This document shows, piece after piece, positions 1 through 64,000 of a DNA stretch of 64,000 nt. Every line of letters begins with the position of its first letter. Positions within the stretch are counted from its first letter, which is position 1. The position numbers and the translations under genes were made by a program. The notes below the pieces were generated by a model. It was not told the origin of the DNA. It ran no database searches and worked only from the letters and a program-made list of their open reading frames with translations. The stretch is from a virus (taxonomy: Duplodnaviria; Caudoviricetes), in IMG/VR virus record IMGVR_UViG_3300026549_000051, positions 32,001 through 96,000 of that record; one strand, 5' to 3'.

Positions 1-13
1 GTATAATAGAAGT

Positions 14-688
14 ATGAAATATACAGTAAGCCAATTTGAGGAAATCTTCCGCACCCATATCGGTGACGGCACGATAGATATTCCTGAAGACTTTGTTATT
101 AAGGCGCTCAACTGGTCTTTTAATGCGCTTCCTATGGTGCCTAAGCTAGCAAAGCTCTTTTCTAAACACAAACAAGTCCAGCTAGATGCCGAAGGGCATT
201 ATCGCTGGAATCTGAACGGAGACTTTCGTCGTCTTCTTGACATTCCTATGATGAACTTTTGGACATCTACTGGCGGTGATATTTGCAAGCTTAAGATTTG
301 CCACCGCGACGTTAAAGAGTTTTACGACCATAACGGTATCGTCTCTTTGAAGCATGCTGGCAGACCATGTGAATACACGATTGAGCAGGAGGACGACAAT
401 ATCTGGCTCGTCTTCGATAGACCATTAGATGTGCCAGTAATCATTGACTACATCGCTTACGGCATCCCGAAACCAGTTAAAAGCAAGGATGATGTAATCG
501 AGATTTCTGGCATTGCGGAGAACCTTATCTTAGATGTCATGCGCACGGTCTATTACCACGAGGCGGATGACTTTGCCTTTGCTGCCGACATCAATTCTTA
601 TCTCGACAACAAGAAGGTGCTTGAGGCTATCCAGCAACTTAACCGTCGTTGGGGGGTTGAAGAAGCGACCATTGTAGGAGAAATCTAA
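14..688 (+). CDS. Putative head-tail adaptor / tail tubular protein A-like (copy A)
   Basis: 224 aa directly before an 851-aa tail gene (TAATG overlap); clear homolog at 59172-59855; TATAAT-N6-ATG start. Function inferred from size and position. Confidence 0.5.
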   Translation: MKYTVSQFEEIFRTHIGDGTIDIPEDFVIKALNWSFNALPMVPKLAKLFSKHKQVQLDAEGHYRWNLNGDFRRLLDIPMMNFWTSTGGDICKLKICHRDVKEFYDHNGIVSLKHAGRPCEYTIEQEDDNIWLVFDRPLDVPVIIDYIAYGIPKPVKSKDDVIEISGIAENLILDVMRTVYYHEADDFAFAADINSYLDNKKVLEAIQQLNRRWGVEEATIVGEI

Positions 689-3243
689 TGAGTGCTTGGC
701 GCAACCAGAACAACTCACACCCACACGGACGCACCCCCAGCTATTATGCCAACCACAGGCTTTACCCGGGGGCTTATGCTCAGCCAGAGGCGCAGACCCG
801 TACCAGCCGCCGCGTACACGATGGGTTCACGATTAATAACAACTACGGCCTTGATACTACCTCAGACGACATTAATTCCAGCCCGTATTCCAGCCCATAC
901 TATATTAATGGCCGCTATAACTCCGATAACCTGACCACCCAGCGAGGCAATTCAGCCTCAGTCCAGGGGTGTGAGTTCCTTCTCCTACCGGACAAGGTAA
1001 GGATAAATAAAAAGGGCGAAACCGTTAAACTCTCTACTACAGAAGATTTTTCATACGATGACATGCAGACCACGATTGAGATGTGGCAAGGCAAACAAAT
1101 TAAGTTTGAGATTCCGTACGATGGTAAGGTAGTCGGCAATACAATCATGCTTAAAAACACAGGTGAGTGCACCGGCATTCTCTCTATTTACTTCTCCACA
1201 AAGCCAGACGCTGTGCCAATCTATGAAACTGCCATTGACCTCTGTAAAGTATCTTCTGACCGCTTCGAGAAATACACACTACATTCGATGACGGTTATCC
1301 CGCAATTAGCTAATCCAAAGAAGAAGCTTTATGTGCGCATGGAGATTTGGGACGAAGTAGACCAGAAGCGCTCCGCCAACCCATTCAATCCTGGTCGCAA
1401 GATTGAAATTGCAGCCACTGGCCTCGGCAACCATGAGGCGTGCGTTTATCGTTTACAAGATAAGAATACGATGGTGGAGGAAAAGTACGAGTACAAACCG
1501 TACCCAAGCCGTCCGCTTATCGGCTTAGTCTACAGCGACTTTGTCTCTGTCCCGGTTGACCGCATAGACAACATGAAGACTGGTGGAACAGTCTCTTATA
1601 ATAAATACCGTTACGATATCTTTTGCGTTAAAAATGGGTCAGCTGCTAGAGTTCTTATCTACGATAAAGAAATGAACAGACTTATCTGGAACGAGATAAA
1701 GGTGGATGGTCGCGTTAAACAACTAAATATCGCACAGGTTACAGATACTAATAAAGAAACCTGGATTTATTATGTGGACGGCTATTCTCCTTTGCAAAGA
1801 TTTAGGCTCAGACAGTGGAACGACGACGACCTCGAAAACGAGCCGATAGAGAGCATGGCGTTCAACACCGGCTCGGCGGACAACGTCATAGCGGAAATTG
1901 ATAGCGCCACCTTCTTCGATACTGACCTTGGTCAGCAGTCTGGCTATTATGTCTTCACCTTCAATGATGGTACTTGGTGGTACAACGAACAAGAGATAGA
2001 TATCGCGACATATGGCATCACCTTAGTGGGCGGCTCACCAAGCGTCGGCGCAGTCATTAATATCTCTTACACGGTTACTTCTGGTGGTACTAAGACGGTC
2101 GAGAGCATTGAATATGTTGATGCTCGCCCGGTTGTAGGTGCAAGCCTGATTATGTTCCACAATAACCGTCTCTTCCTCTCTGGCTTCCGTAGTGACCCTA
2201 ACCTCGTTCAGATATCTTCTATCGAGGCCGCAGGACCAAACTTCACGCAGTTCCCATACCGCTTCTATACCCCTAACCGCAGTCCGTACGACACCTCTCT
2301 CACACCTATTACGGCTATGGTGGAATACGCCTCTGACCAGATTATGTTCCTCGGTAAAACCTTCTTTACTATTTTCCAGACTTACTCGAGCAGTTCAGCT
2401 TCTAGCTTAGAGGGCGGCATGCCAACGCAAGTCTCTACCTATGTAGACTCGGCTGGCGTACAGAGCCAAGGCGATGTAGTCAATTATAAGGGTGTCATCT
2501 ATTCATTCGATCAGAAAGAGGGTATCCGTCGTTACTCGGGTGCGACTTGGTCTCGCCTCCCAACCACAGTTGATAGCCACTATGACCGTGTCGATATGAC
2601 GAAGCCTCGCAAGATTTGGGGCTACGCCAACAAGCTTTACTTCAACTACACTGATAGCATAGACGGCAAGGCTAAGTGCCTTATCTGGGACATGCAGATG
2701 AATTACCAACAATACCCATGGTTCCAAGATGTGGACATCCCATTCTGCGATGCCCGCTTCGACGAAACAGAAGAGCTCGTAGGCATTCACCCAGACTATC
2801 CGTGCATTATGCGTCTATACGCAGAGGACACCTGGGCTCGCCTAGACACCCCAATCGTCTTTAGGCGCGATACGAAGTACCTCAATCTACCCGGAAACGC
2901 TGCCGACTTCATCGTCAAGCGTGTTCATGTGAAGATTATCAATAACGCTAACCGATGGTGGTGGTTGTCTATTAATGGCGACAAACAAAATATGACCCAG
3001 TTTAGGGGTCACGATAAGTGGTTCCGCCAGCCAGTTTGGGACACTATTACGGTAGAGGAACCAGCTGAAACGCCATTCCCGGTAGAGGACGTGTTCGAGG
3101 AGAATGCTATTTATAGGATGTCCCTCACGAACCTCCGTCTTACCTGTTCGGCAGTGCAAGTGCGCACGAGAGTAAAAACTTTCCGCTCACAAGCAAATCT
3201 TGTCAGCGTTGAGCTAGAGGTTGCTCCAAAGCAATATCTCTAG
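688..3243 (+). CDS. Putative tail nozzle / tail tubular protein B-like (copy A)
   Basis: 851 aa, rich in beta-strand and aromatic residues, HNNRLFLSG blade-like motif; homolog at 59857-62328. Confidence 0.55.
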   Translation: MSAWRNQNNSHPHGRTPSYYANHRLYPGAYAQPEAQTRTSRRVHDGFTINNNYGLDTTSDDINSSPYSSPYYINGRYNSDNLTTQRGNSASVQGCEFLLLPDKVRINKKGETVKLSTTEDFSYDDMQTTIEMWQGKQIKFEIPYDGKVVGNTIMLKNTGECTGILSIYFSTKPDAVPIYETAIDLCKVSSDRFEKYTLHSMTVIPQLANPKKKLYVRMEIWDEVDQKRSANPFNPGRKIEIAATGLGNHEACVYRLQDKNTMVEEKYEYKPYPSRPLIGLVYSDFVSVPVDRIDNMKTGGTVSYNKYRYDIFCVKNGSAARVLIYDKEMNRLIWNEIKVDGRVKQLNIAQVTDTNKETWIYYVDGYSPLQRFRLRQWNDDDLENEPIESMAFNTGSADNVIAEIDSATFFDTDLGQQSGYYVFTFNDGTWWYNEQEIDIATYGITLVGGSPSVGAVINISYTVTSGGTKTVESIEYVDARPVVGASLIMFHNNRLFLSGFRSDPNLVQISSIEAAGPNFTQFPYRFYTPNRSPYDTSLTPITAMVEYASDQIMFLGKTFFTIFQTYSSSSASSLEGGMPTQVSTYVDSAGVQSQGDVVNYKGVIYSFDQKEGIRRYSGATWSRLPTTVDSHYDRVDMTKPRKIWGYANKLYFNYTDSIDGKAKCLIWDMQMNYQQYPWFQDVDIPFCDARFDETEELVGIHPDYPCIMRLYAEDTWARLDTPIVFRRDTKYLNLPGNAADFIVKRVHVKIINNANRWWWLSINGDKQNMTQFRGHDKWFRQPVWDTITVEEPAETPFPVEDVFEENAIYRMSLTNLRLTCSAVQVRTRVKTFRSQANLVSVELEVAPKQYL

Positions 3244-3575
3244 TCGCCAAGGTCAATCTTGAGTTCTGCCGCAAAGCGACGAATCTCACGCCTTAGACGC
3301 TCAATATCAAGCTCGGAGTAATAGAACTCTCCGAGCTTTTTGAGATACACATTCTTCTTACGAATCATATCGTTCGAGATAATCTCTTGATCGATGCAGT
3401 CTAAAAACGCTCCGCCTACATCCATATTCTTTGCCTCATAGACGATGAGACTCTTAATATAAGAGGCATTAGTGAGCACTCTTTTAATGTTTGCGACAGA
3501 AAAAACGGACACAATATGTGCCGCCAGCACCCGATACGGGTCGTCATACTCTTTGTGTTTGCCTATACACCCCAT
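3240..3575 (-). CDS. Conserved hypothetical protein
   Basis: Homolog at 62323-62676 (YDDPYRVLAAH, GAFLDCIDQE, YLKKLGEFY shared). Confidence 0.75.
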   Translation of the reverse strand: MGCIGKHKEYDDPYRVLAAHIVSVFSVANIKRVLTNASYIKSLIVYEAKNMDVGGAFLDCIDQEIISNDMIRKKNVYLKKLGEFYYSELDIERLRREIRRFAAELKIDLGD

Positions 3576-4114
3576 GAGCTTCTACTCCTCCTATCTATCT
3601 CTGAGCCATACAACTGCTTTTCTAGTTCCTTTCTCTTTTTTATGGCGTCATCTACATTATTAAAATATCCAGTATACTGAAACTTTTCCTTGAGTTTTAT
3701 CGTTACCTCCCAAGTGTCGTACGTTCCACCTGTTTTTTTATTCCTCACCCTCCTAACTCCAGGGTATGGTCTATTTTCTTTTGCAGATTTTCGCCTACTA
3801 CGATTAGCGGAGTTTAGACTGTACGAGACCTCTCTAAGGTTTTCTCTGCGATTATCTAATTTATTTCTATTTATGTGGTCTATCACCATACCTTTATCTG
3901 GTTTCTTATAGACAACATGGTGTAGAGAGATATTTTTTGTTTTCCCGTTCTCTTTTACCGACTTTATAGCGTAACCGTGTGAGTCTAATCTCCAGCTATT
4001 CATTTCTACTTTGTACACATCATCAGCAGATACAAGAGCGTACCCTTGTTTTGCGTTTTCGCCTAGCGGGACAAACCCAACACCGTCTTTTATAATAATA
4101 GCCCTAGCCTTCAT
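3563..4114 (-). CDS. HNH homing endonuclease with AP2-like C-terminal domain
   Basis: VIDHINRNKLDNRRENLR HNH motif, then YPGVR..WEVTI..YTGYF AP2-like segment; AT-rich; absent from copy B; ATG overlaps the upstream TGA. Confidence 0.85.
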   Translation of the reverse strand: MKARAIIIKDGVGFVPLGENAKQGYALVSADDVYKVEMNSWRLDSHGYAIKSVKENGKTKNISLHHVVYKKPDKGMVIDHINRNKLDNRRENLREVSYSLNSANRSRRKSAKENRPYPGVRRVRNKKTGGTYDTWEVTIKLKEKFQYTGYFNNVDDAIKKRKELEKQLYGSEIDRRSRSSWGV

Positions 4115-4425
4115 AAACCCCAAGACCCCCTTCGCCGTCTACTCCCTCTCCTGCGAGAGTTCTCTTTTTTACCGCGGTTTGTTTTGCGGGAAACCACCCG
4201 AAGGTTACTTGAGACGTTGTGCCTAGGGTTACTATCTTTATGGTCGATATCTTTTCCGTCGCCCTTATGCACTCTGCCAGATTTGAGGGCTGAGCGTCGG
4301 GCGGAGTTGCGAGACGCACGCTCCGCCTTAGCTTTTGCCGAGCTTTGGAACTTCTCGTATTCGTGCTTAACGCCAGCAGCCGTGCGCTTGCGTTTGCCGT
4401 TTACTGTAACCCAAAGCCTGCCCAC
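4111..4425 (-). CDS. Small basic HNH-motif protein
   Basis: DIDHKDSNPRHN..NLRVVSRKTNR; homolog at 62669-62986. Confidence 0.7.
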   Translation of the reverse strand: MGRLWVTVNGKRKRTAAGVKHEYEKFQSSAKAKAERASRNSARRSALKSGRVHKGDGKDIDHKDSNPRHNVSSNLRVVSRKTNRGKKENSRRRGSRRRRGSWGL

Positions 4426-4427
4426 GA

Positions 4428-4889
4428 TTAAGCCTTTGCTGCAGCTTCGATTTGAGCTTGCATCTTAGCGTATTCTTCTTCGGCCTTCTCTTTTGACATG
4501 CCGTTTAAGATAGCCTTGAAGATGTCTGTCTTGTGTTGGGCGTCCATAAACTCTTTACGAGCAGCTTCGAGTTCGTTGGCTTTTGCGGCGTTAGCCTTTT
4601 CAAAGCCCTCAAAATCTTTAACAGCCTCTTCCGTTGAAGGCAGTGCACGGTATTCGTCTTCAAGCTCCTTGGTAAGTAGGCCTCTGCGCCATAGCAAGAA
4701 CATAATATTGTTGGCTTGAGAAACCATCCAACCCTTGAGCATAGCTTCGCAATACCCATCCCCGTTCACCATGCCAGAAGCGTTGTTGAAAATCTCTGGC
4801 ACATTAGAGAAGTGCGCGATGTCGTTCTCGTCCGTCAAAATATCTAAGGCTTTTTTAATTAACTGGTTTGCTTGTTTAGCAGTTTCCAT
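4428..4889 (-). CDS. Conserved hypothetical protein
   Basis: Homolog at 62986-63447; GAGGAG RBS. Confidence 0.8.
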   Translation of the reverse strand: METAKQANQLIKKALDILTDENDIAHFSNVPEIFNNASGMVNGDGYCEAMLKGWMVSQANNIMFLLWRRGLLTKELEDEYRALPSTEEAVKDFEGFEKANAAKANELEAARKEFMDAQHKTDIFKAILNGMSKEKAEEEYAKMQAQIEAAAKA

Positions 4890-4926
4890 GCTTTCTCTCC
4901 TCGTTTAGATTACTAATCTAAGTTTA

Positions 4927-5610
4927 TCATTCTACCAGCTTCAAGCCAAGTCGGTTAAGGAAAGCGGTGTCTTCTGGAGAGAGGCGCGTGCCGTAGTTCA
5001 TATCGACATAACTATCGCCCACATTGTATGCAAGGTTTGGAAGTTTAGTACCCTGGTTGCGAGTAACGATATTATAAAGCTGGTTGTACTCCTGCTCATT
5101 TAGTGCTCGTGCTGCTGCATCAAGAATCTGTTGGTTAGTAGTGAGACCAGCACGTTGTGCCACAGTGCCAAAGCGGATAGGAGACTTGTTGGCATTACGG
5201 AATTGTGAACCTCCACTAAGGTCCTTGTAGTAATAATCTCCAGCCTCGTTCAATACGGTCGCGCCGCTCGGCAATGAGGTGTTGGTGTTCGTCTCGTTGA
5301 GGTCATTGATGGCATCGTTAATACTAGCCAGTTGGTTTATATAGTTCGTTGTATTACTGCGTAACTTGTCGAGCCCGGTCTGATAAGACTGCTGAAGTTT
5401 TATCTGGGCGGGGAGATAGGTATTGGTATCATACTGCATCTTTGCACGCTCGGGGAAGTTAGAGTACATCATTCCAGCAGTGTTGGCAGCCCCCATAAGG
5501 TTCTGAAACTGGTTGCGCCTATTGTTCTCCAGGTTCTGCACGCCCAAATCACGCTGGCGATCCAACTCGTTTCGATAGTTAGCAATAAATGAATTTACTT
5601 CATCGTTCAT
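4927..5610 (-). CDS. Coiled-coil hypothetical protein (long allele)
   Basis: First ~105 aa homologous to 63492-63818, followed by a ~120-aa extension. Confidence 0.75.
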   Translation of the reverse strand: MNDEVNSFIANYRNELDRQRDLGVQNLENNRRNQFQNLMGAANTAGMMYSNFPERAKMQYDTNTYLPAQIKLQQSYQTGLDKLRSNTTNYINQLASINDAINDLNETNTNTSLPSGATVLNEAGDYYYKDLSGGSQFRNANKSPIRFGTVAQRAGLTTNQQILDAAARALNEQEYNQLYNIVTRNQGTKLPNLAYNVGDSYVDMNYGTRLSPEDTAFLNRLGLKLVE

Positions 5611-5632
5611 ATCTTTATTTTATAATAACTAT
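5611..5632. promoter_or_regulatory. Bidirectional leaderless promoter (back-to-back -10 boxes)
   Basis: 22 bp between divergent ATGs; TATAAT-N6-ATG on + and TAAAAT-N6-ATG on -; same geometry at 63819-63840. Confidence 0.7.
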
Positions 5633-6178
5633 ATGCCTAGACAACTTTTTCCACGCATAACGCCAGTGATGCTAGACCGCAATCCTGACCAGGTGTGTGA
5701 CATCTTAAACCGTGCCCTCGGCGAATTAAATACTCTCTACCAAAGCATAGACGAGATAAACAATGGGATGACCTCTATCAAGAACAGGCTCTCTGCTCTC
5801 GAAAACGCGCCCACGCCTTCTTATACGGAATTTGTACAGACTGTGCTCTTTAACTCTGCCAACATGGGCACCACCCCTGGTATGTGCTTGCGGAACTGCC
5901 GCCTCGGCTTCGGTATTCAGTCCGGGACTTATGCTAACGCAAGGGCTGACTGGGAGAGCCAGATTGCTAACGGTACGCTCCATACTGGGTATCCGCCGAG
6001 CTATCTTCAGGTGCCAGTATATGCTGATACGGGAACGACGAATGGCCACGTCGTGGTCTGGGATAGGGGCACAGTATGGGAAGATGGCTACGTTGTGCCA
6101 GATGGTCTCATTCATTATTCCAACATTATTGGCTGGGGTGAACTCTGCGACGGTGTCAGAGTGGTCCAGAGAGTCTAG
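5633..6178 (+). CDS. Small virion-region protein fused to a CHAP/NlpC-P60-like Cys peptidase domain
   Basis: N-terminus matches the 37-aa ORF at 63841; C-domain has GMCLRNCRLGFG..NARADW..NGHVVVW (Cys/His dyad pattern). Confidence 0.55.
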   Translation: MPRQLFPRITPVMLDRNPDQVCDILNRALGELNTLYQSIDEINNGMTSIKNRLSALENAPTPSYTEFVQTVLFNSANMGTTPGMCLRNCRLGFGIQSGTYANARADWESQIANGTLHTGYPPSYLQVPVYADTGTTNGHVVVWDRGTVWEDGYVVPDGLIHYSNIIGWGELCDGVRVVQRV

Positions 6179-6218
6179 TTTTTCTTAGTGTAGACTGCAC
6201 CTCATTTATAATATGGGT

Positions 6219-7364
6219 ATGAGTTGTAATTGTAATAAATGCGGTAACGACCCTTGCAGCTGCGGCGGCTGCCAGCCAGCTCGTTACTCTTGCGATTTCT
6301 CCATTGAGGTTGACCCATTCAACCCATATATTTGGCTACTAAATAACTGTGGCAAACTGAGCCGCATTAATATTCCTAAGATTCCAGAGACCTGTACTAG
6401 TCTGCAGTCCAATTTCTCGGCTGCGAGCCTTGTTTATAATGGCGAGTGTGGTCAAGACGTTATTACTGGGCGCCAGCTTGGTCAGCTTATTAATCTCGAC
6501 GACCTACGCGATGTCGATGTTGCCGATGCAGACTCCTGCGATTTAATGGTTTTCGACCCAGGCTGTACTGCTTGTGGCGATGGCTGTAAACCAAAGCCAG
6601 CCATGTGGCGCAAATATCATATCCCTGATGCTGGCGATTGCGAGGTTGAGCCTGATTCTGATGGGTATTACCATGTGCTTATTAAGGACGACTGTGGCTG
6701 TATCAAAGAGTGCCGTATCCCAGTAGTGCCTGATGGTAGCGCGATTATTAACTATGTGCGCGACTCGGTGCCTGATGACCCAGATTTCCCGTGGTATTAT
6801 GGCAACTACAATGACACCATCAATCTCTACTTGTCTCAGAACTTCGCTCAGTGGTTCGGCAAGTACGACCTTGAAGTGACGATTAACTACGGTGTACAGT
6901 GCGTCCGCCCAGTCGCTGGTAAGAACGTGAACTTCCGTTCTCTTATCGTCCCAGTGGTAGAAGGCACTGAGCCTAATGTGGAAATGATGTCGTCTATCCT
7001 ACAAGACGACTGTACTACCCGTAACCTAGCGAACCAGCGTGTTATTCCGTGGGGCACTAAGTCCCTGCGTGGCACTTTCGCCTTTATAGTTCCTAAGGGG
7101 AAAGAGGCCTATCTCCACCATGAGTTCCGTCTTCGCACAGTTGATTCCAGTGCTAACTACTGGATCGACCCTACCTATGACGGCAAAATCGTTCCAGCAG
7201 AGATTGCTGGCCAGATTAACACCATGCCGCATAATGCTTCTCGTCTTCACGCTTTACAGGTAATCGTTAAGCCTGCTCGTGGTGTCGTAAGCTACGACCC
7301 AGTTAAAGACGCTGACCGTACTCAGCTCGACGCTCCAGTTGATTTATACCCTAATATCGGATAG
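6219..7364 (+). CDS. Cys-rich putative virion protein
   Basis: MSCNCNKCGNDPCSCGGC start; LDDLRDVD motif shared with 47485 and 48180; start placed by TATAAT-N6-ATG. Confidence 0.7.
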   Translation: MSCNCNKCGNDPCSCGGCQPARYSCDFSIEVDPFNPYIWLLNNCGKLSRINIPKIPETCTSLQSNFSAASLVYNGECGQDVITGRQLGQLINLDDLRDVDVADADSCDLMVFDPGCTACGDGCKPKPAMWRKYHIPDAGDCEVEPDSDGYYHVLIKDDCGCIKECRIPVVPDGSAIINYVRDSVPDDPDFPWYYGNYNDTINLYLSQNFAQWFGKYDLEVTINYGVQCVRPVAGKNVNFRSLIVPVVEGTEPNVEMMSSILQDDCTTRNLANQRVIPWGTKSLRGTFAFIVPKGKEAYLHHEFRLRTVDSSANYWIDPTYDGKIVPAEIAGQINTMPHNASRLHALQVIVKPARGVVSYDPVKDADRTQLDAPVDLYPNIG

Positions 7365-7372
7365 GAGGGATT

Positions 7373-8128
7373 ATGGCCAAACAATATCAATGGCAAGTAA
7401 GCATGGATGCCGTAGGCCCAATCGCCGCTGGCGTCCTATCTGGCGATACTTCTTTGCACACCACAGACGTTCTCTCTGGTACATCGACTGCTCAATATTA
7501 CTATCTCGATAGTAACGTGGTCACTAGCGGAACTGCTAACACCTCTCGCGTCGTGATACAAGTGACAGATACTTGGACGGTATCTTTCGACTCTCGCAAT
7601 AACCTGACCGTTAGTGTGTCAAGCGTGCTAGACTCTATCGTTCGTGACAATGTGAACGGCAACCCTGCCGGCTCTTCCAACCTGGCTCGTGACATGAACG
7701 CCTATCAGTACGAGGGCGGTACGTCTCTCTGGTATTATCGTGATACAAATATTAGTGCGGCAAAGACGATCGCCACTAATATCAGCTTGGGCACACATGT
7801 GTTTACTCTAGCCCCTGGTCAAATGGCGTCACGCCACAGTATGTTCTTCTTTAACAAGACTGTTGGCGCTCAGACTGCCGGCGACCGCCTCAATATGGGT
7901 GTTAAGTTCGTGAACATTTTGCCACCTGACTATCGCCCCGGCGCGACACTCGATAGTGGCAGCCTATGGCAGTCTCATAACCGAGAGGGCGGCAAGGCAC
8001 ACATTCTAGGCTCAGGCGGTACATGGGCTGAGATGAGAACTATAGCAGGTCTAGAAGATTCAGACAATCCACCAAGTATCAGATTAAACGATAAATGGTT
8101 CAATCAGCGGAAGATTGGCAAAGAATGA
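7373..8128 (+). CDS. Putative virion/tail protein
   Basis: 251 aa, Ser/Thr- and beta-rich, AGGAGG RBS, in the structural cluster. Confidence 0.55.
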   Translation: MAKQYQWQVSMDAVGPIAAGVLSGDTSLHTTDVLSGTSTAQYYYLDSNVVTSGTANTSRVVIQVTDTWTVSFDSRNNLTVSVSSVLDSIVRDNVNGNPAGSSNLARDMNAYQYEGGTSLWYYRDTNISAAKTIATNISLGTHVFTLAPGQMASRHSMFFFNKTVGAQTAGDRLNMGVKFVNILPPDYRPGATLDSGSLWQSHNREGGKAHILGSGGTWAEMRTIAGLEDSDNPPSIRLNDKWFNQRKIGKE

Positions 8129-8139
8129 TATAATAAGCA

Positions 8140-8165
8140 AAAACCCCGGGCAAAACCGGGGTTTT
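8140..8165. terminator. Bidirectional intrinsic terminator
   Basis: AAAACCCCGG-GCAAAA-CCGGGGTTTT between convergent genes. Confidence 0.8.
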
Positions 8166-8168
8166 GAG

Positions 8169-8302
8169 ACAGCCATCCGCACACACTATTTTTAACAAAA
8201 GATCTTGAACAAATAAGGTGCAACTGTTTGTTTTTCGTGTTTGTTTTGCGATATAAAAGCGAGAGATGAATTACAAGAGATATAGTGTGTGCGAAAGGCC
8301 GC
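8169..8302 (-). ncRNA. Candidate long-stem RNA 3' of holin (copy A)
   Basis: ~21-bp closing stem (core CGCACACACTAT/ATAGTGTGTGCG) enclosing ~92 nt; analogous element at 51933-52088. Confidence 0.45.
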
Positions 8303-8321
8303 CCCAAGTGGGGCGACTTTT

Positions 8322-8564
8322 TTATTTCTTCGCAATGTTTTGCGCAATGGTGATGTAGCCCGAAGTCGCCAAGCCAAACACCATGCCGACCAAGAAATTG
8401 GCGCCGAATACGAGGCCGCCTAGCCCGCCGATAAGAGCAGCAACGATGATAGTGATTGCTGCACGCCAGTCTTTATCGAAGAGGCGCTTAATGAGCTCCA
8501 CTCCGCCAGCCACGAGGCCAGTTAAAACTGCTGTTGCTAAGGTTGATAGACCTAAGATTTCCAT
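8322..8564 (-). CDS. Holin
   Basis: 80 aa, about three hydrophobic segments, immediately after the endolysin; near-identical to 51687-51926. Confidence 0.75.
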   Translation of the reverse strand: MEILGLSTLATAVLTGLVAGGVELIKRLFDKDWRAAITIIVAALIGGLGGLVFGANFLVGMVFGLATSGYITIAQNIAKK

Positions 8565-8565
8565 C

Positions 8566-9735
8566 TTATTCTCCTTGTTTTTTAGTGATTAATTCGATTA
8601 TATGCTTAATGAAAGCAATAATCTTCTCAAGAATGCCCACCGTCGGGTCTGCCGGTTCTGGTTCAGGGGTCGGCTCCGGCTCTGGAGTTGGCTCTGGTTC
8701 CGGTTCTGGTGCAGGAATCTCATGCAAGTCCGAAAAAGCAAAGCCGTTATTGATGTTCTTAGAAGAACTGTATTTCGTGCGAAGATAAAGCACGCCATTA
8801 AACGTCGCCTTTTGGTCGAACTCCATGCGCACATCCGCGCCATAGGTTTTCACGACCTCTCCAGTCTCAACGTTGACCAGCTTTGCTCCGTCGTTAGTAA
8901 GCAGAATACGAGGTTCGTCCATCGGCACCCAGGTTAGCTTCTCTGGATATACTGGGTTAGGATAAGTAAAGCCGTTAGATTTAAGGCTGTTATAGGTTAT
9001 CGGGCCTACGTTGCCGTCGGCCTCGAGGCCATTAAGCTCTTGGTATCGTTTGACTGCACCAGCGATATTGTCACCGTAGTAATCGCCCAGGGCTGCCTCA
9101 GGAGTGAACTCTGGATACTTGGCGCGCATCCAGTTGGCGAGCACCGCAATGCGTTCATTTTGGTCGCCCTTCGTCCAGTATCCATTAGGGTATGGCAAGA
9201 AGCCGTCGCAGTATGACGGGTTAAATTGCTCACCACTATTAATGGCGTTAGCTCGGTTTGCTAGCTCCTGCATCTTGCCACGGAGATAATCTCCAGGGCA
9301 GGTCGTAGCGGCATACATCGAGTGCCAGGTTAAGTTCTTACCTGGGACTAATGTTCCTAGTCCGTTACGCTTAGCGATGTCTGCCACCAATTCCACCAGC
9401 TTATTGAAGGTGAGTTCTGATACTGGCCAGCTGCCGCCAGTAGAGCTATTAGACGTTTCGATCGAAACGGTAGTGCAGTTTGATTGCCAGTTGCTGTCTG
9501 ACCATGCACGGTCACTCTCGTTAACATATAGGCCAATCTTCCCATCAGAGCCGACACCGTAATGGGCGGAGCCATTCCGACCAGCTTTCGCAAAAATGCT
9601 ACCGCATTGTGCAGCGGTTAGTACGCCAGCCATATGATGGACAGTGATGTGGGTGATTTTATATCCCCCACGACCAGCCGTATAGTTACCGGAGTGTGCC
9701 TTTACAGTTACGTTCACAAGAGGGCTGTTGCTCAT
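8566..9735 (-). CDS. Endolysin: N-acetylmuramoyl-L-alanine amidase (Amidase_2) + PG-binding domain
   Basis: ITVHHMAG, SAHYGV, SIE, WHS..ATTCPG zinc-amidase motifs; AVKRYQELNGLEADGNVGPIT PG_binding_1 motif; Pro-Glu linker and amphipathic C-terminal helix. Confidence 0.92.
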   Translation of the reverse strand: MSNSPLVNVTVKAHSGNYTAGRGGYKITHITVHHMAGVLTAAQCGSIFAKAGRNGSAHYGVGSDGKIGLYVNESDRAWSDSNWQSNCTTVSIETSNSSTGGSWPVSELTFNKLVELVADIAKRNGLGTLVPGKNLTWHSMYAATTCPGDYLRGKMQELANRANAINSGEQFNPSYCDGFLPYPNGYWTKGDQNERIAVLANWMRAKYPEFTPEAALGDYYGDNIAGAVKRYQELNGLEADGNVGPITYNSLKSNGFTYPNPVYPEKLTWVPMDEPRILLTNDGAKLVNVETGEVVKTYGADVRMEFDQKATFNGVLYLRTKYSSSKNINNGFAFSDLHEIPAPEPEPEPTPEPEPTPEPEPADPTVGILEKIIAFIKHIIELITKKQGE

Positions 9736-9863
9736 TTCTTAGCCCCTTTCTTCTTACCAGGCTTTTTGCCTGGACCCATATCGGCAAGCTCGTTGTCGAT
9801 AAAGGACTTTTCCTCCTTATGAACGGTAATGGCTGAGAGAAGAGTTTTTAGCTTTCCCATCAT
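9732..9863 (-). CDS. Conserved 43-aa peptide upstream of endolysin
   Basis: AGGAGG RBS; MMGKLKTLLSAITVHKEEKSFIDNELADMGPGKKPGKKKGAKK; ATGA overlap with endolysin; core conserved at 50465-50548. Confidence 0.75.
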   Translation of the reverse strand: MMGKLKTLLSAITVHKEEKSFIDNELADMGPGKKPGKKKGAKK

Positions 9864-9892
9864 TTCCTCCTTTTCATATATACTTATTATAT

Positions 9893-10297
9893 ATGGAAGA
9901 ACCTAACACTAGCAAAACATTCGACCATGCTAAAGCTGGGATAGGGGACAGAATCGCGGCCATAGGAGAGATGGAACACGCTCGCCGTCATGCCATCAGG
10001 TCTGCTATTTCAGCCGAAGATGAGGGGACTTCGTTTAACTTCTTAGTGTGGGCTAAACAGTTACAAGATATGCGCCGTGCTTATATGAATAAACACTTCG
10101 GCGACATAGATGATAAGTATTGGTGTCTCTGCAAGAGCGCTGCATGCCTAAGGCAGATCGCCTATGAGGTGGACGGAGACGACCTAGAGTTTCTTAAAGA
10201 GGTGGATAACCTCGTGGATAATATTTGGGGCACCGCAGTGGACAAAGACCTGTCTGACTGTGAGGCATGCAGGGACGATAAAAACGCCCCAGAGTAG
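9893..10297 (+). CDS. Cys-motif hypothetical protein linked to the lysis cassette
   Basis: WCLCKSAACLRQ and DCEACRDD; homolog 50016-50429 is also divergent from its endolysin. Confidence 0.8.
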   Translation: MEEPNTSKTFDHAKAGIGDRIAAIGEMEHARRHAIRSAISAEDEGTSFNFLVWAKQLQDMRRAYMNKHFGDIDDKYWCLCKSAACLRQIAYEVDGDDLEFLKEVDNLVDNIWGTAVDKDLSDCEACRDDKNAPE

Positions 10298-10344
10298 AGC
10301 GTTGGTTATAATAAAACTATGAGTGATAATAAGGAAAATAAATA

Positions 10345-11268
10345 ATGGCATTTGTAGATACACTGCGGGAAACGCAAAGATATACCCAAGACGACGCTGA
10401 GCGTAGGGCTAACATTGTAAAAGATTGGGACAAGCTATCCCAGCAATTTACAGATTCTTATAATTCATACCTGAAGAATACAGGTCGGAAAGAAATATCT
10501 GAATTAACTGCTCGCCAGAAGCTACGCGACTTCATTGGAAAAGCCGGAACAGAAGACGGGAAATGGTCCAGCGATGATTACTCGAATTCCAATTACGACG
10601 AGTATGACTTCCAAAAGTATGGAACCCAGACAATCAAAGACTTGCTCGGCGAAAATGGAACTATGGACTTCGGCTCCTATGTAGCGAAATATGGAAATGC
10701 TGACCAGAAAAGAGCTTACGAAAAACAAAACAAAGAACAAAGCACTGGAGAGAAAGTAGCAAAGGGTGTGGGACTTGGGGCAGGACTTGGTGCCCTAGCA
10801 GCGACAGGCCCAATTGGTTGGGCGGCATTTTCGACTGGAGCTGGAATTGGGTCACTATTAAAGTCTGGTTCCGAGAAGTCGCTATCAGATTTAGAGAAAA
10901 AATATACAGAGGAACATAATAACGCACTTAATACTGCGTTTGATGCTTTTGAAAATGCAGACAAGTACCTATCTAATAGAGACAAGGTGGGAGCAGGAGC
11001 AGGAGCAGGAGCTAGCACCGGAGGCGATAGCTCGACCGCCGCAGCTTCTGGTGACGAAGTAACATTCCAACTCGATCGTGCCAACGACCCGAACTACAAA
11101 GGTTTTGGCCAGAAAATCGTTGACCTTGGTCTCGCTACGGATAAAGGTCTATGGGGAAGTAATGGAGATGTCGCCTTCTACACCAAACAGCTTTATGACC
11201 AGGGTGCACTTGACGCAAATGGCAATCTTAAGATTGGTGTACCGATTAAACTTAAAAGGCGTAAATAG
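10345..11268 (+). CDS. Hypothetical protein with Gly/Ala hydrophobic segment and possible divergent LysM-like C-terminus
   Basis: GVGLGAGLGALAATGPIGWAAF segment; ends NLKIGVPIKL; the LysM resemblance is weak. Confidence 0.5.
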   Translation: MAFVDTLRETQRYTQDDAERRANIVKDWDKLSQQFTDSYNSYLKNTGRKEISELTARQKLRDFIGKAGTEDGKWSSDDYSNSNYDEYDFQKYGTQTIKDLLGENGTMDFGSYVAKYGNADQKRAYEKQNKEQSTGEKVAKGVGLGAGLGALAATGPIGWAAFSTGAGIGSLLKSGSEKSLSDLEKKYTEEHNNALNTAFDAFENADKYLSNRDKVGAGAGAGASTGGDSSTAAASGDEVTFQLDRANDPNYKGFGQKIVDLGLATDKGLWGSNGDVAFYTKQLYDQGALDANGNLKIGVPIKLKRRK

Positions 11269-11297
11269 GCAAGCAAGAACATCGGACGCTAACACTA

Positions 11298-11327
11298 AAA
11301 AAGAAGCCCCATCTGGGGCTCTTTTTT
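11298..11327. terminator. Bidirectional terminator
   Basis: AAAAAGAAGCCCC-ATCT-GGGGCTCTTTTTT at the convergence of + and - blocks. Confidence 0.75.
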
Positions 11328-11409
11328 ATTTCTTCTTTTTAGTTTCGCCTTCCATCACAACGATGAAAGCTACGGCTAAGAAGAGTCCAAACAATATAAC
11401 ACCTAACAT
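11326..11409 (-). CDS. 27-aa membrane peptide
   Basis: MLGVILFGLFLAVAFIVVMEGETKKKK; TAATG-coupled to the upstream gene. Confidence 0.55.
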   Translation of the reverse strand: MLGVILFGLFLAVAFIVVMEGETKKKK

Positions 11410-11672
11410 TATTCTGTAAACCACTCGTCTTCAATATGCGGTTCTTTTTTGTTCTTAGCTGGACCTCGTCGCGAAATAACTCCGCCTTTAGCTCCTGCTA
11501 CCTTGGCTCGCTCTGGGCCAGTAAGCCCATCCTTGCCTGGTTCTTCAGAAGCGAACCCACCAGTGTGTCCGTTCTTTCCGCCTTTGCGACCAATGTTAAC
11601 GTAGAACTCTCTACCATATTTTGCTTTATTTGTTGCGGCGGCTTTAAGACCACCAGCTACCGTGCCTGGCAT
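11409..11672 (-). CDS. KGG-repeat general stress protein-like
   Basis: EFYVNIGRKGGKNG and AKVAGAKGG repeats; AGGAG RBS. Confidence 0.8.
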   Translation of the reverse strand: MPGTVAGGLKAAATNKAKYGREFYVNIGRKGGKNGHTGGFASEEPGKDGLTGPERAKVAGAKGGVISRRGPAKNKKEPHIEDEWFTE

Positions 11673-11709
11673 AGCTTTTTCTCCTTATATTAATTATGGT
11701 TATATTTTA

Positions 11710-12558
11710 TTACGCTTGTGTATCTTCGTCAAGCAGTTTGTCGATTTCGTCGAACACTCCTCCGCTAAATGGATTTTGGAGGTTACGGATATTATCCTTC
11801 TCGTTTGCCTTCTCCATTGCTTCCTGCCATTCCCCCTGACTCTTATATGGGGAATTGTAGGTATTTTCCCCCACAATAACCTTCCATCCCTTCCAGCGCT
11901 TGTGTCTAGGGACATCTTCCTCGTAGAATTTAATGTCATACTTCTTGATTAGCGACAGCATCTCGTCTCGGAGTTCTGGGACATCCACATACTCTAGGTA
12001 TGTGCCATAGACCCTGAGCGGCTCGTCCTTATGCTCGAGGTTATACTTATGCACAAGACTGAAGCAGTTTTCCACAACCCTTAACACATATGATTTTGGG
12101 TATAGTGGGTTCTTGTTCTTAAACATCGTGATAAGTCTGCCACTATGGATGCCGTCATGGCAGGTGCGACAGATAGCTACCACACGCTCGAACTTACCAG
12201 TCTGCTTATCGTAGTCATAACTGAACAGCTCATGAGCATGAAGGTCGCCCTTCTTTGGTTCACGACCACAAATCTCGCACTTATACCCAGCGTTGTAATA
12301 TGCGCTCTTTCGCATGAAGTCCCAAGTAGTCTTGCCGAAGATGGTGCGAGGCTGCATACCCTGACCATGAAGAGGACGAGGGACATTCGGCATTGTGATT
12401 AACGGGATACCAGTCCCCTCAGGACATCGCCATTGCTTGACCTTTTCCACATCGAATGGCTCCATCGGTTTAAGAAGATCTCTAGCCTCGGCTTCCCCCA
12501 TAGCCATCATAGAGTCGTCCACCATCTGCTCGGTCAATAACTTTTTAACCGCCCCCAT
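11710..12558 (-). CDS. HNH-like zinc-binding protein
   Basis: YKCEICG..LHAHE..ICRTCHDGIH. Confidence 0.6.
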   Translation of the reverse strand: MGAVKKLLTEQMVDDSMMAMGEAEARDLLKPMEPFDVEKVKQWRCPEGTGIPLITMPNVPRPLHGQGMQPRTIFGKTTWDFMRKSAYYNAGYKCEICGREPKKGDLHAHELFSYDYDKQTGKFERVVAICRTCHDGIHSGRLITMFKNKNPLYPKSYVLRVVENCFSLVHKYNLEHKDEPLRVYGTYLEYVDVPELRDEMLSLIKKYDIKFYEEDVPRHKRWKGWKVIVGENTYNSPYKSQGEWQEAMEKANEKDNIRNLQNPFSGGVFDEIDKLLDEDTQA

Positions 12559-12860
12559 TAGTCTTTCATCCTATTATTTTCAGTCACCGTAGCCTCTTCG
12601 CTACTCTCCAAGAGTGCATCAATAATTTTAAGCAGATGCCTATACTCATCTTCGCTAGCCTTAAAAGCTTTCTTAGAACGACGGATATCTATATCTGCAC
12701 CATTATCAAGCATCTCCTGCATATATTCCTCAAAGTCTTCAGCACGATACTTGAGGAATTTTTCCCCAGCCTCTTTTATCATTCTACGCACGGCTGTAAC
12801 GCTTACAAAGAAACCATCCGGCGTGAACACCGCCTCAGGTTTTTTATTTTTCTTAAACAT
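12558..12860 (-). CDS. Hypothetical protein
   Basis: Coupled within the - strand operon. Confidence 0.65.
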   Translation of the reverse strand: MFKKNKKPEAVFTPDGFFVSVTAVRRMIKEAGEKFLKYRAEDFEEYMQEMLDNGADIDIRRSKKAFKASEDEYRHLLKIIDALLESSEEATVTENNRMKD

Positions 12861-13065
12861 TCTCTTTCTCCTCTCTTGCTTTTATCTCGTCCAGTTTCTC
12901 CTTATTATGCTCACGCCAAGCCTTTTGTTTCACGGTAGCTTCGTCGTTGCCACACCATGCGCACCTTCCTTCCGCCACAAAGAAACCATGATTTTCTTTG
13001 CCACATTTTGGGCATCGGACCATATAAAACATATCGTCAGAGGCAAAATTTTCTCCCCAACTCAT
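12853..13065 (-). CDS. Small Zn-ribbon protein
   Basis: CPKC..CAWC; start moved to the ATG overlapping the upstream stop. Confidence 0.65.
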   Translation of the reverse strand: MSWGENFASDDMFYMVRCPKCGKENHGFFVAEGRCAWCGNDEATVKQKAWREHNKEKLDEIKAREEKENV

Positions 13066-13442
13066 TCTTCCTCCTCTCCGCATAGTTCGGCGATAGTATG
13101 TACCTCGCCGTCTTTAAGCGTTGGTATCCAACCGACGAGTTCGATGCTGAAGTCATCGTCGCTCATGTCCGTTAGAACATATATACTTCTGTCTGACTTC
13201 TCGGCATATAAGACGTTCTTAATCGAGTTGATTTCTGCCCACGCTCTGACTGCCTTGCGAATCTTCTCATCTTTGATGAGTGGCTCTTTTGGCGGGTTGT
13301 ATTCCTCGTATGCGGCGTAATCGCCCATTAAATCTTCCACAGTGTCGTAGCCATCTACCTGCATAACTCCGTCGGAGTCGAGGTACATCGCTATAACTCT
13401 GGCTTCCGCGCCAGTCTTCTTGTTTACAAACTTATGTTTCAT
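13062..13442 (-). CDS. Hypothetical protein
   Basis: Operon coupling, AGGAG RBS. Confidence 0.65.
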   Translation of the reverse strand: MKHKFVNKKTGAEARVIAMYLDSDGVMQVDGYDTVEDLMGDYAAYEEYNPPKEPLIKDEKIRKAVRAWAEINSIKNVLYAEKSDRSIYVLTDMSDDDFSIELVGWIPTLKDGEVHTIAELCGEEEE

Positions 13443-13852
13443 TACTCTCCTTTCAAGGTTTTCCTTAAAATATAACCAGTGGACTCTACGCCGTCAGGAA
13501 GTTTGCCATTAAGCTCAATGTATGACTTAACTTTTTTATTATTAATAGTCTTCTTGATATCACATAATGAGTCGTCTACGCTGTCGATATCTGCGGCTTT
13601 GTATTTGCCACTTGGTGTCAGCTTGAGCTTAATATAATCATTCTCGTGCTCGGACATCTTATGCTCAATCATATACTCTTTAACCATTGCCCATAGAGCT
13701 TCGAGAGCTTCGTCGTTATGTTTCTTCTCGGCAAGATAGTCGGCGAACTGTTTACTCTGTAACGCCAGTTCGTCTGCGCGAATTGCCAAGCTTTTCTCTT
13801 TATCTACTGCCTCGTCAATTAACTGATCGAGAGCCTCCAAATCATTGTTCAT
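13442..13852 (-). CDS. Gp157/Gam-like coiled-coil protein
   Basis: Coiled coil followed by INNKKVKSYIELNGKLPDGVE; lies in the recombination cluster. Confidence 0.45.
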   Translation of the reverse strand: MNNDLEALDQLIDEAVDKEKSLAIRADELALQSKQFADYLAEKKHNDEALEALWAMVKEYMIEHKMSEHENDYIKLKLTPSGKYKAADIDSVDDSLCDIKKTINNKKVKSYIELNGKLPDGVESTGYILRKTLKGE

Positions 13853-13863
13853 TGCTTTTCCCC

Positions 13864-14082
13864 CTATACGCTCAGCATAATCATCATTGCAAGGACGAAT
13901 ATTATACCTAATACAATTTCAAATACGCCTAACACCTTAGCCCAAGCGCTCCCCTTGAGTGCCAGCGCACCGAGTACAATGGACGCAATGCCCATAATGC
14001 CGCCCATCACAAAGATGCCAATAATAATAGTTACGATTCCTGCAATAGCGAAGCCGTTGCTTGTTTGTTCTTGATTGTTCAT
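13864..14082 (-). CDS. Small membrane protein (DUF4190-like)
   Basis: SNGFAIAGIV..ASIVLGALAL hydrophobic hairpins. Confidence 0.6.
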   Translation of the reverse strand: MNNQEQTSNGFAIAGIVTIIIGIFVMGGIMGIASIVLGALALKGSAWAKVLGVFEIVLGIIFVLAMMIMLSV

Positions 14083-14195
14083 TTCTTCTTCTCCAAATTC
14101 TTACTTAAAAATTCACATATATCGTAGGCAAGCGTGAGACTTTTTTCTTCTTCCCACTCTGCCACCATTGCTTTTAATTGTTCTAGTTTTGTCAT
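14079..14195 (-). CDS. 38-aa protein related to the N-terminal extension of the MazG-like gene
   Basis: GGAGG RBS; MTKLEQLKAMVAEWEEEKSLTLAYDICEFLSKNLEKKK; ATGA overlap. Confidence 0.65.
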   Translation of the reverse strand: MTKLEQLKAMVAEWEEEKSLTLAYDICEFLSKNLEKKK

Positions 14196-14251
14196 AGCTT
14201 ACCTCCAAATTTAGTTTTTAGTTGCCCCACTAGGCAGGGGCACGCCTTATA

Positions 14252-14773
14252 TTAAAACGGTAAATCAACGTCAGATAAGTCGACTTCTTCCGCACCAGCC
14301 ATTGGCTCTTCCTTCTTGTCGCTGTCACGACGCATGGCGACTGAGCGATCGGTAAACTCTGCGCGAGAGTATTTACCTTCAGTATAGACTTCGATTTCTA
14401 CCTCAGGCTTTTTAGCGAGTAAGGTCTCAAAGCCCTTAAGATATGCTTTAGCCGCATACTCGAAGTCATCCTTCGCTTCGGCTAGTTCGCAACACTTCTT
14501 GGCTTTCTCTTCAGTAGCACCGAGAGCTACGAACAAATCTTTCATATGCTTAATACGCCAGCCAGCTTTGTCTTTAACCATCCAGTGGTCGGCGGTTGGG
14601 AACTGGAAGTTGTCAGTGTCTTCAAAGTGGAACTTAACAACTTTGTTGCCCTTAGTACCAGCGTCTTTAATTTCTACGCCGTCACACTTTACTGTGTATG
14701 TGCCATCATCAGCGTAGTCTTTGTATTGTGAGCCATACTGCTCTTCAATATCATCCCAGTTAATACCTGCCAT
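14252..14773 (-). CDS. Phage ssDNA-binding protein (DUF669-like)
   Basis: DGTYTVKC..KFHF OB-like core, acidic tail ending DLPF, next to Sak4. Confidence 0.7.
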   Translation of the reverse strand: MAGINWDDIEEQYGSQYKDYADDGTYTVKCDGVEIKDAGTKGNKVVKFHFEDTDNFQFPTADHWMVKDKAGWRIKHMKDLFVALGATEEKAKKCCELAEAKDDFEYAAKAYLKGFETLLAKKPEVEIEVYTEGKYSRAEFTDRSVAMRRDSDKKEEPMAGAEEVDLSDVDLPF

Positions 14774-14775
14774 AA

Positions 14776-15483
14776 CTATTTCTCCTTTTTAGGTTTTAAG
14801 ATTTCATTAATATCTACCTCATCGATATCGACTTCACCAGTCTTACCGAGGCGGTTTTTAGCCAACGCAACGTTATCGCTTTCGAGCACCAACTTGCGTT
14901 TGCCTTCGGCATCCTTCTTAAGATAGAAGACGTTATCACACCACTCCACAAATACATTCATGGTGTTCACGTCGATCTTCGGACTAATCTGCTCAACATC
15001 CACACCATCAGCATCCATAATATGCTTCTTATCGGCATGGGCGATGAGGCAAATGCCGTAGCCCTTTTTATTTAATGCCACTAAAGTAGGCAACAACTTT
15101 GTGCGGATATGGTTCTCAAGCACCTGCTTGCCATTACCGTAGCCACCGTTAGAACGGTTAAGTGTTTCCTCGAGGTTGCGGGAGTCAATGCCAGCAGCCT
15201 GTTCTACCACCTTACGCACCATCCAGTCGGTCGAGTCGATAACTAGCGTATCGAACTGACGCTCCTTCGCATGGTACAAGTCGGCGAGGTCTTCGTAGAA
15301 CTTCTTTAAGTCTTGGTATTGCTTGGTGCGTTTGACGCCAAGGTAATTCAAGCCTCCCTCGAAGTCCATAAACAATGGATTCTTGAGCTTCGATGCCAGC
15401 GTAGATTTGCCTACGCCGCTGAGACCATAGATCATTACCTTTGGTGCGGTCAATGTGACACCTTCAATAATGTCTAAACTCAT
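14776..15483 (-). CDS. Sak4-like ATPase recombinase (AAA_24)
   Basis: MIYGLSGVGKST Walker A, MDFEGG, LVIDS, LIAH, AKNR. Confidence 0.85.
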   Translation of the reverse strand: MSLDIIEGVTLTAPKVMIYGLSGVGKSTLASKLKNPLFMDFEGGLNYLGVKRTKQYQDLKKFYEDLADLYHAKERQFDTLVIDSTDWMVRKVVEQAAGIDSRNLEETLNRSNGGYGNGKQVLENHIRTKLLPTLVALNKKGYGICLIAHADKKHIMDADGVDVEQISPKIDVNTMNVFVEWCDNVFYLKKDAEGKRKLVLESDNVALAKNRLGKTGEVDIDEVDINEILKPKKEK

Positions 15484-15519
15484 CCGAGTCCTTTCCAAAT
15501 TGTATTGTTATTATTTATA

Positions 15520-15765
15520 GTTTCCCCCTACCTTCATTTTACCATACATATTCGACCATGTGTATGGAGCAGATGGGCAATGGAACCAAGAACTTTTTGA
15601 CAAAAAGTTTATCAACTCACGAGGTACAAATGTGAATTTTTTGATGAAAAGTCTATGCGTAAAAGTGAAGGTAATACAACAAAGATTGTAAAAATACGCT
15701 ACCCATCTGCCTCTAGTTTGTGAAGAACCACCACGCTCTTTAACGCCTGACATGGCACGAAGGCA
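15520..15765 (-). ncRNA. Candidate pseudoknotted structured RNA
   Basis: Two crossing long helices plus several local hairpins (see findings). Confidence 0.5.
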
Positions 15766-15770
15766 TTTGT

Positions 15771-16139
15771 TTAGTGGAAGAAGCCTTTTGGCTTCGTATT
15801 GTCCGCGATAAGCGAGACCTTCTCGAGAATCTTGTTCAAGACCTCGATGACGATTTCAGCCTGAGCTTCCGTGAAATTGATTTCAAGTGGCGTGGTTACA
15901 GACTCGCTAATTGCCTCTGCAATTCTCTCCCCCTCGGTTTTACTAGAGGTGTTCTTTTGTAGGACAAAAGTTCGATATTCATCAAGGTCTTCTGCCTTCT
16001 TAATACGCCAGAATGTTGACTGGCTAATATTCATAGCTCGCTGGATCTCTCTGCCAGATAAGCCTGTGTCAATTAGTGTTTTGACTGCATTAAAACTATG
16101 CTCGTCAATTTTGCGATATTTACGAACCTTCTTGTTCAT
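15771..16139 (-). CDS. HTH transcriptional regulator
   Basis: GLSGREIQRAMNISQSTFWRIK helix-turn-helix. Confidence 0.75.
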   Translation of the reverse strand: MNKKVRKYRKIDEHSFNAVKTLIDTGLSGREIQRAMNISQSTFWRIKKAEDLDEYRTFVLQKNTSSKTEGERIAEAISESVTTPLEINFTEAQAEIVIEVLNKILEKVSLIADNTKPKGFFH

Positions 16140-16203
16140 TTGTTTTCTCCAATTAAATTAATATTACATTCACTTTTGTTTGTGTTGTTTTAAACATATC
16201 ACA

Positions 16204-16863
16204 CTATTTTCCTTCAGTCAATTCCTCCTCCAATTTCTTGCACCAGTTCTTCTCCGAGAAGTCTGACTTGCCTTTTAAACAGGCGTAGATGTCATCTTCG
16301 ATAGTTCCCACCGACTTTTGTCTTTTGTAGGCGTCTCGCTTCTGCTTGAGCCTAGCATTATGGCGGCACTCATCGCTACAATATTTTGTTGTACCACTTG
16401 GGACAAATTCTTCGCCACAGAAACTGCAACGCGGATAATCGCCAGCTTTTATACGCTTATATGTTTTGGTGTACTTATAGCCATTATTTTTAAGCGACCT
16501 CCTATTTACCTCCCTTCTCCCATTAAGTCTACACTCGCTACTGCAATATGTATTATGTTTCTCATATGGAACAAATTTTTTTCCACAGAAACAACAGTAA
16601 GCTGTTCTTTTGACATACGGTGCTCTAATAGGCTCGTTATTTGCATGCCATTTCTTATGGCACTTCACGCAAAGCCAGGAAACTTCCAGAGGTTTATTAT
16701 AATCGTTATGGTGTGCTTCCACTTTCTCAGTAGAGCCACAGCATTCACACGGCATCTTAGCCATTGTCCCAGACTTAATCGCCTTACGGACTAATGAGTG
16801 AGCCCTGTGCTCAGCCCTGAACTTCATATATTGATCATGCGTTTTCTCTTGTTCTGTCTTCAT
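16204..16863 (-). CDS. HNH homing endonuclease with Zn-finger repeats, fused to the displaced helicase C-terminus
   Basis: CECCG..EAHHNDY..WLCVKCHKKWH; two CxxCG..YCSxEC fingers; last ~35 aa duplicate the helicase end. Confidence 0.8.
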   Translation of the reverse strand: MKTEQEKTHDQYMKFRAEHRAHSLVRKAIKSGTMAKMPCECCGSTEKVEAHHNDYNKPLEVSWLCVKCHKKWHANNEPIRAPYVKRTAYCCFCGKKFVPYEKHNTYCSSECRLNGRREVNRRSLKNNGYKYTKTYKRIKAGDYPRCSFCGEEFVPSGTTKYCSDECRHNARLKQKRDAYKRQKSVGTIEDDIYACLKGKSDFSEKNWCKKLEEELTEGK

Positions 16864-18067
16864 TTTGACACCACACTTTCTCCGAAAAATCTTGCTTATT
16901 CTTTAAGCACCTCATAATATCCTTTTCTATTGTATCACAACAATAACAGTAGTAGAAGAACATCGGCTTAGTTTGCCCGATACGCTTAATGCGACCGCGT
17001 GCCTGTAATGATGTGCTATATGAGTAATTCGGCGATACCGAGCACCAGTAGTGCATGAACTGTAAGTTCAACGCTTCGCCACCACTAGCGTAGTGAGCGA
17101 CCACGATGTCATATTTGCCTATCGTATCAGGTGTAGGTATCTCATGGTGCTTACCATCAATTCGCCATATCTTCGTCCCCTTAGGCAGAGCCTTCTTGGC
17201 TATTTCGCAAACCACCTCTTCCTCTTCAATGTAATTACAGAAGAAGACGCAGTTATCGCCCAGCCCCTCGATGAACTCCGACAGCCACTCTTGCTTCTCC
17301 TTAGTGAAGCATATCTGCCTGAGGTAATGGCACAAGCCCATCGTGGTTTCGATGAACTCGCCATCCTCTTTGGTGCGGGTCTTCATAATCTTGCGATAGT
17401 TCTTTGGGGCTTTGAACTCAACCACCTTATGTGTTTCCTTTGGCAACTCCCTGAACATCTGAGAGGCATCAGGCGTGGTAACAATGTCATCCCACATCTT
17501 CTTCAACTCATCGACCCTTACATAGTGGTCTATCTCTGGGAAGCCTCGGTATGTATGGACTATGGCATAATTATTCATAAAGTCCGTCTTGTGCTTGACC
17601 TTCCCACACACTGTAAAGTATGTAATAAAGTCTTTCCAGTCGTCCCCAGGCGTGGCTGTGTAGCCAGTCCATACTGTGCAATGGTCGCAGATACGACGGA
17701 AGCCATACCCCATACCAGTCGTATATCCCTTGCACTTCTGCACCTCATCGAACGCGAAGGCATAATTGCCGAGTCGTAATAGAGGCAACTGCAATGAATA
17801 TTTATCCAGCTTGTGCCACGAGATTACCTCAAAACTTTCAAGACTGTCGAGCCATTCCTGACCGTTCCATAGCACGGCTTCCTTCTGCATATCACCTGAC
17901 CTAGCCTTAGTGGCTGTTGTAACGATTACAACACGCTTCCTGCCAGTATCTCTCAGCCAGTTAAACATCACGGCAGTCTTACCTGCACCAGTTGGCAGAA
18001 TGCAAATGCGACTCCCAGCGTCAAGATCGGCAACAGCCTGCTCTTGGAACTTATACAGGCTAGGCAT
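16835..18067 (-). CDS. SF2 (SNF2-like) helicase
   Basis: LPTGAGKT, FDEVQ, YTATP, GGEALNLQ, QARGRIKRIGQ. Confidence 0.9.
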   Translation of the reverse strand: MPSLYKFQEQAVADLDAGSRICILPTGAGKTAVMFNWLRDTGRKRVVIVTTATKARSGDMQKEAVLWNGQEWLDSLESFEVISWHKLDKYSLQLPLLRLGNYAFAFDEVQKCKGYTTGMGYGFRRICDHCTVWTGYTATPGDDWKDFITYFTVCGKVKHKTDFMNNYAIVHTYRGFPEIDHYVRVDELKKMWDDIVTTPDASQMFRELPKETHKVVEFKAPKNYRKIMKTRTKEDGEFIETTMGLCHYLRQICFTKEKQEWLSEFIEGLGDNCVFFCNYIEEEEVVCEIAKKALPKGTKIWRIDGKHHEIPTPDTIGKYDIVVAHYASGGEALNLQFMHYWCSVSPNYSYSTSLQARGRIKRIGQTKPMFFYYCYCCDTIEKDIMRCLKNKQDFSEKVWCQNEDRTRENA

Positions 18068-18386
18068 AGTATTCGCTCTTGATACGAGTTTTCTTCTCTA
18101 AGATAGCACGGACTTCGTCTGATGTATTCGCCTGCATTACCTCAAAGATGAGTTCCTGCATGGCTTGCTCACGGCGTGCCTCGCGTCGGCGTCGGTTGCC
18201 TGATGCATTAGAAGCAATACGCTTCTTACGAAACTCGTCATCAGTATGGTAGCGATTAGTAATGTTCTTTGTGGTCGTTTTTGTGTGTGCCTTACGGCGA
18301 CATTCTTCCGAGCAAACTTGTGGCACTCTGCCACGCTTCTTCTCCACTTCAAACTCTTTGCCACAGATTTTGCATTTAACTAACAT
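18060..18386 (-). CDS. Zn-finger basic protein
   Basis: CKICGKEF..CSEEC. Confidence 0.65.
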   Translation of the reverse strand: MLVKCKICGKEFEVEKKRGRVPQVCSEECRRKAHTKTTTKNITNRYHTDDEFRKKRIASNASGNRRRREARREQAMQELIFEVMQANTSDEVRAILEKKTRIKSEYYA

Positions 18387-18841
18387 CGTCCGTTCCTTTC
18401 TGCTAGTTCATCTAGCGTATATTTTTGGTCTGATACCATATCTTGGATACACTCTTCCTCAAAGTCGGCGAGTGCATCTGCCAACCAGTCCCTCGCGTAA
18501 TATAGTATATCGCTATACTCTTCATCGGTTAGGTCAAGGTGTTGGTCTTCAATATAGTCTATGAGGTTGCCCTCACAGGCTTGCTCGCAGAGGTCTTCAA
18601 AGTTTTCAAAGTAATATTCAGTATGTCCCTCATCGTCCTCGCCAGCCCCATACTCAGCGTTGGCACGCAACCAACTGCGTAGGTTTTCCATATGTAAAGT
18701 CTTCGCATAAACCTGCTCGCCGATACGCTTGATGTCTGCTTCTTGAACAGCATTATAAAATGCTTTGTCGTACTTATGTGGCTCAGGCATGAGGTCATCA
18801 ATGCCCTCTTTAATCGCCAACAAATCTTTAATCTTGCTCAT
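18380..18841 (-). CDS. Acidic hypothetical protein
   Basis: Start moved to MSKIKD (GGAGG RBS). Confidence 0.65.
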   Translation of the reverse strand: MSKIKDLLAIKEGIDDLMPEPHKYDKAFYNAVQEADIKRIGEQVYAKTLHMENLRSWLRANAEYGAGEDDEGHTEYYFENFEDLCEQACEGNLIDYIEDQHLDLTDEEYSDILYYARDWLADALADFEEECIQDMVSDQKYTLDELAERNGRC

Positions 18842-19256
18842 CTTCGTTGTCCTCCACCTTATCAATAAACTGCTGTGCTTTGTTATAAAAATCGTCAAAC
18901 ATATCTTGGCACAACTCCAAATGTTCCTGTAAATGTTTTGGCTCGGCTGGGGCAGGGGCAGAAGATGATGATAGTGAAGCCCTAGTCATATCGAAGAGGG
19001 CTTTGTGAATATCGCCCTGTCGCTTGCCGAACTTTGCCATGTGGTTTTCAAGGCTATCGAAACTCCAATGCTCTTCGCCATCTCCCCAACCATTCTCATC
19101 TAGGGGTTCATTGCCTACCTCAATGTCGCAATGCCACTCGCCTTGCCCATCTCGGTTCTGGTCGCTCGCATAGATATAATAATGGTCATAGCGTTTAATG
19201 TCGTTTAATAGTCGGTGCAAGTCTGACACCTTCATTACAATATTCTTATCTTCCAT
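18828..19256 (-). CDS. Hypothetical protein
   Basis: AGGAG RBS, operon coupling. Confidence 0.65.
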   Translation of the reverse strand: MEDKNIVMKVSDLHRLLNDIKRYDHYYIYASDQNRDGQGEWHCDIEVGNEPLDENGWGDGEEHWSFDSLENHMAKFGKRQGDIHKALFDMTRASLSSSSAPAPAEPKHLQEHLELCQDMFDDFYNKAQQFIDKVEDNEDEQD

Positions 19257-19266
19257 GGTCTTCTCC

Positions 19267-19752
19267 TTATAGGTCAGCAGTCATCATGCAATAACCTTTT
19301 TGTTTAAGTTCGTTATAGATATTCAAGCCTAACTGAACACGGCTCGCAGCCAACTCCTTCTCGCTACTAATAGGGTACATAACTGGCTTGTCATCCCCCA
19401 TGTGATAACCACATGCCTTATGCCCCATAGCGTCCTTAGTCTGTTCTTCGGTCAAGTAATACTTGGCTAAGTCTTCCCACACATAATTCCCCACATCGTC
19501 TAGTTCATACTTGCGTTCATCTTTTGGCACGCCCAGTATATCGTACTGTTTGTCTAATCGCTTCTTGATACGCTCGGCATCATAGCACTCGTAATCTACA
19601 TAGCATTCGCCGTAGCCATCATCCTCTCCCTGGTCGGCATCATCTGCTGGGACTTCGTTCATCCCATAAATATCTTTGGGGTCGGTGCTTGGTTGCACGG
19701 CAAACCAAAACTTACCTTCCCTGCCTGAATTAAAATAGTAATATCTTCCCAT
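19267..19752 (-). CDS. Hypothetical protein (MGRYY..GKFWFAVQPS)
   Basis: RBS and its own promoter. Confidence 0.7.
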   Translation of the reverse strand: MGRYYYFNSGREGKFWFAVQPSTDPKDIYGMNEVPADDADQGEDDGYGECYVDYECYDAERIKKRLDKQYDILGVPKDERKYELDDVGNYVWEDLAKYYLTEEQTKDAMGHKACGYHMGDDKPVMYPISSEKELAASRVQLGLNIYNELKQKGYCMMTADL

Positions 19753-19794
19753 AGTTTTTTCTCCAATTAGTTTTAATAGTTCCCCTCTGATTTA

Positions 19795-19823
19795 ATACTA
19801 GCACACTTGCTAACTATTGTCAA
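19795..19823 (-). promoter_or_regulatory. Sigma70-type early promoter
   Basis: TTGACA-17-TAGTAT with extended TG. Confidence 0.75.
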
Positions 19824-19825
19824 TA

Positions 19826-20065
19826 CTATTCTTCCATCTCCTTATATAATTCATTACGCAACTCGCTCAATGCATATGGCATGTGTCCATAGTTCATGTG
19901 CATTAGCCAAATCAACATGGCTGTTCGCATATGCTCTTCTCGTCCATCAATGATGGCTTCAATAACAGCACGCTCGCTGTGCCAGTTCTCATCGGTCAAT
20001 TTATCTAAGAATTGTTGCACGGTCATCTTATCTATTTCTGTGGCTGAGTTATTCCAGTATGCCAT
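19826..20065 (-). CDS. Early hypothetical protein
   Basis: RBS, TAATG coupling. Confidence 0.65.
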   Translation of the reverse strand: MAYWNNSATEIDKMTVQQFLDKLTDENWHSERAVIEAIIDGREEHMRTAMLIWLMHMNYGHMPYALSELRNELYKEMEE

Positions 20066-20391
20066 TACTTATTCTCCTTTCTTAATTGCTTAACGCACTC
20101 ATAACATAAGGCACAATAATCTTCATCTTCTGCCATGATGTTATCAATTAAATCTTGGTCGTATTCAGGGTCAAGATATTCAACCCAACACAACTCTTCG
20201 CTAGGGTACAACGCCCCACACTTGTCGCAGATATTGAACTCTATCGGCATTAACACATCATCTATTGCTTCTATCGGTTCATCTCCCTCGTACTCTGCAC
20301 AACTAATCTCCAAATTGAGGTCATCAAAATAGCCTATGCTGTTGTGCCTTACTCGGCTCTGCAACTCTTCTATCTTCTCTTGTCGTGTCAT
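20065..20391 (-). CDS. Early Zn-binding hypothetical protein
   Basis: CDKC..CYEC. Confidence 0.65.
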   Translation of the reverse strand: MTRQEKIEELQSRVRHNSIGYFDDLNLEISCAEYEGDEPIEAIDDVLMPIEFNICDKCGALYPSEELCWVEYLDPEYDQDLIDNIMAEDEDYCALCYECVKQLRKENK

Positions 20392-20597
20392 AGTTCAATA
20401 TAATCTCCATCTTCCGTTATTACATTATGCCCTTGAAACTCCAAACGATACCACTCTTCGCCCTCTTGCCCACACTCTTTACACTTGTATGGGAAGTAGC
20501 ACATATCGTCTGTGTATTTAATCGGTTGGTAGTCCAAACTAATCTCCCCACATCTCGGACACTCGCCTTGTCTGTTCATATAGTCTTCTTTATTCAT
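20388..20597 (-). CDS. Early Zn-ribbon protein
   Basis: CPRC..CKEC. Confidence 0.65.
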   Translation of the reverse strand: MNKEDYMNRQGECPRCGEISLDYQPIKYTDDMCYFPYKCKECGQEGEEWYRLEFQGHNVITEDGDYIEL

Positions 20598-20760
20598 CTT
20601 CTTCCTCTGCTTTCTTATTAGCGTTTAATACTATTTCCACATCTTTAATCATGTCGTTGATATCGCCATAGCGACAACTGCCACCATCATTAAAATCTTT
20701 GATGTCATCAGCAAACCATAGCGACTGCAACTCCCAGTCAATTACTAGATATCTGCTCAT
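20590..20760 (-). CDS. 56-aa early protein (not in ORF track)
   Basis: MSRYLVIDWELQSLWFADD..; fills the gap, overlapping both neighbours. Confidence 0.6.
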   Translation of the reverse strand: MSRYLVIDWELQSLWFADDIKDFNDGGSCRYGDINDMIKDVEIVLNANKKAEEEDE

Positions 20761-20966
20761 CTTCCACTCCCATCTGTGGCTAGGTTAGCACCTGCCATCA
20801 AGTCCATCATGATATTCACATAGCGTTCTTTCTCTGCCCCCTCACTACACATAGCACAGCCATAAAAATACTTAACGGCTTCGGCTCGGTCTTCCCACTT
20901 ATCAATATGCCCATAGCATATGGTCGTGATATCTTCTTTTCCCTTGATTTCTTTTTTGCTTGACAT
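20757..20966 (-). CDS. Early hypothetical protein
   Basis: AGGAG RBS; CSEGAEKERY. Confidence 0.65.
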   Translation of the reverse strand: MSSKKEIKGKEDITTICYGHIDKWEDRAEAVKYFYGCAMCSEGAEKERYVNIMMDLMAGANLATDGSGR

Positions 20967-20983
20967 TTTCTTCTCCTTTCTTA

Positions 20984-21259
20984 TTAATAGTCCAGCATTA
21001 CCCAGTCTAGGTCATCGTCTGTGTAGCCCCAAAAGTCCAACAACCTTTGTGCTACCTCTTCAAGTTCTAGGTCTTTGATATACTCAGATGTCATCATCTG
21101 CCCACCATCTTCTAGCACTACATCTTCCCCATCAACACCATATACTGATGTCATCATGTAGTCTTTCAAGCCTTCGGCTTCATCTTCTTTGGTCAAGTTA
21201 TCGCCAGTCCCCTCAACTGCCGTAATTAACTTGTTGATATCTCTAATAAAAAGTATCAT
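20984..21259 (-). CDS. Early acidic hypothetical protein
   Basis: RBS, coupling. Confidence 0.65.
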   Translation of the reverse strand: MILFIRDINKLITAVEGTGDNLTKEDEAEGLKDYMMTSVYGVDGEDVVLEDGGQMMTSEYIKDLELEEVAQRLLDFWGYTDDDLDWVMLDY

Positions 21260-21723
21260 TACTTTTCTCCTAACCAGTCTGCTACTGTTTTATTACCGTT
21301 GCTAATACCATCAGCATATTCTTGGGCTTTGTTCGTTCCCATCATGCCATCAAGTTCTTGTAGTTTCTTATAGGTGTTCAACTGCTCTTCGGTCATGGCT
21401 GGCTTCTCTTTCTCCTTTTCTCGTTGAATAAAGTACAAGATGTCTTCGGCGTGCATTTCACAATACGCTTCTGATAACATATACTCCTGTGCCACAGCAT
21501 ACGCTTGCTTGTCGGTCAGTTTAATATCGTGGTTCTCTGCCACATACTCTACATCTTCCTTAACCCACTCCAAGTCTTCACGCTCTTTAATCTTGATATA
21601 CTCTTCACGCAAATCATGGGCTAGGGCTTCAATGCTCCATGATGGGTCATCTGCTTCGCTTTCGCCAAAGTTCTTCTTAACCCACTCATACAAAAATGTC
21701 TTAAATGCTTCTTCTACATTCAT
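21259..21723 (-). CDS. Early hypothetical protein
   Basis: Start moved to MNVEEAF, just after the upstream stop. Confidence 0.65.
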   Translation of the reverse strand: MNVEEAFKTFLYEWVKKNFGESEADDPSWSIEALAHDLREEYIKIKEREDLEWVKEDVEYVAENHDIKLTDKQAYAVAQEYMLSEAYCEMHAEDILYFIQREKEKEKPAMTEEQLNTYKKLQELDGMMGTNKAQEYADGISNGNKTVADWLGEK

Positions 21724-21724
21724 C

Positions 21725-21985
21725 TTAAAAGTCCTTTCCGATATATACTCGTTTAAGTAATTTACTCTTGCCGTTGCCAAACAAATTGGCTTGGCATTTT
21801 GGGCATAGCCCAGTCTTGATGAACTCACGCTCCACAGCGTTCAGTTCTCCAAACAACTCTTGAATATACCCATGCCCATGCTCATACTCATAGAGTTTTT
21901 TCATCTGTTCTTCATCTAGTGGCAAGCCATAGTCATCACTACAACTCGGACATCGTATAATCAATTCGTCTTCGCCTACCATCAT
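21725..21985 (-). CDS. Early Zn-binding protein
   Basis: CPSC..EREFIKTGLCPKC. Confidence 0.7.
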   Translation of the reverse strand: MMVGEDELIIRCPSCSDDYGLPLDEEQMKKLYEYEHGHGYIQELFGELNAVEREFIKTGLCPKCQANLFGNGKSKLLKRVYIGKDF

Positions 21986-22200
21986 GCTTCTTCTCCAATT
22001 AACTCAAAATCTTCATTATATAGTTCCACCCCTAATGCGTGTGCCAGCTCATTTAGCACCCACTCTTTGCCACTATTAAAATAATATTCATCTCTATACT
22101 TACGCTTATCTCCTTTCTGCTTTTTAATCGTATCGTTCAAGGCTTCTAACTCTGCCTTGTATTTTCGGCGTATAATCTTAGCCAATTCACTCTGCTTCAT
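21982..22200 (-). CDS. Early hypothetical protein
   Basis: Start MKQSEL with GGGAG RBS. Confidence 0.6.
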   Translation of the reverse strand: MKQSELAKIIRRKYKAELEALNDTIKKQKGDKRKYRDEYYFNSGKEWVLNELAHALGVELYNEDFELIGEEA

Positions 22201-22405
22201 AAAACTCCCTTTCGCTTTTATCATTAGCCTTAATGCTTAGCACATACTCAACACCGTCAATAACTATCGCTATCTTCGGCTCACCATTATCTTGCCAGTC
22301 ATTAGCCACACACATATCTTTTGCCATGCTTGGCTCAAACTGTTCTTGCTCATCATTATCTGCTAACTTGTCGTATATCATGTCCATTAATTTATACTTG
22401 TCCAT
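22187..22405 (-). CDS. Early hypothetical protein
   Basis: Operon position. Confidence 0.6.
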   Translation of the reverse strand: MDKYKLMDMIYDKLADNDEQEQFEPSMAKDMCVANDWQDNGEPKIAIVIDGVEYVLSIKANDKSEREFYEAE

Positions 22406-22408
22406 ATC

Positions 22409-22948
22409 TTATAGCCTTTCTTCTCTTAAAATGCTTCGCAACTCATAGTGTGCCACGCCGTCCATAAGCCCATATGCTTCTTCACGCAATGCCACGATTT
22501 TGTTCGCTATCTCATCAAAATTACTCAGCACATCTTCTAACTCATTAGCAATATGCTTATAGTATTCAATACGCTTGCTAATCTCTGCTTCTATCTCATC
22601 TGGTGTCAATTCAATGCAAGGGTGTAAATACTGCCCACGATTTATTAGCCGTCCTTGCTTCTCATACTCTTTCGCTTCTTCCTTGTCAAACACAGTCTTA
22701 GTGATGTTAATGGTGTCATCAAAATAATGCCCATTGTCATCACGCTTGCACACACTAATCTCTTTTTCGCTTGCGTTGTATCTGTTATTGCGAATTGCCC
22801 CCTTAGTAAAGTTCTGTGCAAGGTTCTTGAAGTCCTTGCCGTCCTTAGTCTTATAGCGTTCAATATCTGCCCATGCTTCAATAAGCACATCACATTCATG
22901 CTTGCGTTGTTCTAGTTTTTTCTTCGCTTGTTCTGCGTAATAGTCCAT
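22409..22948 (-). CDS. Early hypothetical protein
   Basis: AAGGA RBS, own promoter. Confidence 0.7.
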   Translation of the reverse strand: MDYYAEQAKKKLEQRKHECDVLIEAWADIERYKTKDGKDFKNLAQNFTKGAIRNNRYNASEKEISVCKRDDNGHYFDDTINITKTVFDKEEAKEYEKQGRLINRGQYLHPCIELTPDEIEAEISKRIEYYKHIANELEDVLSNFDEIANKIVALREEAYGLMDGVAHYELRSILREERL

Positions 22949-22979
22949 AATATTCCTTTCACTTTTACTTTATAATCTT

Positions 22980-23008
22980 AGTATAGCAAACTATTCTTTA
23001 ATTGTCAA
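22980..23008 (-). promoter_or_regulatory. Sigma70-type early promoter
   Basis: TTGACA-17-TATACT with extended TG. Confidence 0.8.
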
Positions 23009-23267
23009 TACTATTTACTCCATAAGTTATAATAAACTTTACATTTTTAATTGTGTCGGTGTCATAGCCACCACCTGCCACTAGTGCTAAATCATGCTTA
23101 ATATAACTATCAATAGCATCCTTGCACCAAAAACTATCTGTATCTATGTGGTATATATCGCAAAACTCAAACTCGTTATTGCGTTCTGCTTCGTCAATAT
23201 ATTTTAAGTCAGGGTGGTTCTTCTTTACCTTATACTTAATTACACCCTTAACATTTATAATTGCCAT
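22998..23267 (-). CDS. Early hypothetical protein
   Basis: YIKHDLALVAGGGY; 89-aa ORF. Confidence 0.65.
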   Translation of the reverse strand: MAIINVKGVIKYKVKKNHPDLKYIDEAERNNEFEFCDIYHIDTDSFWCKDAIDSYIKHDLALVAGGGYDTDTIKNVKFIITYGVNSIDN

Positions 23268-23744
23268 AGTGTTTATACCCTTTTGCGATTATTAATAACA
23301 TTAAAGCCGTTTATAGTTATCGCATTACCATAAACGGCTTATTGTATTATCAATTTTCACATGAAATTATTTGGCTTATGCTATACGGCGTTTCTATGTC
23401 TATACTTTACCCATAAGCCCATTTTTCTCGTAAAATTATGGTATTAGTCGGTCATCTATTATATGCCTTAGTCTATACCCACTTAAAACGCTAGTGTTAT
23501 GGCTTGCTATTGCCCACTAGTCAAATTGTCAAAATACAGGACGCATAATTCTAGTTATGCTAGCCAGCCCCTTACCCTATACACGATTACATCATTCTTT
23601 TTGATGTTGATAATAGCATCAAAAACATTGTCTGCTTACGCTATCTGTCGGGGTGCTTTGAATAATAAAATCTCAGTTGCATAATTTATAGTTGTCATGC
23701 TTAACTATGTGCGATAAATTAATTAATTAACTTATCATAATTAC

Positions 23745-23773
23745 ATTATAAGCCATATGTGCTAAAAAGTCAA
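23745..23773 (-). promoter_or_regulatory. Sigma70-type early promoter
   Basis: TTGACT-17-TATAAT; a second TG-TATAAT at 23914-23922. Confidence 0.75.
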
Positions 23774-24092
23774 GCATATTTTTAAAAAATGTTATAGTTT
23801 TTTGTTTAAGCCTTGATTAAATTACTTATGCTAATCTAAAAAACTTAATACGCTAATTTAGTTTAACGGCTTTAATGTGCTTAGATAGTTATTTATTAAC
23901 TTATCTTGATTAAATTATAGCACACTTATTCAATGTTGCATAGACTTGATTTTTAAGATTTTTGATGTTCTAATATAGACTATATGCCAAAATTAGATTA
24001 AAACAGTAATAACACATAATATGCAATTTTGAGCCTACTTTTAAAAAAAACGGCTTTACTTACTTAATAATTTATTAATTTTGTCAAGTTTA

Positions 24093-24201
24093 GCATAATC
24101 ATCAATAGCAAAAGCAAAAGCATTAGCAATATAAACGCATGGACGCATACACACATACATGGGGAAGCCGACGCCACCTCCTCCTTTTAATCACTATCAT
24201 C
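24093..24201. repeat. Dispersed ~110-bp non-coding repeat, copy 1
   Basis: Shares GCATAA..CATCA, ACGCA..ACGCA, ATACATrGrGrmAGCCG, ACCTC and ATCACTATCATC with 25064-25174. Confidence 0.7.
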
Positions 24202-24359
24202 GCATTTATCCTACGGATAATTGCTTCTTAGCCTCCAGCTCTTGCTCCTCAGCCATCATAGAAGACACGAAGACGTGTTCTCTAGTTGCCTTGTGGGGTG
24301 CAGGGGGTTTTGACCATTAAAATCGCTCTGAGGGGCTCTGGTGAGCTCAGAGAGGCAAC

Positions 24360-24386
24360 AAAAAAGCCCCCTGGTTGGGGGCTGTT
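24360..24386 (-). terminator. Intrinsic terminator
   Basis: AGCCCCC-loop-GGGGGCT followed by a T-run on -. Confidence 0.75.
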
Positions 24387-24391
24387 CTTGC

Positions 24392-24649
24392 TTAGATGCC
24401 GAAGCGGATGCGGGCGTACTCTCGATCGAGAGGTGCTGGTTTCATATGGTTTGGCTCGACTGCTCTCCAGGTGTAGTAAGCTTCGACTTCCCATTCGTCA
24501 TCTCTGAGACCAGACTTGTTATAAGCGACATAAGAGACGGGTTCGTCTTTATACATATAACCAGTGTCGCCATATTCGCATTCAGTCAATCCGTGCTTCT
24601 CGGCGTACTCTTTAGCTTTGTAGTAGTCAGTAAAATAAATGGTTTCCAT
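24392..24649 (-). CDS. Early hypothetical protein
   Basis: AGGAG RBS, terminator downstream. Confidence 0.7.
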   Translation of the reverse strand: METIYFTDYYKAKEYAEKHGLTECEYGDTGYMYKDEPVSYVAYNKSGLRDDEWEVEAYYTWRAVEPNHMKPAPLDREYARIRFGI

Positions 24650-24696
24650 TGTAGTTTTTTCTCCTGTTGCCCCTCCGAAGAGGGGCGTTATTGTTA

Positions 24697-24939
24697 TTAT
24701 TTTGTGCTGTTTATAGCTTCAATTATCTGTTTTCTATCTTTATGCACGGCGTTCCAGAATTTTTCTGGAGAGTAGTTTTTGTTTTGTTTTCTTAGTTCGT
24801 TGTCTATTGCGTCGTGCAGTTCTTCGAGGAGGAGTCCGTCTTCAGCGTTGCCGTCACCAATGATGAAGCACCCGTCCTTAAGATGAAAACTTAAAATTGA
24901 TATGAGTTTTGCTATAACTTGGAAGTCTTTTCGAGTCAT
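24697..24939 (-). CDS. Early hypothetical protein (MTRKDFQVIA)
   Basis: AGGAG RBS, promoter upstream. Confidence 0.7.
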   Translation of the reverse strand: MTRKDFQVIAKLISILSFHLKDGCFIIGDGNAEDGLLLEELHDAIDNELRKQNKNYSPEKFWNAVHKDRKQIIEAINSTK

Positions 24940-25001
24940 AACTTTTTCTCCTGTTTAGTTGTTAACTTTCGAGATGTTTTTTCTTCACATCTCTTATTAT
25001 A

Positions 25002-25030
25002 AGGATATCAAATTATTTTAAAATTGTCAA
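25002..25030 (-). promoter_or_regulatory. Sigma70-type early promoter
   Basis: TTGACA-17-TATCCT with extended TG and A-tracts upstream. Confidence 0.65.
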
Positions 25031-25063
25031 TAACTTTTTTACACTTTTTTGCACTTTTTTTAT

Positions 25064-25174
25064 GCATAACATTCATCATCATGGCGTGCGTGTAACAAGC
25101 AACGCACCAACGCACCAACTCATATATACATAGAGGCAGCCGCGGACCTCTTTTCCTCTAATATCACTATCATC
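25064..25174. repeat. Dispersed ~110-bp non-coding repeat, copy 2
   Basis: See 24093-24201. Confidence 0.7.
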
Positions 25175-25207
25175 AGATTCCTCTCCCCGAAGGGAGAGGA
25201 TCGAGAG

Positions 25208-25381
25208 CTATTGCACTTCTGCTTCCTCCTTCACATCTTCGATGATGTGCCAATCTTCGTCGCAATGGTTGTGCTCGAAGATATCGAACTCGGTTAGAGT
25301 CATGCCCCAGCATTCTGTATCACAGTCTGGGAGGACATTTTTCTTCATGCGGTTGATTTCGCTTCTAGTAATAAATAACAT
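25208..25381 (-). CDS. 57-aa early protein (not in ORF track)
   Basis: AGGAG RBS; MLFITRSEINRMKKNVLPDCDTECWG.. Confidence 0.65.
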   Translation of the reverse strand: MLFITRSEINRMKKNVLPDCDTECWGMTLTEFDIFEHNHCDEDWHIIEDVKEEAEVQ

Positions 25382-25422
25382 AGTTTTTTCTCCTTACTGG
25401 GGCGGTTGCCCGCCCCTGTTAA

Positions 25423-25569
25423 TTAATATTCCCACCAGTGTTTATGTATGCCTCGTTTTTCGTCCTCGGCTTTTCGGGCTTTTATCTCCTTGGCGCAGGT
25501 GTAAATCGTCCAAAGGCAGAAGCCGAAGCAGATGCCGTTAATGAGGTCGATACTGTTAAGGTTTTGCAT
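25423..25569 (-). CDS. 48-aa early membrane peptide (not in ORF track)
   Basis: AGGAG RBS; MQNLNSIDLINGICFGFCLWTIYTCAKEIKARK.. Confidence 0.6.
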   Translation of the reverse strand: MQNLNSIDLINGICFGFCLWTIYTCAKEIKARKAEDEKRGIHKHWWEY

Positions 25570-25631
25570 TTTTCTCCTTATGCCACCCCCGTGGGGCGCT
25601 TGGGGGGTGGCTAGTTATTAAAATTTAGCAG

Positions 25632-25904
25632 TTACGCTTTGATGCCTTCGTGCATCTCCTTAGCCTTGCGTATGGCTTCTTCTTTATCGTCGGCTCGCCA
25701 GATGTGGTAAAACTCCATACCTTGGTCGAGATAGTAACGGTCAAGGCTTCCATATGTGAGGTCATAATCTCGCATATCTGTTTTACGCCAGCCTTGTATG
25801 AGTTGCGTAATTAGCGCATGGGGTAGCTCGCAAGGGCTTGCGATATACTCCCAGTTATCTGTTACAGCCTGTTTGATGGCTACTACGATGTAAGATGTGT
25901 TCAT
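25632..25904 (-). CDS. First leftward early protein
   Basis: AAGGAG RBS, promoter upstream. Confidence 0.7.
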   Translation of the reverse strand: MNTSYIVVAIKQAVTDNWEYIASPCELPHALITQLIQGWRKTDMRDYDLTYGSLDRYYLDQGMEFYHIWRADDKEEAIRKAKEMHEGIKA

Positions 25905-25949
25905 TTTAAACTCCTTGATATTAATTTACTTGGTCGCCCCACTAATTAC

Positions 25950-25978
25950 ATGGTAGCACACTTTTAAAATATTTGCAA
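25950..25978 (-). promoter_or_regulatory. Sigma70-type early promoter
   Basis: TTGCAA-17-TACCAT with extended TG. Confidence 0.55.
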
Positions 25979-26252
25979 GCCTAAAATAACAGGGGTGGAT
26001 GCTATGATTTTTAAAAATCTTTTACGATTTTACGAGCTAAAATGCTAAAAAATTTAGCGATATTTTACGCCCATAATTTAGACGGGGCAGAGACCCCCAG
26101 GAGTATAGATATAACCCCTCGCCCCAGCGAGGGGTGGTTTGGGGTGTCATACCCCTTTCCGCCTTCTTTTCGCCTTCTTTATACCTCTTTTTATTATTAA
26201 TGCCCCCCTCTATAACCTTGACAACCCCTGCCATAAATATGTTGTAATATGG

Positions 26253-26505
26253 AAAAATATATGTCTAAATTTAGCTTAAGCTCAATAAAAATGGCCGATT
26301 TTGGCAAAAATATATGTCAAAATGTGCGAAATATATGTCAAAAATGGAGCATAAGCATGATGTTTTGGCATATATATTACAAAAGCTTATTGACAAGTCT
26401 GAAATTCGGTGTTCTGGCTAAATCCAATTTAGACATATATTTTTAAATTTAGACATATATATTCCGCAAAAAAGCATATATTTTACTATATATTTGCATA
26501 TATTT
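26253..26505. repeat. Iteron-like AATATATGTC array (putative replication origin)
   Basis: Three direct copies (near 26256, 26309, 26330), then inverted copies; perfect 19-bp IR 26253-26271/26426-26444; AT-rich; just upstream of the SF3 helicase. Confidence 0.7.
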
Positions 26506-26555
26506 GTCAACCCCCTCTCGGCCGTCTAATTCCGTGCCATATTCACATTTATGTG

Positions 26556-26586
26556 TTGACACCACAACCATCGGCCATGGTATAGT
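26556..26586 (+). promoter_or_regulatory. Rightward promoter for the replication operon
   Basis: TTGACA and TG-TATAGT (19-bp spacer). Confidence 0.5.
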
Positions 26587-26629
26587 GGAAGTATCAACAA
26601 CAAATAACATGCAGCGAAAGGAGAGAGGC

Positions 26630-26893
26630 ATGAAAAGTGAACTTAGCCAACGTATCAGCACATTAGAGGAGCTGAACGCGACACCAGAGCTGAGCGCTCA
26701 GATGGCGAACTATGAGATCAACATTCTAGCCATCACGGACAGTTATATATTATATGAGTTCTCATATATTAACGATGAGACCAAAATGAAAAAATGGGCG
26801 AAGCGGCTGGCGCCGCTGCAGGGGGGCATCACGAGTACATACGAGTATCTTATAAAGACTGTTAAACGTGAGCGCGAGGCGATGGGGCAGTAA
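26630..26893 (+). CDS. Hypothetical protein upstream of helicase
   Basis: Start MKSELSQ after AAGGAGAGAGG. Confidence 0.65.
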   Translation: MKSELSQRISTLEELNATPELSAQMANYEINILAITDSYILYEFSYINDETKMKKWAKRLAPLQGGITSTYEYLIKTVKREREAMGQ

Positions 26894-26894
26894 T

Positions 26895-28649
26895 ATGGAT
26901 GGTGCGGAGGTAGCGGCGGTCCCGATGGCCACCGTGAATGACTTACTGAATGCGGCGCCGGACTTGAAGATGAGCGCGGCGGACTGGACTCGGAAGCGGA
27001 CACTGGAGGCGGTGCGCAAACAATACGAGTTTATATATGTGGACGCGGCGAGGGCGGTGTATTATCGGCCGATGCCAGACGAGATGAACCCGGAGGAGGC
27101 GTTTAAGAGGCTGACGGACATAAGGGCGAGTCAGCTCATCGTGAGTATTTGCCGGAAGCTGTATCCACACAAGGTGATGGCGCCGAGGACCGTGACGGAG
27201 CTGAGTGATACAATTAGCCTATACACAGACCGGCACTTGGACCGGCTGAACGACAATATAATAAAGGTAGGAGCGGACATGTATTGGGACGAGGAGAAGG
27301 CCGCCTTGACCGAATTTCCGGATGGGGTGTGCATGCGTGAGCTGTTTGACGCCAGTTCTCTGGACGAGATTAAGCTGAACATACACGACATATCAACAGC
27401 GTATATGAGAGGGGTGTATAAGAAGACCCTTGCGCACTTAGAGAAGAATAACGGGAATATTACGCCGTGGGAGCTGTTGGGCCCCAAACAGCAGACAGAG
27501 ATGGGGTGCAGTATGTTGTCGCTGGACTCGGCTGCACTAGCGCCGTTTTGGGTGTGGGCGAATGAAGACCTGGACACCTTTAATGATCTGTTGAAGGCGA
27601 CTGCGTCTATTTTTATGCTCCACAAGCCGAAGGGGGCGTTTATCTTAATTGGGCGTACGCGCAATGGCAAATCGAGTTTCATTAAGATGCTCCATACCCT
27701 CCTAGGGCGGAATAATACCTCAGCGGTGAAACTGGCTGACCTCGAGGACCCCCATTTTGTATATGACCTTACTACTACTATGCTGAATGCGCCGGATGAA
27801 GATGACGAGGGAAAAGGGGCGGAGTTGAAACGCAGCCAGAGCTATTTCAAGTCTATATCTGCGCATGAGCCGATTCCACTGAAGCTGCTCTTCTCTTCTG
27901 AGCCAGTGAAAGTCTCGACTCAGTTCATGAGCTTTTATCCGATGAATAAGTTGCCGGAGTGGACTGGCAGTGGGAAAGAGGCATGTATGCGTCGCTCGTT
28001 AATTCTGATGTTCAACAATGACCTCAGTAAATTCGACAACAACGGTCGGAATTTCGAGAAGGAGACTTATACCGAGGCCTTCTATAGTGAGCTGTTGGGG
28101 GTTGTGCTAGCGATTGCGCATTACTATCGTGACAGACCGCTGGAGTTCTCGACTACGATGCAGGCGAATCGCGAGAGCGTATCTGAGGCGATTGACTCGG
28201 CCACGACCTACCTCAATTTGTTTGTTAAATACTTTAGCGGCTATCAGGTCACGCCACTAGTGGATGACTATGAGCTGTGGTGCGTGGAGAACGGATATCA
28301 GTATAACCGCAAGGAGTTGAAGCAGAAGCTCTTGACCGCCAATTCGCAGAAGAGCACGGCGTATTCTGACGGTGCTGTGCTTACCGTATACAAGTTCCCT
28401 GGCACGAAGGACAGCAAGTTGCCGAACTTTATGCCACAGTATATGGTGCCGGAGTTCAAGCGCTATGTGTCAGACATTATTAATACGGCGACTGTGGGGG
28501 TCGGGCCGAATAAGCAGCCGGCTCGCAGTGTGGTGGCTATGCTCGAGGAGTATTATGCGACCCACGATAACCCAAACGAGTTGCCTGAGCAGATGCAGTT
28601 CGAGGGGCCAGTGGTGGACGGCGACATCGAGGACTTAATCAATGAGTAG
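26895..28649 (+). CDS. D5-like SF3 helicase (no primase domain recognised)
   Basis: FILIGRTRNGKSSF Walker A, NAPDED Walker B, FYPMNKLP motif C, MRRSLI arginine finger. Confidence 0.85.
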   Translation: MDGAEVAAVPMATVNDLLNAAPDLKMSAADWTRKRTLEAVRKQYEFIYVDAARAVYYRPMPDEMNPEEAFKRLTDIRASQLIVSICRKLYPHKVMAPRTVTELSDTISLYTDRHLDRLNDNIIKVGADMYWDEEKAALTEFPDGVCMRELFDASSLDEIKLNIHDISTAYMRGVYKKTLAHLEKNNGNITPWELLGPKQQTEMGCSMLSLDSAALAPFWVWANEDLDTFNDLLKATASIFMLHKPKGAFILIGRTRNGKSSFIKMLHTLLGRNNTSAVKLADLEDPHFVYDLTTTMLNAPDEDDEGKGAELKRSQSYFKSISAHEPIPLKLLFSSEPVKVSTQFMSFYPMNKLPEWTGSGKEACMRRSLILMFNNDLSKFDNNGRNFEKETYTEAFYSELLGVVLAIAHYYRDRPLEFSTTMQANRESVSEAIDSATTYLNLFVKYFSGYQVTPLVDDYELWCVENGYQYNRKELKQKLLTANSQKSTAYSDGAVLTVYKFPGTKDSKLPNFMPQYMVPEFKRYVSDIINTATVGVGPNKQPARSVVAMLEEYYATHDNPNELPEQMQFEGPVVDGDIEDLINE

Positions 28650-29082
28650 TCTAGCTGATGCGATTATCCAGCAAAATGAGCGCAAGGGCGCTTCCCCTGA
28701 GGGGAATACTCCCGAGGGGTATTATCGTGACGACATGGGGTATTTAGTAGAAGAAGACCTCGTGGAGGATAAGGAGAGGTATGCGGAGTATGTGCTGCTT
28801 CGCATACTGAGGCTGCACCATAATATATATATGCGCTATGGGCGGCTGTACTGTGGGCACCACCTACTGGAGTGCAATATGCAGGAGGCGCTGGAGCTGG
28901 CGGACTCACCGAGGGTGAGGCTGAACCCTGGGCAGGTGGCGTGGATTTTTAACCGCCTGAGGGAGCTGGCGCCAGAGATAGACGAGACCAAGATCCTGAT
29001 TGCTGATGGGGTATACTGGGACATGGATAAGGCCGAGCTGGTCGATTTAGATGAATCAATTAAGTTAACAACCATGAGGTAG
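28642..29082 (+). CDS. Protein resembling the helicase N-terminal domain
   Basis: KILIADGVYWDMDKAELV vs helicase IIKVGADMYWDEEKAALT. Confidence 0.65.
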   Translation: MSSLADAIIQQNERKGASPEGNTPEGYYRDDMGYLVEEDLVEDKERYAEYVLLRILRLHHNIYMRYGRLYCGHHLLECNMQEALELADSPRVRLNPGQVAWIFNRLRELAPEIDETKILIADGVYWDMDKAELVDLDESIKLTTMR

Positions 29083-29085
29083 GAA

Positions 29086-29379
29086 ATGTTGGAGAGAGAT
29101 TTTAAGAAGAATTTTCAGAAGAGACTAAAGAAAGAAGTGAAGCCGTTGGCGATTTTACAATATAAACAGGACGCCACGACAGTTGCTGGCTTTCCTGATA
29201 CCCTGGTGATACTTGAAGGTATAACGATTTTTATAGAGTACAAAAAGAGCAAGACGGCTAAATTCCGTCCCGGGCAGAAGGAGTGGAATGCGAAACTCAA
29301 TGAGAATGGTCACTTTGCCTTTATCTGTTACCCGGAGAACGCAGATAAGATTATCGAGGAGATAAAGAGGATAGCATGA
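29086..29379 (+). CDS. VRR-NUC nuclease (Holliday junction resolvase-like)
   Basis: MLERDF..AGFPD..FIEYK..RPGQKEW PD-(D/E)xK pattern. Confidence 0.85.
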   Translation: MLERDFKKNFQKRLKKEVKPLAILQYKQDATTVAGFPDTLVILEGITIFIEYKKSKTAKFRPGQKEWNAKLNENGHFAFICYPENADKIIEEIKRIA

Positions 29380-29648
29380 AATATATTATCAGATGCACAT
29401 GTGGGGGCGTGAAGACTAAGATGGAGGCAGCGATGCAGCTGATTGCCCCGGGGGAGCCACTCCCCCCGGAGGTGAAAGGCGGCGACGCCATGAGAAAACT
29501 GGCGGAGAAGTGGCCAAACACTAACTTCGGTAATCATCTATTGGTGCTTGCGAAGAAACATGGGCGCTACTGCTATTATGTTGAGATAACTGATAAGGGC
29601 GACATTAAGGATATGCGCGACCTGATGACTGGCAGGAGGATGTACTAA
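29376..29648 (+). CDS. Hypothetical protein (CxCG)
   Basis: ATGA overlap. Confidence 0.6.
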   Translation: MKYIIRCTCGGVKTKMEAAMQLIAPGEPLPPEVKGGDAMRKLAEKWPNTNFGNHLLVLAKKHGRYCYYVEITDKGDIKDMRDLMTGRRMY

Positions 29649-29956
29649 TGTTGAAGGCGGTGTCATGCCAGTGTGGCAGTAGCGACAATCTGATACGGGG
29701 GAAGCTGGCGAAGTTCCACTGTAGCCAGGCGCTGACCATTCCGATCATCAAGGGGAAAGAGAAATCTCTCTCGGCATTAAATACGCTTCCGCAATTCCCA
29801 GAAGTCTCAGGCTTACGGCTACATATCGAGGCTCACTCGAAGTGGGCTATTATTATTGGCTATGACGATGAGCGTCTGAAGTGGGTGGATTTAGCGAACG
29901 GGTCTTATCTTAAAAATGACGTGGACGCTGAACTCCTGCTAACACATTTTGCATAA
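29648..29956 (+). CDS. Hypothetical protein (CxCG)
   Basis: TAATG overlap, AGGAGG RBS. Confidence 0.6.
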   Translation: MLKAVSCQCGSSDNLIRGKLAKFHCSQALTIPIIKGKEKSLSALNTLPQFPEVSGLRLHIEAHSKWAIIIGYDDERLKWVDLANGSYLKNDVDAELLLTHFA

Positions 29957-30003
29957 AAAATTTAATTATTATACTATGTAATTAGCAATAAGGAGGGAAA
30001 TCC

Positions 30004-30438
30004 ATGCAACCAACTTTACCAAATGGCTTCATTACAATAGAAGAAGCAGTGAAGCTCATTCAGTCCGATACGCGCTCGGACGCAAAAGTAGATACCAGCT
30101 GGCTAGTCAGACATATTGACTGGGTGGAAGAGGCACATAATTTCCGTATTCCACTCATGAAAACTACTAGCGATAAGAAGGTCGTAGGCATCGGTTCTAA
30201 GTATGTCGCCGTCATGACTTCTTATGATAAAGAGGTCTTAAAGAAGGCTATTCGTGACCATTACCGTGATATGGTCGGTCATGAATATGACGCGCCTGTA
30301 ACGAAGGCTGTCTCAACCGTCGCTGATGAAGAGCAGACAGGTGGCAACGTTCGCCCACGCAAGAGCAAATCGATTGCGAAAGAGGGTGCCGTTATCGGTA
30401 CTGGTGAGACTATTAAGACTAATGGTGCTGACTTATAA
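30004..30438 (+). CDS. Hypothetical protein
   Basis: AAGGAGG RBS. Confidence 0.7.
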   Translation: MQPTLPNGFITIEEAVKLIQSDTRSDAKVDTSWLVRHIDWVEEAHNFRIPLMKTTSDKKVVGIGSKYVAVMTSYDKEVLKKAIRDHYRDMVGHEYDAPVTKAVSTVADEEQTGGNVRPRKSKSIAKEGAVIGTGETIKTNGADL

Positions 30439-30650
30439 TGGAAAACCTAGAGTATCTAAAGGGGCTGATTAAGCGCATAGAGGACTCGGTTAAAATTGTT
30501 AAAAAGGCAGAATCGCCAGACCAGATATCCGAGCAGGAGCGCTTAACCCACCCTGTATTAAAAGAAATGCAGATGGTCACGCCTAGGGTGTGGGATGACT
30601 ATATCCGTGTAACCCGTGACCGACGCAGAGAAATTGCGGAAGGTAAATAA
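30438..30650 (+). CDS. Hypothetical protein
   Basis: TAATG coupling. Confidence 0.65.
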   Translation: MENLEYLKGLIKRIEDSVKIVKKAESPDQISEQERLTHPVLKEMQMVTPRVWDDYIRVTRDRRREIAEGK

Positions 30651-30913
30651 TGGACGGAGAGGTGATTGAGGCCAAGGTCAGAGACCATGCCACTATAGAG
30701 GATGTTAACGTCCATCTCCTAGACAAGCTCGATGAGTTGATTGACGATATCAATCCGAAGGATGCTGATATGGTGCGCGCTTTAACTGAGAGCGTCGCGA
30801 AGCTCAACGCCTCTCTCAAGGGGAATAATATCTTTACCCCTCAAGAAACCGAAGAAGAGAGAAGGGAGCGTGAGGCTCAAGAGGCGATTCTCGGTGCAAT
30901 GAAAGGAGAATAG
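30650..30913 (+). CDS. Candidate terminase small subunit
   Basis: 87-aa helical protein coupled to the large subunit; positional inference only. Confidence 0.4.
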   Translation: MDGEVIEAKVRDHATIEDVNVHLLDKLDELIDDINPKDADMVRALTESVAKLNASLKGNNIFTPQETEEERREREAQEAILGAMKGE

Positions 30914-32625
30914 TGGGAAAGCTCCTACTTAATGACTATCAAGACGATAATATCTTAACTAATGACCAGATAAAGAAGGCTTTGTCTGGTGATTTTGATG
31001 GGTTTAAGTATTTCTTCGAGAACTGTATTCTCATCCAAGACCGCGATACCCGTCAGTTTATCCACCCGAAGATGAATAAGGGGCAGGAGATGATTGCCCG
31101 TACGATTCTGGGGTATGTGGATAAAAACAGTCGAGCTACTGTGCACAAGGAGTGCGTAATCTTGGGGCCCCGTCAGTTCGGTAAATCTACTCTGCTGACA
31201 GCGATCGCTAACTATATTGTGGCTTATGTGGCTGGGATGGAGAACCTTAACGTCGTGCATACGATGCACCAGGCGACTGCGGCAGCCAAATACTTCAAGC
31301 AGAAGATTGCCCCGATTGTGACGAGTGTTCATCCGTCTATTTTCCCGACAATCGAGCGCGATACTCTCGGCACCTCTACTCTATTGAAATATAAAGACGT
31401 CAAAGGGATTCGTCGTGGCGGATATTACGAGGTTACGTCGGCGGGCTCTAACTCTGTCCGTTCCGGCACTGTATCAGTCTGGCTTTGTGACGAGCCGTCT
31501 GAATACCGTAATCCGGGGGCAGTTGAGGACTCTGTGTCTGGTGCTATCTCTAGCTATGGCTGGTCGTTCACTGCATATATCGGTACTTTCTCTGACCGCT
31601 TGACGGAGTATTTCTTGAATAAAATCCAGACCGCACTTGATAACCCAGAAGAGATGGAGCTCGTGTTTATTCCGTGGTTTTTGGTGTATGGGCGCAAGGG
31701 AGATGGAGCTGGCCTAACAGAGGCTAGCTACACTGACTATGACAAAGAGGTCGTCATCCCAGAGATGCAGAAGTACGGGATACCGAGAGAAGAGTGGCAC
31801 GACAAGATTGGCTGGTACCATCGTCGTGCGCTTCGTACCTCGAAGATGAAGTTTGAGTTCCCGACGTCGATCGAGGATATCTTAGCTTTAACCGCCGATC
31901 GGTCGGTGTTCAATAAGGACTCTCTTGATAAACAGGAGAAGAACATCATCGCAGGTGGGACTTATAGAATCGTTACAGACAATCAGACTGGAAAGGTTGA
32001 GGCTCAGCTTACGGATGTCTCGCCGTTCATCATCTACAAGCCTCCAATTTATGGGCACAAATATCGTATTGCGATTGACCCGATTACAGCTCGTTCAGAA
32101 GAGAGCGATAATTTCGCGATGCACGTTATGGACCTAGCGACACATGAGCAGGTGGCAACCTTTACGGAGAGAGGTCTCCCCGATGAGGACTATGCTGACT
32201 GGGCGGTGAGTATCGGGACTATATACAACAAGGCCGACTTATGCCCAGAGATTAACGTGGCCAATGGGTTCATCGTGGCGGTAAATGCTAGGAAATATTA
32301 CCACTGGTATTACGAGGACAAGAAGGCGAGAGCCGAGCGTATTCCGGGGCTTCGTACCTCTGTGGCTACGAAGGAGAGGATGATTGATGCTCTTTCCTCC
32401 CTCTTAGACCGTGAGGCGATTATTATTCATGACGAGAATACCCTGAGTGAGCTTCGCACGATGGTGAAGCATGTCAAAACTCGTGCCGACGGGACGAAGT
32501 CTCTTCGTATGGCGGCCAAGGGCAAGTGCCACGACGATAGGGTGATGGCCTTGGTTATTTACGCCGGTAGCTTAAACCAGCGTGAGCTCGAGCGTGGCAA
32601 GCGCAGCGGTTGGGCAATTTTGTAG
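30913..32625 (+). CDS. terL: Terminase large subunit
   Basis: GPRQFGKST Walker A, WLCDE Walker B, IAIDP and HDDRVMA RNase H-like nuclease motifs. Confidence 0.92.
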   Translation: MGKLLLNDYQDDNILTNDQIKKALSGDFDGFKYFFENCILIQDRDTRQFIHPKMNKGQEMIARTILGYVDKNSRATVHKECVILGPRQFGKSTLLTAIANYIVAYVAGMENLNVVHTMHQATAAAKYFKQKIAPIVTSVHPSIFPTIERDTLGTSTLLKYKDVKGIRRGGYYEVTSAGSNSVRSGTVSVWLCDEPSEYRNPGAVEDSVSGAISSYGWSFTAYIGTFSDRLTEYFLNKIQTALDNPEEMELVFIPWFLVYGRKGDGAGLTEASYTDYDKEVVIPEMQKYGIPREEWHDKIGWYHRRALRTSKMKFEFPTSIEDILALTADRSVFNKDSLDKQEKNIIAGGTYRIVTDNQTGKVEAQLTDVSPFIIYKPPIYGHKYRIAIDPITARSEESDNFAMHVMDLATHEQVATFTERGLPDEDYADWAVSIGTIYNKADLCPEINVANGFIVAVNARKYYHWYYEDKKARAERIPGLRTSVATKERMIDALSSLLDREAIIIHDENTLSELRTMVKHVKTRADGTKSLRMAAKGKCHDDRVMALVIYAGSLNQRELERGKRSGWAIL

Positions 32626-32845
32626 ACATTATTTTTTCCGTTTTATCAACAGTAGTATGTTTTACTGAAATTAAGTCTGGCACCTTTAATAGACCAAGTT
32701 GTGCTGTGCCCGGTGAGCTGCAAACTCACAGAGCCAACGGTGCGAGGAGGCCGATTAACTGGAGCAACTAAGGATTAGACGGTTTGCACCCGCCGAATTG
32801 TAGTAGACGTAAACATATTAATTTTAATAAAAAAGGATTTTTTCT

Positions 32846-34012
32846 ATGGCTACCGAGTATACCACTTATACTCAAACCACCGTTGGTACTCCAACCCAGC
32901 CATCGACGACTTCCGTTTTCGATTACGATATTCAATTCCCTCTTTATCGTGAAATCGTAAAGCGCGACCTTATCGATGAGCCTGAGATCAACAAACAGCT
33001 TAACTCTGCTCGTTCTTTCTTCACCGGCCAAACCATGATTGACGCTGGTACTCTCCTTCAAAATCTTAAATACGGTCAAGAACTTATTGTAAACATTCGC
33101 AAAGACCAAAACCCATTCTCTCTCTTCCAAAAGAAAGAGTTGAAATATGCGGCAAATGGCGAAGACGAATGTCATGACCACATTGTTCTCGACTGTGAAG
33201 TTCCTTGCATCAACACATTGCCAACCTTTGAGCAACTTCGCTTCCGCTTTGACTGCGAATATGCTTACGGTGTCCGCATGTGCGACAAGAACAAAGACTT
33301 CTGGGATACTGCCTTCTTCACTCGTCAGTATGCCCTTTCAAAAGCTGCTTACCAGTTCGGCCGTGAAGTAGACCTCTGGAACAAGGTTATTGATGGTCTT
33401 ATTGCTGCTCCAGCAACGACTGTCGATGCTAAGATTGCTGCCGTCCACCCAACCCACTACTGGGAAAACCAGGGTACGGTTACTGCTAACGCTCGCTGCG
33501 TAGTTCCAGAAGCTCTCTACTACTTGAGCCACGCTTACATGAACATTAACCCAACCGTCTTCATCTCCGATGAATTCGCTACCGAGTTAATCAAGAGCGT
33601 TGAGACTATCTACAACCTCAACTTCCAACCAACTCGCGTTAACACCTACGAAGAGTGGCACTTGCCTGGCTTCCAGCTCGCTCCACGCGTCAAGGAAATC
33701 CTCGGCATTTCTGCTCCAGTAGTCGTCATCGAACGCAGCCCATGGTTGACTGTTGGTACCGCCGGCGAAGGTACAACTACCTTCACCACCCAGTATCCAC
33801 TCTGGAATTCTGACGCTACCAAGCAGTATGTTGCTATTCTCGACCCACGCGTCGGCTATAGCTTCGAGAAGGAAGGCTACCACCTAGACATCAAGCCATA
33901 CGATTGCGATAAGCTCTACGTTGGCATGATTGATACTGTCTATGTTGGTACTGGTATCACATTTCCTGTGTTTGGCTTGATCATCGAATTCGATCCATTC
34001 ACCTATTGCTAA
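32846..34012 (+). CDS. Putative major capsid protein
   Basis: 388 aa, strongly biased codon usage, long leader, strong terminator, follows terL. Confidence 0.6.
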   Translation: MATEYTTYTQTTVGTPTQPSTTSVFDYDIQFPLYREIVKRDLIDEPEINKQLNSARSFFTGQTMIDAGTLLQNLKYGQELIVNIRKDQNPFSLFQKKELKYAANGEDECHDHIVLDCEVPCINTLPTFEQLRFRFDCEYAYGVRMCDKNKDFWDTAFFTRQYALSKAAYQFGREVDLWNKVIDGLIAAPATTVDAKIAAVHPTHYWENQGTVTANARCVVPEALYYLSHAYMNINPTVFISDEFATELIKSVETIYNLNFQPTRVNTYEEWHLPGFQLAPRVKEILGISAPVVVIERSPWLTVGTAGEGTTTFTTQYPLWNSDATKQYVAILDPRVGYSFEKEGYHLDIKPYDCDKLYVGMIDTVYVGTGITFPVFGLIIEFDPFTYC

Positions 34013-34034
34013 TTCCGGGAAGTCTTAGCGCAAT

Positions 34035-34057
34035 AAACCTCCTTCGGGAGGTTTTTT
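34035..34057 (+). terminator. Intrinsic terminator
   Basis: AAACCTCC-TTCG-GGAGGTTTTTT. Confidence 0.9.
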
Positions 34058-34199
34058 GTTGTACAATACGAGAAGCTCTTACCCACTCAAGAGCTCAATT
34101 CCCGCCGCGGATTTCCCGTGCGCGGGTTTTTGTTTTTCTATAATTTAATTAGACGTAAGTCGCACATTCGAGTCGTTGCTCAGATAAGGGGGTGTTATT

Positions 34200-34574
34200 A
34201 TGAGCAAGAAAAGGAAGAGGAGAAATCGTGTAAGAATTCCGCCTGTCACTACGAGAGACCGTCACCATATCTGCTATCAGGGGAGATATTGGAGCTGTGG
34301 TTATGCCAAGGCTATCCGCAACGCCTTTGTCCGCCCCGTGCCAGTTGTGTGGCATCGTGAGCTTCATTCTAAGCTCAGCACTGTGCCCGTACCTGACGGC
34401 TCGCTTCTAAAGCAGGCTTGGTTCGAGTATCAGAAGAACGCCGAGATTATCGACTCTATGGGAGTCTGCCAGGCTATCGCTTGGCTGTATGTTCATATCC
34501 CCGACGTTGAGTTTAGAAAGGCTATGCAGTATCAGTTGGACTTTTTCGCATCGAAGTACGAGGAGACCGTCTAA
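34200..34574 (+). CDS. Hypothetical protein (His motifs)
   Basis: DRHHICY..WHRELH; terminator overlaps the stop. Confidence 0.65.
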   Translation: MSKKRKRRNRVRIPPVTTRDRHHICYQGRYWSCGYAKAIRNAFVRPVPVVWHRELHSKLSTVPVPDGSLLKQAWFEYQKNAEIIDSMGVCQAIAWLYVHIPDVEFRKAMQYQLDFFASKYEETV

Positions 34575-34647
34575 CTCAGGCGGTCTTTTTCCCCCTGCTA
34601 TATTTTCATGTCGCTAGCCGTGCTATAATAAAGAAAAAGGAGGAAAT

Positions 34648-35103
34648 ATGCCGGGAGGATACAGTGGGCTTTATCCAAGCTTAAACGGACAGAAGCCGCC
34701 GAAAACTTTTGAAGAGAAAGTAGTTGAATGGGGAGGAACAAAGAGCATATCTTTGGCTTATGAGATATGTGACGACCTATATTATGGTCTATTTGAAAAC
34801 GACTTAGATGCCGAAGAACTTATCGCAGATGTTATGCTGTGGGGCAGAGAGAAGAAGCTCAATGACCCGAAGGCTCAGCTTAATAAAGTCATTGAAGAGG
34901 TCGGAGAAATCGCCCATGAGATTACGCGCAATAACTACGATTCAGACGAACTAGAGGATGCAATTGGCGACTCGATGGTGACGCTCATTATCCTCGCAGA
35001 CATTCTCGGAATGAACCCCGTCGAGTGTTTAGATGAGGCTTATCGCGCTATTAGGCACCGCAAAGGTAGCACCAAGGAAGGTACTTTCGTAAAGGAGCAG
35101 TAG
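34648..35103 (+). CDS. MazG-like nucleotide pyrophosphohydrolase with N-terminal extension
   Basis: QLNKVIEEVGEIA..DAIGDSMVTLIILA..AY..I..RKG..GTFVKE. Confidence 0.85.
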   Translation: MPGGYSGLYPSLNGQKPPKTFEEKVVEWGGTKSISLAYEICDDLYYGLFENDLDAEELIADVMLWGREKKLNDPKAQLNKVIEEVGEIAHEITRNNYDSDELEDAIGDSMVTLIILADILGMNPVECLDEAYRAIRHRKGSTKEGTFVKEQ

Positions 35104-35379
35104 GTGAGTTTGTTTTATGAGAGCTTAGACAAGCAGACAGCCTTTAACTTTAAGGCTCGCAAAAAAGCTTTCAAGAAGAACAAGCCATGTGCTATCTGCG
35201 GGCGGAAGTTATCGAGCGATAAGATGATGGTTGCACATATCAACCCAGTGAAGAAGTTAAGCGATTTTGATGCGCTTTATGATATATCTAATTGGGAAGT
35301 GAGATGTTTAGACTGCGAGAGAAGAAAGAATATTGAAGAGAAGAATATGGAGAGAAAAAATGCCGTGGATTCAGATTGA
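35104..35379 (+). CDS. HNH endonuclease-like protein
   Basis: CAICG..VAHINP..NWEVRCLDC. Confidence 0.7.
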   Translation: MSLFYESLDKQTAFNFKARKKAFKKNKPCAICGRKLSSDKMMVAHINPVKKLSDFDALYDISNWEVRCLDCERRKNIEEKNMERKNAVDSD

Positions 35380-35408
35380 TGGCGAATGGTATGTAAAGAC
35401 GGAGGAAG

Positions 35409-35618
35409 ATGATGGCGAAGATTGATTTAGCCAACGAAGTTCTTAGACACACTGACGAGGAAATCATTGAGTATTTATATGGGCTGGCCTCGGCCATTTA
35501 CCGACAGTACAATAACGTCGAAAACCCGACAATGCTTCTGTCGGCGTGCGGAGATGTAGAGCAGATTTACGACGTGCTCCGGGCTCTAAATAGACGAAAT
35601 AAAGAAAAAAGTTTATAA
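35409..35618 (+). CDS. Hypothetical protein
   Basis: GGAGG RBS. Confidence 0.6.
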   Translation: MMAKIDLANEVLRHTDEEIIEYLYGLASAIYRQYNNVENPTMLLSACGDVEQIYDVLRALNRRNKEKSL

Positions 35619-35646
35619 TCGAATTATTAAATAATAAGGAGACTTC

Positions 35647-36339
35647 ATGGAAGAAAAACCAGAAGCACCCGCTGCACCAGCTGCAGAGAGTGAAGCAACA
35701 CCTACCAACCCTGAGACGCAGGCCCCTGCACAGCCTGACATGCACGGATTCACAAGCGAACAGCTTGCGGACATGCAAAAATTTTTCCAAGCAAATGGTG
35801 GATACGAAAAAGTAAAGAGTAAAATCAGCAATCCTGAACCAAAACCAGTGGAGCAACCAGCCGAGAAGCCGGTCGAGCAGCCAGTCAATCGACCACAAGA
35901 ACCAGCTTATGTCGCACCAGAAGGTTCGATTACTGCGCAAGAGTTCCTAGCTAAGCAATACTTCGGAGCGTTGGCTCAGGAAGAGAAATACGCTGGCATC
36001 GCTAAAGAGATTGCTAACGGTGATTTGCTAAAAGAGATGGCTAGCTTTAATATCCAGGCGCTTAATCGCGACGGCTCAATTAATGACCAGATGGTGCGTC
36101 GCTACCTAGACTTAAAGGCTCAGACGGTGCCAGCGAAACAAAGCTCTATGGAACCAGGCGCTAGCAGTGCCCCTACCGTGGAGTACGTTCAGGTCGGCGA
36201 GCAAATCAATAGCCTTAACGAAGCCTACGCGGTTATCCGCCAAGACACTCAGCTCAAGCAGAGCGGCATGGCTGGGCATCCAGCTGTGGCAAAGGCCGAG
36301 GAATACATTAAAACTCACTTGAACCCTGAGAAGAAATAA
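35647..36339 (+). CDS. Putative capsid scaffolding protein
   Basis: Pro/Glu-rich disordered N-terminus, helical core, head-gene cluster. Confidence 0.5.
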   Translation: MEEKPEAPAAPAAESEATPTNPETQAPAQPDMHGFTSEQLADMQKFFQANGGYEKVKSKISNPEPKPVEQPAEKPVEQPVNRPQEPAYVAPEGSITAQEFLAKQYFGALAQEEKYAGIAKEIANGDLLKEMASFNIQALNRDGSINDQMVRRYLDLKAQTVPAKQSSMEPGASSAPTVEYVQVGEQINSLNEAYAVIRQDTQLKQSGMAGHPAVAKAEEYIKTHLNPEKK

Positions 36340-36370
36340 CATATAATTAGTAAAACTTCTCCAAAGTTTT

Positions 36371-36405
36371 AAGAACCCCGTTCCTAGATATAGGGGTTCT
36401 TTTTT
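36371..36405 (+). terminator. Intrinsic terminator
   Basis: AAGAACCCC..GGGGTTCTTTTTT. Confidence 0.7.
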
Positions 36406-36441
36406 CTTGTTCGCGTTCCAAATAGTATAGAATATAGGTAT

Positions 36442-38655
36442 ATGGAATCGTTTGACTTTATAGACTGGAACCAGAAGTGGAATTATCCGATTCAGTGGCT
36501 CGAAGAGTCTGATTTCGCCAGGACTTCTTACCACTACTGGTTATGGAGAGCTAGTCTAGCAAAGCTTGGCAAGCCTTGCAAAAATTTGTACCAAGAAGAG
36601 TTGAAGACAAATCTGAAAAACGTAGACAAGGAGGACAGGAAGAAATACGAGTCCCACTGTCAGAGCGTTCCAGAGGGCTCTTCTTTTGCCCTTAAGAAAG
36701 CTGTTGATAACCGCGCCAACCAGATGGCTAGTGGCGTCGATGCGTATGAGTATCAGATTAATGACCCGTACATGATTATCGAGCCAGACACAGAGGACCT
36801 GTTAGCAGCGAAGTGCCAACAAGACTATGTTCAGAACAGGTTGAACATCCTCTCTGCTACTTTCTCCCGCGACCTATCATGGGCTGGCGTAGCGGCCGTC
36901 ATAGTCAAATATGACCCAGTGTCAGACAAGAACTGCGTGCTTCGCGTTAATCCGAAGAATATCTGGTTTGATACTAAATATTCCTCCCTCGGCCTCGAGC
37001 GCTTCCGTGGTTACTCAACGATGATTAGCTGGCGCAAGCTCAAGAAGATGATTGCCGACAATAAAGACGAAGAGGTCAATTTAGACATCAAAGCCCCTGA
37101 CCGCTCTATCTTCAGAGAGGAAGACGACAAGGACGGCAAAAAGAAATACCTCATCGACGAAAAGGCAAAGTATAATAATCGCAAAATCCGCACCCTCAAT
37201 GGTCTGGACATCTATGTTGAGGACTTAAACCGCCTCGCCACATCTACCCAGTTATCTGGCGCGATGAATATGTTTGATGAATATGACCACGACCTTCGCA
37301 CGTGCTATAACCTTAACTGGTACCGCACCTATGCTTCTGACCCGAAGGCTCGAACGAAGTCTCATTACAATGGCGATGACGTCGAGCTCACCGTATTGTA
37401 TGACCTTGACCGCAAGATTGAGTTCAAAATTATTAACCGTCGCTTTGTAATTGCCGCAAATCAGAGAGCATTCCGCCGTAAGATTGCCTTCACGATTACG
37501 AATCCTGTAACCGGCGAACAGAAGACTCGTCTAGACGACTTTTGTCTCGATTGTCCTCTCAAGTTCCAATTTGAAGAGCAGGAGAACATGGACAAGTTCC
37601 CGCATCCATGGGCCCCTGTGTTCTCTCTCCTTGACACCCATGATGAGCTTTGTGCGTGGCGTGCGAAACGTGAGCATGTGAGCAAGATTCTCTCTATTCT
37701 CCGCATCGAAACTAATGGCGCAGATGCCGCTTCTCTCCGTGGTGTGCTTAATATTATGGGCGTTGTGCTTGACGATATTCAGGGCGACATCAACTCTATC
37801 AACTTCCAATATTCCTATGACCCAATCGACAGCGAGATTGCCTTCCGCGAGAACCGTATCCAACAACTTCTTCATGCTTATGATCAGTTTGATGCATTGC
37901 AGGCTATGGGCGACCGCGCGAGCGCTGCCGAGTCTGGTATGGCTTTAGGTGCCGTTGCGCAAGGTCTCTCGACTCATCAGAACGCAATTATGCAACTTTA
38001 CGCAGACATTGCTCGTCAGTGTATTGCCAACCGTGTGGCTTATTCTCCACGCCAAGAGTTCCCAGTTTCCAATTATGGCGACAACTCTTCTATCTCGATT
38101 CAAGAAATGGCGCTTGACGCTATCGTCAACGTAAAACCAGCATTGGCAAAGAAAGTTCAAGAGAAGACGCTCGCCGCTAACGCGATGCAGATTATCGGTA
38201 CGCTTGGCCCGCAACTTAACGAGGAAGGCTTAGCCTACTTAATGGAGCAAGCAATGATGGGCACAATGCCACGCAAGGTCGCCGAACACTTTATTCGTGA
38301 GAAGGGCCCAAGCGAGCAAGAGATGGCGCTAGCGCAACAGCAGGCACAGAATGACGCTCAGATTCTTCAGCAGAACCAACAGATGTATGAACAGAATCCA
38401 ACGCAATACGAGACAGATAATGTACTAGCTACACAAGATCCAGATTCAATTGACGCTATTATAGCGGGTCTTGGACAGGGACAAGAAGCCGCGGTCGACT
38501 CTGGGGATGTTAGTTCTGATATGACGTTCTCCCCGGGCGGACCTGAAGGCTTAGACATGATGTCTCAAGAAGGCGCTATGACTACAGGCGGAGTTCAGGG
38601 GATGACACCTGAATCTGGCGGGGCTTACGCAAATCCTAACGGGTTGGTTGGATAA
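36442..38655 (+). CDS. Putative portal protein
   Basis: 737 aa; RVNPKNIWFD motif, SAAESG segment and Gln-rich tail typical of podovirus portals. Confidence 0.65.
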   Translation: MESFDFIDWNQKWNYPIQWLEESDFARTSYHYWLWRASLAKLGKPCKNLYQEELKTNLKNVDKEDRKKYESHCQSVPEGSSFALKKAVDNRANQMASGVDAYEYQINDPYMIIEPDTEDLLAAKCQQDYVQNRLNILSATFSRDLSWAGVAAVIVKYDPVSDKNCVLRVNPKNIWFDTKYSSLGLERFRGYSTMISWRKLKKMIADNKDEEVNLDIKAPDRSIFREEDDKDGKKKYLIDEKAKYNNRKIRTLNGLDIYVEDLNRLATSTQLSGAMNMFDEYDHDLRTCYNLNWYRTYASDPKARTKSHYNGDDVELTVLYDLDRKIEFKIINRRFVIAANQRAFRRKIAFTITNPVTGEQKTRLDDFCLDCPLKFQFEEQENMDKFPHPWAPVFSLLDTHDELCAWRAKREHVSKILSILRIETNGADAASLRGVLNIMGVVLDDIQGDINSINFQYSYDPIDSEIAFRENRIQQLLHAYDQFDALQAMGDRASAAESGMALGAVAQGLSTHQNAIMQLYADIARQCIANRVAYSPRQEFPVSNYGDNSSISIQEMALDAIVNVKPALAKKVQEKTLAANAMQIIGTLGPQLNEEGLAYLMEQAMMGTMPRKVAEHFIREKGPSEQEMALAQQQAQNDAQILQQNQQMYEQNPTQYETDNVLATQDPDSIDAIIAGLGQGQEAAVDSGDVSSDMTFSPGGPEGLDMMSQEGAMTTGGVQGMTPESGGAYANPNGLVG

Positions 38656-38656
38656 A

Positions 38657-39121
38657 ATGGAGATACTTTTCCCAGACGAAGAAAAGAGAGTAAAAATACT
38701 CTCGTCGATAGACCAGTATAGCAAGTTTATCGCCACTTATGAGCGTGGCGGTTGGACCCCAATCGAGTTTGACCACCTAGACTATATTGAGTGTATTGAT
38801 TGCCAAGGCGGTGATAAGTACAAGGTGGTCACGCACCCTATTATTATTGAGTTCGATGATGTCATTGGGTATCATTTCCCGATTGGTGAGTGCCATATTA
38901 CGGAAGACGAATATCCGCTCTTTGACCAGCATCGAGTGGAATACGAAGAGCTGCCAGAATGTATGGGTGATGGTTTTTATCGTGCCTATAAGGGCGATAA
39001 AGAAATCGTCAATTTTGATGACGCTGGGCTCGGAACGAGAAACAATTATAGGCTAAAGATTGGCCAGGACTATTATTTGGCTAAGGAGTTTTTACCTGCC
39101 GACGATAGGGAAGATTTATAA
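38657..39121 (+). CDS. Hypothetical protein
   Basis: Directly follows the portal. Confidence 0.65.
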   Translation: MEILFPDEEKRVKILSSIDQYSKFIATYERGGWTPIEFDHLDYIECIDCQGGDKYKVVTHPIIIEFDDVIGYHFPIGECHITEDEYPLFDQHRVEYEELPECMGDGFYRAYKGDKEIVNFDDAGLGTRNNYRLKIGQDYYLAKEFLPADDREDL

Positions 39122-39123
39122 TA

Positions 39124-39366
39124 ATGTCAGATATGCCCGCTAATGATCAAATTACTTTAGTCGAAATTCGTGAGCGCCTTGTCCGCATTGAGACTATTCT
39201 GGAAGAACAAGACTATAAGGCAGTCGAGAAAACAGCTGACGATGCCCTGACTCTTGCTAAAAAAAACGACAAGGCAATCGCAGACCTGCAGAGCTATGTT
39301 AAGTGGTTTGTGATGGCGGTGCTCGGCGCGTTTATTGCGGCCGTTTGTGCCCTTGTGCTAAAATAA
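39124..39366 (+). CDS. XhlA-like coiled-coil + single TM protein
   Basis: EIRERLVRIET..KWFVMAVLGAFIAAVCALV. Confidence 0.65.
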   Translation: MSDMPANDQITLVEIRERLVRIETILEEQDYKAVEKTADDALTLAKKNDKAIADLQSYVKWFVMAVLGAFIAAVCALVLK

Positions 39367-39373
39367 AAACGTA

Positions 39374-39447
39374 GCCGGGAGAATCCGAATAAGTATTGGA
39401 GCCTAGACGTAGGAAAGTAGCGAGTGCAAATCTCGTCGCCCGGCCCC
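39374..39447 (+). ncRNA. tRNA-like RNA with truncated anticodon arm
   Basis: Acceptor GCCGGGAG/CGCCCGGC, D-like TCCG/TGGA, CCTA-GACG-TAGG, T-arm GCGAG-TGCAAAT-CTCGT. Confidence 0.6.
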
Positions 39448-39561
39448 CTGTGATATAATCTAGTTATGCCGCCGATGAAGCTCATCGCCCCAGATAATGG
39501 GAGAGGTAAAGAGTACGGCGGTTTTTTTGATGCCGTGAGATAGATATACTATAATGAGATT

Positions 39562-40218
39562 ATGAATCTTGATGACTTTTCTACTGTTGTCGACGACCGC
39601 AGATATATCAATCCGCAGGTCTCTCTCGATGAGCAGAATGCCTTTATCAATAATCTTCGCTCAACCCAGCAAGCAAGGAACGAAGAGATAGCTACCGATA
39701 CATACAATCTCGGTACGGCAGTTCCTAGCAACCTAGGGGGCCTAGGAGGCTCTGGCAGCTATTTCAATGCTCGCTACCAAACCCCGCAGACTAACGCCGT
39801 GGTGGCAGATTTGCGAGCGGCAGCTCAGGCTCAGGCCCTCAACGATGCCATGAATAACGAACTAGCCCAAGCCCAGCAACGATATAATAATGCTTATAAG
39901 GCCTATCAAAAAAGACACGGCGGCAACAACCCGGCTAATCCGACCAATCCAGACGACCCAGGCAAAGAGGGTGGCACCAAATACGAAGGGAAGGACATCC
40001 CAGACATGGACAGGCCCGATATATCGGACTACATATCGGATGGCTACAATTTTAGCAACATGGGCAATCTATTTGGAGAGTCAAAACAATATCCATTGAC
40101 GGTGGACACCCCTACGACCTCGACATCATATTATGACTACACTAGAGACATCAAAGACCCGCAGCAGAGGTCTAGAGCATGGTTAGATTATCTAGATAGC
40201 ATAGGATATGGAGGTTAA
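39562..40218 (+). CDS. Putative internal virion (ejection) protein
   Basis: Precedes the giant protein; Ala/Gln helical and GGLGGSG segments; leaderless start. Confidence 0.55.
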   Translation: MNLDDFSTVVDDRRYINPQVSLDEQNAFINNLRSTQQARNEEIATDTYNLGTAVPSNLGGLGGSGSYFNARYQTPQTNAVVADLRAAAQAQALNDAMNNELAQAQQRYNNAYKAYQKRHGGNNPANPTNPDDPGKEGGTKYEGKDIPDMDRPDISDYISDGYNFSNMGNLFGESKQYPLTVDTPTTSTSYYDYTRDIKDPQQRSRAWLDYLDSIGYGG

Positions 40219-40220
40219 AA

Positions 40221-43200
40221 ATGGCACTCGTGAATAGTCGATCGACGCTTGAGGGCCCTACTTTAGGCACGAACATAGGAGAGGATGTCCGCAGGCAGAA
40301 CGAGGATAGAAAAAATACTGCATTAGTGAATGAGGGCTTGGTAAAAAGCGGAGCGTCGTTCGACCCAACGACACAAGTCGTCGATAAGGCGGGATATGCA
40401 GAGGCTGTGTCGGAATATAACGCGTGGGAGGCTTCCCGGGGCGATTTGATGAAAGCGGCAACTACCGTGCGGCTTAACCCAGACACGGGCGACGTAGAAG
40501 TGAGTGCCCCTAAAAAGGCTCTCAAGAGTCCACTACTAAAACAGAATTATGACGAAGCACTTAAGGCAATTTCCCTCAATTATAAACTGAATCCAGATTA
40601 CAAGTATGCTTTAATGAAGGACTCTTCGGAAACTAAAACGTCAGAAGAATGGGCTGCCGACATTGAAAGACAGCTAAAGGAAGATGTCCCACGTTTTATT
40701 GCTCGAGAAGAGCAGAAGGACGCGCTTAAAGAGCAAACTGGTCTTGATTTCAGCGACGAAGACTTGACGAAAATGGCCACTGTCGCTCTTGAGTACAATA
40801 ACGAAAACGGAGAGACCGTATTAGTAAAAGACGATACGCGGCAGTCAGTGCCTAAGCAGATCGTCGAAATGGAGGCTTTTGAGCCTATCCGAGAGAGTTA
40901 TGATGAAGAATCTGGCACGTTTGAATGGAAAGACCTAAAGGAAGTATGGGACCGCGATAAAACTTCGGATGAGGCCATCCTAGACGTTTACAAGATTGTC
41001 GATGAATACTTCTCTAAAGGAGAGTTCACGGACCCGACCGAGTACGCCCAGATGTCGGCGTTCTACCAGTTCGCCGAAGGTAAAGACCCGTCAATAAAAT
41101 GGTACAGGGGCGCGGTGCTTACGGCCGGGGAAGTTCTTATGGGGGCGTGGGAAGGGACAGCGAATTTTACGCAGAGCATATTGTCAGCGGCTGACACGGT
41201 GGGCACTCTGGCCGGCAATGCCATTGAAGCGGCGTCCTATGCTATGTCATCGGGGGAGAGCATAGGGGAAGCTTGGCAGGCGGCAAAGGCTACAGACACG
41301 AAGAGCTTTGTCGAACAGTGTAACGAAGATTTAGATAGGTTTATTGCTGACAGACAAAAAGAGCAGAGGGTTCTGAGCGATCAGGCCGCAGCCGCGAACG
41401 CAATAAGCTCGACGCTGACAGCCGTAGGCGCACAGATAGTAGCGTCCATTGTAGTTGGCAACGTGGCGGCGGATGTGGCGAAAGGGGCCGTAGGTGGCGC
41501 TGTTGCAAGGGCGGCGTCCGGCTTTGGCAAAACGGCTAATAGTTTAGCCACTATTACTGCATCTAATATCGCAAGTGGCGCTTTAACCGCAGAGGAATTA
41601 ACTAGTACCGTATATTCTGGCACGGCCGTCTTACTTACTCTTGCAGATGCGGCAACTGCTGCAAAAGCTTTTGCTACTGCGGCATCGGCGGTAAGGGGCA
41701 TAACAATAGCCTCTAAAATCGTAGTAAGCGCAGCTGATGTCATGGGGCAAGCCATCGTGGATGTTACATTAAGTGACAAAAAGCTATTTCGCCAATTGAT
41801 GTTGTCTGGGGACCAGGAGGCAAAAGAATATGCAATTCAGCAGTTAAGCCAGAATGTCATAGGTGAGGTTTCTGGGGTGGCTCTTGGTCGCGCAGTGAAA
41901 GGCCTTGCAAAAACCGAAGTGGGGCGCGTTGTAAACGCCAAGGCATCCACAAGGATTGCGGCGCTAAAGGCATCCATTGGCCAGACTGCCGACAATTTGA
42001 AGATTAGTTGGTTCCATAAAGGGAATGAAGAATGGCTACTAGAAAAAGCCAAACGGCTAGGGGATGAAGCCAAGAAGTCTGAGGGGCAATGGTATGGAAT
42101 ATGGGCGAGCAACCGCGCTGCTAGGGCCGAGCGTCAATTGCGGGCTTATGGCGCAAATCTAATATCGCGACAGGCAAACAGGAAGGTTGGCGAGCTCGCC
42201 GGAACGATTACTGCCGATTCTTGGGACGATTTAGTGGTCACTGCAGACGACGTTTTAAGCAAGTCGAAAATAACTCTTGCTAGAGCAAACAACCTGATAG
42301 ATAGCATTTATAAGGGTGATATTGCGGCCACAGAAGCAGCTATTATGATGGATAATCCAAAGTTAGAGGCTGCGAGAAAGGCCGTAGTAGACGAAATCAC
42401 CAACGTCGTAAAAGCGGAACAGGCGGCGGGCATTGCATCGAAGGCAAAGAAGATTAAGATTGCCGATTCCGGTAACGTTGTGACTGTGATGAGCGAAGAG
42501 ACCAACAGATATGCCAATGCTATGGTCCGCGCCCGTTATGCAGAGGCTTATATCGGTTTGGCTTCAGATGGAAACGAAATCGCGAAAGCAAAGAAAGAAT
42601 TAGAAAGCTTACGCCCAATTATTGAAAAATTTGAGACAGAACAGCCACAGGAATTGATTGACGCCGTTAATAGCTATGAGCGCTCTGTAGCTCGTGCATA
42701 TGAAGAGATTGGCAACACCAGGAAGTCTCTTGGGCTAATTTCCGAAGATGAACTTACTGCCATGAGGGAATCTGGGTTCTTTGCCGAGGGATATATAAGA
42801 CAGCAGCGAATCAAGGGCTGGGAAGAGTACCGTTCGCTCGGTGGGCGCTTACACATCCATGAAGTGCGCGGCACCCAACATTGGAAATGGGGGTCGACCG
42901 ACACTGATTGGCAAGATATGTCCTTGGTGCTCTTTGACGACATAGAAGAAATAGCTCGCCAATATCAGCGGAAGAAGAACATAGAGACTCTGAAATATCT
43001 TGGCATCGAAATAAAGACTGTTGTCGGCGAAGATGGTGTCCGGATTGTAGATGAAGTAAATCCGGTTCGTAAGAAAGCCGCCGCTACTCTTTCTCGGAGT
43101 ACAAAGAATGCGGTCAGAGACTTTGGCGATAAGGTCGAAACGGCTGTTAGTGATAGTTTCGTGGCCCAGAAGACACACACTGTAGTAAACCAAGCAGAAA

Positions 43201-46200
43201 CGAATGCAATTCTGTCAGGGGCGTCATTAGGAGCAGCAGAAACCAAGCCACTGCGCAAGATTACTAGTAGAGAGAGGACGGCTTTTGTAAAGCAGCTTTA
43301 TCCTGAGACCGGGCTAGATGAGCTTGTCCTGCTTAATCAGGCCTCCCCGTTCTCAATAGCAGTCACCGACGATAAGAGTTTTTCTTCGTTCATGGAAGCC
43401 CTAGACTCTAGGACGCGACGATACCTTGAACGGAGCATGGACGAGCAGGCAGGGTACTTATATGAAGCTAGGAAGAAAACGACAATACCGGAAGTTAAGG
43501 CATCGCCATCAGTCGTCGACGGCCAGGCTGCGGCGTTGCCGTCTTCAGGCAAGGCTAACTACACGTTCAGCAATTTAGAACTGCTCATGGCGAACGATCC
43601 AGATTTCTCCACGAAATTGAAACAGCAATATGTCTTAAATAATAAGGAGCTAGCTGAAAGTGCCAGCTTGGAGCGTGCCATCGAGTCCCAGAAGCGCGGC
43701 AAGGCGATGTTTGATGCAAACACTAAATATCAATCTGATATGTTGCGGTTGAACAAGCTTCGCGCGAAATACAACCTTGAAGCTCTCGACGATAAATACA
43801 TCGAATCAATGGACAGTATTATAGATGATATTATTGATGCGAATATTGAGGACAAAAACGTCAACCAGGCATTTTGGGCTTTAGGGGACGCTACGGCTGG
43901 CGGTGATGACCTAATTGAGTATGCGACGTTGCGTTCGCTGAATGCACAGAAGAGAAAAGTAGTAGGGGCGTATCAGGAAGCGGCTGAAAAGACTATGAAC
44001 TCTGCGATTACTGGTGACGTCTTAAAGAAATATGCCAACGACAAAGAAGCTTTAGCGAAGGCGAAACTCAGAATCAAGAAACACGCAAGAGAATACGCAA
44101 AAAATGCCGCGGAGCTTTTTGAAACACGGCTCGTGGACAGATACGGCGAGGTGGCCAGTCGGTTGGCGGCCCAGGGGAGCGACGTAGTTAATCGAAAAGA
44201 CTATTGGAGCATAGTAGACGAGTTAAATAAAGAAATTGCCGGAGCTTCAAAGACGTCTAACGTAATAAAAACTTATGGGGCACACGGGTATGAAGAGTAT
44301 GTCGAGCTTTCTCCTACAATTGCAAGTATGTTCACTATGCGTCCTCGGCCAATCCGTCGCGGTCCATTCGGGGCTATACAACAGGCATTCGTGCGTACTT
44401 TTCGCGCCGGTACAACAGGTGGTTTTATTCCCGGATCTCTCGTTAACCAGGGGTTCCGAGATTTTGGCAATGCAATAGTTGCGGGAAATGCGTGGCACAC
44501 CAGCAGCACAGTCAAAAGAGTATTAACTGAGAACTTTGGCGAAGACTTAGCGGAAAGACTGCAAAATGAATTGCCAGACGTTTTCGAGAGCCTATTAAAA
44601 AAGTCGGATGAAACTGGCAAAAGCGTCGGCGAGCTAGCCGTGCAGATGGAACTGGATAGAGGCGCGGCGAATGTTAGCTCCGAGCTTGAAACACAGATAT
44701 ATCAGTTTGGGCGCGAGGCTAGGATTGCTCGCAATAGCCGAGGCGTATATGACCAAACCGCGTTGGAGAAGATCACGGATGCCGTAGATAACGTGCAAAG
44801 AAAAAGAGAGGCACTTAATACTATGCGCGAGACCTACCTGCGTAACCGAGTGTACAACAATAACCTGCTCGAAGCCCTTAATAGTGGCATGGCGTTAGAC
44901 GATGCTCGCGAAGTAGCGAAGTTCATGCAGGCGGAGGCCACCACGAACTTCGCACGTCGTTCGTATCATTTAGCTAATCTGTCTGAAACAGTCCCATATC
45001 TCGGTGCAGCTATCAATGGCCAAAAATCATTTTGGCGGCTCTTCTCGATTGACCCGGTTGGGATGTCGACCAGAATTGTCGGCGGGTTCGTAGTACCAAT
45101 CATCGCACTCACAGCACATTCTTTATCTACAGAAGAGAACAGAAGAATTTACAAGCAAATTCCAGAATATGCCAAATCGGATTCTTTGACATTCGTGACT
45201 GAGGGACAGGTTTTCTCTATTCCTATCCCGCAGGAGTTAGGCGCCTTTGTGTCGGCGACGCAGCACATGGTTGAGAGTATGGCGGACGCCAGTGACTCTT
45301 CGTTTGCCGAACTGATGGCTAACGACCTTCTTGGGGCATTTCCTATTGACCTAAGTGGTTTTATGGGGCTAGATAGCGATAAAATTACTGAGGGCAATCT
45401 TGCGACAGACCATCTTGTCCCAGGGTTTGTGAAGATGTCTTCGCAATTAATGCCGCCATTAGTCAAATCCGGTTTTATGCTTGCTACTGGCATAGACCCG
45501 TTCACGATGAAGCAGATTGATACTGCACACACGACAACAGACCCGGAGACTGGGGAAAGAGTTGTGATGGATTATACTTCTGGATACGCGGCCAAGGCCA
45601 TAAGCAAGATTTTAGGAGATAAAATATCAGCACAGATGGCGCAGAAGATTTTGTCAAATATCTTTGGCACGGGCGGAATGCTTTATGTCGACGGGTTGGC
45701 TGACTTAGCCACAGCTGCATTTGATAATGAAAAAAGTTTCCTCGAAGATGGAGTTGGCGGTTTCGCGCAGGACTTGCTCGAGAACGGCTTGAACCGGTTA
45801 ACGGTCCCACGCTACGGAGAAGAGAGCAATCTTGCATGGAATCGCGCAGTAGCCCAGCTTTACAAAGAGAAAGCCGCGTTGCTGTCTGACCCTGAATACC
45901 AGGATGACCTGAAGGCGCTCAGTGATAAGACTATCTCTGATAGTGCAAGGAAGAAGATTGAAAGTCGGCTGAAAACTCGCCAACACGAGTACATGCAAAA
46001 AGTGCTCGACGCGGCGAATAATCTCGTCGACAACTATGGCGGAACCTTTGACCGCTACAAGTTTGGAGCTGTCCTTTCGCTAATGAACCTTGATACTGAT
46101 TCCGTTAATGAGAACCCGTATGATGCGTATGCGACCTATCTTACGAAGCAAGAATGGAATCTGAATAAAGCCGCGGCTATTGAGACTATGCAAGAAATGG

Positions 46201-46727
46201 GCTTCCCGTCTACCAATGACCAGTCCCTCTTCGGCTATTACAGTGAGGACCAGGATGGAAATGTCTCGATCCAATATAACTCTCCATTAGCGATTCTGAA
46301 CTATCAGCAGACCGAGCGGCAACAAGATAAGATTATGCTGGCGCTAGTGCAGGGTGTTGGGACAGATAAGAACTTCTATGAACGGCATCAGAGCGTACAG
46401 GAGCAGGTCAACAAAATCCGTGAAGGCAAGACGAAACTCACGAACGACGATTACAACGCAATTGACGCAATTTACGTTAACTGGAACGCTGAAGTCGCGG
46501 CTGATCTTGCGGACATCGTAAGCACTTATGGGGCTGAAGCCGCCATAAATAATAAAGCGGTTCGCGATTATCTTTATTCTTACATTGAAGTCCCTAACTA
46601 CTGGGAGAGGAATAATAAGAACAGATATGTAAGCTTAGGCGACAGAGGCGTAAAGAAGGCAGCATATTATACAAGCTGGCTAAGGTCGATGTTCAAAGTA
46701 AATGACCGGTATAAAGGTCAGTATTAG
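40221..46727 (+). CDS. Giant internal virion / ejection protein with LPD38-like C-terminal region
   Basis: 2168 aa, helical, Ala-rich hydrophobic stretch; PYLGAAING..YKQIPEY..SIPIPQELG pattern. Confidence 0.6.
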   Translation: MALVNSRSTLEGPTLGTNIGEDVRRQNEDRKNTALVNEGLVKSGASFDPTTQVVDKAGYAEAVSEYNAWEASRGDLMKAATTVRLNPDTGDVEVSAPKKALKSPLLKQNYDEALKAISLNYKLNPDYKYALMKDSSETKTSEEWAADIERQLKEDVPRFIAREEQKDALKEQTGLDFSDEDLTKMATVALEYNNENGETVLVKDDTRQSVPKQIVEMEAFEPIRESYDEESGTFEWKDLKEVWDRDKTSDEAILDVYKIVDEYFSKGEFTDPTEYAQMSAFYQFAEGKDPSIKWYRGAVLTAGEVLMGAWEGTANFTQSILSAADTVGTLAGNAIEAASYAMSSGESIGEAWQAAKATDTKSFVEQCNEDLDRFIADRQKEQRVLSDQAAAANAISSTLTAVGAQIVASIVVGNVAADVAKGAVGGAVARAASGFGKTANSLATITASNIASGALTAEELTSTVYSGTAVLLTLADAATAAKAFATAASAVRGITIASKIVVSAADVMGQAIVDVTLSDKKLFRQLMLSGDQEAKEYAIQQLSQNVIGEVSGVALGRAVKGLAKTEVGRVVNAKASTRIAALKASIGQTADNLKISWFHKGNEEWLLEKAKRLGDEAKKSEGQWYGIWASNRAARAERQLRAYGANLISRQANRKVGELAGTITADSWDDLVVTADDVLSKSKITLARANNLIDSIYKGDIAATEAAIMMDNPKLEAARKAVVDEITNVVKAEQAAGIASKAKKIKIADSGNVVTVMSEETNRYANAMVRARYAEAYIGLASDGNEIAKAKKELESLRPIIEKFETEQPQELIDAVNSYERSVARAYEEIGNTRKSLGLISEDELTAMRESGFFAEGYIRQQRIKGWEEYRSLGGRLHIHEVRGTQHWKWGSTDTDWQDMSLVLFDDIEEIARQYQRKKNIETLKYLGIEIKTVVGEDGVRIVDEVNPVRKKAAATLSRSTKNAVRDFGDKVETAVSDSFVAQKTHTVVNQAETNAILSGASLGAAETKPLRKITSRERTAFVKQLYPETGLDELVLLNQASPFSIAVTDDKSFSSFMEALDSRTRRYLERSMDEQAGYLYEARKKTTIPEVKASPSVVDGQAAALPSSGKANYTFSNLELLMANDPDFSTKLKQQYVLNNKELAESASLERAIESQKRGKAMFDANTKYQSDMLRLNKLRAKYNLEALDDKYIESMDSIIDDIIDANIEDKNVNQAFWALGDATAGGDDLIEYATLRSLNAQKRKVVGAYQEAAEKTMNSAITGDVLKKYANDKEALAKAKLRIKKHAREYAKNAAELFETRLVDRYGEVASRLAAQGSDVVNRKDYWSIVDELNKEIAGASKTSNVIKTYGAHGYEEYVELSPTIASMFTMRPRPIRRGPFGAIQQAFVRTFRAGTTGGFIPGSLVNQGFRDFGNAIVAGNAWHTSSTVKRVLTENFGEDLAERLQNELPDVFESLLKKSDETGKSVGELAVQMELDRGAANVSSELETQIYQFGREARIARNSRGVYDQTALEKITDAVDNVQRKREALNTMRETYLRNRVYNNNLLEALNSGMALDDAREVAKFMQAEATTNFARRSYHLANLSETVPYLGAAINGQKSFWRLFSIDPVGMSTRIVGGFVVPIIALTAHSLSTEENRRIYKQIPEYAKSDSLTFVTEGQVFSIPIPQELGAFVSATQHMVESMADASDSSFAELMANDLLGAFPIDLSGFMGLDSDKITEGNLATDHLVPGFVKMSSQLMPPLVKSGFMLATGIDPFTMKQIDTAHTTTDPETGERVVMDYTSGYAAKAISKILGDKISAQMAQKILSNIFGTGGMLYVDGLADLATAAFDNEKSFLEDGVGGFAQDLLENGLNRLTVPRYGEESNLAWNRAVAQLYKEKAALLSDPEYQDDLKALSDKTISDSARKKIESRLKTRQHEYMQKVLDAANNLVDNYGGTFDRYKFGAVLSLMNLDTDSVNENPYDAYATYLTKQEWNLNKAAAIETMQEMGFPSTNDQSLFGYYSEDQDGNVSIQYNSPLAILNYQQTERQQDKIMLALVQGVGTDKNFYERHQSVQEQVNKIREGKTKLTNDDYNAIDAIYVNWNAEVAADLADIVSTYGAEAAINNKAVRDYLYSYIEVPNYWERNNKNRYVSLGDRGVKKAAYYTSWLRSMFKVNDRYKGQY

Positions 46728-46734
46728 GAGCAAC

Positions 46735-47445
46735 ATGGATAGAGAGTCTATTTTGGAGAATATCGAAAAAGCTAAGAACGCTTCACTCGAAGAGGGGGCG
46801 GCATACTACGACAGTCTGCCGCCTGAATTGGCGACTCCGGGTGAGCCGACTGATATTTATAAAAACAACCAATCTATTAGGCGCGAAGAATCGAGAAAGA
46901 CGCGGCCAAATGGCAGCTCTGCGCTCGTCATGGCCGCCACGCAGGCCGTGGTGGACGGCGACGGGGCCGAGGGCCTAGCCCACGCCCACAAGAGAGCAGA
47001 AGATGATAGTGAACTCTACAGAAAGAGAGGCGAGCACGATAGGGCGGAAATCGCTAAGCATCAATATATGGAAGAGCATTTCCTCCCCGCAGTTGAGACA
47101 GTCATTAACTATACGAGCCCAGATGAACTGCTTAACTGCAAAGATGCTCTCTCGAAGCTAGACAAATATGTGTTCGGCTCCGGCAACTCAACTGGTTACA
47201 CCGCGGCCTATATCCGCTCGGCCTATGGCGATTTACTCGGACAAGACATAAACCACAGATTTGGCGAGAGCGACCCGACCGTGGTGGAAGTTGTACGCCG
47301 TATCAAGTTTTTGGCAGATAGTGACGACATCAGAACAGCTGTAGGGTTGGCAAAACAGCTCAAGCGACAGATAGACGATGGCCAGCACTTAGCCTCTGAT
47401 GACGACTATGCCCTTATCGGTAGAGTGGCTGCCTATGCGAGTTAA
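46735..47445 (+). CDS. Hypothetical protein
   Basis: Start MDRESIL after AGGAG. Confidence 0.7.
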   Translation: MDRESILENIEKAKNASLEEGAAYYDSLPPELATPGEPTDIYKNNQSIRREESRKTRPNGSSALVMAATQAVVDGDGAEGLAHAHKRAEDDSELYRKRGEHDRAEIAKHQYMEEHFLPAVETVINYTSPDELLNCKDALSKLDKYVFGSGNSTGYTAAYIRSAYGDLLGQDINHRFGESDPTVVEVVRRIKFLADSDDIRTAVGLAKQLKRQIDDGQHLASDDDYALIGRVAAYAS

Positions 47446-47484
47446 TTTTAAGATGTATATATTAAGGTCTATTATAATTGAGTT

Positions 47485-48180
47485 ATGAGTTTATGTAATA
47501 CCTGTGGCGGCCCATTAGGCACATGTGGACATTGCGGACAATGCCAGCCTAAATGCGGCTGCGAGAAAAAATGTCCTACGCCTTGCGGTTGCCCAGAGTC
47601 GATTCTTTCTATCGAGGCGGATAGCACGAACCCTACGAATCTCCGCTTCAATCTCGGCGGTCGTTCGGTATGGTACGATTTCGATTCTACTATAAAAGCT
47701 GGCGAGACCTGCACTACGCTTTACGCGGATTTGACCGCCCGTAATCTTGTCTATAACGCTGAGTGTCAGACCATCACTATTTCGGCGGCAAGCCTAGGTG
47801 GTATTTTGCACCTAGCAGACATCGGAGACGTGGATGCTACAACAATCAAAGATAACGCTATTCTTGTTTACAAGAAAGATGCTGACTGCGGTGAGAACTG
47901 CGACGGCGGGAACGGATGGATTGGTGTAGACCCGAGTGAAGCTGGCGACAGCTCACTTGACTACATTATGGGGTCAGATGCGGACGGCGAAGTAAAAAGC
48001 TTGATGCCACCAGCCAACGCTAGCCAATTCTATTACCTGTCGTGGGCGGCTCAGGATAAGGCTTCATGGAAGCAACCGACTATTGCGACTTCCGCACCGC
48101 AAGACAGCGATGGCAAGGTTTGGCGCGTGTATATGGATCCGACGACCAAGGAGCTTATTGTGGTTAAGGAGGACGCATAA
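47485..48180 (+). CDS. Cys-rich putative virion protein
   Basis: Eleven Cys in the first 37 aa; LADIGDVD; related to 6219 and 48180. Confidence 0.7.
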   Translation: MSLCNTCGGPLGTCGHCGQCQPKCGCEKKCPTPCGCPESILSIEADSTNPTNLRFNLGGRSVWYDFDSTIKAGETCTTLYADLTARNLVYNAECQTITISAASLGGILHLADIGDVDATTIKDNAILVYKKDADCGENCDGGNGWIGVDPSEAGDSSLDYIMGSDADGEVKSLMPPANASQFYYLSWAAQDKASWKQPTIATSAPQDSDGKVWRVYMDPTTKELIVVKEDA

Positions 48181-48818
48181 TGACTAACATTGATGAATTT
48201 AACCGCCGTGAGTGTGGCAAAATCGACAGTAATTGCGTGAATGCCTACACGGAATTTAAGCTAGACCCAGATAGCGCGACAGGGCTATGCCTAGATACTT
48301 CTTGGGGCGGAGATTGCTTAGACCTTACGAGCATCGTTAAAGCGGCCGAAACCGTGACGACGCTTTATCTCTCTCCAGAGGACAACCCAAATTGCTTGGT
48401 GTTCGAGCGCGAAGATGGACAATCTGACTGCATTAACGGCGACGACCTGTCACGCATTATCTCAATGACTAAGCTGAAGGACGTCGACCAAAAGACGGCG
48501 CCTGTGAACGGCGACGTTTATATGTACAATAACGGCAAGTTCTATACGTTTAACTTGCAACAATATATGGACGATACAGCCCAAACAATCGCCAACATGC
48601 AGGCGGCCATCCGTCAGCTACAAGTGCTATTGAATTACTGGCAGGTTCCAGAAGATTTGCCAGCGAACGCTAAGATTATGCTCGGCAATATCAACCTGTA
48701 TTCGGATACGAATGCCGTTATTAATAGCGATGGCACAGTCCAGTCGCTTGATAAGACCAGTGGCATTTACGGGCATGACCTAGACGTAGATAGAACGGAA
48801 GATGAGATTTTCGGGTAA
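48180..48818 (+). CDS. Putative virion protein, paralog of 47485
   Basis: LTSIVKAAETVTTL vs FDSTIKAGETCTTL; TKLKDVD. Confidence 0.7.
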   Translation: MTNIDEFNRRECGKIDSNCVNAYTEFKLDPDSATGLCLDTSWGGDCLDLTSIVKAAETVTTLYLSPEDNPNCLVFEREDGQSDCINGDDLSRIISMTKLKDVDQKTAPVNGDVYMYNNGKFYTFNLQQYMDDTAQTIANMQAAIRQLQVLLNYWQVPEDLPANAKIMLGNINLYSDTNAVINSDGTVQSLDKTSGIYGHDLDVDRTEDEIFG

Positions 48819-48836
48819 TAATAAAAGGAGAACAAA

Positions 48837-49346
48837 ATGAGTTGCGACAATAAAGTAGAGACCGTGAATATCGCAGATGTAGCGATTGACACGCTTGCGA
48901 GCCTGCCAGATTACATCTTGGCTGAGCGCGACATCACGGATGAATCAACGGGAAACATCAAGCGTACCCCAGTGCGTGTGCCGAGTGCAGCGCTTTTCCC
49001 AAATGCCAACAATGATAACGTGATTGGTCTAGCTGTTAATAACACCGCCATTGCAGTGCCAGAGAACCAAGTACGCGCAGGATATATTGCGAATGAGCCA
49101 GGTGCTCTCGTAATGAATTATGCAGACGCTTCACATCCAGCAATGTTCCTAATGCTCGGTCTGCACGTAGACAATGTTATGCGCATCCAGAATACTGGCT
49201 TTGTGAATATTCCTGAGGGACACTCTTATATCCCAGGCGCACAATACTATGTAGGCGAAAATGGCGAGCCTGTCACGGATGCCTCGATTACTGGCCAAAA
49301 GTTGTTTATCCCGATTAGTAGCACAAAATTAGCAGTCAACATGTAA
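48837..49346 (+). CDS. Putative head decoration/fibre protein
   Basis: GFVNIP..IPGAQYYVGENG pattern; AAGGAG RBS. Confidence 0.45.
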   Translation: MSCDNKVETVNIADVAIDTLASLPDYILAERDITDESTGNIKRTPVRVPSAALFPNANNDNVIGLAVNNTAIAVPENQVRAGYIANEPGALVMNYADASHPAMFLMLGLHVDNVMRIQNTGFVNIPEGHSYIPGAQYYVGENGEPVTDASITGQKLFIPISSTKLAVNM

Positions 49347-49347
49347 T

Positions 49348-49938
49348 ATGGCTATTCAAGATAACTTTATCGGGAATTTGAGGGGAAGTAGGAATGTCGC
49401 TAGTGGCTTGTCATTGAACACCGACCAGAAGATCACGACACAAGATGGTGCGAAAAATGAGGCAGGCAGTGTGCGATCTCTTGGTCCGATATATACTGAT
49501 GCGCCCCGCGGTGGAGAGCCGTCTGCGCCCCCTCGTGCGCAGCGGAGAATATTGTCCGCTGATGGAGCGGCGCTCGATGCGGCGAACCGTGGAACGGTAA
49601 GACCCATCAAGTTTGGCCCAATTTCGGCCATACAATACGAGGACTTCATGGCCAAGAAGGGACCATTTGCGGAAATGATGGGCAAGTGGACCATGGAAGA
49701 TACCCCAGAAAAACGAATTAATATCGTCAACCAGTATTCGCGAAAATTTAAGTTCAATGACAACCCGATTCTCTCCGATATGCTTCGGTCGTTGAGTAAG
49801 TATGACGACGGGAACATTAATGACCCCAATGCTCCGGAAGATGCCTTCACTATAGTGCGCAGGCAAGACTGGTATGATGCGTTCATTGAGAACCTAAAAG
49901 CCGCTCAGGATATATTCAACCCATCCCGTAGAGCTTAA
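49348..49938 (+). CDS. Hypothetical protein
   Basis: 196-aa ORF ending at a terminator. Confidence 0.65.
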   Translation: MAIQDNFIGNLRGSRNVASGLSLNTDQKITTQDGAKNEAGSVRSLGPIYTDAPRGGEPSAPPRAQRRILSADGAALDAANRGTVRPIKFGPISAIQYEDFMAKKGPFAEMMGKWTMEDTPEKRINIVNQYSRKFKFNDNPILSDMLRSLSKYDDGNINDPNAPEDAFTIVRRQDWYDAFIENLKAAQDIFNPSRRA

Positions 49939-49974
49939 AAAATATCCCCAAGAGGTACAGAGGGGATATTTTTT
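49937..49974. terminator. Bidirectional terminator
   Basis: AAAAAATATCCCC..GGGGATATTTTTT. Confidence 0.85.
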
Positions 49975-50015
49975 ATGGTGTTTCCACACTCACCACATAG
50001 AACTACGGGAGGCTA

Positions 50016-50429
50016 CTACCCCTCCTGTTCTAATTCTAACTCACCACGGTCGTCCCGGCAAGCCTCGCATTCGCTGAGGTCTTTGTTTGTAGCCTTCCCC
50101 CAAATATCATCGACCAGGTTGTCGATTTCTTTTAGCTGTTCAGCTTTCTCTCCCCAGATTTCGTAGGCTACTTGCCTGAGGCATGCCGCGCTTTTGCATA
50201 GACACCAAAGCTTACTGTCTATGTCTGGGTAGTGCTCTTGCATATACTCTCGGCGAATCTCTTTAGCCCGTTGAGCGGTGACAAGGTAAAACATCTCGTC
50301 ATCTGTGCCTTCGGCTACGACAGCCGAGCGTAGCGCATGCGCCCTAATATGCTCGAGCTCCGAGATGAGACGGATGCTATCAGATACGGCGGCAGTATCA
50401 TGGTTGAATATTGGCTTTTCTTCGTTCAT
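50016..50429 (-). CDS. Cys-motif hypothetical protein linked to the lysis cassette (copy B)
   Basis: Homolog of 9893-10297. Confidence 0.8.
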   Translation of the reverse strand: MNEEKPIFNHDTAAVSDSIRLISELEHIRAHALRSAVVAEGTDDEMFYLVTAQRAKEIRREYMQEHYPDIDSKLWCLCKSAACLRQVAYEIWGEKAEQLKEIDNLVDDIWGKATNKDLSECEACRDDRGELELEQEG

Positions 50430-50464
50430 ACTTAGTATAATAATAACATAACGAAGGAGGATAA

Positions 50465-50548
50465 ATGGGCGTACGAGAAGAGAAGAAGTCCTTTATTGAA
50501 AACGAACTTGCCGACATGGGGCCAGGAGAAGGCTATGAGCAACAGTAG
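50465..50548 (+). CDS. Conserved 27-aa peptide upstream of endolysin
   Basis: AAGGAGG RBS; MGVREEKKSFIENELADMGPGEGYEQQ. Confidence 0.75.
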   Translation: MGVREEKKSFIENELADMGPGEGYEQQ

Positions 50549-51686
50549 TTTAGTTAATGTAGTAGTAAAAGCGCACAGCGGTAACTATACGGCTGGGCGT
50601 GGCGGATATAAAATTAATCACATCACAGTTCACCACATGGCTGGCGTTTTGACGGCGGCGCAATGTGGTTCTATTTTTGCCAAGGCTGGTCGGAATGGCT
50701 CCGCCCATTACGGTGTCGGCTCTGATGGAAAGATTGGCCTATATGTTAACGAGAGTGACCGTGCATGGTCTGACAGCAACTGGCAATCTAACTGCACCAC
50801 CGTTTCGATTGAAACGTCTAATAGTTCCACTGGCGGTAACTGGCCAGTATCAGACCTTACCTTTAATAAACTAGTAGAATTAGTAGCAGACATCGCTAAG
50901 CGTAACGGGTTAGGAACATTGGCCCCAGGCAAGAACTTGACTTGGCACTCGATGTACGCCGCTACGACCTGTCCGGGCGATTACTTAAGGGGAAAGATGC
51001 AAGAGCTCGCTAATAGAGCAAACGCTATCAATAATGGCGAACAATTCAACCCATCATATTGCGACGGTTTCCTGCCATACCCTAACGGGTATTGGACGAA
51101 GGGCGACCAGAATGAGCGCATTGCGGTGCTCGCCAACTGGATGCGAGCGAAGTATCCTGACTTTACCCCTGAGGCAGCCTTGGGTGACTACTACGGCGAC
51201 AATATCGCTGGTGCAGTCAAGCGCTATCAAGAACTTAATGGCCTCGAAGCCGACGGCAACGTAGGTCCGATAACCTATAGCAGCCTTAAGGCGAATGGTT
51301 TTACTTATCCGAACCCAATTTACCCACCGACCAAGCCTACCTGGACAGACATCAGCCCATTAGTGCTTGAAACGGCTGGAGCTGTGGACTTGTATGACGT
51401 CACCAGCGGAGCAGTAGTATCGTCATACAGAGAGGGCGTAGAGGTCACAGTAGTGCAGGAGACGACCTGGAATGGTGTAAAATATTATCGCACTCAATGG
51501 TCGAAGGATAAGAACCTGGACAATGGTTTTAAGGCGACTGACTTGCGTGAGCCAGCCGAACCTGAGCCAGGACCAGAGCCAGAGCCAACCCCGGAACCAG
51601 AAGACCCGACTGTCGGTATTCTGGAGAAGATTATTGCGTTTATCAAACATATCATCGAACTAATAACAAAAAAGAAAGAGGACTAA
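50535..51686 (+). CDS. Endolysin: Amidase_2 + PG-binding domain (copy B)
   Basis: Same motifs as 8566-9735; start MSNSS by homology and AGGAG RBS. Confidence 0.92.
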   Translation: MSNSSLVNVVVKAHSGNYTAGRGGYKINHITVHHMAGVLTAAQCGSIFAKAGRNGSAHYGVGSDGKIGLYVNESDRAWSDSNWQSNCTTVSIETSNSSTGGNWPVSDLTFNKLVELVADIAKRNGLGTLAPGKNLTWHSMYAATTCPGDYLRGKMQELANRANAINNGEQFNPSYCDGFLPYPNGYWTKGDQNERIAVLANWMRAKYPDFTPEAALGDYYGDNIAGAVKRYQELNGLEADGNVGPITYSSLKANGFTYPNPIYPPTKPTWTDISPLVLETAGAVDLYDVTSGAVVSSYREGVEVTVVQETTWNGVKYYRTQWSKDKNLDNGFKATDLREPAEPEPGPEPEPTPEPEDPTVGILEKIIAFIKHIIELITKKKED

Positions 51687-51926
51687 ATGGAAATCCTAGG
51701 TCTATCAACATTAGCAACAGTAGTGCTCACCGGCCTCGTAGCGGGCGGCACAGAGCTGATTAAGCGTTTATTCGACAAAGACTGGCGAGCAGCCGTAACC
51801 ATCGTTGTGGCGGCCATTATTGGCGGTTTAGGCGGGCTTGTGTTCGGTGCTAACTTCTTAGTCGGCATGGTCTTTGGATTAGCCGCTTCAGGCTACGTCA
51901 CGATTGCTCAGAACATCGGCAAATAG
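51687..51926 (+). CDS. Holin (copy B)
   Basis: Near-identical to 8322-8564. Confidence 0.75.
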   Translation: MEILGLSTLATVVLTGLVAGGTELIKRLFDKDWRAAVTIVVAAIIGGLGGLVFGANFLVGMVFGLAASGYVTIAQNIGK

Positions 51927-51932
51927 CATATT

Positions 51933-52088
51933 AGCAACTAGGTTACAGGTGGGGCGCGCTATATTACTCTTTTTCTCCGGTAGAAAAAAACACACTCCCA
52001 TCGCTTGATAATTCCTCGCTAAGATTTCTCAAGCAAACAAAAACAAAAAGCTTCTTCGGTAGCGCACCCCATCCGTAATCTAGTTGCT
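51933..52088 (+). ncRNA. Candidate long-stem RNA 3' of holin (copy B)
   Basis: 29-bp imperfect IR (51933-51961/52060-52088) around 98 nt, followed by a T-run. Confidence 0.5.
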
Positions 52089-52128
52089 TTTTTGATAGTT
52101 GCGAGTGGGGATGGGTATAATTATAAGT

Positions 52129-53058
52129 ATGAACGATAAAGAAACCTACTATAAAACATGCGAATCCTGTGGCAGACCGATGGCTTACTGCAAAGGTCAA
52201 TGCTGTGGCCAGCCTAAGGGCTGCAGTTGCCAAGAATATGGCCCGATGAAGGCCGGTTGCCTTCGTGAGATTGAGCCAAGCTGCCCATATCAGGCGGTCA
52301 TTCCTACGCTTACAGTTGAAGATAAAAGCAATCTTAAGGACTTGGCTGACTGCTTTGTCCACGTCTCCAACATTAATACCACCTTTTATATCGACGACAA
52401 GCATCGCACGATTGTTACCTGGGCAGGCCCGGTTGAGTACGATAACTATGACCTAGACGCAAACACGCTTGGTCTGCGCAGCCAGTTCTTAATCGACAAA
52501 ACTGGTGGCTATGTTGCTTACTATGACAAGACTGGAACGTATGAAAAGTTCGTTTCCGCAGAAGGTGTGAATGAGCCAGTCGTGTTAACTATGTCGTATT
52601 CGGAGAGTGGCTCTGATTGGACTGAGGCAGAGATAAATGGTGCAGCCATGAGCGGAGCATACGCTAGCGGAATTAAAGTGAGCGTCGCTACCTTTAGTCC
52701 CACATCAGCCAGCTCTATCAGCTTCACGAATGAAACAACGCACGAGCAATTTTCCATAAGCGATGTTTATGGGATGCTCGAAAGCGGGACGAAGATTATT
52801 GTCAATAATGCACCTATCGGCATTGTCATCGAAAACGGCGGAGAAGTGCCAGCGCTTACGAACACAGCGGATGGGGTTGAGCTGAAAAAACAGCGAGCGC
52901 GAGTATCGGCAGAAGAAAGCGTCGATATATATACCGGGACAGCCTTCCTAATGGTTGATGGAGATGGTTTTGGCGGCAATGCGACTATGTTAGGTATGGC
53001 CATCGGGCCTAATTCTGAGTTGTTCGTCCAGGGAATCCGCAAGAATATGTTAGCTTAG
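52129..53058 (+). CDS. Cys-rich-leader tail/receptor-binding protein
   Basis: CESC..CKGQCC..CSC N-terminus; C-domain shared with 57934. Confidence 0.6.
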   Translation: MNDKETYYKTCESCGRPMAYCKGQCCGQPKGCSCQEYGPMKAGCLREIEPSCPYQAVIPTLTVEDKSNLKDLADCFVHVSNINTTFYIDDKHRTIVTWAGPVEYDNYDLDANTLGLRSQFLIDKTGGYVAYYDKTGTYEKFVSAEGVNEPVVLTMSYSESGSDWTEAEINGAAMSGAYASGIKVSVATFSPTSASSISFTNETTHEQFSISDVYGMLESGTKIIVNNAPIGIVIENGGEVPALTNTADGVELKKQRARVSAEESVDIYTGTAFLMVDGDGFGGNATMLGMAIGPNSELFVQGIRKNMLA

Positions 53059-53068
53059 GAGACGTTAG

Positions 53069-56000
53069 ATGCCTAAATGTCCAAAAGATTGTCATAAACC
53101 GAACCCTCTGATTTTCCGCAGGGTGATTATTCCGTCGGCTCTGGGGGACGATAAAGAGAATCCACCAGAGAACGGAGCATATTGCAATGCTCTTGTGATT
53201 TACGAGGCTAATAATGCAATGTACCTCTATTCATCTGACGGTATTCCGACGAAAATCCCAACCTCAATTACTAGCTACAATGACTTGACTCATAAGCCTT
53301 CCATCAACGGGGTAGAGCTGGAAGGCGACATCAGCCTTGAAGAGTTGGGTATCAGCGACCTAATCGAAGAGAGCGTTGCTTCCGAGGCGACAGCGAGAGC
53401 GGAGGCGGACGAATCCCTACAAGACGCTATCGACGCAGAAGAGGCCGCCCGCATCGCTGCTGACCGGGATATTATTAACTCAATTCCAACCGTCAACGAC
53501 GCTACACTTACTATCCAAAGGAATGGTACCAGTGTAGGCACGTTCACCGCTAACTCCGCCTCTGATACCACCATAAACGTAGATGTGCCCATTTATACTT
53601 CTGGGCTCATCAACGATAGCGGATATGTTACCGAGGCGGCACTGTCTGGATATGCGACAGACCAGGACATAGAAGATGCCGTGTCGGCAGAAGCGTCTAT
53701 TCGCGCGAATGCTGACCAAGACCTACAGTCTCAGATAGACGCTATCTCATCAGCGTCTGACGTCGTAGATGTTGTGGGCACTTATGCTGAGCTTCAAAAT
53801 TATGACACCTCAAAGTTAGGCGACAACGACATTGTCAAAGTTTTGACAGACTCCACTCACGACAATGCTATCTCGTACTACCGCTGGGATGATGCCAACG
53901 ATACTTTTGTGTACATTGGTAGCCAGGGTCCGTTCTACACTAAGAGCGAGACTGACGCAACGTTCGTCCCGCAGACCAGAACCGTTAACGGTAAGGCCCT
54001 GTCTATGGATATTGTCCTTACGGCTTCAGACGTAAGCGCTCTCCCTGCTTCCACGGTTATCCCTACGGTTAATAATGCCACCCTTACAATAAAGAGAAAC
54101 GGCAACAATATTGCGTCCTTCACAGCGAACTCTGCATCTGATGTGTCCGCTGACATAGCGGTTCCTACCAAGACCTCAGACATTACCAACGATAGCGACT
54201 TTGTGTCCGATGCGAATTATGTGCATACAGATAACAATTTCACCACGACTCTTAAGGATAAGTTGGATGGTATCGCCGCTGGAGCCGAAGTCAATGTCCA
54301 GAGCGACTGGAGCCAGACAAATGCCTCGGCGGACGACTACATAAAAAATAAACCCACTATTCCTACCAAGACTTCTGACCTCACTAATGATTCTGGATAT
54401 ATCTCTACGCTTCCTATTGCTGGCTCCAATACACTAGGCGCAATTAAGGTGGGTACTAACCTATCTATCGCCGCTGATGGCACGCTTTCTGCAGACGCTC
54501 AGAGCATTACCGTAGATTCGGCGCTCAGTTCGACAAGCACGAATCCGGTCGAGAACCGCGTTATTAATACGGCATTAGGCGCTAAAGCAAACACGGCCGA
54601 CCTTGCTGATGTGGCTACTTCAGGTGATTATGACGACTTACTCAACAAACCGACAATCCCTACCGTTAATAATGCAACCCTGACTATCCAGCGAAACGGC
54701 ACAACTGTGGATACCTTTACGGCGAATGCCTCTCAGGACAAGTCCGTCAACATTGTAGTGCCTACGGCCACCAGCGATCTAACAAACGATTCAGGTTTTC
54801 TTACTTCCATTCCGACAGCCTCGGCTAACACGCTAGGCGGCATCAAGGTGGGCGTAGGTCTCTCAATCACTGATGGGGTGCTATCGACCACTGGTGGTGG
54901 CGTAGCAGATGCGGTAGAGTGGACGAACGTCTTGAACAGACCTACGAATGTATCTTACTGGACAAACGATGCTGGCTATATCACAAGCGCGGCATTGCCC
55001 ACTAAAACATCTGACCTTACGAATGACGGCTCAGACGGTACGAGCACCTATGTAGAGGCAGATGACCTCGCAACAGTAGCTACGAGCGGAAGCTACAACG
55101 ACTTGTCTAATAAACCTACTATCCCAACGGTAAACGATGCCACAATCACCATCCAGCGCAACTCGACCAACGTTGATTCATTTACTGTGAACGCCTCGCA
55201 GAATAAGTCAATTAATATAGTAGTTCCAACTAAGACCTCTGACCTTACTAATGACAGCAACTTCGCTACCACGTCTCAGATCCCGACTAAGACCTCCGAC
55301 CTCACCAACGATGGTTCGGACGGCACGTCTACCTATGTAGAATCAGACGACCTGGCAACCGTGGCCACATCGGGAAGCTATAACGACCTTTCTGACAAGC
55401 CAGATATTATGACCGGGCTAGTTGAGATGTCTTATGGCGAGAGCAATGCCTGGGCAAAGTTCCTCGACGCCTACCAGAACAAGAAGATAGTTTATTGCCG
55501 CGCGTCCTCGAACGCCAACCCAGCTACAGGTACGCAGGGCCGCAAAGCCTTCATGGCCTACGTGAATAACGCCGAAAACCCAACCGAGGTAGAGTTCCAG
55601 TATGTCCGTTCGGTCGGCAATAAGACCGCCTCTCAGCCAGTAGACCAGGTGTTTGTCTACAAGCTTACCAGCGCTAACGGTGGCACCTGGACTGTAACGA
55701 CAAGAGATATGGGGCCAAAGCTCGCGCAGGGCACGAACACGACTGTGAGCTACTCTAATGGCACATACACAATCAGCGCGACACAATCTACGGTCCCTAC
55801 AAAAACTTCAGACTTAACTAATGACGGCTCAGACGGGGCATCCACTTACGTGGAGGCAGACGAGTTAGCGACTGTCGCCACGACAGGCTCATATGCCGAC
55901 CTTACGAACAAACCGACGATTCCGACTGTGAATAATGCTACCCTCACGATTCAGCGCAACAGCACCAGCGTAGGCACATTCACGGCCAATGCCTCATCGA

Positions 56001-56830
56001 ATAAGACAATCAACATTACTGTCCCTACCACGGCCGCAGATGTTTCCGCCCTACCGGCCTCCACGAAATATGGTGCAAGCATCACGGTCTCTCTTAACAC
56101 GACAGACTACAAGATGACCACTACCTTGAAGGACCAGGACGGCAACACCCTTGGCACGGCCCAGACCATTGACCTTCCACTTGAATCAGTAGTCGTAAAC
56201 GGTAGCTATGACAGCACGAATAAGAAGATTGTCCTCACCCTCCAGAGTGGTTCTACGATTGATATTCCTGTCGGGGATTTGATTGCCGGACTCCAAACAG
56301 AGATTACCAGTACGAACAAACTAAGTTCTGACCTCGTAGACGACACGAACCATACGCACAAGTTCGTCACGGCCGCCCAAATCACCAAGCTCAACGGTAT
56401 CGCTACTGGTGCAGAGGTAAACGTTCAGTCTGACTGGAACGTCTCTGACAATACGTCCGATGCGTTCATCAAGAATAAGCCTACTATTCCAACAGTGAAC
56501 AATGGTACCCTTACTATCCAGAAGAACGGCACAACGGTCCAGACCTTTACCGCTAACTCAAGCTCAAATAAAACTGCGAATATCACTGTTCCGACTCAAA
56601 CCTCTGAGCTCACCAACAACTCAGGCTTTCTTACTAGCTCAACTGGCGTGACAAGCGTCAACGGTGCTCACGGTGCAGTCACTGGCATTCAGACGACTAG
56701 TAATCTTGTTACGAGCGTGTCATCTAGCTCGACGAATTCGCAATATCCAAGCGCCAAGCTATTTTATGATACTGTCGGCAACGTTGAGAGTGTATTACAA
56801 ACATTAAATAGTGGGAGCGGAGCATCATGA
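53069..56830 (+). CDS. Long tail fibre protein
   Basis: 1253 aa; repeated NKPTIPTVNNATLTIQRNG..TFTANAS..VPTKTSDLTND, LATVATSGSYNDL and KLDGIAAGAEVNVQSDW modules. Confidence 0.85.
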   Translation: MPKCPKDCHKPNPLIFRRVIIPSALGDDKENPPENGAYCNALVIYEANNAMYLYSSDGIPTKIPTSITSYNDLTHKPSINGVELEGDISLEELGISDLIEESVASEATARAEADESLQDAIDAEEAARIAADRDIINSIPTVNDATLTIQRNGTSVGTFTANSASDTTINVDVPIYTSGLINDSGYVTEAALSGYATDQDIEDAVSAEASIRANADQDLQSQIDAISSASDVVDVVGTYAELQNYDTSKLGDNDIVKVLTDSTHDNAISYYRWDDANDTFVYIGSQGPFYTKSETDATFVPQTRTVNGKALSMDIVLTASDVSALPASTVIPTVNNATLTIKRNGNNIASFTANSASDVSADIAVPTKTSDITNDSDFVSDANYVHTDNNFTTTLKDKLDGIAAGAEVNVQSDWSQTNASADDYIKNKPTIPTKTSDLTNDSGYISTLPIAGSNTLGAIKVGTNLSIAADGTLSADAQSITVDSALSSTSTNPVENRVINTALGAKANTADLADVATSGDYDDLLNKPTIPTVNNATLTIQRNGTTVDTFTANASQDKSVNIVVPTATSDLTNDSGFLTSIPTASANTLGGIKVGVGLSITDGVLSTTGGGVADAVEWTNVLNRPTNVSYWTNDAGYITSAALPTKTSDLTNDGSDGTSTYVEADDLATVATSGSYNDLSNKPTIPTVNDATITIQRNSTNVDSFTVNASQNKSINIVVPTKTSDLTNDSNFATTSQIPTKTSDLTNDGSDGTSTYVESDDLATVATSGSYNDLSDKPDIMTGLVEMSYGESNAWAKFLDAYQNKKIVYCRASSNANPATGTQGRKAFMAYVNNAENPTEVEFQYVRSVGNKTASQPVDQVFVYKLTSANGGTWTVTTRDMGPKLAQGTNTTVSYSNGTYTISATQSTVPTKTSDLTNDGSDGASTYVEADELATVATTGSYADLTNKPTIPTVNNATLTIQRNSTSVGTFTANASSNKTINITVPTTAADVSALPASTKYGASITVSLNTTDYKMTTTLKDQDGNTLGTAQTIDLPLESVVVNGSYDSTNKKIVLTLQSGSTIDIPVGDLIAGLQTEITSTNKLSSDLVDDTNHTHKFVTAAQITKLNGIATGAEVNVQSDWNVSDNTSDAFIKNKPTIPTVNNGTLTIQKNGTTVQTFTANSSSNKTANITVPTQTSELTNNSGFLTSSTGVTSVNGAHGAVTGIQTTSNLVTSVSSSSTNSQYPSAKLFYDTVGNVESVLQTLNSGSGAS

Positions 56831-57810
56831 GCATAGCAAGCGAACTATCAGCCCTGAATGGCTACATTCTCGGCGCATATGACGAAATCAACACTAAAGG
56901 CGGCACAGTGCCAGCCAATAAGAATATGGCAAATCTAGCTCCTGCGATCAGCACCATTAGTTCTGGCAGCAGTGTTACCGTCAGCCCTTTGTCTGTCACG
57001 GCAAATGGCACATATACAGCACCAGCTGGCACAGCATACAGCCCAGTGACGGTCAATGTAAGTGGTGGCGGAAGTGTTGGTATACCTAGAGAAGTGTCGA
57101 GTGAGGGCAAATATCAAATGCCGACGAATAACTTTACCCTCAGTCTGCCAGCCAACGCGACGAGTATAGGCCCATATGCTTTGGCCTATGCTTTTTACAA
57201 TTGTGCCAGTCTTACCTCAGTTGACCTAAGCTCTTTAACGACGTTGACCGGCCCAAGTGCTTTGTACTATGCTTTCCAGTCTTGTCGAGCTCTTACCTCA
57301 GTTGACCTAAGCTCTTTAACGACGTTGACCGGCTCATATGCTTTGGCCTACGCTTTCCAGTCTTGCTCCAGTCTTTCCTCAGTTGACTTAAGCTCTTTAA
57401 CGACGTTGACCGGCTCAAATGGTTTGTCCTATGCTTTTTACGGCTGTACCAGTCTTACCTCAGTTGACTTAAGCTCTTTAACGACGGTGACCGACTCAAA
57501 TGGTTTGGCCTACGCTTTCCAGTCTTGCTCCAGTCTTTCCTCAGTTGACTTAAGCTCTTTAACGACGTTGACCGGCTCAAGTGCTTTGGCCAATGCTTTT
57601 CGCTATTGTGGCAGTCTTACGAGCCTCTCATTCCCAGCTCTTACGACCTCCAGCTTTGGGTCTAAGACAAACCAATTCAACAATATGCTTTATGGTGTCA
57701 GGGGGTGTACTGTCCATTTTCCGGCCGCCATCCAGTCAACTATTGGAGGATGGTCGAGTGTTAAGAGCGGCTTCGGCGGCACAAATACGACGGTGTTATT
57801 TGACTTGTAG
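56827..57810 (+). CDS. BspA-like leucine-rich-repeat receptor-binding protein
   Basis: AFxxCxSLTSVDLSSLTTL 27-aa repeats behind an N-terminal trimer-type module; ATGA-coupled to the fibre. Confidence 0.8.
   Translation: MSIASELSALNGYILGAYDEINTKGGTVPANKNMANLAPAISTISSGSSVTVSPLSVTANGTYTAPAGTAYSPVTVNVSGGGSVGIPREVSSEGKYQMPTNNFTLSLPANATSIGPYALAYAFYNCASLTSVDLSSLTTLTGPSALYYAFQSCRALTSVDLSSLTTLTGSYALAYAFQSCSSLSSVDLSSLTTLTGSNGLSYAFYGCTSLTSVDLSSLTTVTDSNGLAYAFQSCSSLSSVDLSSLTTLTGSSALANAFRYCGSLTSLSFPALTTSSFGSKTNQFNNMLYGVRGCTVHFPAAIQSTIGGWSSVKSGFGGTNTTVLFDL
57169..57620 (+). repeat. 81-bp tandem repeat, ~5.6 copies (LRR units)
   Basis: Units start at 57169, 57250, 57331, 57412, 57493 and 57574. Confidence 0.9.
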
Positions 57811-57933
57811 CATAATGTAGCCACAGTTATCTTTATTATGCCAATTGAAACACAGAGATGGCCAATAAAACCCCCATTAGCAGCTACGATGCTATAATTC
57901 TAAGTATGAACATCTATTACTTAGGAGACAACT

Positions 57934-58881
57934 ATGGCTTGTAAAGAATGCGGTGGCAACGGCGGCCACCATAAACCAGGCTGCGGCATGAGCCCGGCTG
58001 TGCTTCAGATAAATAACAAGGACTGCACGCTGTTCCATAGCGTGACTATCCCGGCTATCATGGGCGACGAGACTGAGAACCCTCCGGCAAACGGTTTGTA
58101 CAAGAACGTATTGCTCTACTATGAAGCAAGCGGAAATGCGTATTTTTACTCATCTGACGGCATCCCAACAAAGCTGACCTATGCGACGACTGATTATAAT
58201 GCGCTAACGAATAAGCCGACGATTAATGGCGTGACACTCGAAGGTGCCCTCACCCCAGCGAATCTTGGTATCAACATTAACGATGCTACGCTCACGATTA
58301 AGCAAGGCGACACAACTCTCGGCACATTCTCGGCCAATGCTAGCGAAAATGTAGAAATCAATATCTCAAATGACGAAGCCGTCAGGCTGCGCGTAGGGTG
58401 GACCGGTGGTTCCACTCCGTCGGGCTGGGAATTGCAAGATGAAGATGGAGTAATGTATCGTTATCGCCCAGATACGGCGACGTCCGGGCATGCTAGTATC
58501 GTTGAGTTCGAAATAATGGATGTGTCATTCACTAACGAAGAAACTGAAGAAAGTTTAACCGCGGATCAGGTTTTTAGCCTGTTAGAGGCCGGCAACAAAG
58601 TCATTTTCGACAACGTTCCGCTAGGGGCCTATTATCCGTATGCCTCTAGTGACACCATTTTCTTGCCTACTACGATAGACAATATTGAGTTGTCCGCAAA
58701 GGAGACCGATCGGTTCCAGGACGGTGATGCTCCAGATATAAGCTACACCGGCGGTGTTTATGTTAATGGTATAGACTCTGGGGTAGCGACATACCTTGGC
58801 GCTCGACTGATGTCAGACGGGGACAACACACACTTCTATGTACAAGGACGTGGGCATTATCACAACGATACTCCCGCCTAA
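57934..58881 (+). CDS. Short tail fibre / receptor-binding protein (mosaic)
   Basis: N-domain homologous to 53069, C-domain homologous to 52129. Confidence 0.7.
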   Translation: MACKECGGNGGHHKPGCGMSPAVLQINNKDCTLFHSVTIPAIMGDETENPPANGLYKNVLLYYEASGNAYFYSSDGIPTKLTYATTDYNALTNKPTINGVTLEGALTPANLGININDATLTIKQGDTTLGTFSANASENVEINISNDEAVRLRVGWTGGSTPSGWELQDEDGVMYRYRPDTATSGHASIVEFEIMDVSFTNEETEESLTADQVFSLLEAGNKVIFDNVPLGAYYPYASSDTIFLPTTIDNIELSAKETDRFQDGDAPDISYTGGVYVNGIDSGVATYLGARLMSDGDNTHFYVQGRGHYHNDTPA

Positions 58882-58967
58882 AAAATTCTTTGGTGATTGA
58901 GCCGCTGCTTCTTGGAAGGGTCGGCGGCTTTTTCTTGGGTCGATAAGTCCCGTCGTATAATAGAGGT

Positions 58968-59134
58968 ATGATTTAAATACGTCGAGGATAGCCAAATACG
59001 ACATAAGGGCACGCTCCGGTAGCTCCGTGATGAAAGCGAACAAAGCTGGGCTTCACCCCAGCCCTCGGCATGAACTAACCACCATGTGTGGTAAAGATTA
59101 TAAACGGCCCCGTATCCTACCGGGGCGGTTTTTT
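58968..59134 (+). ncRNA. Candidate structured small RNA
   Basis: TATAAT at 58956; multibranch fold; ends in GCCCCG/CGGGGC plus a T-run. Confidence 0.5.
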
Positions 59135-59171
59135 GATAGCGCCATTTAATCATTGGTATAATAGACGTATA

Positions 59172-59855
59172 ATGATTTACAAGGCTTCTGACATAGCGGA
59201 TAAGTTTCAAACCCATATCGGAGATGGTACGCTGGACATCCCGAATAAGTTTGTGATTGACGCGTTAAACTGGGCGCTTAATGAGTTGCCACGCGTCCCA
59301 AAACTCGCTAAGATTTTCTCAAAACATTTCACTCTCCAGCTCGACGCAAAAGGCCATTATCGCTGGAACCTTAACGGCAAAGTTTTTCGCCGTTTGCTCG
59401 ACATTCCTATCATGAACTTCTATACCACGACTGGCGGCAAGCCATGTAAACTGGAGCTCTGCAACCGTGATAATGTTGAATTTTACAAGACTAACGGCAT
59501 TATTGAACTAAAAGAGGCTGGGCGCCCATGCGAATACACGATAGAGCAAGAAGGCGACAATATCTGGCTCGTGTTAGACCGCCCGTCCGATGTGCCAATT
59601 ATGCTTGATTATATAGCTTACGGTATTCCTAACCAAGTCAAAGATATTGATGATACTATCAGCGTCGACATTTCGGCAATCGCTGAGAACCTCATCCTCG
59701 ACGTCATGCGCGTTGTCTACTTCCACGAAGCCGATGACTTTGCGTTCGCCGCTGACATCAGCGCGTACCTCGATAATAAGAAGGTGGTCGAGGCTATCCA
59801 GATTCTCAATCGCCGATGGGGGAACGAAGAAAGCATAATCTTAGGAGAGCAATAG
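59172..59855 (+). CDS. Putative head-tail adaptor / tubular protein A-like (copy B)
   Basis: Homolog of 14-688; start MIYKAS by homology. Confidence 0.5.
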   Translation: MIYKASDIADKFQTHIGDGTLDIPNKFVIDALNWALNELPRVPKLAKIFSKHFTLQLDAKGHYRWNLNGKVFRRLLDIPIMNFYTTTGGKPCKLELCNRDNVEFYKTNGIIELKEAGRPCEYTIEQEGDNIWLVLDRPSDVPIMLDYIAYGIPNQVKDIDDTISVDISAIAENLILDVMRVVYFHEADDFAFAADISAYLDNKKVVEAIQILNRRWGNEESIILGEQ

Positions 59856-59856
59856 T

Positions 59857-62328
59857 ATGTCCACTCGATGGCAAAACAACCCTCATCCGCATGGAAGAGT
59901 GCCGATTTATTATGCGAATAACCGCCTCTATAACGGGTCCTACGCCCCGACAGAGGCTCCAACGCGTACCAGTCGTCGCATCCACGATGGTTTCGTCCTG
60001 AGTAACAATTACGGCCTCGACACGACATCTGACGACATTAATTCGTCGCTCTATTCCAGCCCATACTACATTAACGGGCGTTATAACTCGGACAATCTTA
60101 CTACTCAGCGAGCCAACTCAGCCTCTGTCCAGGGAACAGAGTTCCTGCTGTCACCACTTGAAACCACGGCAGACTTCACCGATGATGACATTCAGACCAC
60201 TATTGAGATGTGGCAAGGAAAGCAACTTAAGTTCGTTATCCCATATGACGGCAAGGTGGTAGGCAACACTATTACTCTTAAGAACACCGACGAATGCACT
60301 GGCATTCTCTCTATCTACTTCTCGACTAAAGAGGGCGGTGAGCCAGTTTACGAGACAGCAATCGACTTATGCAAGGTGTCGCCTGACCGTTTTGAACACT
60401 TTATTCTCCATTCAATGACTGTCGTGCCACAGCAGGCCAACCCAAAGAAGAAACTCTATGTGCGCATGGAGATTTGGGACGAGGTAGACCAGAAACGCTC
60501 TGCTAACCCATTCAACACTGGGCGAAAAATAGAGATAGCGGCTACCGGCTTAGGCAATCATCAGGCGTGCGTCTATAAGCTCCAAGATAAGAACGTCATG
60601 GTAGATGAGCATTATGACTACAAGGACTATCCTAGCCGACCGCTCATTGGTTTAATTTATAGTGACTACGAGTCTGTTCCGACTGACCGCATCGACAATA
60701 TGAAGACCGGCGCCACGGTATCACTCAATGGTTATCGCTACGACATCTTCTGCGTCAAGAATGGCAGTGGGGCGCAGGTGCTTATCTATGATAAAGAGAT
60801 GAACAAGCTCGTCGAGGGCACCGATATTAGCGTGGACGGACGCATCAAACAGCTCAACATTGCTCAGGCCACTGACACTAATAAAAACACTTGGGTTTAT
60901 TATGTCGATGGTTATTCGCCACTTCAACGTTTCAAGATTGGCGAGTGGCGCAGCGAGGCGTTCCCTACGGGCTCCGCCGACTCCGTGAAAGCAGAGATAG
61001 ATGATAGTGTTTTCTTCGATTCCGATTTAGGGGGAGCATCTGGCACCTATGTGTTCACTTATACGGGTGGACACTGGGAATATAACGAGACAGAGGTCTC
61101 ACTCAGTACCTATGGCATATCATTGATTGGCGGTGGTCCAAGCGAAGGCTCGACTATCACGGTCGTTTATACTGTCACCGACGGTGGCACTAAGACTATC
61201 GAGAGTATCGAGTTCGTGGATGCTCGCCCGGTCGTGGGAGCTAGCCTGATTGTCCACCATAATAACCGCCTGTATTTAGCAGGTTTTCGCAACGATCCAA
61301 ACCTTGTCCAGATTTCATCCATCGAAAAAGACGGTCCGAATTACACGCTGTTCCCATACCGCATCTATGTTCCTAACCGTAGCCCTTACGACACGTCACT
61401 TAACCCAATTACGGCTATCGTAGAGTATTCGACCGATGAGATTATGATTCTCGGCAAGAGTTTCTATGCTCGCTTCCAGTCTAATGTGAATATTGAAGAC
61501 GGCACACCTAGCCAGGTTTCTTCATATATGGATTCTGCGGGCGTACAGGGCCAAGGGGATGTAGTCAACTACAAGGGGGTATTGTACTCATTTGACCAGA
61601 AAGAAGGCATTAGGCGCTATTCTGGGGCCGTCTGGAGCAAATTACCGACGACCGTCGACAGTCATTATGACCGTGTGGATATGACGAAACCACGCAAGAT
61701 TTGGGGCTATGCCAACAAGCTTTACTTCAATTACACTGACAGCATTGATGGCAAAGCGAAATGTCTTATCTGGGATATGCAGATGAACTACCAGCAATAC
61801 CCGTGGTTCCAAGATGTGGACATTCCATTCTGCGACGCTCGCTTTGACGAAACAGAAGACCTGATTGGCATCCATCCTGACTACCCGTGCATTATGCGCC
61901 TATACGCAGAGGACATCTGGGCTCGCCTAGACACACCTATCGTGTTCCGCCGAGATACTAAGTACCTCTCCCTTCCAGGCAATGCCGCGGATATTATTGT
62001 CAAGCGCGTCCACGCCAAGATTATTAACAACGCCAACCGATGGTGGTATCTATCAATCAACGGCGATAAACAAAATATGACCCAGTTTAGGGGTCATGAT
62101 AAATATTATCGTCAGCCAGTCTGGGACACCATTACGGTCCAGGAGCCTGCCGAGACGCCATTCCCATTTGAGGATGTGTTCGAGGAAAATGCTATTTACC
62201 AGATGTCACTCACGAACATTCGCTTGCAATGTTCGGCCGTTCAGGTAAGAGCAAAAACAAAGACCTTCCGCAACCAAGCTAACCTGGTTAGCATTGCACT
62301 AGAAGTTCAACCGCATCAGTTCTTATGA
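59857..62328 (+). CDS. Putative tail nozzle / tubular protein B-like (copy B)
   Basis: Homolog of 688-3243. Confidence 0.55.
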   Translation: MSTRWQNNPHPHGRVPIYYANNRLYNGSYAPTEAPTRTSRRIHDGFVLSNNYGLDTTSDDINSSLYSSPYYINGRYNSDNLTTQRANSASVQGTEFLLSPLETTADFTDDDIQTTIEMWQGKQLKFVIPYDGKVVGNTITLKNTDECTGILSIYFSTKEGGEPVYETAIDLCKVSPDRFEHFILHSMTVVPQQANPKKKLYVRMEIWDEVDQKRSANPFNTGRKIEIAATGLGNHQACVYKLQDKNVMVDEHYDYKDYPSRPLIGLIYSDYESVPTDRIDNMKTGATVSLNGYRYDIFCVKNGSGAQVLIYDKEMNKLVEGTDISVDGRIKQLNIAQATDTNKNTWVYYVDGYSPLQRFKIGEWRSEAFPTGSADSVKAEIDDSVFFDSDLGGASGTYVFTYTGGHWEYNETEVSLSTYGISLIGGGPSEGSTITVVYTVTDGGTKTIESIEFVDARPVVGASLIVHHNNRLYLAGFRNDPNLVQISSIEKDGPNYTLFPYRIYVPNRSPYDTSLNPITAIVEYSTDEIMILGKSFYARFQSNVNIEDGTPSQVSSYMDSAGVQGQGDVVNYKGVLYSFDQKEGIRRYSGAVWSKLPTTVDSHYDRVDMTKPRKIWGYANKLYFNYTDSIDGKAKCLIWDMQMNYQQYPWFQDVDIPFCDARFDETEDLIGIHPDYPCIMRLYAEDIWARLDTPIVFRRDTKYLSLPGNAADIIVKRVHAKIINNANRWWYLSINGDKQNMTQFRGHDKYYRQPVWDTITVQEPAETPFPFEDVFEENAIYQMSLTNIRLQCSAVQVRAKTKTFRNQANLVSIALEVQPHQFL

Positions 62329-62676
62329 TTTAGGTATTTCTACATGCAGCTCGTTGGCAAATATTCTTATTTGCCTTCTGAGCCGTATAAGGTCTAGTTG
62401 GCTAAAATAAAACTCGCCTAGCTTCTTAAGGTAGGCGTTTTTTTGACGCAGATGGTCGTTAGAGATAACCTCTTGGTCGATGCAATCTAAGAAGGCGCCA
62501 CTAATGTCCATTTGTTTAGCCTCTTTGACGATGATACTCTTAACGAAACTGCTGTTCGTGAGTATTCTAGCGAGCGTCTTAGGTGGGTATACCGATACCA
62601 GATGCGCCGCTAAAACACGATACGGGTCGTCGTAGGCCCGATTGAAGACGATTCTTTTCCCATCCATTTTATACAC
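62323..62676 (-). CDS. Conserved hypothetical protein (copy B)
   Basis: Homolog of 3240-3575. Confidence 0.75.
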   Translation of the reverse strand: MYKMDGKRIVFNRAYDDPYRVLAAHLVSVYPPKTLARILTNSSFVKSIIVKEAKQMDISGAFLDCIDQEVISNDHLRQKNAYLKKLGEFYFSQLDLIRLRRQIRIFANELHVEIPKS

Positions 62677-62986
62677 CCCATGAACTTTTATTTCGACGAC
62701 TGCCCCGGCGACGAGAGTTCTCTTTCTTGCTACGGTTAGTGGTACGGGAAACCACTCTCAGATTGCTAGCTGAGTTATCTCTCGGGTTGCTGTTCTTGTG
62801 GTCAATCTCTCTGCCATCGCCAACCTTAGCTCGCCCGGAGCGAATAGCCGAGCGACGCGCGTTGTTGCGTGCCGCCCGGTCTTTCTTTGCCTTATCAGAA
62901 CTCTGGAACTTACTGTACTCATGGGCAATACCAGCAGCTGTACGCTTCTGTTTGCCGTTTGAGTCAGTATACCAAAATCTCCCCAT
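62669..62986 (-). CDS. Small basic HNH-motif protein (copy B, uninterrupted locus)
   Basis: Homolog of 4111-4425; ends SSWGV. Confidence 0.7.
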   Translation of the reverse strand: MGRFWYTDSNGKQKRTAAGIAHEYSKFQSSDKAKKDRAARNNARRSAIRSGRAKVGDGREIDHKNSNPRDNSASNLRVVSRTTNRSKKENSRRRGSRRNKSSWGV

Positions 62987-63447
62987 TAGGCTCCTGCTGC
63001 CTGTGCCAATCTCTGTTGGTATTCTTTATATTGGCGTTCGGCATCTTCCTTCGAGGTGCCATTTAAGACAGCCTTGAAGATGTCTAGTTCATGTTGCTTG
63101 TTCATATATGCACGACGGCGTTCTTCAAGCTCGTCGGCTTCTTTCTTATCTTCTGCGATAAGCGCGTTATATGCTCCGGCTAGTTCATCAGTAGTCGGAA
63201 GGGCACGCCATTCAGCTTCGATGTCGGCATGCTCAATACCACGGCGCCACAACAAAAACACGGCGTTAGTGGCCTCTGACGCAATCCAGGTTTTCAACAA
63301 TGCTTCGTTGATTGGATTACCATTAACCATACCTGCGGCGTCATTAAAAATAGTTGGGATATTAGAGAAACGGGCAATGTCGTTCTCGTCCGTCAAACGC
63401 TCTAATACCTTCTTAACGATTTGGTTTGCTTGCTTAGCTTCTTCCAC
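62986..63447 (-). CDS. Conserved hypothetical protein (copy B)
   Basis: Homolog of 4428-4889; GTG start, AAGGAGG RBS. Confidence 0.8.
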   Translation of the reverse strand: MEEAKQANQIVKKVLERLTDENDIARFSNIPTIFNDAAGMVNGNPINEALLKTWIASEATNAVFLLWRRGIEHADIEAEWRALPTTDELAGAYNALIAEDKKEADELEERRRAYMNKQHELDIFKAVLNGTSKEDAERQYKEYQQRLAQAAGA

Positions 63448-63491
63448 AGCTTTGCCTCCTTTATGTTACTAATATAAATATAACACAAAGC

Positions 63492-63818
63492 CTAGGCGGC
63501 GTTCAATTCGGCGATAGCCTCGTTGATAGTCTTTAGCTGGTTGGCTGTGCTAATAATGTTGCTGCGCAGTTTGTCGAGACCAGTCTGGTAAGATTGCTGA
63601 ATCTTTATCTGGTTTGGTTGATAAGTCTGGGTATCGTACTTAATCTTATCCCGTTGTGGAAAGTTCGAGTAGAGTGCCCCGGCCGTGTTCGCATTCGACA
63701 TGATAGACGCATAGTCATTGCGACGCGTGTTATCAAGATTCTGCATAGCCAAGTCCCGTTGCTGTTGCAGACTATCCCTATACGCATTAATGAAGGGATC
63801 TATTGTGTCATTAATCAT
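63492..63818 (-). CDS. Coiled-coil hypothetical protein (short allele)
   Basis: Homolog of the 4927-5610 N-terminus. Confidence 0.75.
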   Translation of the reverse strand: MINDTIDPFINAYRDSLQQQRDLAMQNLDNTRRNDYASIMSNANTAGALYSNFPQRDKIKYDTQTYQPNQIKIQQSYQTGLDKLRSNIISTANQLKTINEAIAELNAA

Positions 63819-63840
63819 ACCCTTATTTTATAATATAAAT
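63819..63840. promoter_or_regulatory. Bidirectional leaderless promoter (copy B)
   Basis: 22 bp, TTATTTTATAAT core, six nt to each ATG. Confidence 0.7.
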
Positions 63841-63954
63841 ATGACAAAGCAATTAATTCCACGCGTCACACCTGATATGCTGAAAAATCAGCCGGATCAA
63901 TTTTGCGACATCCTAAATAAGGTGATTGACGCAATCAATAAGCAGAGCTCCTAG
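63841..63954 (+). CDS. 37-aa protein (short allele of 5633)
   Basis: MTKQLIPRVTPDMLKNQPDQFCDILNKVIDAINKQSS vs MPRQLFPRITPVMLDRNPDQVCDILNRAL. Confidence 0.75.
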   Translation: MTKQLIPRVTPDMLKNQPDQFCDILNKVIDAINKQSS

Positions 63955-64000
63955 TTTTTCCTAGTTCACCTCGGTGAGTAGGTATAATCATAGTATGAGC

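What the first reader, a model, noticed from the sequence alone, without database searches (positions are those of the whole stretch)
15520..15765. ~250-nt pseudoknotted RNA between the HTH regulator and Sak4
Seen on -: GGCAGATGGGTA (15711-15700) pairs 12 bp with TGCCCATCTGCT (15579-15568), and both imperfections are G-U only on this strand. TACCTTCACTTTTAC (15673-15659) pairs with GTAAAATGAAGGTA (15542-15529). The two helices cross. Local hairpins include TGCCT/AGGCG, AAGAGC/GTTCTT, ATCAA..TCAC/GTGA..TTGAT, AACTTTTTGTCAAAAAGTT and CCATACA/TGTATGG. I do not recognise the family. It could be a cis-regulator of the recombination operon or a trans-acting ncRNA. The 19-bp palindrome could be an operator for the adjacent HTH protein.
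Basis: partly seen in the sequence, partly recalled or inferred. Interest (0 to 1): 0.7.

Follow-up and report, generated by a model that had tools for sequence, protein, structure and literature searches.

The report
Phage small RNA with conserved pseudoknot
The gap between the regulator gene and the Sak4 gene encodes a structured phage RNA of about 200 bases that begins with a small pseudoknot found in many phages of Firmicutes and absent from Rfam 15, followed by the ordinary Sak4 promoter.

Summary

- **Helix 1 confirmed.** Helix 1 (15711-15700 / 15579-15568) is confirmed. All 20 related loci carry a long helix at the same position, with at least 14 different sequences.
- **5' pseudoknot.** It occurs in about 135 viral contigs, in two genomic contexts, with compensatory changes in both stems. 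Rfam 15 gives no match.
- **Helix 2 not supported.** Its 3' arm is the extended -10 box of the Sak4 promoter. Divergent relatives break the helix with no compensating change, so the proposed crossing pseudoknot falls.
- **Not conserved.** The 19-bp palindrome and the 80-aa ORF are not conserved.
- **Expression.** One bovine-gut metatranscriptome holds a single 191-nt contig at depth 30 covering only 15566-15756. This spans the pseudoknot to the foot of helix 1.
- **Possible targets.** An invariant unpaired 17-nt stretch is antisense to a leader motif of two early genes.
- **Best reading (function inferred).** An RNA derived from the regulator gene's 3' UTR, with the pseudoknot marking or protecting its 5' end. 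It probably acts by antisense pairing on early-gene leaders.

This scan had already noted the scaffold-gene context of the motif on other DNA.

The parts
15729..15765 (-). 5' H-type pseudoknot motif. Closing pair Y-G at 15765/15744. P1 is GCCU 15764-15761 with AGGC 15748-15745. L1 is UC 15760-15759. The loop is 15758-15749. The linker GUUAAAGAG is 15744-15736. The loop segment 15756-15750 pairs with the tail at 15735-15729.
   Evidence: About 135 viral contigs carry it. P1 covaries: 17 loci have GU..AGA against 1 with GC..AGA. The base before G1 is always a pyrimidine. The loop/tail permutation test gave 0 of 2000 permutations at or above the true score. Rfam gives no match.
15568..15711 (-). 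Body of the RNA, closed by helix 1 (15711-15700 with 15579-15568).
   Evidence: Relatives have different complementary arm sequences at the same offset, +22 to +34 after the linker.
15658..15699 (-). Stem P_B (15699-15695 with 15662-15658). It encloses hairpin P_C (15690-15685 with 15680-15675) and the unpaired conserved segment.
   Evidence: folds and the alignment. P_B is GCGUA/UACGC in the window, GUGCAU/AUGCAC in L232 and AGAGU/ACUCU in L005. P_C is replaced in L235 and L232 and absent in L005.
15662..15678 (-). Invariant unpaired 17-nt segment containing ACCUUCAC. It is the candidate antisense seed.
   Evidence: Identical or nearly so in the window, L243, L237, L235, L256, L232, L005 and L224. 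It is unpaired in the independent MFE folds of six of the eight sequences: window, L243, L237, L235, L232 and L224. Its complement is conserved in early-gene leaders.
15611..15645 (-). Hairpin P_D (core 15635-15632 with 15620-15617) with UACCUC in its loop.
   Evidence: The stem becomes CUAGC/GCUAG in L232 while the loop motif is kept.
15591..15609 (-). The 19-bp palindrome. It is not a conserved feature.
   Evidence: kept only in L243, the closest relative.
15536..15564 (-). Sak4 promoter. The extended -10 is TG at 15544-15543 with TAAAAT at 15541-15536. The weak -35 is at 15564-15559.
   Evidence: Scan. TGnTA(A/G)AAT is conserved in all 7 relatives. The sibling Sak4 gene has TTGACA-17-TACTAT at the same place before the same leader.
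15484..15531 (-). Conserved Sak4 5' UTR and ribosome-binding site. The Sak4 ATG is at 15483.
   Evidence: The leader is shared with the second Sak4 gene of the record.
16162..16176 (-). Leader motif in the 5' UTR of the HTH gene. It is complementary to the unpaired segment in 15 of 16 positions.
   Evidence: It is conserved in the window, L243, L237, L235, L256 and L232.
22951..22965 (-). Second copy of the leader motif. It overlaps the SD and start codon of a 179-aa gene, behind a TTGACA-17-TATACT promoter.
   Evidence: The same promoter-leader cassette is present in L235 and L237 before a different gene.

Best explanation
Shown:
- The gap holds two separate things.
- From about 15764 to 15565 on the - strand lies a structured non-coding RNA of about 200 nt.
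- Its 5' end is a compact H-type pseudoknot (Y-GYCUUC, loop, AGRCG, UUAAAGAG, tail pairing with the loop). This motif is a modular element of phages and prophages of Bacillota (Firmicutes).
It displays an invariant unpaired ACCUUCAC-containing segment and a UACCUC hairpin loop.
- From about 15564 to 15484 lies the extended -10 promoter and 5' UTR of Sak4.

Inferred:
- No promoter was recognised in front of the pseudoknot. The RNA is therefore most likely transcribed with the HTH gene, as its 3' UTR, and accumulates as a stable fragment.
- The pseudoknot marks and probably protects its 5' end, as a processing boundary or a block to 5'-3' decay by RNase J-type enzymes. Helix 1 protects the 3' end.
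- The RNA then acts in trans. Its unpaired segment pairs with a shared leader motif of early transcripts (its own HTH gene and the 179-aa gene, where it covers the ribosome site) and damps early expression.
For: **Family and structure**
- Pseudoknot motif: 117 viral loci carry GC/GG in P1, and 17 of 18 loci in the AGA scan carry the compensated GU/GA form.
- The base before G1 is always a pyrimidine, pairing with the G after AGRC.
- True loop-tail pairings beat all 2000 permutations.
- Unbiased variants were found with covariance model R1.
- Helix 1: 20 of 20 relatives have an 8-13-bp helix starting +22 to +34 after the linker, and none of the scaffold-context controls do. RNAalifold recovers it.
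- Inner stems covary, and the unpaired segment is unpaired in the independent folds of six of the eight sequences.

**Strand**
- G-U pairs, gene orientation, and an intrinsic terminator ending the sibling copy.

**Expression**
- A 191-nt metatranscriptome contig at depth 30 covers only 15566-15756.
- A second study's contig breaks at 15568/15570, with a twofold step in depth.

**Targets**
- The leader motif has 3 copies in the record against 0.2 expected. Two are sense copies in 5' UTRs and one is antisense in the RNA. L235 and L237 have the same trio.

**Other**
- The promoter is supported.
- The ORF is not conserved.
Against: - Function is not shown.
- The RNA evidence comes from assembled contigs, which give neither strand nor exact ends, and from one clear sample.
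- The seed-leader duplex (about -15 kcal/mol) is no stronger than the best duplexes of shuffled seeds.
- One central position is always mismatched.
- L005, L224 and the sibling copy keep the CCUUCAC motif, but no leader copy was found.
- Because the seed never varies, seed-target covariation cannot be tested.
- A few members (loops AGACGGU and AGGCGGU) show little loop-tail pairing.
- Nothing tests nuclease resistance.
- The window's RNA has no terminator, so its 3' end is unexplained.
Confidence: 0.55

Rival explanations
1. One 250-nt RNA is folded by two crossing long helices (helix 1 and helix 2) and acts in cis on the Sak4 operon.
For: Both helices exist in the window. Helix 2 is kept in the four closest relatives.
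Against: - Helix 2 has no pair with changes on both sides and is broken at 3 of its 8 core pairs in L232 and L005.
- Its 3' arm is the conserved TGnTAnAAT box.
- The RNA contig ends at 15566, upstream of that arm.
- A transcript from the Sak4 promoter would not contain the arm.
Confidence: 0.05
2. The 5' pseudoknot is a self-cleaving ribozyme, a relative or analogue of pistol. It cuts read-through transcripts and so creates the 5' end of the stable RNA, and of the scaffold mRNA in the other context.
For: - It shares three things with pistol: a hairpin loop pairing with downstream sequence, an A-rich linker that from memory is nearly identical to pistol's, and occurrence in Firmicutes phages (PMC6154101).
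- Conservation starts sharply at the first base of the motif.
- The RNA contig starts inside the motif.
Against: - The Rfam Pistol model gives no match even at E = 10 on short queries.
- There is no P2, no P3 and no G-U junction in the expected places.
- A motif of about 45 nt has no precedent for catalysis in this form.
- Contig ends cannot locate a cleavage site.
Confidence: 0.12
3. The pseudoknot is a ligand-binding aptamer, that is a riboswitch of the preQ1-I or SAM-II architectural type.
For: It is a compact H-type pseudoknot with an invariant P1, L1 and A-rich linker and a variable second stem, as in small pseudoknot aptamers (established knowledge). It lies in a 5' UTR in the scaffold context.
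Against: - There is no expression platform. It lies 60-70 nt before the SD in the scaffold context and before no ORF in this window.
- It has no link to metabolic genes.
- No Rfam riboswitch model matches.
Confidence: 0.07
4. The conserved pieces act as DNA: operators, an origin or a cruciform. The 17-bp motif would be a protein-binding site present three times, near two promoters and in the gap.
For: - The three motif copies include an inverted pair flanking the HTH gene.
- The region lies in the replication module.
- The duplex energy is unremarkable.
Against: - G-U pairs are tolerated on one strand only.
- Compensatory changes occur in six different stems.
- Orientation is fixed relative to the genes in more than 100 loci.
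- The same pseudoknot occurs in a head-gene leader.
- The RNA is enriched over its flanks.
- The motif stays invariant while the neighbouring HTH protein drops to 27% identity.
Confidence: 0.07
5. The 80-aa ORF 15511-15753 encodes a protein.
For: The frame is open in the window.
Against: - It has no Pfam match.
- Relatives truncate it to 26-43 aa through indels that are not multiples of three.
- Only the first 8 codons are shared, and they are the pseudoknot motif itself.
Confidence: 0.01

Closest known systems
Pistol self-cleaving ribozyme (Rfam RF02679)
   Same: The loop of a short 5' hairpin pairs with downstream sequence, and an A-rich linker follows the hairpin. Both are found in Firmicutes and near phage genes (PMC6154101). 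From memory, the linker sequences are nearly identical.
   Different: In pistol, a P2 strand and an internal loop lie between the linker and the pseudoknot strand, and a P3 hairpin, a G-U cleavage junction and the P2 return strand follow. None of these is present here. The covariance model does not match.
Small H-type pseudoknot aptamers (preQ1-I, SAM-II, SAM-V)
   Same: Same topology and size, with a short L1 and an A-rich third loop that could lie in the groove of stem 1.
   Different: Here stem 1 and the linker are invariant and stem 2 is free to vary. There is no expression platform and no metabolic gene association, and no model matches.
Exoribonuclease-resistant RNAs of flaviviruses and plant viruses, and the stable 3' UTR RNAs they produce
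   Same: A pseudoknotted element at the 5' boundary of a stable non-coding RNA derived from a 3' UTR. The small plant-virus type has a comparable topology, a hairpin loop pairing with a downstream tail. Flaviviral elements also stop bacterial RNase J1 (PMC5760640, found by search but not read here; stated from memory).
   Different: There is no sequence or model similarity. A ring-like fold and nuclease resistance are untested. My two literature searches found no phage or bacterial example.
Phage P1/P7 c4 antisense RNA, and 3' UTR-derived sRNAs of bacteria
   Same: A small RNA made from the same transcription unit as a regulator. Exposed segments are complementary to leader or ribosome-site sequences of phage genes.
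   Different: There is no sequence or structural relation and no Rfam c4 match. The targets here are inferred from complementarity only, and the 5' pseudoknot has no counterpart.

Membership tests
Pistol ribozyme (RF02679) | Match to the family covariance model | tested here: not met
   cmscan at E up to 10 on 276-nt and 151-nt queries, and on 8 loci, gave no Pistol row.
Pistol ribozyme (RF02679) | P1 loop forms a pseudoknot with the junction between P2 and P3 | tested here: not met
   The pseudoknot is present, but its 3' strand directly follows the linker. No P2 or P3 flanks it.
Pistol ribozyme (RF02679) | Site-specific self-cleavage at a G-U junction | not testable with these tools
   This needs an in vitro cleavage assay. 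Contigs cannot show cleavage sites.
preQ1-I and other pseudoknot riboswitches | Match to a family model, and an expression platform overlapping an SD or terminator | tested here: not met
   No Rfam riboswitch hit. The motif lies 60-70 nt from the SD in the scaffold context and before no ORF here.
Exoribonuclease-resistant RNA | Halts a 5'-3' exoribonuclease without protein, leaving a stable downstream RNA | not testable with these tools
   The only evidence is indirect. The discrete RNA contig begins at the motif, and the hosts are Bacillota, which from established knowledge have RNase J.
Trans-acting antisense sRNA | A discrete stable transcript | tested here: inconclusive
   A 191-nt contig at depth 30 without flanks in one metatranscriptome, and a matching break in a second. 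Neither strand nor ends are resolved.
Trans-acting antisense sRNA | An exposed seed complementary to conserved target sites | tested here: inconclusive
   The seed is unpaired in six of eight independent folds. Complementary leader copies are enriched and conserved. However, the energy is not better than shuffled seeds, and leader copies are absent for L005, L224 and the sibling copy.
Any Rfam 15 family | Score at or near a gathering threshold | tested here: not met
   Searches gave only chance-level hits to unrelated eukaryotic or viral models.

The most novel reading that the evidence does not exclude
The GYCUUC-loop-AGRCGUUAAAGAG pseudoknot is a new functional RNA class of Firmicutes phages that sets the 5' ends of stable phage RNAs. 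It would be either the first bacterial-virus exoribonuclease-resistant RNA (an RNase J block) or a new minimal self-cleaving ribozyme related to pistol. Phages would use it as a portable module in front of head-gene mRNAs and regulatory small RNAs.
Probability: 0.25. Interest if true: 0.85.

Novelty: new variant of a known kind. Interest (0 to 1): 0.7.

Why it matters
Structured RNAs of phages are poorly charted.

- **An uncatalogued motif.** This 45-nt pseudoknot has strict sequence conservation and compensatory changes in both stems. It occurs in about 135 viral contigs and in prophages of lactobacilli, enterococci and clostridia, yet it is not in Rfam 15.
- **It can be tested now.** It sits in cultivable phages (Enterococcus phiEf11, EFC-1 and IME197, and Lactobacillus LR1), right in front of the scaffold and capsid genes.
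- **Evidence it is made in nature.** In rumen phages the same module heads a 200-nt RNA that appears to accumulate in a metatranscriptome and carries sequences antisense to early-gene leaders.
- **What follows if the function holds.** If the pseudoknot blocks RNase J or cleaves itself, it would be a new way for phages to shape mRNA stability. It would also be a compact part for engineering RNA stability in Gram-positive bacteria.

Tried and rejected
- **Rfam.** Four scans, including very permissive ones on short queries, gave nothing relevant.
- **BLAST.** BLASTN of the region against GenBank phages gave no match.
- **HTH relatives.** A locus search with the HTH protein found no relatives.
- **Single-sequence folding.** Not significant on either strand.
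- **Short 14-base pattern and the TATTACC pattern.** Mostly chance hits.
- **Genome-contig scan.** 55 hits, about what chance predicts. Roughly a dozen are true members, all in Bacillota.
- **Model R1.** It found no additional diverged copies in 77 sources.
- **Seed-leader duplex energy.** Not better than shuffled seeds.
- **Targets of the second exposed loop.** It reads as an antisense SD-spacer-AUG, but no target was found in the first phage.
- **Micro-ORFs on the + strand.** The ATG is lost in L237.
- **Promoter in front of the pseudoknot.** The TAA-containing hexamer lies only 3-4 nt from the motif and is explained by the stop codon.
- **Read-through or frameshift signal.** A stop codon followed by 5-8 nt and a pseudoknot suggests one, but the other context (after a terminator) does not fit.
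- **boxA resemblance.** The reverse complement of the linker region resembles the boxA core as I recall it. The G-U pairs, gene orientation and terminator all place the RNA on the gene strand.
- **Literature.** Searches for the motif sequence and for phage exonuclease-resistant RNAs found nothing. A preprint on phage ncRNA arrays concerns another system.

Full report
**Setting**

The window is part of a 111-kb IMG/VR virus record from the bovine gut. Genes here run on the - strand:
- a helicase (16835-18067),
- a zinc-ribbon/HNH-like ORF (16204-16863),
- a 122-aa HTH_7 protein (15771-16139),
- a 272-nt gap,
- a Sak4-type AAA_24 ATPase (ATG at 15483),
- a 173-aa protein.

**Checking the observation**

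Folding the gap alone is unremarkable: z is -1.49 on the - strand and -1.31 on the + strand. Rfam gives only chance-level hits. GenBank phages hold nothing similar. The case therefore rests on relatives.

**Relatives**

Sak4 relatives in IMG/VR gave one locus, L005, with the same HTH-gap-Sak4 layout. Its HTH protein is only 27% identical. The gap nevertheless keeps blocks of near identity in the same order.

One block led to a pattern search. GCCTTC, 4-16 bases, AGGCGTTAAAGAG occurs in 117 viral contigs.

A metagenome scan added five closer relatives of the window's element upstream of Sak4 (L232, L235, L237, L243, L256) and four more distant ones.

**The 5' pseudoknot**

- In most members the middle of the loop is complementary to the bases directly after the linker GUUAAAGAG. 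The pairing sequences differ between lineages. The window has 7 pairs, three of them G-U.
- Pairing true loops with true tails scores 342. Permuted pairings score 275.5 ± 17.4, and 0 of 2000 permutations reach the true score.
- P1 covaries. A scan for the AGA form of the 3' strand found 17 loci with the compensating GU in the 5' strand and a single locus with the mismatching GC. These come from several lineages in both contexts.
- The base before the first G was not part of any search pattern. It is a pyrimidine in all 35 distinct sequences, giving a C-G or U-G closing pair.
- Covariance model R1 found two pattern-independent variants among 151 Lactobacillales genomes (3 of the 151 genomes matched, one being the starting genome). 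One variant turns the closing U-G pair into U-A.

True members in genomes are all Bacillota: Limosilactobacillus, Companilactobacillus, Enterococcus, Eubacterium, Senimuribacter, Anaerovoracaceae and Clostridiales MAGs. The remaining genome hits sit in coding regions and match the number expected by chance.

**Two contexts**

- In Enterococcus and Lactobacillus siphophages (phiEf11, EFC-1, IME197, LR1) the motif follows an intrinsic terminator. It precedes two small hairpins, the SD and the scaffold gene.
- In rumen-type phages, including this window, the motif directly follows a stop codon and heads a longer structured domain.

**The body of the RNA**

- In all 20 members of the second context, the best long-range helix starts 22-34 nt after the linker. 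It has 8-13 pairs and uses at least 14 different sequences. Members of the scaffold context show nothing comparable.
L235 changes A-U to G-C and U-G to U-A at its inner end. L232 and L005 replace the whole helix with unrelated complementary sequences. RNAalifold recovers it.
- Independent MFE folds of the window and L243, L237, L235, L232 and L224 give the same plan (the folds of L256 and L005 differ in part):
  - a second stem directly inside helix 1, which covaries in L232, L005 and L235;
  - a small inner hairpin, replaced in L235 and L232 and absent in L005;
  - an unpaired, invariant 17-nt segment containing ACCUUCAC;
  - a hairpin whose stem covaries and whose loop keeps UACCUC.

**What is not supported**

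- *Helix 2.* It has 14 pairs. Seven never vary, three vary on one side only, none changes on both sides, and four are broken in L232 and L005.
- *Its 3' arm.* It is a conserved TGnTA(A/G)AAT extended -10 box with a downstream leader. The second Sak4 gene of the record has TTGACA-17-TACTAT in front of the same leader.
- *The palindrome.* It is kept only in the closest relative.
- *The 80-aa ORF.* It shrinks to 26-43 aa in relatives.

**Expression**

- One bovine-gut metatranscriptome holds a single, identical 191-nt contig at depth 30.6. It covers 15566-15756 and nothing else of the 1.6 kb laid.
- A compost metatranscriptome holds a relative of about 90% identity. Its contigs break at 15568/15570, with depth 16.6 on the RNA side and 7.7 on the Sak4 side.
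- A DNA run crosses that point.
- Contigs give neither strand nor exact ends. Even so, the covered piece runs from the pseudoknot to the foot of helix 1 and excludes the helix 2 arm.

**Strand**

- G-U pairs occur in P1's closing pair, the pseudoknot stem and helix 1.
- The motif always has the orientation of the flanking genes.
- The sibling copy ends in a tool-detected intrinsic terminator with a U7 tail. It has the compensated GUCU/AGAC form of P1. It lies at G000:C1, about 98139-97916, outside the window, and its MFE z-score is -3.54.

**Possible targets**

- The complement of the unpaired segment, written AAAGTGAANGNAATA, occurs three times in the record against 0.2 expected. One copy is antisense inside the RNA. 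One is in the 5' UTR of the HTH gene, 12 nt before its SD. One covers the SD and start codon of a 179-aa gene behind a strong promoter.
- L235 and L237 have the same trio, with a different gene behind the second leader.
- Against this reading: the duplex is no more stable than those of shuffled seeds, one position is always mismatched, and L005, L224 and the sibling copy lack leader copies.
- The trans-acting antisense role is therefore an inference. I give it about one chance in three.

**What the pseudoknot does**

This is open.
- The motif sits at the exact 5' boundary of a downstream RNA unit in both contexts. Conservation begins sharply at its first base, and the stable RNA fragment begins there.
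- I therefore favour a role as a 5' boundary or protective element against RNase J-type decay after processing. That step is inferred.
- A pistol-like ribozyme, an aptamer and a protein-binding site remain possible.
- Pistol membership fails both the model test and the architecture test.

**Verdict**

This is a real, conserved and apparently expressed phage RNA with a previously uncatalogued pseudoknot module.

Noticed in passing
Whole record G000:C1 (window = 32001-96000): The 111-kb record is two collinear sibling phage genomes of about 56 kb joined head to tail, at 65-91% nucleotide identity. There are second copies of Sak4 (71% aa identity), the helicase (50%) and the 173-aa protein (45%) at 102.9-105.7 kb. 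The CheckV figure of 100% complete for one genome is therefore misleading.
   Followed up: partly
G000:C1:97916-98139 (- strand; locus L336:416-640), outside the window: The second phage half carries a second copy of the RNA family. It has the compensated GUCU/AGAC P1, its own helix, CCUUCAC in a hairpin loop and a bidirectional intrinsic terminator. It directly follows the stop codon of a 50-aa ORF.
   Followed up: yes
window 15484-15531 and G000:C1:104160-104202 (L002): The two Sak4 genes share a nearly identical leader, beginning GGTAGGGGGAAACTATAAA, directly behind their -10 boxes. The SD-like AGGGGG sits 37 nt before the start codon, too far to serve that start.
   Followed up: no
window 22940-23010 (- strand): A strong TTGACA-17-TATACT promoter with a short leader drives a 179-aa gene of unknown function. 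The same promoter-leader cassette precedes a different gene in L235 and L237.
   Followed up: partly
window 14771-14820 (- strand): A weak match (E = 3.1, 19 bits) to the Rfam DUF2815 RNA lies just before the 173-aa gene that follows Sak4. It is far below the gathering score and probably chance, although the gene context is of the right kind.
   Followed up: no
window 57231-57568: Five tandem copies of an 81-nt unit, each containing CGTCGTTAAAGAG, on the - strand. This is probably a repeated 27-aa protein module and is unrelated to the pseudoknot motif.
   Followed up: no
window 16237-16305: The helicase protein also matches a 23-aa stretch (70% identity) inside the 3' end of the next ORF (zinc-ribbon/HNH-like).
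   Followed up: no

Follow-up and report, generated by a model that had tools for sequence, protein, structure and literature searches.

A free-standing HNH endonuclease gene that probably travels with a replacement 3' end for a phage helicase gene

In the window (the whole 64,000-nucleotide stretch of phage DNA analysed here), the C-terminus of a helicase occurs twice, once on the helicase itself and once at the end of the HNH endonuclease gene that follows it. Which of the two copies is native, and what brought in the other? The SF2 helicase ORF lies at 16835..18067 on the minus strand (410 aa, with C-terminus ...MFFYYCYCCDTIEKDIMRCLKNKQDFSEKVWCQNEDRTRENA* in the ORF list), and the HNH ORF at 16204..16863 on the same strand (219 aa, ending ...KRQKSVGTIEDDIYACLKGKSDFSEKNWCKKLEEELTEGK*). 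The two overlap by 29 nt, so that the HNH ATG falls within the last 10 helicase codons. In a single BLASTP comparison, the two proteins shared a C-terminal motif with 16/23 identical residues (E 4e-7; z = 14.6 against shuffled sequence), which bears out the duplication around the HNH gene reported in a preliminary description of this DNA. The tail now on the helicase is called U and the downstream copy D, and the features of the locus are as follows.

16949..18067, minus strand: resident body of the helicase (ORF), 373 codons, up to ...GQTKPMFFYY
16835..16948, minus strand: U, read as an imported helicase tail, 37 codons plus TGA
16318..16863, minus strand: HNH endonuclease proper, with the HNH domain at residues ~10-80 and two zinc ribbons
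16204..16317, minus strand: D, read as the displaced native helicase end, 37 codons KSVG..TEGK plus the native TAG
16318..16948, minus strand: whole cassette of U and HNH, ~631 nt
15771..16139, minus strand: downstream HTH gene (Pfam HTH_7, E 1.7e-5)

The upstream protein was identified as an SF2 helicase from its match to PHROG 62 'DNA helicase' in a profile search (E 4e-51) and from its readable PTGAGKT (Walker A), FDEVQ (DExx), and QARGRIKRIGQ (motif VI) motifs; the Pfam Helicase_C and DEAD matches were below their cut-offs. The closest helicase among named phages is 28% identical, and megablast against 50,697 phage records returned no match to the stretch. A related helicase carries a true intein at its Walker A motif, which marks the helicase gene as a recurrent target of selfish elements.

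The HNH protein was classified by its match to PHROG 2340 'endonuclease' (E 1.7e-22, residues 10-79), with a further match to PHROG 1271 'HNH endonuclease' (E 6.8e-10), while Pfam PF01844 reached only E 1.1, below the cut-off. It keeps all residues of the CxxC ... HH.D/N ... C...H...H pattern, and in a 30-sequence alignment C42, H51, H52, D54, C65, H69, and H73 are fully conserved and C39 almost fully. Two CxxC...C..C zinc-ribbon repeats follow at residues ~88-125 and ~144-175. In the AF2 model, residues 21-80 reach pLDDT 94-98, and strands at 48-52 and 61-65 precede a helix at 66-75. The best three VIA matches were all HNH nucleases (4h9d, Z 4.8; 5h0o, Z 4.7; 9qgx, Z 4.5), with Z values, on a small domain, too low to exclude chance. 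Foldseek with the HNH model found nothing in the PDB at E<=0.001, and the whole model returned mostly zinc-finger arrays at non-significant scores; a sequence search of the PDB with the HNH protein gave no match. Relatives of the HNH domain numbered 27,046 at E<=1e-3. An IMG/VR scan with the single HNH protein returned no relative, and a metagenome scan with the HNH alignment returned only distant relatives of the N-terminal domain. Truncated HNH variants of 135 aa also occur, as expected from endonuclease decay. The window protein itself has a shortened body, which ends at ...KRQK and changes into the helicase tail where the relatives P0002-P0004 go on with ...DKYR...

The left junction of the cassette lies directly 3' of TTC TTC TAC TAC, after FFYY at helicase codon 373 and ~8-11 codons past motif VI. 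This places the insertion 38 codons before the native stop, a correction to the ~35 proposed earlier. The right junction falls within CAA|AAG TCG, where the lysine codon at 16315..16317 can be assigned to either side. The homologous part of U, CYCCD..VWCQ, covers 16865..16948; the final 10 codons of U as a whole (QNEDRTRENA) are shared, in a different reading frame, with the 5' end of the HNH gene. U keeps TIE.DI..CLK.K.DFSEK.W, the conserved tail positions of 120 homologues, and completes the helicase; it differs from the native tail at 7/23 residues and has CYCCD where the native tail has LKSVG. D forms the C-terminus of the HNH ORF and runs in frame to the original helicase stop, so the fusion described previously stands. 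Codon usage also separates the two copies, in agreement with the contrast noted in the preliminary description: GC3 is 0.59 in the helicase body and 0.62-0.70 in D, against 0.36 in U and 0.41 in the HNH body. No 28-codon window of the helicase body has GC3 as low as that of U, and no window of the HNH body has GC3 as high as that of D. Among the 16 residues common to U and D, 10 codons differ synonymously. Given their similar GC3, set against that of the helicase body and D, and the start of the HNH gene inside U, we take U and HNH to be one foreign unit. A sigma-70-like site at 16221..16193, within the end of D, might have accounted for the retention of D, but the promoter scan gave a count no higher than in shuffled sequence, and the site is accorded no weight.

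Alleles that lack the HNH gene indicate which tail is native. The helicase bodies of two empty alleles, P0006 and P0128, are 99% identical to that of the window, and the tail of P0128 equals D at 37/37 residues, contiguous with its body. Because D is carried contiguously by helicases with near-identical bodies, it is the native helicase end; U is only 16/28 identical to the tails of these two alleles. The same result was obtained with DNA from a more distant relative, L001, whose helicase body aligns at ~77-80% nucleotide identity up to 16948, where the alignment stops, to restart at 16309. L001 matches D at 53/69 nt (77%, on a par with the body) and U at 41/69 nt. The leucine codon of FFYY-L-KSVG is absent at the window locus, 14/27 nt past that codon differ between occupied and empty alleles, and the occupied helicase has 410 aa vs 411 aa in the empty form. 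In four IMG/VR relatives with DNA, the HNH gene is absent and the next gene directly follows the helicase; in L001 and L002 this position holds an HTH homologue, with no HNH gene in between. Sequence comparison thus identifies U as the imported copy and D as the native one, as was anticipated from the expectation that empty alleles would match the downstream copy. Of the earlier term 'recoded replacement end', we retain the replacement and discard the recoding, as U is a diverged homologue co-evolving with HNH and not a synonymous rewrite.

U-type tails were observed in at least three helicase lineages (W, B, and C, each a cluster at >=90% identity); between lineages, the helicase bodies share just 58-65% identity. 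Each U-bearing lineage also has a normal-tail sister allele that is 95-99% identical. Between U-type and normal-tail alleles, body and tail identities are 99% and 16/28 in lineage W, 99% and 15/28 in lineage B, and 95% and 11/28 in lineage C. Occupied and empty alleles therefore coexist among close relatives in all three lineages, as is characteristic of homing genes. The U tails resemble each other across lineages at 18-23/28 positions and the native tail of their own lineage at 11-16/28. This incongruence between tail phylogeny and helicase body is a mark of horizontal spread, and it points to U plus HNH as the mobile unit. Linkage of the two was further seen in lineage W, where 410-aa helicases and HNH proteins are found on equal-sized contigs (6046, 35591). 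In lineage B, each of the three U-type helicases is on a contig of the same size as that of an HNH cluster member (7793, 4820, 2171), and the two normal-tail alleles are not; the lineage B linkage is thus drawn from matching contig sizes. The C-termini of two near-identical HNH proteins, LADNGLADV in P0002 and LAKKGLDDLK in P0310, are those of different helicase lineages, so the helicase remnant fused to HNH tracks the recipient lineage. A back-translated YCCDTIE..DIM pattern had no match in IMG/VR. As judged from these alignments, U is mobile and moves between helicase lineages.

The reading that we favour, at a probability of roughly 80%, is that the locus holds a free-standing HNH homing-endonuclease cassette of a 3'-end-replacing type, for which homing and cleavage are predicted from sequence. 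Its mobile unit would consist of a diverged copy of the last 28 conserved helicase codons (U) and the overlapping HNH/zinc-ribbon gene. Since U completes the helicase and keeps every conserved tail position, splicing would not be needed. The native 37-codon end would have been displaced downstream, with the HNH frame running through it to the original stop. The enzyme would cut or nick empty alleles in or close to the FFYY|LKS junction, and the occupied allele would be immune, given the 14/27 nt that differ past the junction leucine codon. During co-infection, repair from an occupied genome would copy U and HNH, with homology supplied on the left by the helicase body and on the right by D together with the downstream gene. 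A role for D as recombination substrate or homology arm, or as anything beyond a scar, is part of this proposal and is likewise conditional.

Is such a role for D needed? The HNH gene could be an ordinary intergenic, free-standing homing endonuclease that lay downstream of a donor phage's helicase, with U the natural helicase end of that donor, co-converted in intronless homing. D and the fusion would then be an accidental scar that has no role, D owing its survival to a single repair event that was finished by illegitimate joining at a microhomology. This account has a precedent in T-even phages, where free-standing endonucleases are established to co-convert flanking genes (PMC2988022). The truncation of HNH at KRQK and the lysine codon common to both sides resemble a microhomology join, the length of retained D varies (37 codons in the window vs about 9 in P0002 and P0310), and one distant relative, L166, has its displaced piece in another frame. 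We nevertheless consider a mere scar unlikely. No lineage was found with the U-type tail as its sole form, U being the minority allele in every lineage; the 13 full-length (219-aa) HNH members examined, from a cluster of 26, all keep D intact; and HNH genes that are nearly identical have exchanged the remnant for that of the recipient, as would be the case for a working right arm.

Other accounts do without homing or without import. Domesticated homing-type nucleases exist in phages, homing at this locus is read from sequence, and U, which changes 7/23 residues and adds the Cys-rich CYCC, could alter the helicase under selection. One could suppose that the HNH protein lacks, or has lost, a homing function and serves as a domesticated nuclease (e.g., in anti-competitor action or exclusion) or as a regulator binding the helicase region, the tail polymorphism having spread through normal recombination and through selection acting on the helicase. 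We regard this as very improbable, since the occupied/empty polymorphism at 99% body identity, the 135-aa variants, and the presence of U in three backgrounds form the standard population signature of homing, and the intein at Walker A in a relative shows the helicase gene to be a recurrent selfish-element target. We give almost no credence to an excised intron or intein, or to a local tandem duplication followed by HNH insertion between the copies. Removal of 16318..16948 would rejoin FFYY to KSVG in frame, and group I introns and inteins are common homes of HNH genes. However, a group I or II intron is not indicated, as no Rfam intron family was found at E<=1 in 15500..18500, in agreement with the earlier statement that the element is intron-free, and the helicase ORF runs uninterrupted to a stop codon of its own. 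An intein was rejected because the complete conserved helicase tail and a stop codon (16835..16837) come before the HNH body, which is in a different frame, and no Hint domain was matched. Against a recent local duplication, U and D differ at 28/69 nt though the body is 99% identical to empty alleles, and U groups with the U tails of other lineages and has HNH composition.

How widespread might cassettes of the favoured 3'-end-replacing type be? The locus at 3563-4140, which the preliminary description had credited with the same strategy, does repeat the tail-swap pattern in smaller form, and the record contains a third case at another position. Three junctions in one ~55-kb genome suggest that the arrangement may be common but overlooked. 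The survey of HNH genes for C-termini like that of the upstream gene, which had also been proposed, yielded one further case: among 161 more distant HNH-domain ORFs at 160 loci, compared as proteins and also in three frames, L166 alone had a duplicated upstream-gene tail, and the remaining ORFs had none. Tail duplication is thus not a general trait of the HNH domain family, and the apparent recurrence of in-frame fusion is inflated by ascertainment, as most cases were spotted at the protein level. We find it doubtful that tail-swapping is a general strategy, as yet without a name, that lets free-standing endonuclease genes of phages reside in coding sequence with neither intron nor intein, and with a functional fusion to the displaced end. 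If it were, a translation end at the native host stop would preserve the signals of the following gene, the helicase C-terminal peptide could bring the nuclease to the partners of the helicase at the replication fork, and a single ~55-kb phage would hold three such elements with different nuclease families.

More directly, the locus indicates that, by bringing a spare part, a homing endonuclease gene of the free-standing kind can settle in the conserved 3' end of an essential replication gene of a phage, with no need of an intron or intein. Short gene-end duplications around nuclease genes may serve as markers of homing junctions, which yield mosaic gene ends with a phylogeny unlike that of the rest of the gene. 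Natural occupied/empty pairs at 99% identity offer ready substrates for mapping HNH recognition sites.

[quoted passage not shown] They too are encoded outside any intron or intein, and the Mob enzymes combine HNH with a zinc-finger-type DNA-binding region, as the nuclease of the cassette does. The T4 endonuclease genes, in contrast, are intergenic and have no duplicated gene end, and their products cut at distances of up to hundreds or thousands of bp. In ICP1-like and other phage HEG islands, small ORFs beside homing endonucleases are essential-gene fragments, proposed as recombination substrates for later homing (Barth et al., PMC10055350); this is the role suggested here for D, while the text consulted describes no packaged replacement 3' end and no in-frame fusion of a nuclease to a remnant. 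No phage description of a packaged replacement 3' end was found in the literature searched, the incomplete coverage of which makes this weak evidence of absence.

The proposal of an undescribed class of mobile element did not hold, as the architecture is known from fungal mORFs (PMC3630166) and from the WHO elements of Torulaspora yeasts (bioRxiv 10.64898/2026.08.13.744650). WHO elements join an endonuclease gene to an alternative 3' part of FBA1, and their integration replaces, rather than disrupts, the host 3' part and leaves old 3' fragments from the cleavage site downstream; the 3' and 5' parts of the host gene differ in phylogeny, and occupied alleles resist their own enzyme (bioRxiv 10.64898/2026.08.13.744650). 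The phage cassette likewise has an endonuclease gene with an alternative 3' end that completes the host gene, the old end being left downstream. WHO elements, however, use LAGLIDADG plus a zinc finger in a eukaryotic nuclear genome, replace about half a gene, and form clusters of successive elements, none of which were seen at the phage locus. The phage cassette has HNH plus zinc ribbons and replaces only 37-38 codons; its endonuclease gene shares sequence with the replacement tail at one end and continues in frame into the displaced tail at the other. Mitochondrial mORFs with C-terminal duplication are described in Allomyces macrogynus atp6 and in Glomus atp6, atp9, cox2, and nad3 (PMC3630166), and in Endoconidiophora cob and atp6 (PMC6279837). 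They too pair a foreign C-terminus with an endonuclease ORF near the 3' end of a gene, and the same test of nativeness gives the same result: the native C-terminus lies downstream at 91-98% nucleotide identity to relatives vs 64-81% for the inserted one (PMC3630166), just as D is nearer to relatives than U. A fused mORF is in phase with the upstream gene, whereas the phage HNH is in phase with the downstream displaced end and the upstream gene stops. The mORF nucleases are LAGLIDADG or GIY-YIG enzymes of organelle genomes. With an HNH nuclease and a bacteriophage host, the phage cassette is an analogue of WHO elements and mORFs by architecture and not a relative by descent. What is new is that the nuclease is of the HNH type, that its target is a phage helicase gene, and that it is fused in frame to the displaced tail; and with the design extended to bacteriophages and HNH, it would have arisen independently at least three times.

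Two adjacent minus-strand genes in the window carry related C-terminal ends:

16835..18067, minus strand: SF2 helicase ORF, 410 aa, with PTGAGKT, FDEVQ and motif VI QARGRIKRIGQ; matches PHROG 62 'DNA helicase' (E 4e-51)
16204..16863, minus strand: HNH ORF, 219 aa, starting 29 nt ahead of the helicase stop

The C-terminus of the helicase reads FFYY-CYCCDTIEKDIMRCLKNKQDFSEKVWCQNEDRTRENA (tail U), and that of the 219-aa ORF reads KRQ-KSVGTIEDDIYACLKGKSDFSEKNWCKKLEEELTEGK (tail D). The shared C-terminal motif reported in the preliminary description is real, with 16/23 identities in a BLASTP comparison of the two window proteins (E 4e-7) and z = 14.6 for the tail likeness in a shuffle test. The HNH ATG (16863) lies inside U, so that the last ten helicase residues are encoded, in another frame, by the 5' end of that gene.

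Many close relatives of the helicase were found in a large protein collection and grouped at 90% identity. The cluster holding the window helicase also holds 411-aa proteins from empty alleles, which lack the insert; their bodies are 99% identical and they end FFYY-LKSVGTIEDDIYACLK(S/G)KSDFSEKNWCK(Q/K)LEEELTEGK. The tail of one relative, P0128, is identical to D at 37/37 residues. The HNH gene is absent from four IMG/VR relatives with DNA (59-77% identical), in which the next gene directly follows the helicase; at the loci L001 and L002 this next gene is homologous to the window's HTH gene. Against L001 DNA, the window aligns at 80% identity up to 16948 and again, at 77%, from 16309; over the 69 nt common to both tails, 53 positions of D and 41 of U are identical to L001. 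Because 99%-identical helicases carry the D tail, relatives lack the HNH gene, and D is closer to L001, these comparisons identify D as the native helicase end, displaced by a ~631-nt insertion (16318..16948). Relatives without the HNH gene thus match the downstream copy, as had been predicted. The insertion follows TTC TTC TAC TAC (FFYY), 11 codons past motif VI; its proposed position near the helicase 3' end stands, while the distance of ~35 codons ahead of the stop becomes 38 to the native stop. The leucine codon after FFYY, present in all empty alleles, is absent in the window, and the right-junction K codon is assignable to either partner.

GC3 was 0.59 in the helicase body and 0.70 in D, compared with 0.36 in U and 0.41 in the HNH body. 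No 28-codon window of the helicase body had a GC3 down to the value of U, and no HNH-body window reached that of D. U and the HNH gene are a single foreign unit, the cassette. U differs from D at 7 of 23 residues, with CYCCD in place of LKSVG, and retains every position conserved among 120 helicase tails. It is best described as a diverged homologue and not a recoded copy; the proposed "recoded replacement end" therefore holds as to import and fails as to recoding.

Three helicase clusters (each at least 90% identity) contain both tail types, here compared between occupied and empty alleles:

Lineage W (the window's): body identity 99%, tail 16/28
Lineage B (P0047/P0154 vs P0155/P0156): body identity 99%, tail 15/28
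Lineage C (P0122 vs P0157-9): body identity 95%, tail 11/28

Between lineages, body identity is only 58-65%, yet U tails share 18-23 of 28 positions, so tail and body have separate histories. Linkage of U to the nuclease is seen directly in the window, and for lineages W and B outside it we infer linkage from agreeing contig sizes. The 410-aa helicases and HNH proteins of lineage W lie on contigs of matching size (6046; 35591); in lineage B, all three U-type helicases match HNH cluster members in contig size (7793, 4820, 2171), a match seen for neither of the two normal-tail alleles. As judged from these sequences, the cassette is mobile: U has spread horizontally, and occupied and empty alleles are polymorphic in populations. 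The window HNH's 90% cluster also includes 135-aa versions (P0141, P0147) that stop beyond the first zinc ribbon, at ...NNSYKYTINI, and occur on up to 9 contigs, one of 59.5 kb; these are probably decaying endonuclease copies.

The in-frame fusion of the HNH ORF to the original helicase end was also borne out, as the ORF reads into D. The HNH relatives P0002-P0004 run on with ...R(H/N)KDKYR... at the point of the switch to SVGTIEDD in the window protein, so the window HNH was shortened and joined to D. In P0002 and P0310, roughly nine residues from a helicase end follow a complete HNH C-terminus, and these remnants (LADNGLADV and LAKKGLDDLK, respectively) are ends of different helicase lineages. 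Since near-identical HNH genes bear different remnants, the remnant derives from the recipient, the behaviour expected of a right-hand homology arm. P0163 and P0309 have a long basic extension and then a whole helicase-like tail. All three junction types are in frame, as found by protein inspection, which is able to show in-frame cases only; in L166, a metagenome locus and the sole case from a three-frame DNA survey, the displaced piece is out of frame. Given this ascertainment and L166, selection for in-frame fusion is no more than a possibility.

Residues 10-80 of the HNH protein match PHROG 2340 'endonuclease' (E 1.7e-22) and PHROG 1271 'HNH endonuclease'; its Pfam HNH match was under threshold. 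C42, H51, H52, D54, C65, H69 and H73 are invariant among 30 relatives. The AF2 model is confident across the HNH domain, and its three best structural matches, at modest Z, are all HNH nucleases (Gme, Z 4.8; phage GVE2, Z 4.7; T5 SciA, Z 4.5). Two CxxC...C..C zinc-ribbon repeats after this domain (Pfam Ecl1 match; YacG-like, Z 4.3) are likely the DNA-binding part. The N-terminal HNH domain is very common (27,046 relatives), and the full architecture is rare (five representatives at E<1e-30). A 108-aa gene directly upstream of the helicase (18060..18386, minus strand) carries a CxxCGxxF...CSxxCR zinc-ribbon motif, as in both HNH-protein repeats, and its PHROG 1271/3339 (HNH / homing endonuclease) matches are limited to that region. 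Since relatives that lack the HNH gene also keep it, its product may be a resident DNA-binding protein with the same zinc-ribbon module.

Sequence comparison establishes the anatomy of the insert and which copy is native or imported; for the mechanism of a 3'-end-replacing HNH cassette, the support is comparative-genomic. The HNH enzyme would cut empty alleles near FFYY|LKS, and repair off a co-infecting occupied genome would place a copy of U plus HNH between helicase body and D. The occupied allele would be immune, because 14 of the 27 nt past the post-junction leucine codon differ. Splicing of the insert is unlikely, since no Rfam intron family matches at the helicase/HNH locus and the helicase is complete unspliced, in agreement with the insertion having been called intron-free.

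Two further tail swaps were observed in the same genome:

Window 3563..4425, minus strand: 186-aa HNH_3 gene inserted behind a 104-aa HNH_3 gene
G000 4033..5029 (L251:534-1527), in the full IMG/VR record outside the window: VRR-NUC gene (101 aa) and following 256-aa ORF

The HNH tail swap noted earlier at 3563-4140 does resemble the helicase case: the 104-aa protein ends RRRRGSWGL and the inserted protein RRSRSSWGV. Six IMG/VR relatives are without the 186-aa gene; their native end (RRNRSSWGL-like) runs over the start codon of the gene that follows (MG.I..K.YDDPY), a coupled start that the displaced piece in the window retains. The VRR-NUC protein ends YPEVSDKIMGEIRRLL and the 256-aa ORF YAENADEIMGEIRRLL, both with ...IMGEIRRLL (12/16, E 9e-6); in the sibling genome, the VRR-NUC gene (L252:187-477) ends YPENADKIIEEIKRIA with no such ORF behind. 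The 256-aa ORF had no Pfam match at E<=0.01 and is only a putative nuclease. With three tail swaps in a single ~55-kb genome, the earlier claim of a recurrent strategy gains support.

By motif only, L166:2517-3850 (contig WBZV01000688.1) looks like a second target gene of the same HNH domain family. An upstream 256-aa ORF ends MDRLKAIGNGQCPQQAAHAWRELYG, which resembles a C5-cytosine methyltransferase end; an HTH + HNH gene lies at 3309..3746, and a putatively displaced copy, KLKALGNGQVALCAAVAWLMLGG, is read in another frame at ~3713..3790 (z 6.9 vs shuffles). Many distant family members lie right behind genes with an acidic SSB tail (..DDLPF, ..DEIPF) at L054, L059, L060, L062, L074 and other loci, so the SSB 3' end looks like a frequent landing site. 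An HNH-like gene follows the SSB gene in the sibling genome too (G000 102226..102858).

The whole record (111,102 nt) comprises two colinear phage genomes of ~55-57 kb, roughly 65-90% identical, arranged head to tail and offset by about 57 kb. Rather than a single 111-kb genome, the record represents a chimeric assembly or else a hetero-concatemer. The tail of its second helicase (~104.4-105.7 kb; L008 1495..2739) is normal, and no HNH gene accompanies it. Four helicase relatives (P0007, P0030, P0050, P0108) are 688-699 aa long and 63-93% identical to the window helicase over the aligned region, three of them with a Hint/Vint-domain match. In P0007, a ~277-aa insert, read as an intein, lies within the Walker A motif (LPTG | intein ...THN | TGKT). 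With the HNH cassette, this helicase gene is therefore invaded at motif I and just past motif VI.

A literature search of incomplete coverage found no account of a phage carrying a packaged replacement 3' end. In T-even phages, Seg and Mob genes home without introns, with co-conversion of flanking sequence (PMC2988022), and Barth et al. report essential-gene fragments in phage homing endonuclease gene islands, proposed as recombination substrates (PMC10055350). Fungal mitochondrial mORFs combine a foreign C-terminus with an endonuclease ORF, and the native C-terminus remains downstream as the copy nearer to relatives (PMC3630166; PMC6279837). Torulaspora WHO elements, by definition an endonuclease gene with an alternative FBA1 3' half, leave old 3' fragments starting at the cleavage site (bioRxiv 10.64898/2026.08.13.744650), and the FBA1 halves differ in history, as do helicase tail and body here. 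As WHO and mORF elements share the design, an undescribed mobile-element class, as first suggested, is not supported. The window cassette is an analogue in design, not related by descent, and is set apart by its HNH nuclease, its phage host, its small size and the fusion of the nuclease to the displaced end.

Follow-up and report, generated by a model that had tools for sequence, protein, structure and literature searches.

Results

Organization of the leftward arm

The locus belongs to an uncultured cattle-gut phage of ~55 kb. The window, by which we mean the whole 64-kb stretch of DNA that was analysed, is part of a record of 111 kb in total, and positions 22341–27500 are bridged by a contig of 10,053 nt assembled from the source sample. 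The unit of interest is read leftward. Coding on the minus strand is indicated by orthologues on this strand in the relative G001 and in unit 2, and by GGAG ribosome sites upstream. Gene size, position and promoters suggest that this is an early region. The phage packages a polyvalent protein of 2168 amino acids with an LPD38 domain. The features referred to below are:

18380–23745, minus strand: TC-depleted leftward transcription unit with about 15 small ORFs and a leader; the cumulative GA deficit on the plus strand extends from ~18.4 to ~23.8 kb
21950–23267, minus strand: promoter-proximal core with ORFs 22998–23267, 22409–22948, 22187–22405 and 21982–22224
21950–22496, minus strand: first TC-free run of the coding strand, 547 nt
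22830–23287, minus strand: second TC-free run of the coding strand, 458 nt
22980–23008, minus strand: second promoter-like site, inside the arm (TTGACA, 17 nt, TATACT, upstream TG)
23268–23738, minus strand: putative untranslated leader between promoter and first ORF
23745–23773, minus strand: predicted sigma-70-like promoter (TTGACT, 17 nt, TATAAT), marking the ban's upstream limit
23775–24160, no strand: AT-rich region (about 76% A+T) separating the leftward arm from the rightward genes of the next genome unit
26868–29648, plus strand: rightward arm with a primase-like gene and small ORFs, whose coding strand is more mildly depleted of TC

Both promoter-like sites are predicted by consensus match alone. 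The one at 23745–23773 agrees with the consensus at 11 of 12 positions, and identical hexamers are present at L004:484–512, where the ban starts in G001. The leader matched no family in Rfam.

Strand-specific loss of TC

Between 19267 and 23300, GA occurs 49 times on the plus strand versus 134.7 ± 9.3 expected from 5000 composition-preserving shuffles (z about −9), and the longest GA-free stretch in any of these shuffles was 371 nt. The two GA-free runs, which the preliminary description had put at 545 and 456 nt, measured 547 and 458 nt; no other dinucleotide is missing from a stretch longer than 270 nt anywhere in the window. The reported rarity of AGA, GGA and GAG on the plus strand was borne out in the same interval (8, 4 and 3 occurrences, versus 433 for TC). 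On the coding strand the ratio of observed to expected TC is 0.36 in the arm versus 0.97 in late genes. TC is the sole depleted dinucleotide on this strand of the window's arm, the arm-to-late-gene ratios of the other 15 all lying within 0.77–1.25; coding-strand GA is plentiful (observed/expected 1.14).

The ban had been placed at 18900–24200. Depletion there is real, but the bounds shift to ~18.4 and ~23.8 kb, the latter with the promoter-like site at 23773–23745. Within 18380–23745 the per-gene ratio is 0.00–0.63, with the exception of ORF 20590–20760 (0.98). The ratio falls off with distance from the promoter, from 0.12 in the core to 0.45 in the middle of the arm, 0.54 in its distal part and 0.92 beyond. 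In the core, 5 TC were counted versus 40.4 expected, together with 14 CC versus 19.9 and 76 GC versus 40.7; three of the four core ORFs contain no TC at all, where 6.8–13.2 would be expected from their own proteins. The leader is TC-poor as well (8 versus 19.5; ratio 0.41).

Minus-strand genes on either side had been described as spared. This holds for 11.7–18.4 and 24.3–25.9 kb, which are normal, but not for the gene at 18380–18898 (z −3.7). A suspected weak depletion of TC on the plus strand was recovered at 26.9–29.6 kb, in the rightward arm, by amino-acid-preserving resampling (z −4.3 for the primase, −3.0 for gene 28642–29082 and −2.3 for gene 29086–29379), and from 29648 onwards TC values are normal. 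The TC effect recurs in a second copy beyond the window, where the 111-kb record ends.

Among the contexts of TC, TCA is the least depleted; ATCA is tolerated, and CTCC and GTCN are purged. This flank pattern can be explained by codon degeneracy and hence provides no clean enzyme footprint. A DarT-type reader, which had been proposed, was rejected since the avoided word is not TNTC: it makes up 34% of surviving TC sites versus 29% in late genes.

Codon and amino acid usage

The shortage affects all three codon contexts, in agreement with the original observation that it is independent of codon position. TCN codons amount to 8.5 per 1000 in the arm versus 43.8, NTC codons to 20.5 versus 71.7 per 1000, and T|C codon junctions to 8.5 versus 34 expected. 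In terms of amino acid use, Ser4 codons stand at 9.5 versus 42 per 1000 and proline at 19 versus 38. In the window's arm GAC, AAC, CAC, GCC and AGC are used normally, as are ACC and GCC in the window's copy and G001. When codon use was compared over the arms, GTC, ATC, TTC, GCC and ACC were under-used, and GAC, AAC, CAC, GGC and AGC were not. The preliminary description had foreseen that the deficit might vanish once amino acids and base composition were controlled for; it did not. Resampling of late-gene codon usage with amino acids preserved predicted 160.5 ± 9.4 TC versus 50 observed (z −11.7), and permutation of synonymous codons inside each gene predicted 68.5 ± 3.8 (z −4.8).

Conservation in related phages

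Four other related genomes carry this ban in the corresponding arm, and the repetition in relatives that had been suggested located it at the same genomic place in all five arms compared, U1, U2 (unit 2), G001, G002 and G003. It is kept across relatives whose helicases share 50–77% identity. In three of the four other arms CC is depleted too (observed/expected 1.11 in the window's arm, 0.93 in G001), and purine–C steps are retained or enriched. YC density is 26–44 per kb in the five arms versus 90–102 in late genes, a three-fold drop, and RC density is unchanged or raised. Purines make up 57–63% of the message strand in the arms, compared with 53% for late genes. The early genes of T7, SPO1 and the cultured roseophage CRP-7 were also inspected and carry no such ban.

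These data bear on the most trivial explanation, a by-product of base composition, amino acids, codon usage or neutral mutation bias in a fast-evolving region. The arm is indeed C-poor and A-rich, and it encodes small, highly charged, unusual proteins. However, the deficit outlasts all three randomizations, the remaining C-ending codons are used normally, and in G002 and G003, where C is almost as frequent as normal, it has shifted out of YC into RC contexts. Given also the shared genomic place, we consider a by-product barely conceivable.

Discussion

A single-stranded target, probably linked to transcription

As proposed originally, the data favour a single-stranded target over double-strand restriction: the ban is strand-specific, starts at a predicted promoter, affects every codon position as well as the leader, and is conserved. 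Avoidance of restriction sites or palindromes is similar in that a motif is purged, most strictly where the genome acts before counter-measures are in place. The sites in question, however, are double-stranded words of 4–8 bp avoided symmetrically, whereas here a 2-nt word is avoided on one strand. Because the message strand alone is affected and the ban starts at a promoter-like site both here and in G001, the target is more probably linked to transcription than to replication or packaging.

Rho as candidate reader

Of the readers named in the preliminary description, Rho acting on YC fits best, whereas a TC deaminase and a UC RNase gained no specific support. We tentatively favour, at somewhat less than an even chance, a kind of 'anti-rut' coding that would keep Rho, presumably that of the host, off the nascent early RNA; Rho is thus the best but unproven candidate. 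The leftward arm (~18.4–23.75 kb) would be the first operon to be transcribed, with host RNA polymerase starting at sigma-70-type promoters. The message strand of this arm avoids pyrimidine–C steps, TC above all, and keeps purine–C steps; the recoding extends over synonymous codons, the junctions between codons and the leader, and has reached even amino acid usage. The nascent RNA would then offer no rut loading sites to host Rho, whose primary binding clefts each hold one 5'-YC step, and transcription could run through the whole operon before the phage makes a protein that neutralizes Rho or modifies the polymerase. Strictness near the promoter fits polarity, because early termination costs all downstream genes, and relaxation further downstream fits timing, because later parts would be transcribed once the first proteins exist.

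The primary binding site of Rho contacts 5'-YC repeats, and rut sites take the form of C>G bubbles (PMC9160355). By standard rut descriptors, under which a 78-nt window counts if it has C>G and 6 or more YC, we found 0–0.7% such windows on the sense strand of the U1, U2 and G001 arms and 5–9% in G002 and G003, versus 28–38% in late genes; on the antisense strand of the arms the figure is 70–97%. Where ribosomes fall behind RNA polymerase, a purine bias of the coding strand shields genes from Rho, and synonymous changes that add pyrimidines suffice to trigger Rho termination (PMC13323073). The system described there (Dierksheide et al., Nat Microbiol 2026, PMC13323073; PMC9160355) shares with ours the specificity for the sense strand, the effect on codon choice, the depletion of pyrimidines, of C especially relative to G, and an antisense strand that is an ideal Rho substrate. 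It differs in being genome-wide and mild (54% purine), whereas the phage shows a near-absolute ban on one dinucleotide that is limited to a 5-kb putative early operon, is graded from the promoter and, in the window's copy, hits TC much harder than CC. Moreover, synonymous changes alone were shown there to turn on Rho termination; for the phage, dependence on Rho is a candidate reading.

Several observations count against Rho. According to the published E. coli model CC should fit the Rho cleft as readily as UC, but it is scarcely avoided in the window's copy and G001. Residual YC is slightly clustered in four of five arms (variance-to-mean 1.3–1.8), and 80-nt windows with at least 6 YC still amount to 4–16% in four arms (0.4% in unit 2). 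The absence of TC over ~500 nt would seem stricter than necessary if Rho loading takes several YC within 80 nt, and the leader, which should be most exposed, is purged less than the first ORFs (0.41 versus 0.12). T7 and SPO1 infect Rho-bearing hosts, yet their early genes lack the ban, as do those of CRP-7. Searches for the Rho inhibitors Rof and Psu, the latter run without a positive control, found neither.

Possible enzymes acting on RNA or single-stranded DNA

A second candidate is a single-strand RNA enzyme, an endoribonuclease or RNA modifier acting site by site at UC and more weakly at CC, which we regard as possible, though less probable than Rho. It could belong to a host defence or to housekeeping, or be a phage host-shutoff enzyme injected with the DNA, and would be active until an early phage protein neutralizes it; if active only early, early messages must lack its target and later ones need not. 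The near-total loss of TC over ~500 nt, with reshaped use of Ser4 codons and proline, resembles the result of damage per site rather than of a density threshold. The far stronger avoidance of TC than of CC in the window's copy is what enzyme specificity would give, the gradient from the promoter fits progressive neutralization, and absence from T7, SPO1 and CRP-7 marks a lineage-specific trait. The packaged LPD38 protein could carry effector domains. CmdT, which ADP-ribosylates GA in single-stranded mRNA, provides a precedent (10.1101/2024.02.24.581662). On the other hand, no UC-specific bacterial RNase or RNA modifier was found in the literature searched, nor do we know of one; no nuclease-like domain was detected in the early proteins or the polyvalent protein; and a sporadic accessory defence gene is unlikely to hold the ban across such diverged relatives. 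The flank preferences, being explicable by codon degeneracy, lend this enzyme no help.

Exposed TC might instead be attacked on single-stranded DNA, by a cytosine deaminase that prefers TC or an endonuclease specific for dC, either on the non-template strand in the transcription bubble of the heavily transcribed putative early operon or on the lagging-strand template beside an origin in the AT-rich region. Such enzymes exist: 5'-TC is the favoured target of DddA and of APOBEC3-type deaminases, and T4 endonuclease IV cleaves single-stranded DNA on the 5' side of dC, preferring TC. On either side of the AT-rich region the strand that lacks TC is the non-template one, and for forks leaving there it would also serve as lagging-strand template. 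Orthologues of U1 and G001 most often exchange TC and TT, which accounts for 29 of the 58 differences at TC sites. Strand-biased TC depletion is likewise the APOBEC3 footprint in animal DNA viruses. Here, however, there is no consistent excess of TT (observed/expected 1.06, 1.20, 1.07, 1.38 and 0.74 in the five arms), and TCA, which APOBEC3A/B and T4 endonuclease IV favour, is the least rather than the most depleted context. Furthermore, the ban halts at the promoter without crossing the AT-rich region, and the leftward and rightward arms differ greatly in strength, contrary to what an origin-centred effect predicts. The literature searched records no anti-phage TC deaminase, and to our knowledge no bacterial counterpart of APOBEC3 acts on phages. 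We therefore regard attack on DNA as unlikely.

The ban can also be restated as a template strand without GA, as if the phage modified the G or A of 5'-GA-3' all over its DNA, much as some phages use 7-deazaguanines, and kept the template strand of its first genes free of the motif to let host polymerase read the modified DNA after injection. Phage CAjan, reported to carry preQ0-type modification at GA motifs, is a case in point, and DpdA-dependent modification would involve the same motif. But neither TGT/DpdA and QueC nor N6/N4 or D12 methylases were found in the record or in G001–G004, by searches that detected TGT and QueC in 14 of 14 control genomes, N6/N4 methylases in 13 and D12 methylases in 9; a Pfam scan of roughly 45 ORFs revealed no modification enzyme either. 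As GA abounds on the coding strand of this region, one of the two DNA strands would even so carry dense modification, and we give this idea very little credence.

The ban probably means that a single-strand reader of the TC step acts in the newly infected cell. The CmdTAC defence is similar in that a factor recognizes no more than a dinucleotide in single-stranded RNA and thereby blocks the expression of phage genes, but its target is the adenine in GA (10.1101/2024.02.24.581662), and the putative early mRNA of our phage is rich in GA and poor in UC. In the CmdTAC study, phage escape by loss of so short a motif was argued to be hardly possible (10.1101/2024.02.24.581662). The operon described here did achieve the loss of a dinucleotide motif, albeit one other than CmdT's GA.

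TC depletion on the coding strand of the putative early arm

The leftward run of small, putatively early ORFs in the window, here called the arm (coding strand minus), is strongly depleted of the dinucleotide TC on its coding strand (UC in RNA), with an observed/expected ratio of 0.36 compared with 0.97 in late genes. On the plus strand this appears as missing GA, and the two GA-free stretches reported in the preliminary description are borne out at 21950–22496 and 22830–23287; gaps of all other dinucleotides in the window measure at most 270 nt. Between 19267 and 23300, GA was observed 49 times as compared with 134.7 ± 9.3 in shuffled sequence, and GA-free runs reached at most 371 nt in 5000 shuffles. 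The remaining dinucleotides deviate by no more than about 25% in the window arm.

The deficit is visible at every position relative to the reading frame. TCN serine codons amount to 8.5 per 1000 in the arm versus 43.8, with serine shifted to AGY, and NTC codons to 20.5 per 1000 versus 71.7, while T-C at codon junctions was observed at 8.5 versus 34 expected. Usage of GAC, AAC, CAC, GCC and AGC is normal in the window arm. With the proteins fixed and codons resampled from the late-gene usage of the phage, 160.5 ± 9.4 TC were expected and 50 observed; synonymous codon shuffling within genes gave 68.5 ± 3.8. The deficit thus persists under the amino-acid-preserving control that had been called for, and because it outlasts both protein-preserving resampling and synonymous shuffling, it does not vanish with composition, as the preliminary description had allowed that it might, and we consider the effect to be real.

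Assignment of the coding strand to minus is based on same-strand protein orthologues (37–96% identity) of 13 of 15 ORFs tested, found in the related IMG/VR genome G001 and/or in the second genome unit of the record, and on GGAG-type ribosome sites upstream of most of them. Within the arm region the observed/expected ratio of GA on plus is 0.07–0.67 and that of TC on plus 1.02–1.27. This asymmetry rules out avoidance of double-strand restriction and upholds the earlier proposal of a single-strand target.

Putative promoter edge and gradient

According to the cumulative deficit, the depletion extends from about 18.4 to about 23.8 kb. The region had previously been placed at 18900–24200; the depletion itself stands but those edges do not. 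Features at its upstream end and the TC content along the arm are as follows.

Putative promoter and TC observed/expected ratios along the arm
23773–23745, minus strand: sigma-70-like site (TTGACT, 17 nt, TATAAT), best match of the region, at the upstream end of the depletion
Leader, 471 nt (putative, untranslated): 0.41
First 1.3 kb of ORFs: 0.12
Mid-arm: 0.45
18380–19256: 0.54
Helicase region beyond the arm: 0.92

The edge of the depletion coincides with the putative promoter, a consensus match, and its strength declines with distance from it. Identical hexamers are present where the depletion starts in G001 (484–512 of sequence L004). We infer from the sequence that the arm consists of early genes, that transcription would start at this site and that the host polymerase would be used. 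Across the AT-rich region, rightward genes display a weaker TC depletion, again on the strand that encodes them, as far as about 29.65 kb, in agreement with the weak plus-strand depletion noted there before. Since genes on both sides of the AT-rich region are depleted on their own coding strand, the effect tracks the direction of transcription.

Several other elements lie in this part of the window. An 11-bp inverted repeat (AAGCCGTTTAT ... ATAAACGGCTT) at 23304–23342 is located in the putative leader, immediately before the first early ORF, and CTATAC/TATAC words are repeated through 23270–23590. Attenuation, operator function or termination of rightward transcription are possible roles of the inverted repeat; no Rfam family matched within 18–27 kb. 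A GC-rich hairpin at 24365–24383, resembling an intrinsic terminator on both strands, lies after the AT-rich region and before the second unit's first small genes. The source sample also holds a variant (depth about 20) that lacks 135 nt in frame (22202–22336; joint 22201 to 22337) inside ORF 22187–22405 of the TC-free core, i.e. the ORFs nearest the promoter-like site.

Organization of the record

The window covers 32001–96000 of a 111,102-bp IMG/VR virus record made up of two related genomes, each about 55.5 kb long, arranged head to tail with a common gene order. Blastn-aligned segments of units 1 and 2 are about 65–96% identical, mostly 70–85%. Each unit comprises an AT-rich region, rightward replication and structural genes, and a leftward block encoding lysis functions, HNH endonucleases, an AAA_24 ATPase and a helicase; small leftward ORFs complete the unit up to the next AT-rich region, and the finding described here concerns the run of unit 1.

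Genes of the two units
Gene order common to both units: primase-like gene, 570-aa terminase, 383/388-aa protein, 735/737-aa protein, 2233/2168-aa polyvalent protein with LPD38
40221–46727: polyvalent protein, 2168 aa, LPD38 at residues 1644–1832; 2233-aa counterpart in unit 1
3563–4123 and 4111–4425: HNH-type endonuclease genes (Pfam HNH matches)
11710–12558: HNH-type endonuclease gene (PHROGs HNH match)

The presence of HNH genes differs between the two units. A comparison of the 2168-aa protein with solved structures gave no match, and its look-alikes in the Atlas were exclusively other LPD proteins and DNA-transfer (ejection) proteins of the P22 gp16 type; it is probably ejected into the cell along with the phage DNA.

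The units join at 23300–24300. A 10,053-nt contig from the source sample covers 22341–27500 across the joint with zero differences; contigs break at 22088–22341, with mean depths of 32.5 and 42 on either side. The record contains short near-identical segments (54337–54405 and 110781–110849, 96% identity), and the tandem may represent an assembly path via two co-occurring phages that share such segments. Doubt about the tandem leaves the finding untouched because both genomes carry the depletion.

Four related IMG/VR contigs measure 54.8–60.7 kb. The source sample and the other samples holding the phage are cattle-gut metagenomes. Megablast with the arm yielded no match among cultured phages, and terminase relatives are only 22% identical. 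A host search via the endolysin gave no relative among 185,579 genomes, and no tRNA genes were found in the phage.

The depletion in related genomes

The matching arm is depleted in unit 2 (outside the window) and in three relatives (G001, G002, G003), with coding-strand TC ratios of 0.18–0.68 over 2.4–8 kb; outside the arm, TC is near 1 in all of them. The fourth relative, G004, was left out as not comparable: it has only a 25%-identical helicase fragment in common, and it exhibits a mild genome-wide dip of TC and GA, and no arm. A second scan for relatives, by helicase alignment, retrieved short contigs only.

TC is the lowest dinucleotide across the five arms (0.36–0.56) except in G002, where CC is lower (0.45). 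CC ratios are 0.45–0.59 in unit 2, G002 and G003, 1.11 in unit 1 and 0.93 in G001, and GC is enriched 1.4- to 1.7-fold on the message strand of all five arms. Parts of G002 have nearly every C preceded by G, with 27–36 GC per 300 nt versus about 14 expected. C after a pyrimidine (YC) occurs 26–44 times per kb in arms versus 90–102 in late genes, and C after a purine (RC) 99–105 times or, where raised, 154–161 times, late genes having 122–132. In G002 and G003, C was relocated rather than lost, because C content is almost normal.

Codon usage, pooled arms versus late genes
GTC: 0.06 versus 0.27
ATC: 0.21 versus 0.36
TTC: 0.38 versus 0.55
GCC: 0.12 versus 0.22
ACC: 0.11 versus 0.25

Codons ending in purine-C are unchanged in the pooled arms, and proline is halved. 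The tetranucleotide ATCA is not depleted; CTCC and GTCN are down 4- to 14-fold. We do not accept such flank preferences as the footprint of an enzyme, as codon degeneracy can yield much of the pattern.

Candidate agents

The preliminary description had named DarT-type ADP-ribosylation as a possible agent. The data speak against it (TNTC or TTT/TCT word): TNTC is over-represented rather than under-represented among surviving TC sites of the arms (34% versus 29% in late genes), and T at position −2 is up 1.49-fold. The footprint of an APOBEC-like TC deaminase is likewise unsupported, since TT ratios (0.74–1.38) display no trend and TCA (ratio 0.70) and ATCA (1.05) are the least depleted. Avoidance of anti-Shine-Dalgarno sequences fails as the whole cause: CTCC is purged more than any other word (ratio 0.07), but CT is undepleted and GTCN, which is unlike the anti-Shine-Dalgarno sequence, is purged equally. 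UV damage at dipyrimidines was dismissed on the grounds that the purged strand is the non-template strand and the habitat the gut. Nor is the depletion a generic property of early genes, as it is absent from the T7 early region, the SPO1 host-takeover module and the cultured roseophage CRP-7.

The complementary base step was also considered. Modification of GA in mRNA by a CmdT-type enzyme does not agree with a coding-strand GA ratio of 1.14 and the presence of GGAG ribosome sites. Modification of GA in the template strand is very improbable: TGT/DpdA, QueC and adenine methylase are absent from the record and the four relatives, although 9–14 of 14 control genomes, according to family, gave matches. 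Specifically, PF01702 (DpdA) had no match at E ≤ 0.1 in the record and its four relatives and matched 14 of 14 control genomes, and for preQ0 synthesis PF06508 (QueC) reached only 11.9 bits, which is under the cut-off.

The authors of the CmdTAC study regarded phage escape by mutating away a two-letter word as implausible (10.1101/2024.02.24.581662). By contrast, 5 kb of coding sequence has been cleared here of a two-letter step, and protein composition has shifted to allow it. Such removal requires an agent that is strong, reads a single strand and is at work before the phage is able to counter it; that the depletion is a neutral by-product is hardly credible.

Rho as a possible reader

To our knowledge, Rho is the sole general bacterial factor with pyrimidine-C specificity. 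Its primary binding sites contact 5′-YC repeats, and its loading sites are G-poor stretches with C>G (PMC9160355). A purine bias of the coding strand shields genes from Rho where polymerase outruns the ribosome, and synonymous recoding towards pyrimidines suffices for Rho termination (PMC13323073, 2026).

Several properties of the arms agree with avoidance of Rho loading (rut) sites. C>G bubbles are scarce on the sense strand, the proportion of 78-nt windows with C>G being 1.4–2.0% in the arms of unit 1, unit 2 and G001, 14–22% in G002 and G003, and 30–39% in late genes. Rut-like windows, as commonly defined, make up on the sense strand 0–0.7%, 5–9% and 28–38%, respectively, as compared with 70–97% on the antisense strand of the arms. 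Purines account for 57–63% of the message strand in arms versus 53% elsewhere. YC is depleted and RC is not, a pattern with which codon usage agrees. Two other expectations were not borne out throughout. Equal avoidance of UC and CC, as in the E. coli primary-site model, is seen in unit 2, G002 and G003 but not in unit 1 and G001. Residual YC is not kept apart, as it would be if no window were to fill six clefts: variance-to-mean ratios are 1.3–1.8 in four of five arms and 0.65 in unit 2, compared with about 0.95 when placed at random. Between 0.4 and 16.5% of the windows in the arms contain six or more YC.

The pattern says that pyrimidine-C is read on the message strand, or on RNA copied from it, inside a transcription unit, and that pressure is strongest on what would be the first-transcribed part. 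If the reader is the presumed host Rho, a YC-poor message would leave the transcript of the 5-kb operon intrinsically Rho-proof, which would be of advantage for an operon that must be transcribed before any phage protein exists; polarity and timing alike would produce the gradient along the arm. We hold this interpretation tentatively and with less than even confidence because CC is spared in the window copy, residual YC is clustered, the first ORFs are cleaner than the leader, and the TC-free stretches look stricter than a loading threshold demands.

The reader may instead be an enzyme of an undescribed kind that acts on UC or TC one site at a time, in nascent RNA or exposed non-template DNA, during the first minutes of infection. 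It could come from the host, as a widely distributed immunity factor, or from the phage, as an injected enzyme for host shutoff, and a TC-free early protein would switch it off; we regard this as possible but doubtful. Its RNA version, a UC-specific enzyme of host or phage origin neutralized by an early protein, is the main rival to Rho and rather unlikely in itself; a single-strand DNA enzyme with the non-template strand as its target is less likely still and, in our view, improbable.

The early proteins offer few clues. Pfam and PHROGs returned no informative family for 10 early ORFs, and structure models of two core early proteins were too poor for use, with mean pLDDT values of 52.8 and 44.2. 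Among known Rho inhibitors, the Rof family was not found; a Psu family search gave no match in the phage, but it matched 0 control genomes as well and so carries no weight. In the two more distant relatives, the YC-depleted arm of G003 (2839–6616 of sequence L015) and the matching part of G002 (38382–42142) contain three large conserved genes, among them those for a MoxR-type AAA+ ATPase and for a protein weakly matching vWA; the arm of the window is devoid of these three genes.

Significance

Our literature search found no paper describing phage early genes that avoid a dinucleotide on one strand. This clade represents a useful test case, with a small genome, host-type promoters (consensus matches), no DNA-modification genes and a long, graded depletion over 4–8 kb; the case offers a mid-sized phage with a clean promoter boundary and a tested absence of modification genes. 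If Rho is the reader, the "hidden code" of Rho avoidance would reach beyond bacterial genes to the takeover operons of phages, an anti-Rho or antitermination function would be predicted among the early proteins, and a simple sequence signature would become available for immediate-early genes of uncultured phages. If it is not, the depletion would be the footprint of a novel dinucleotide-specific enzyme, and, should the undescribed UC/TC enzyme exist, the TC-free operon would be the trace left in evolution by an antiviral or takeover activity of a new, dinucleotide-specific kind.
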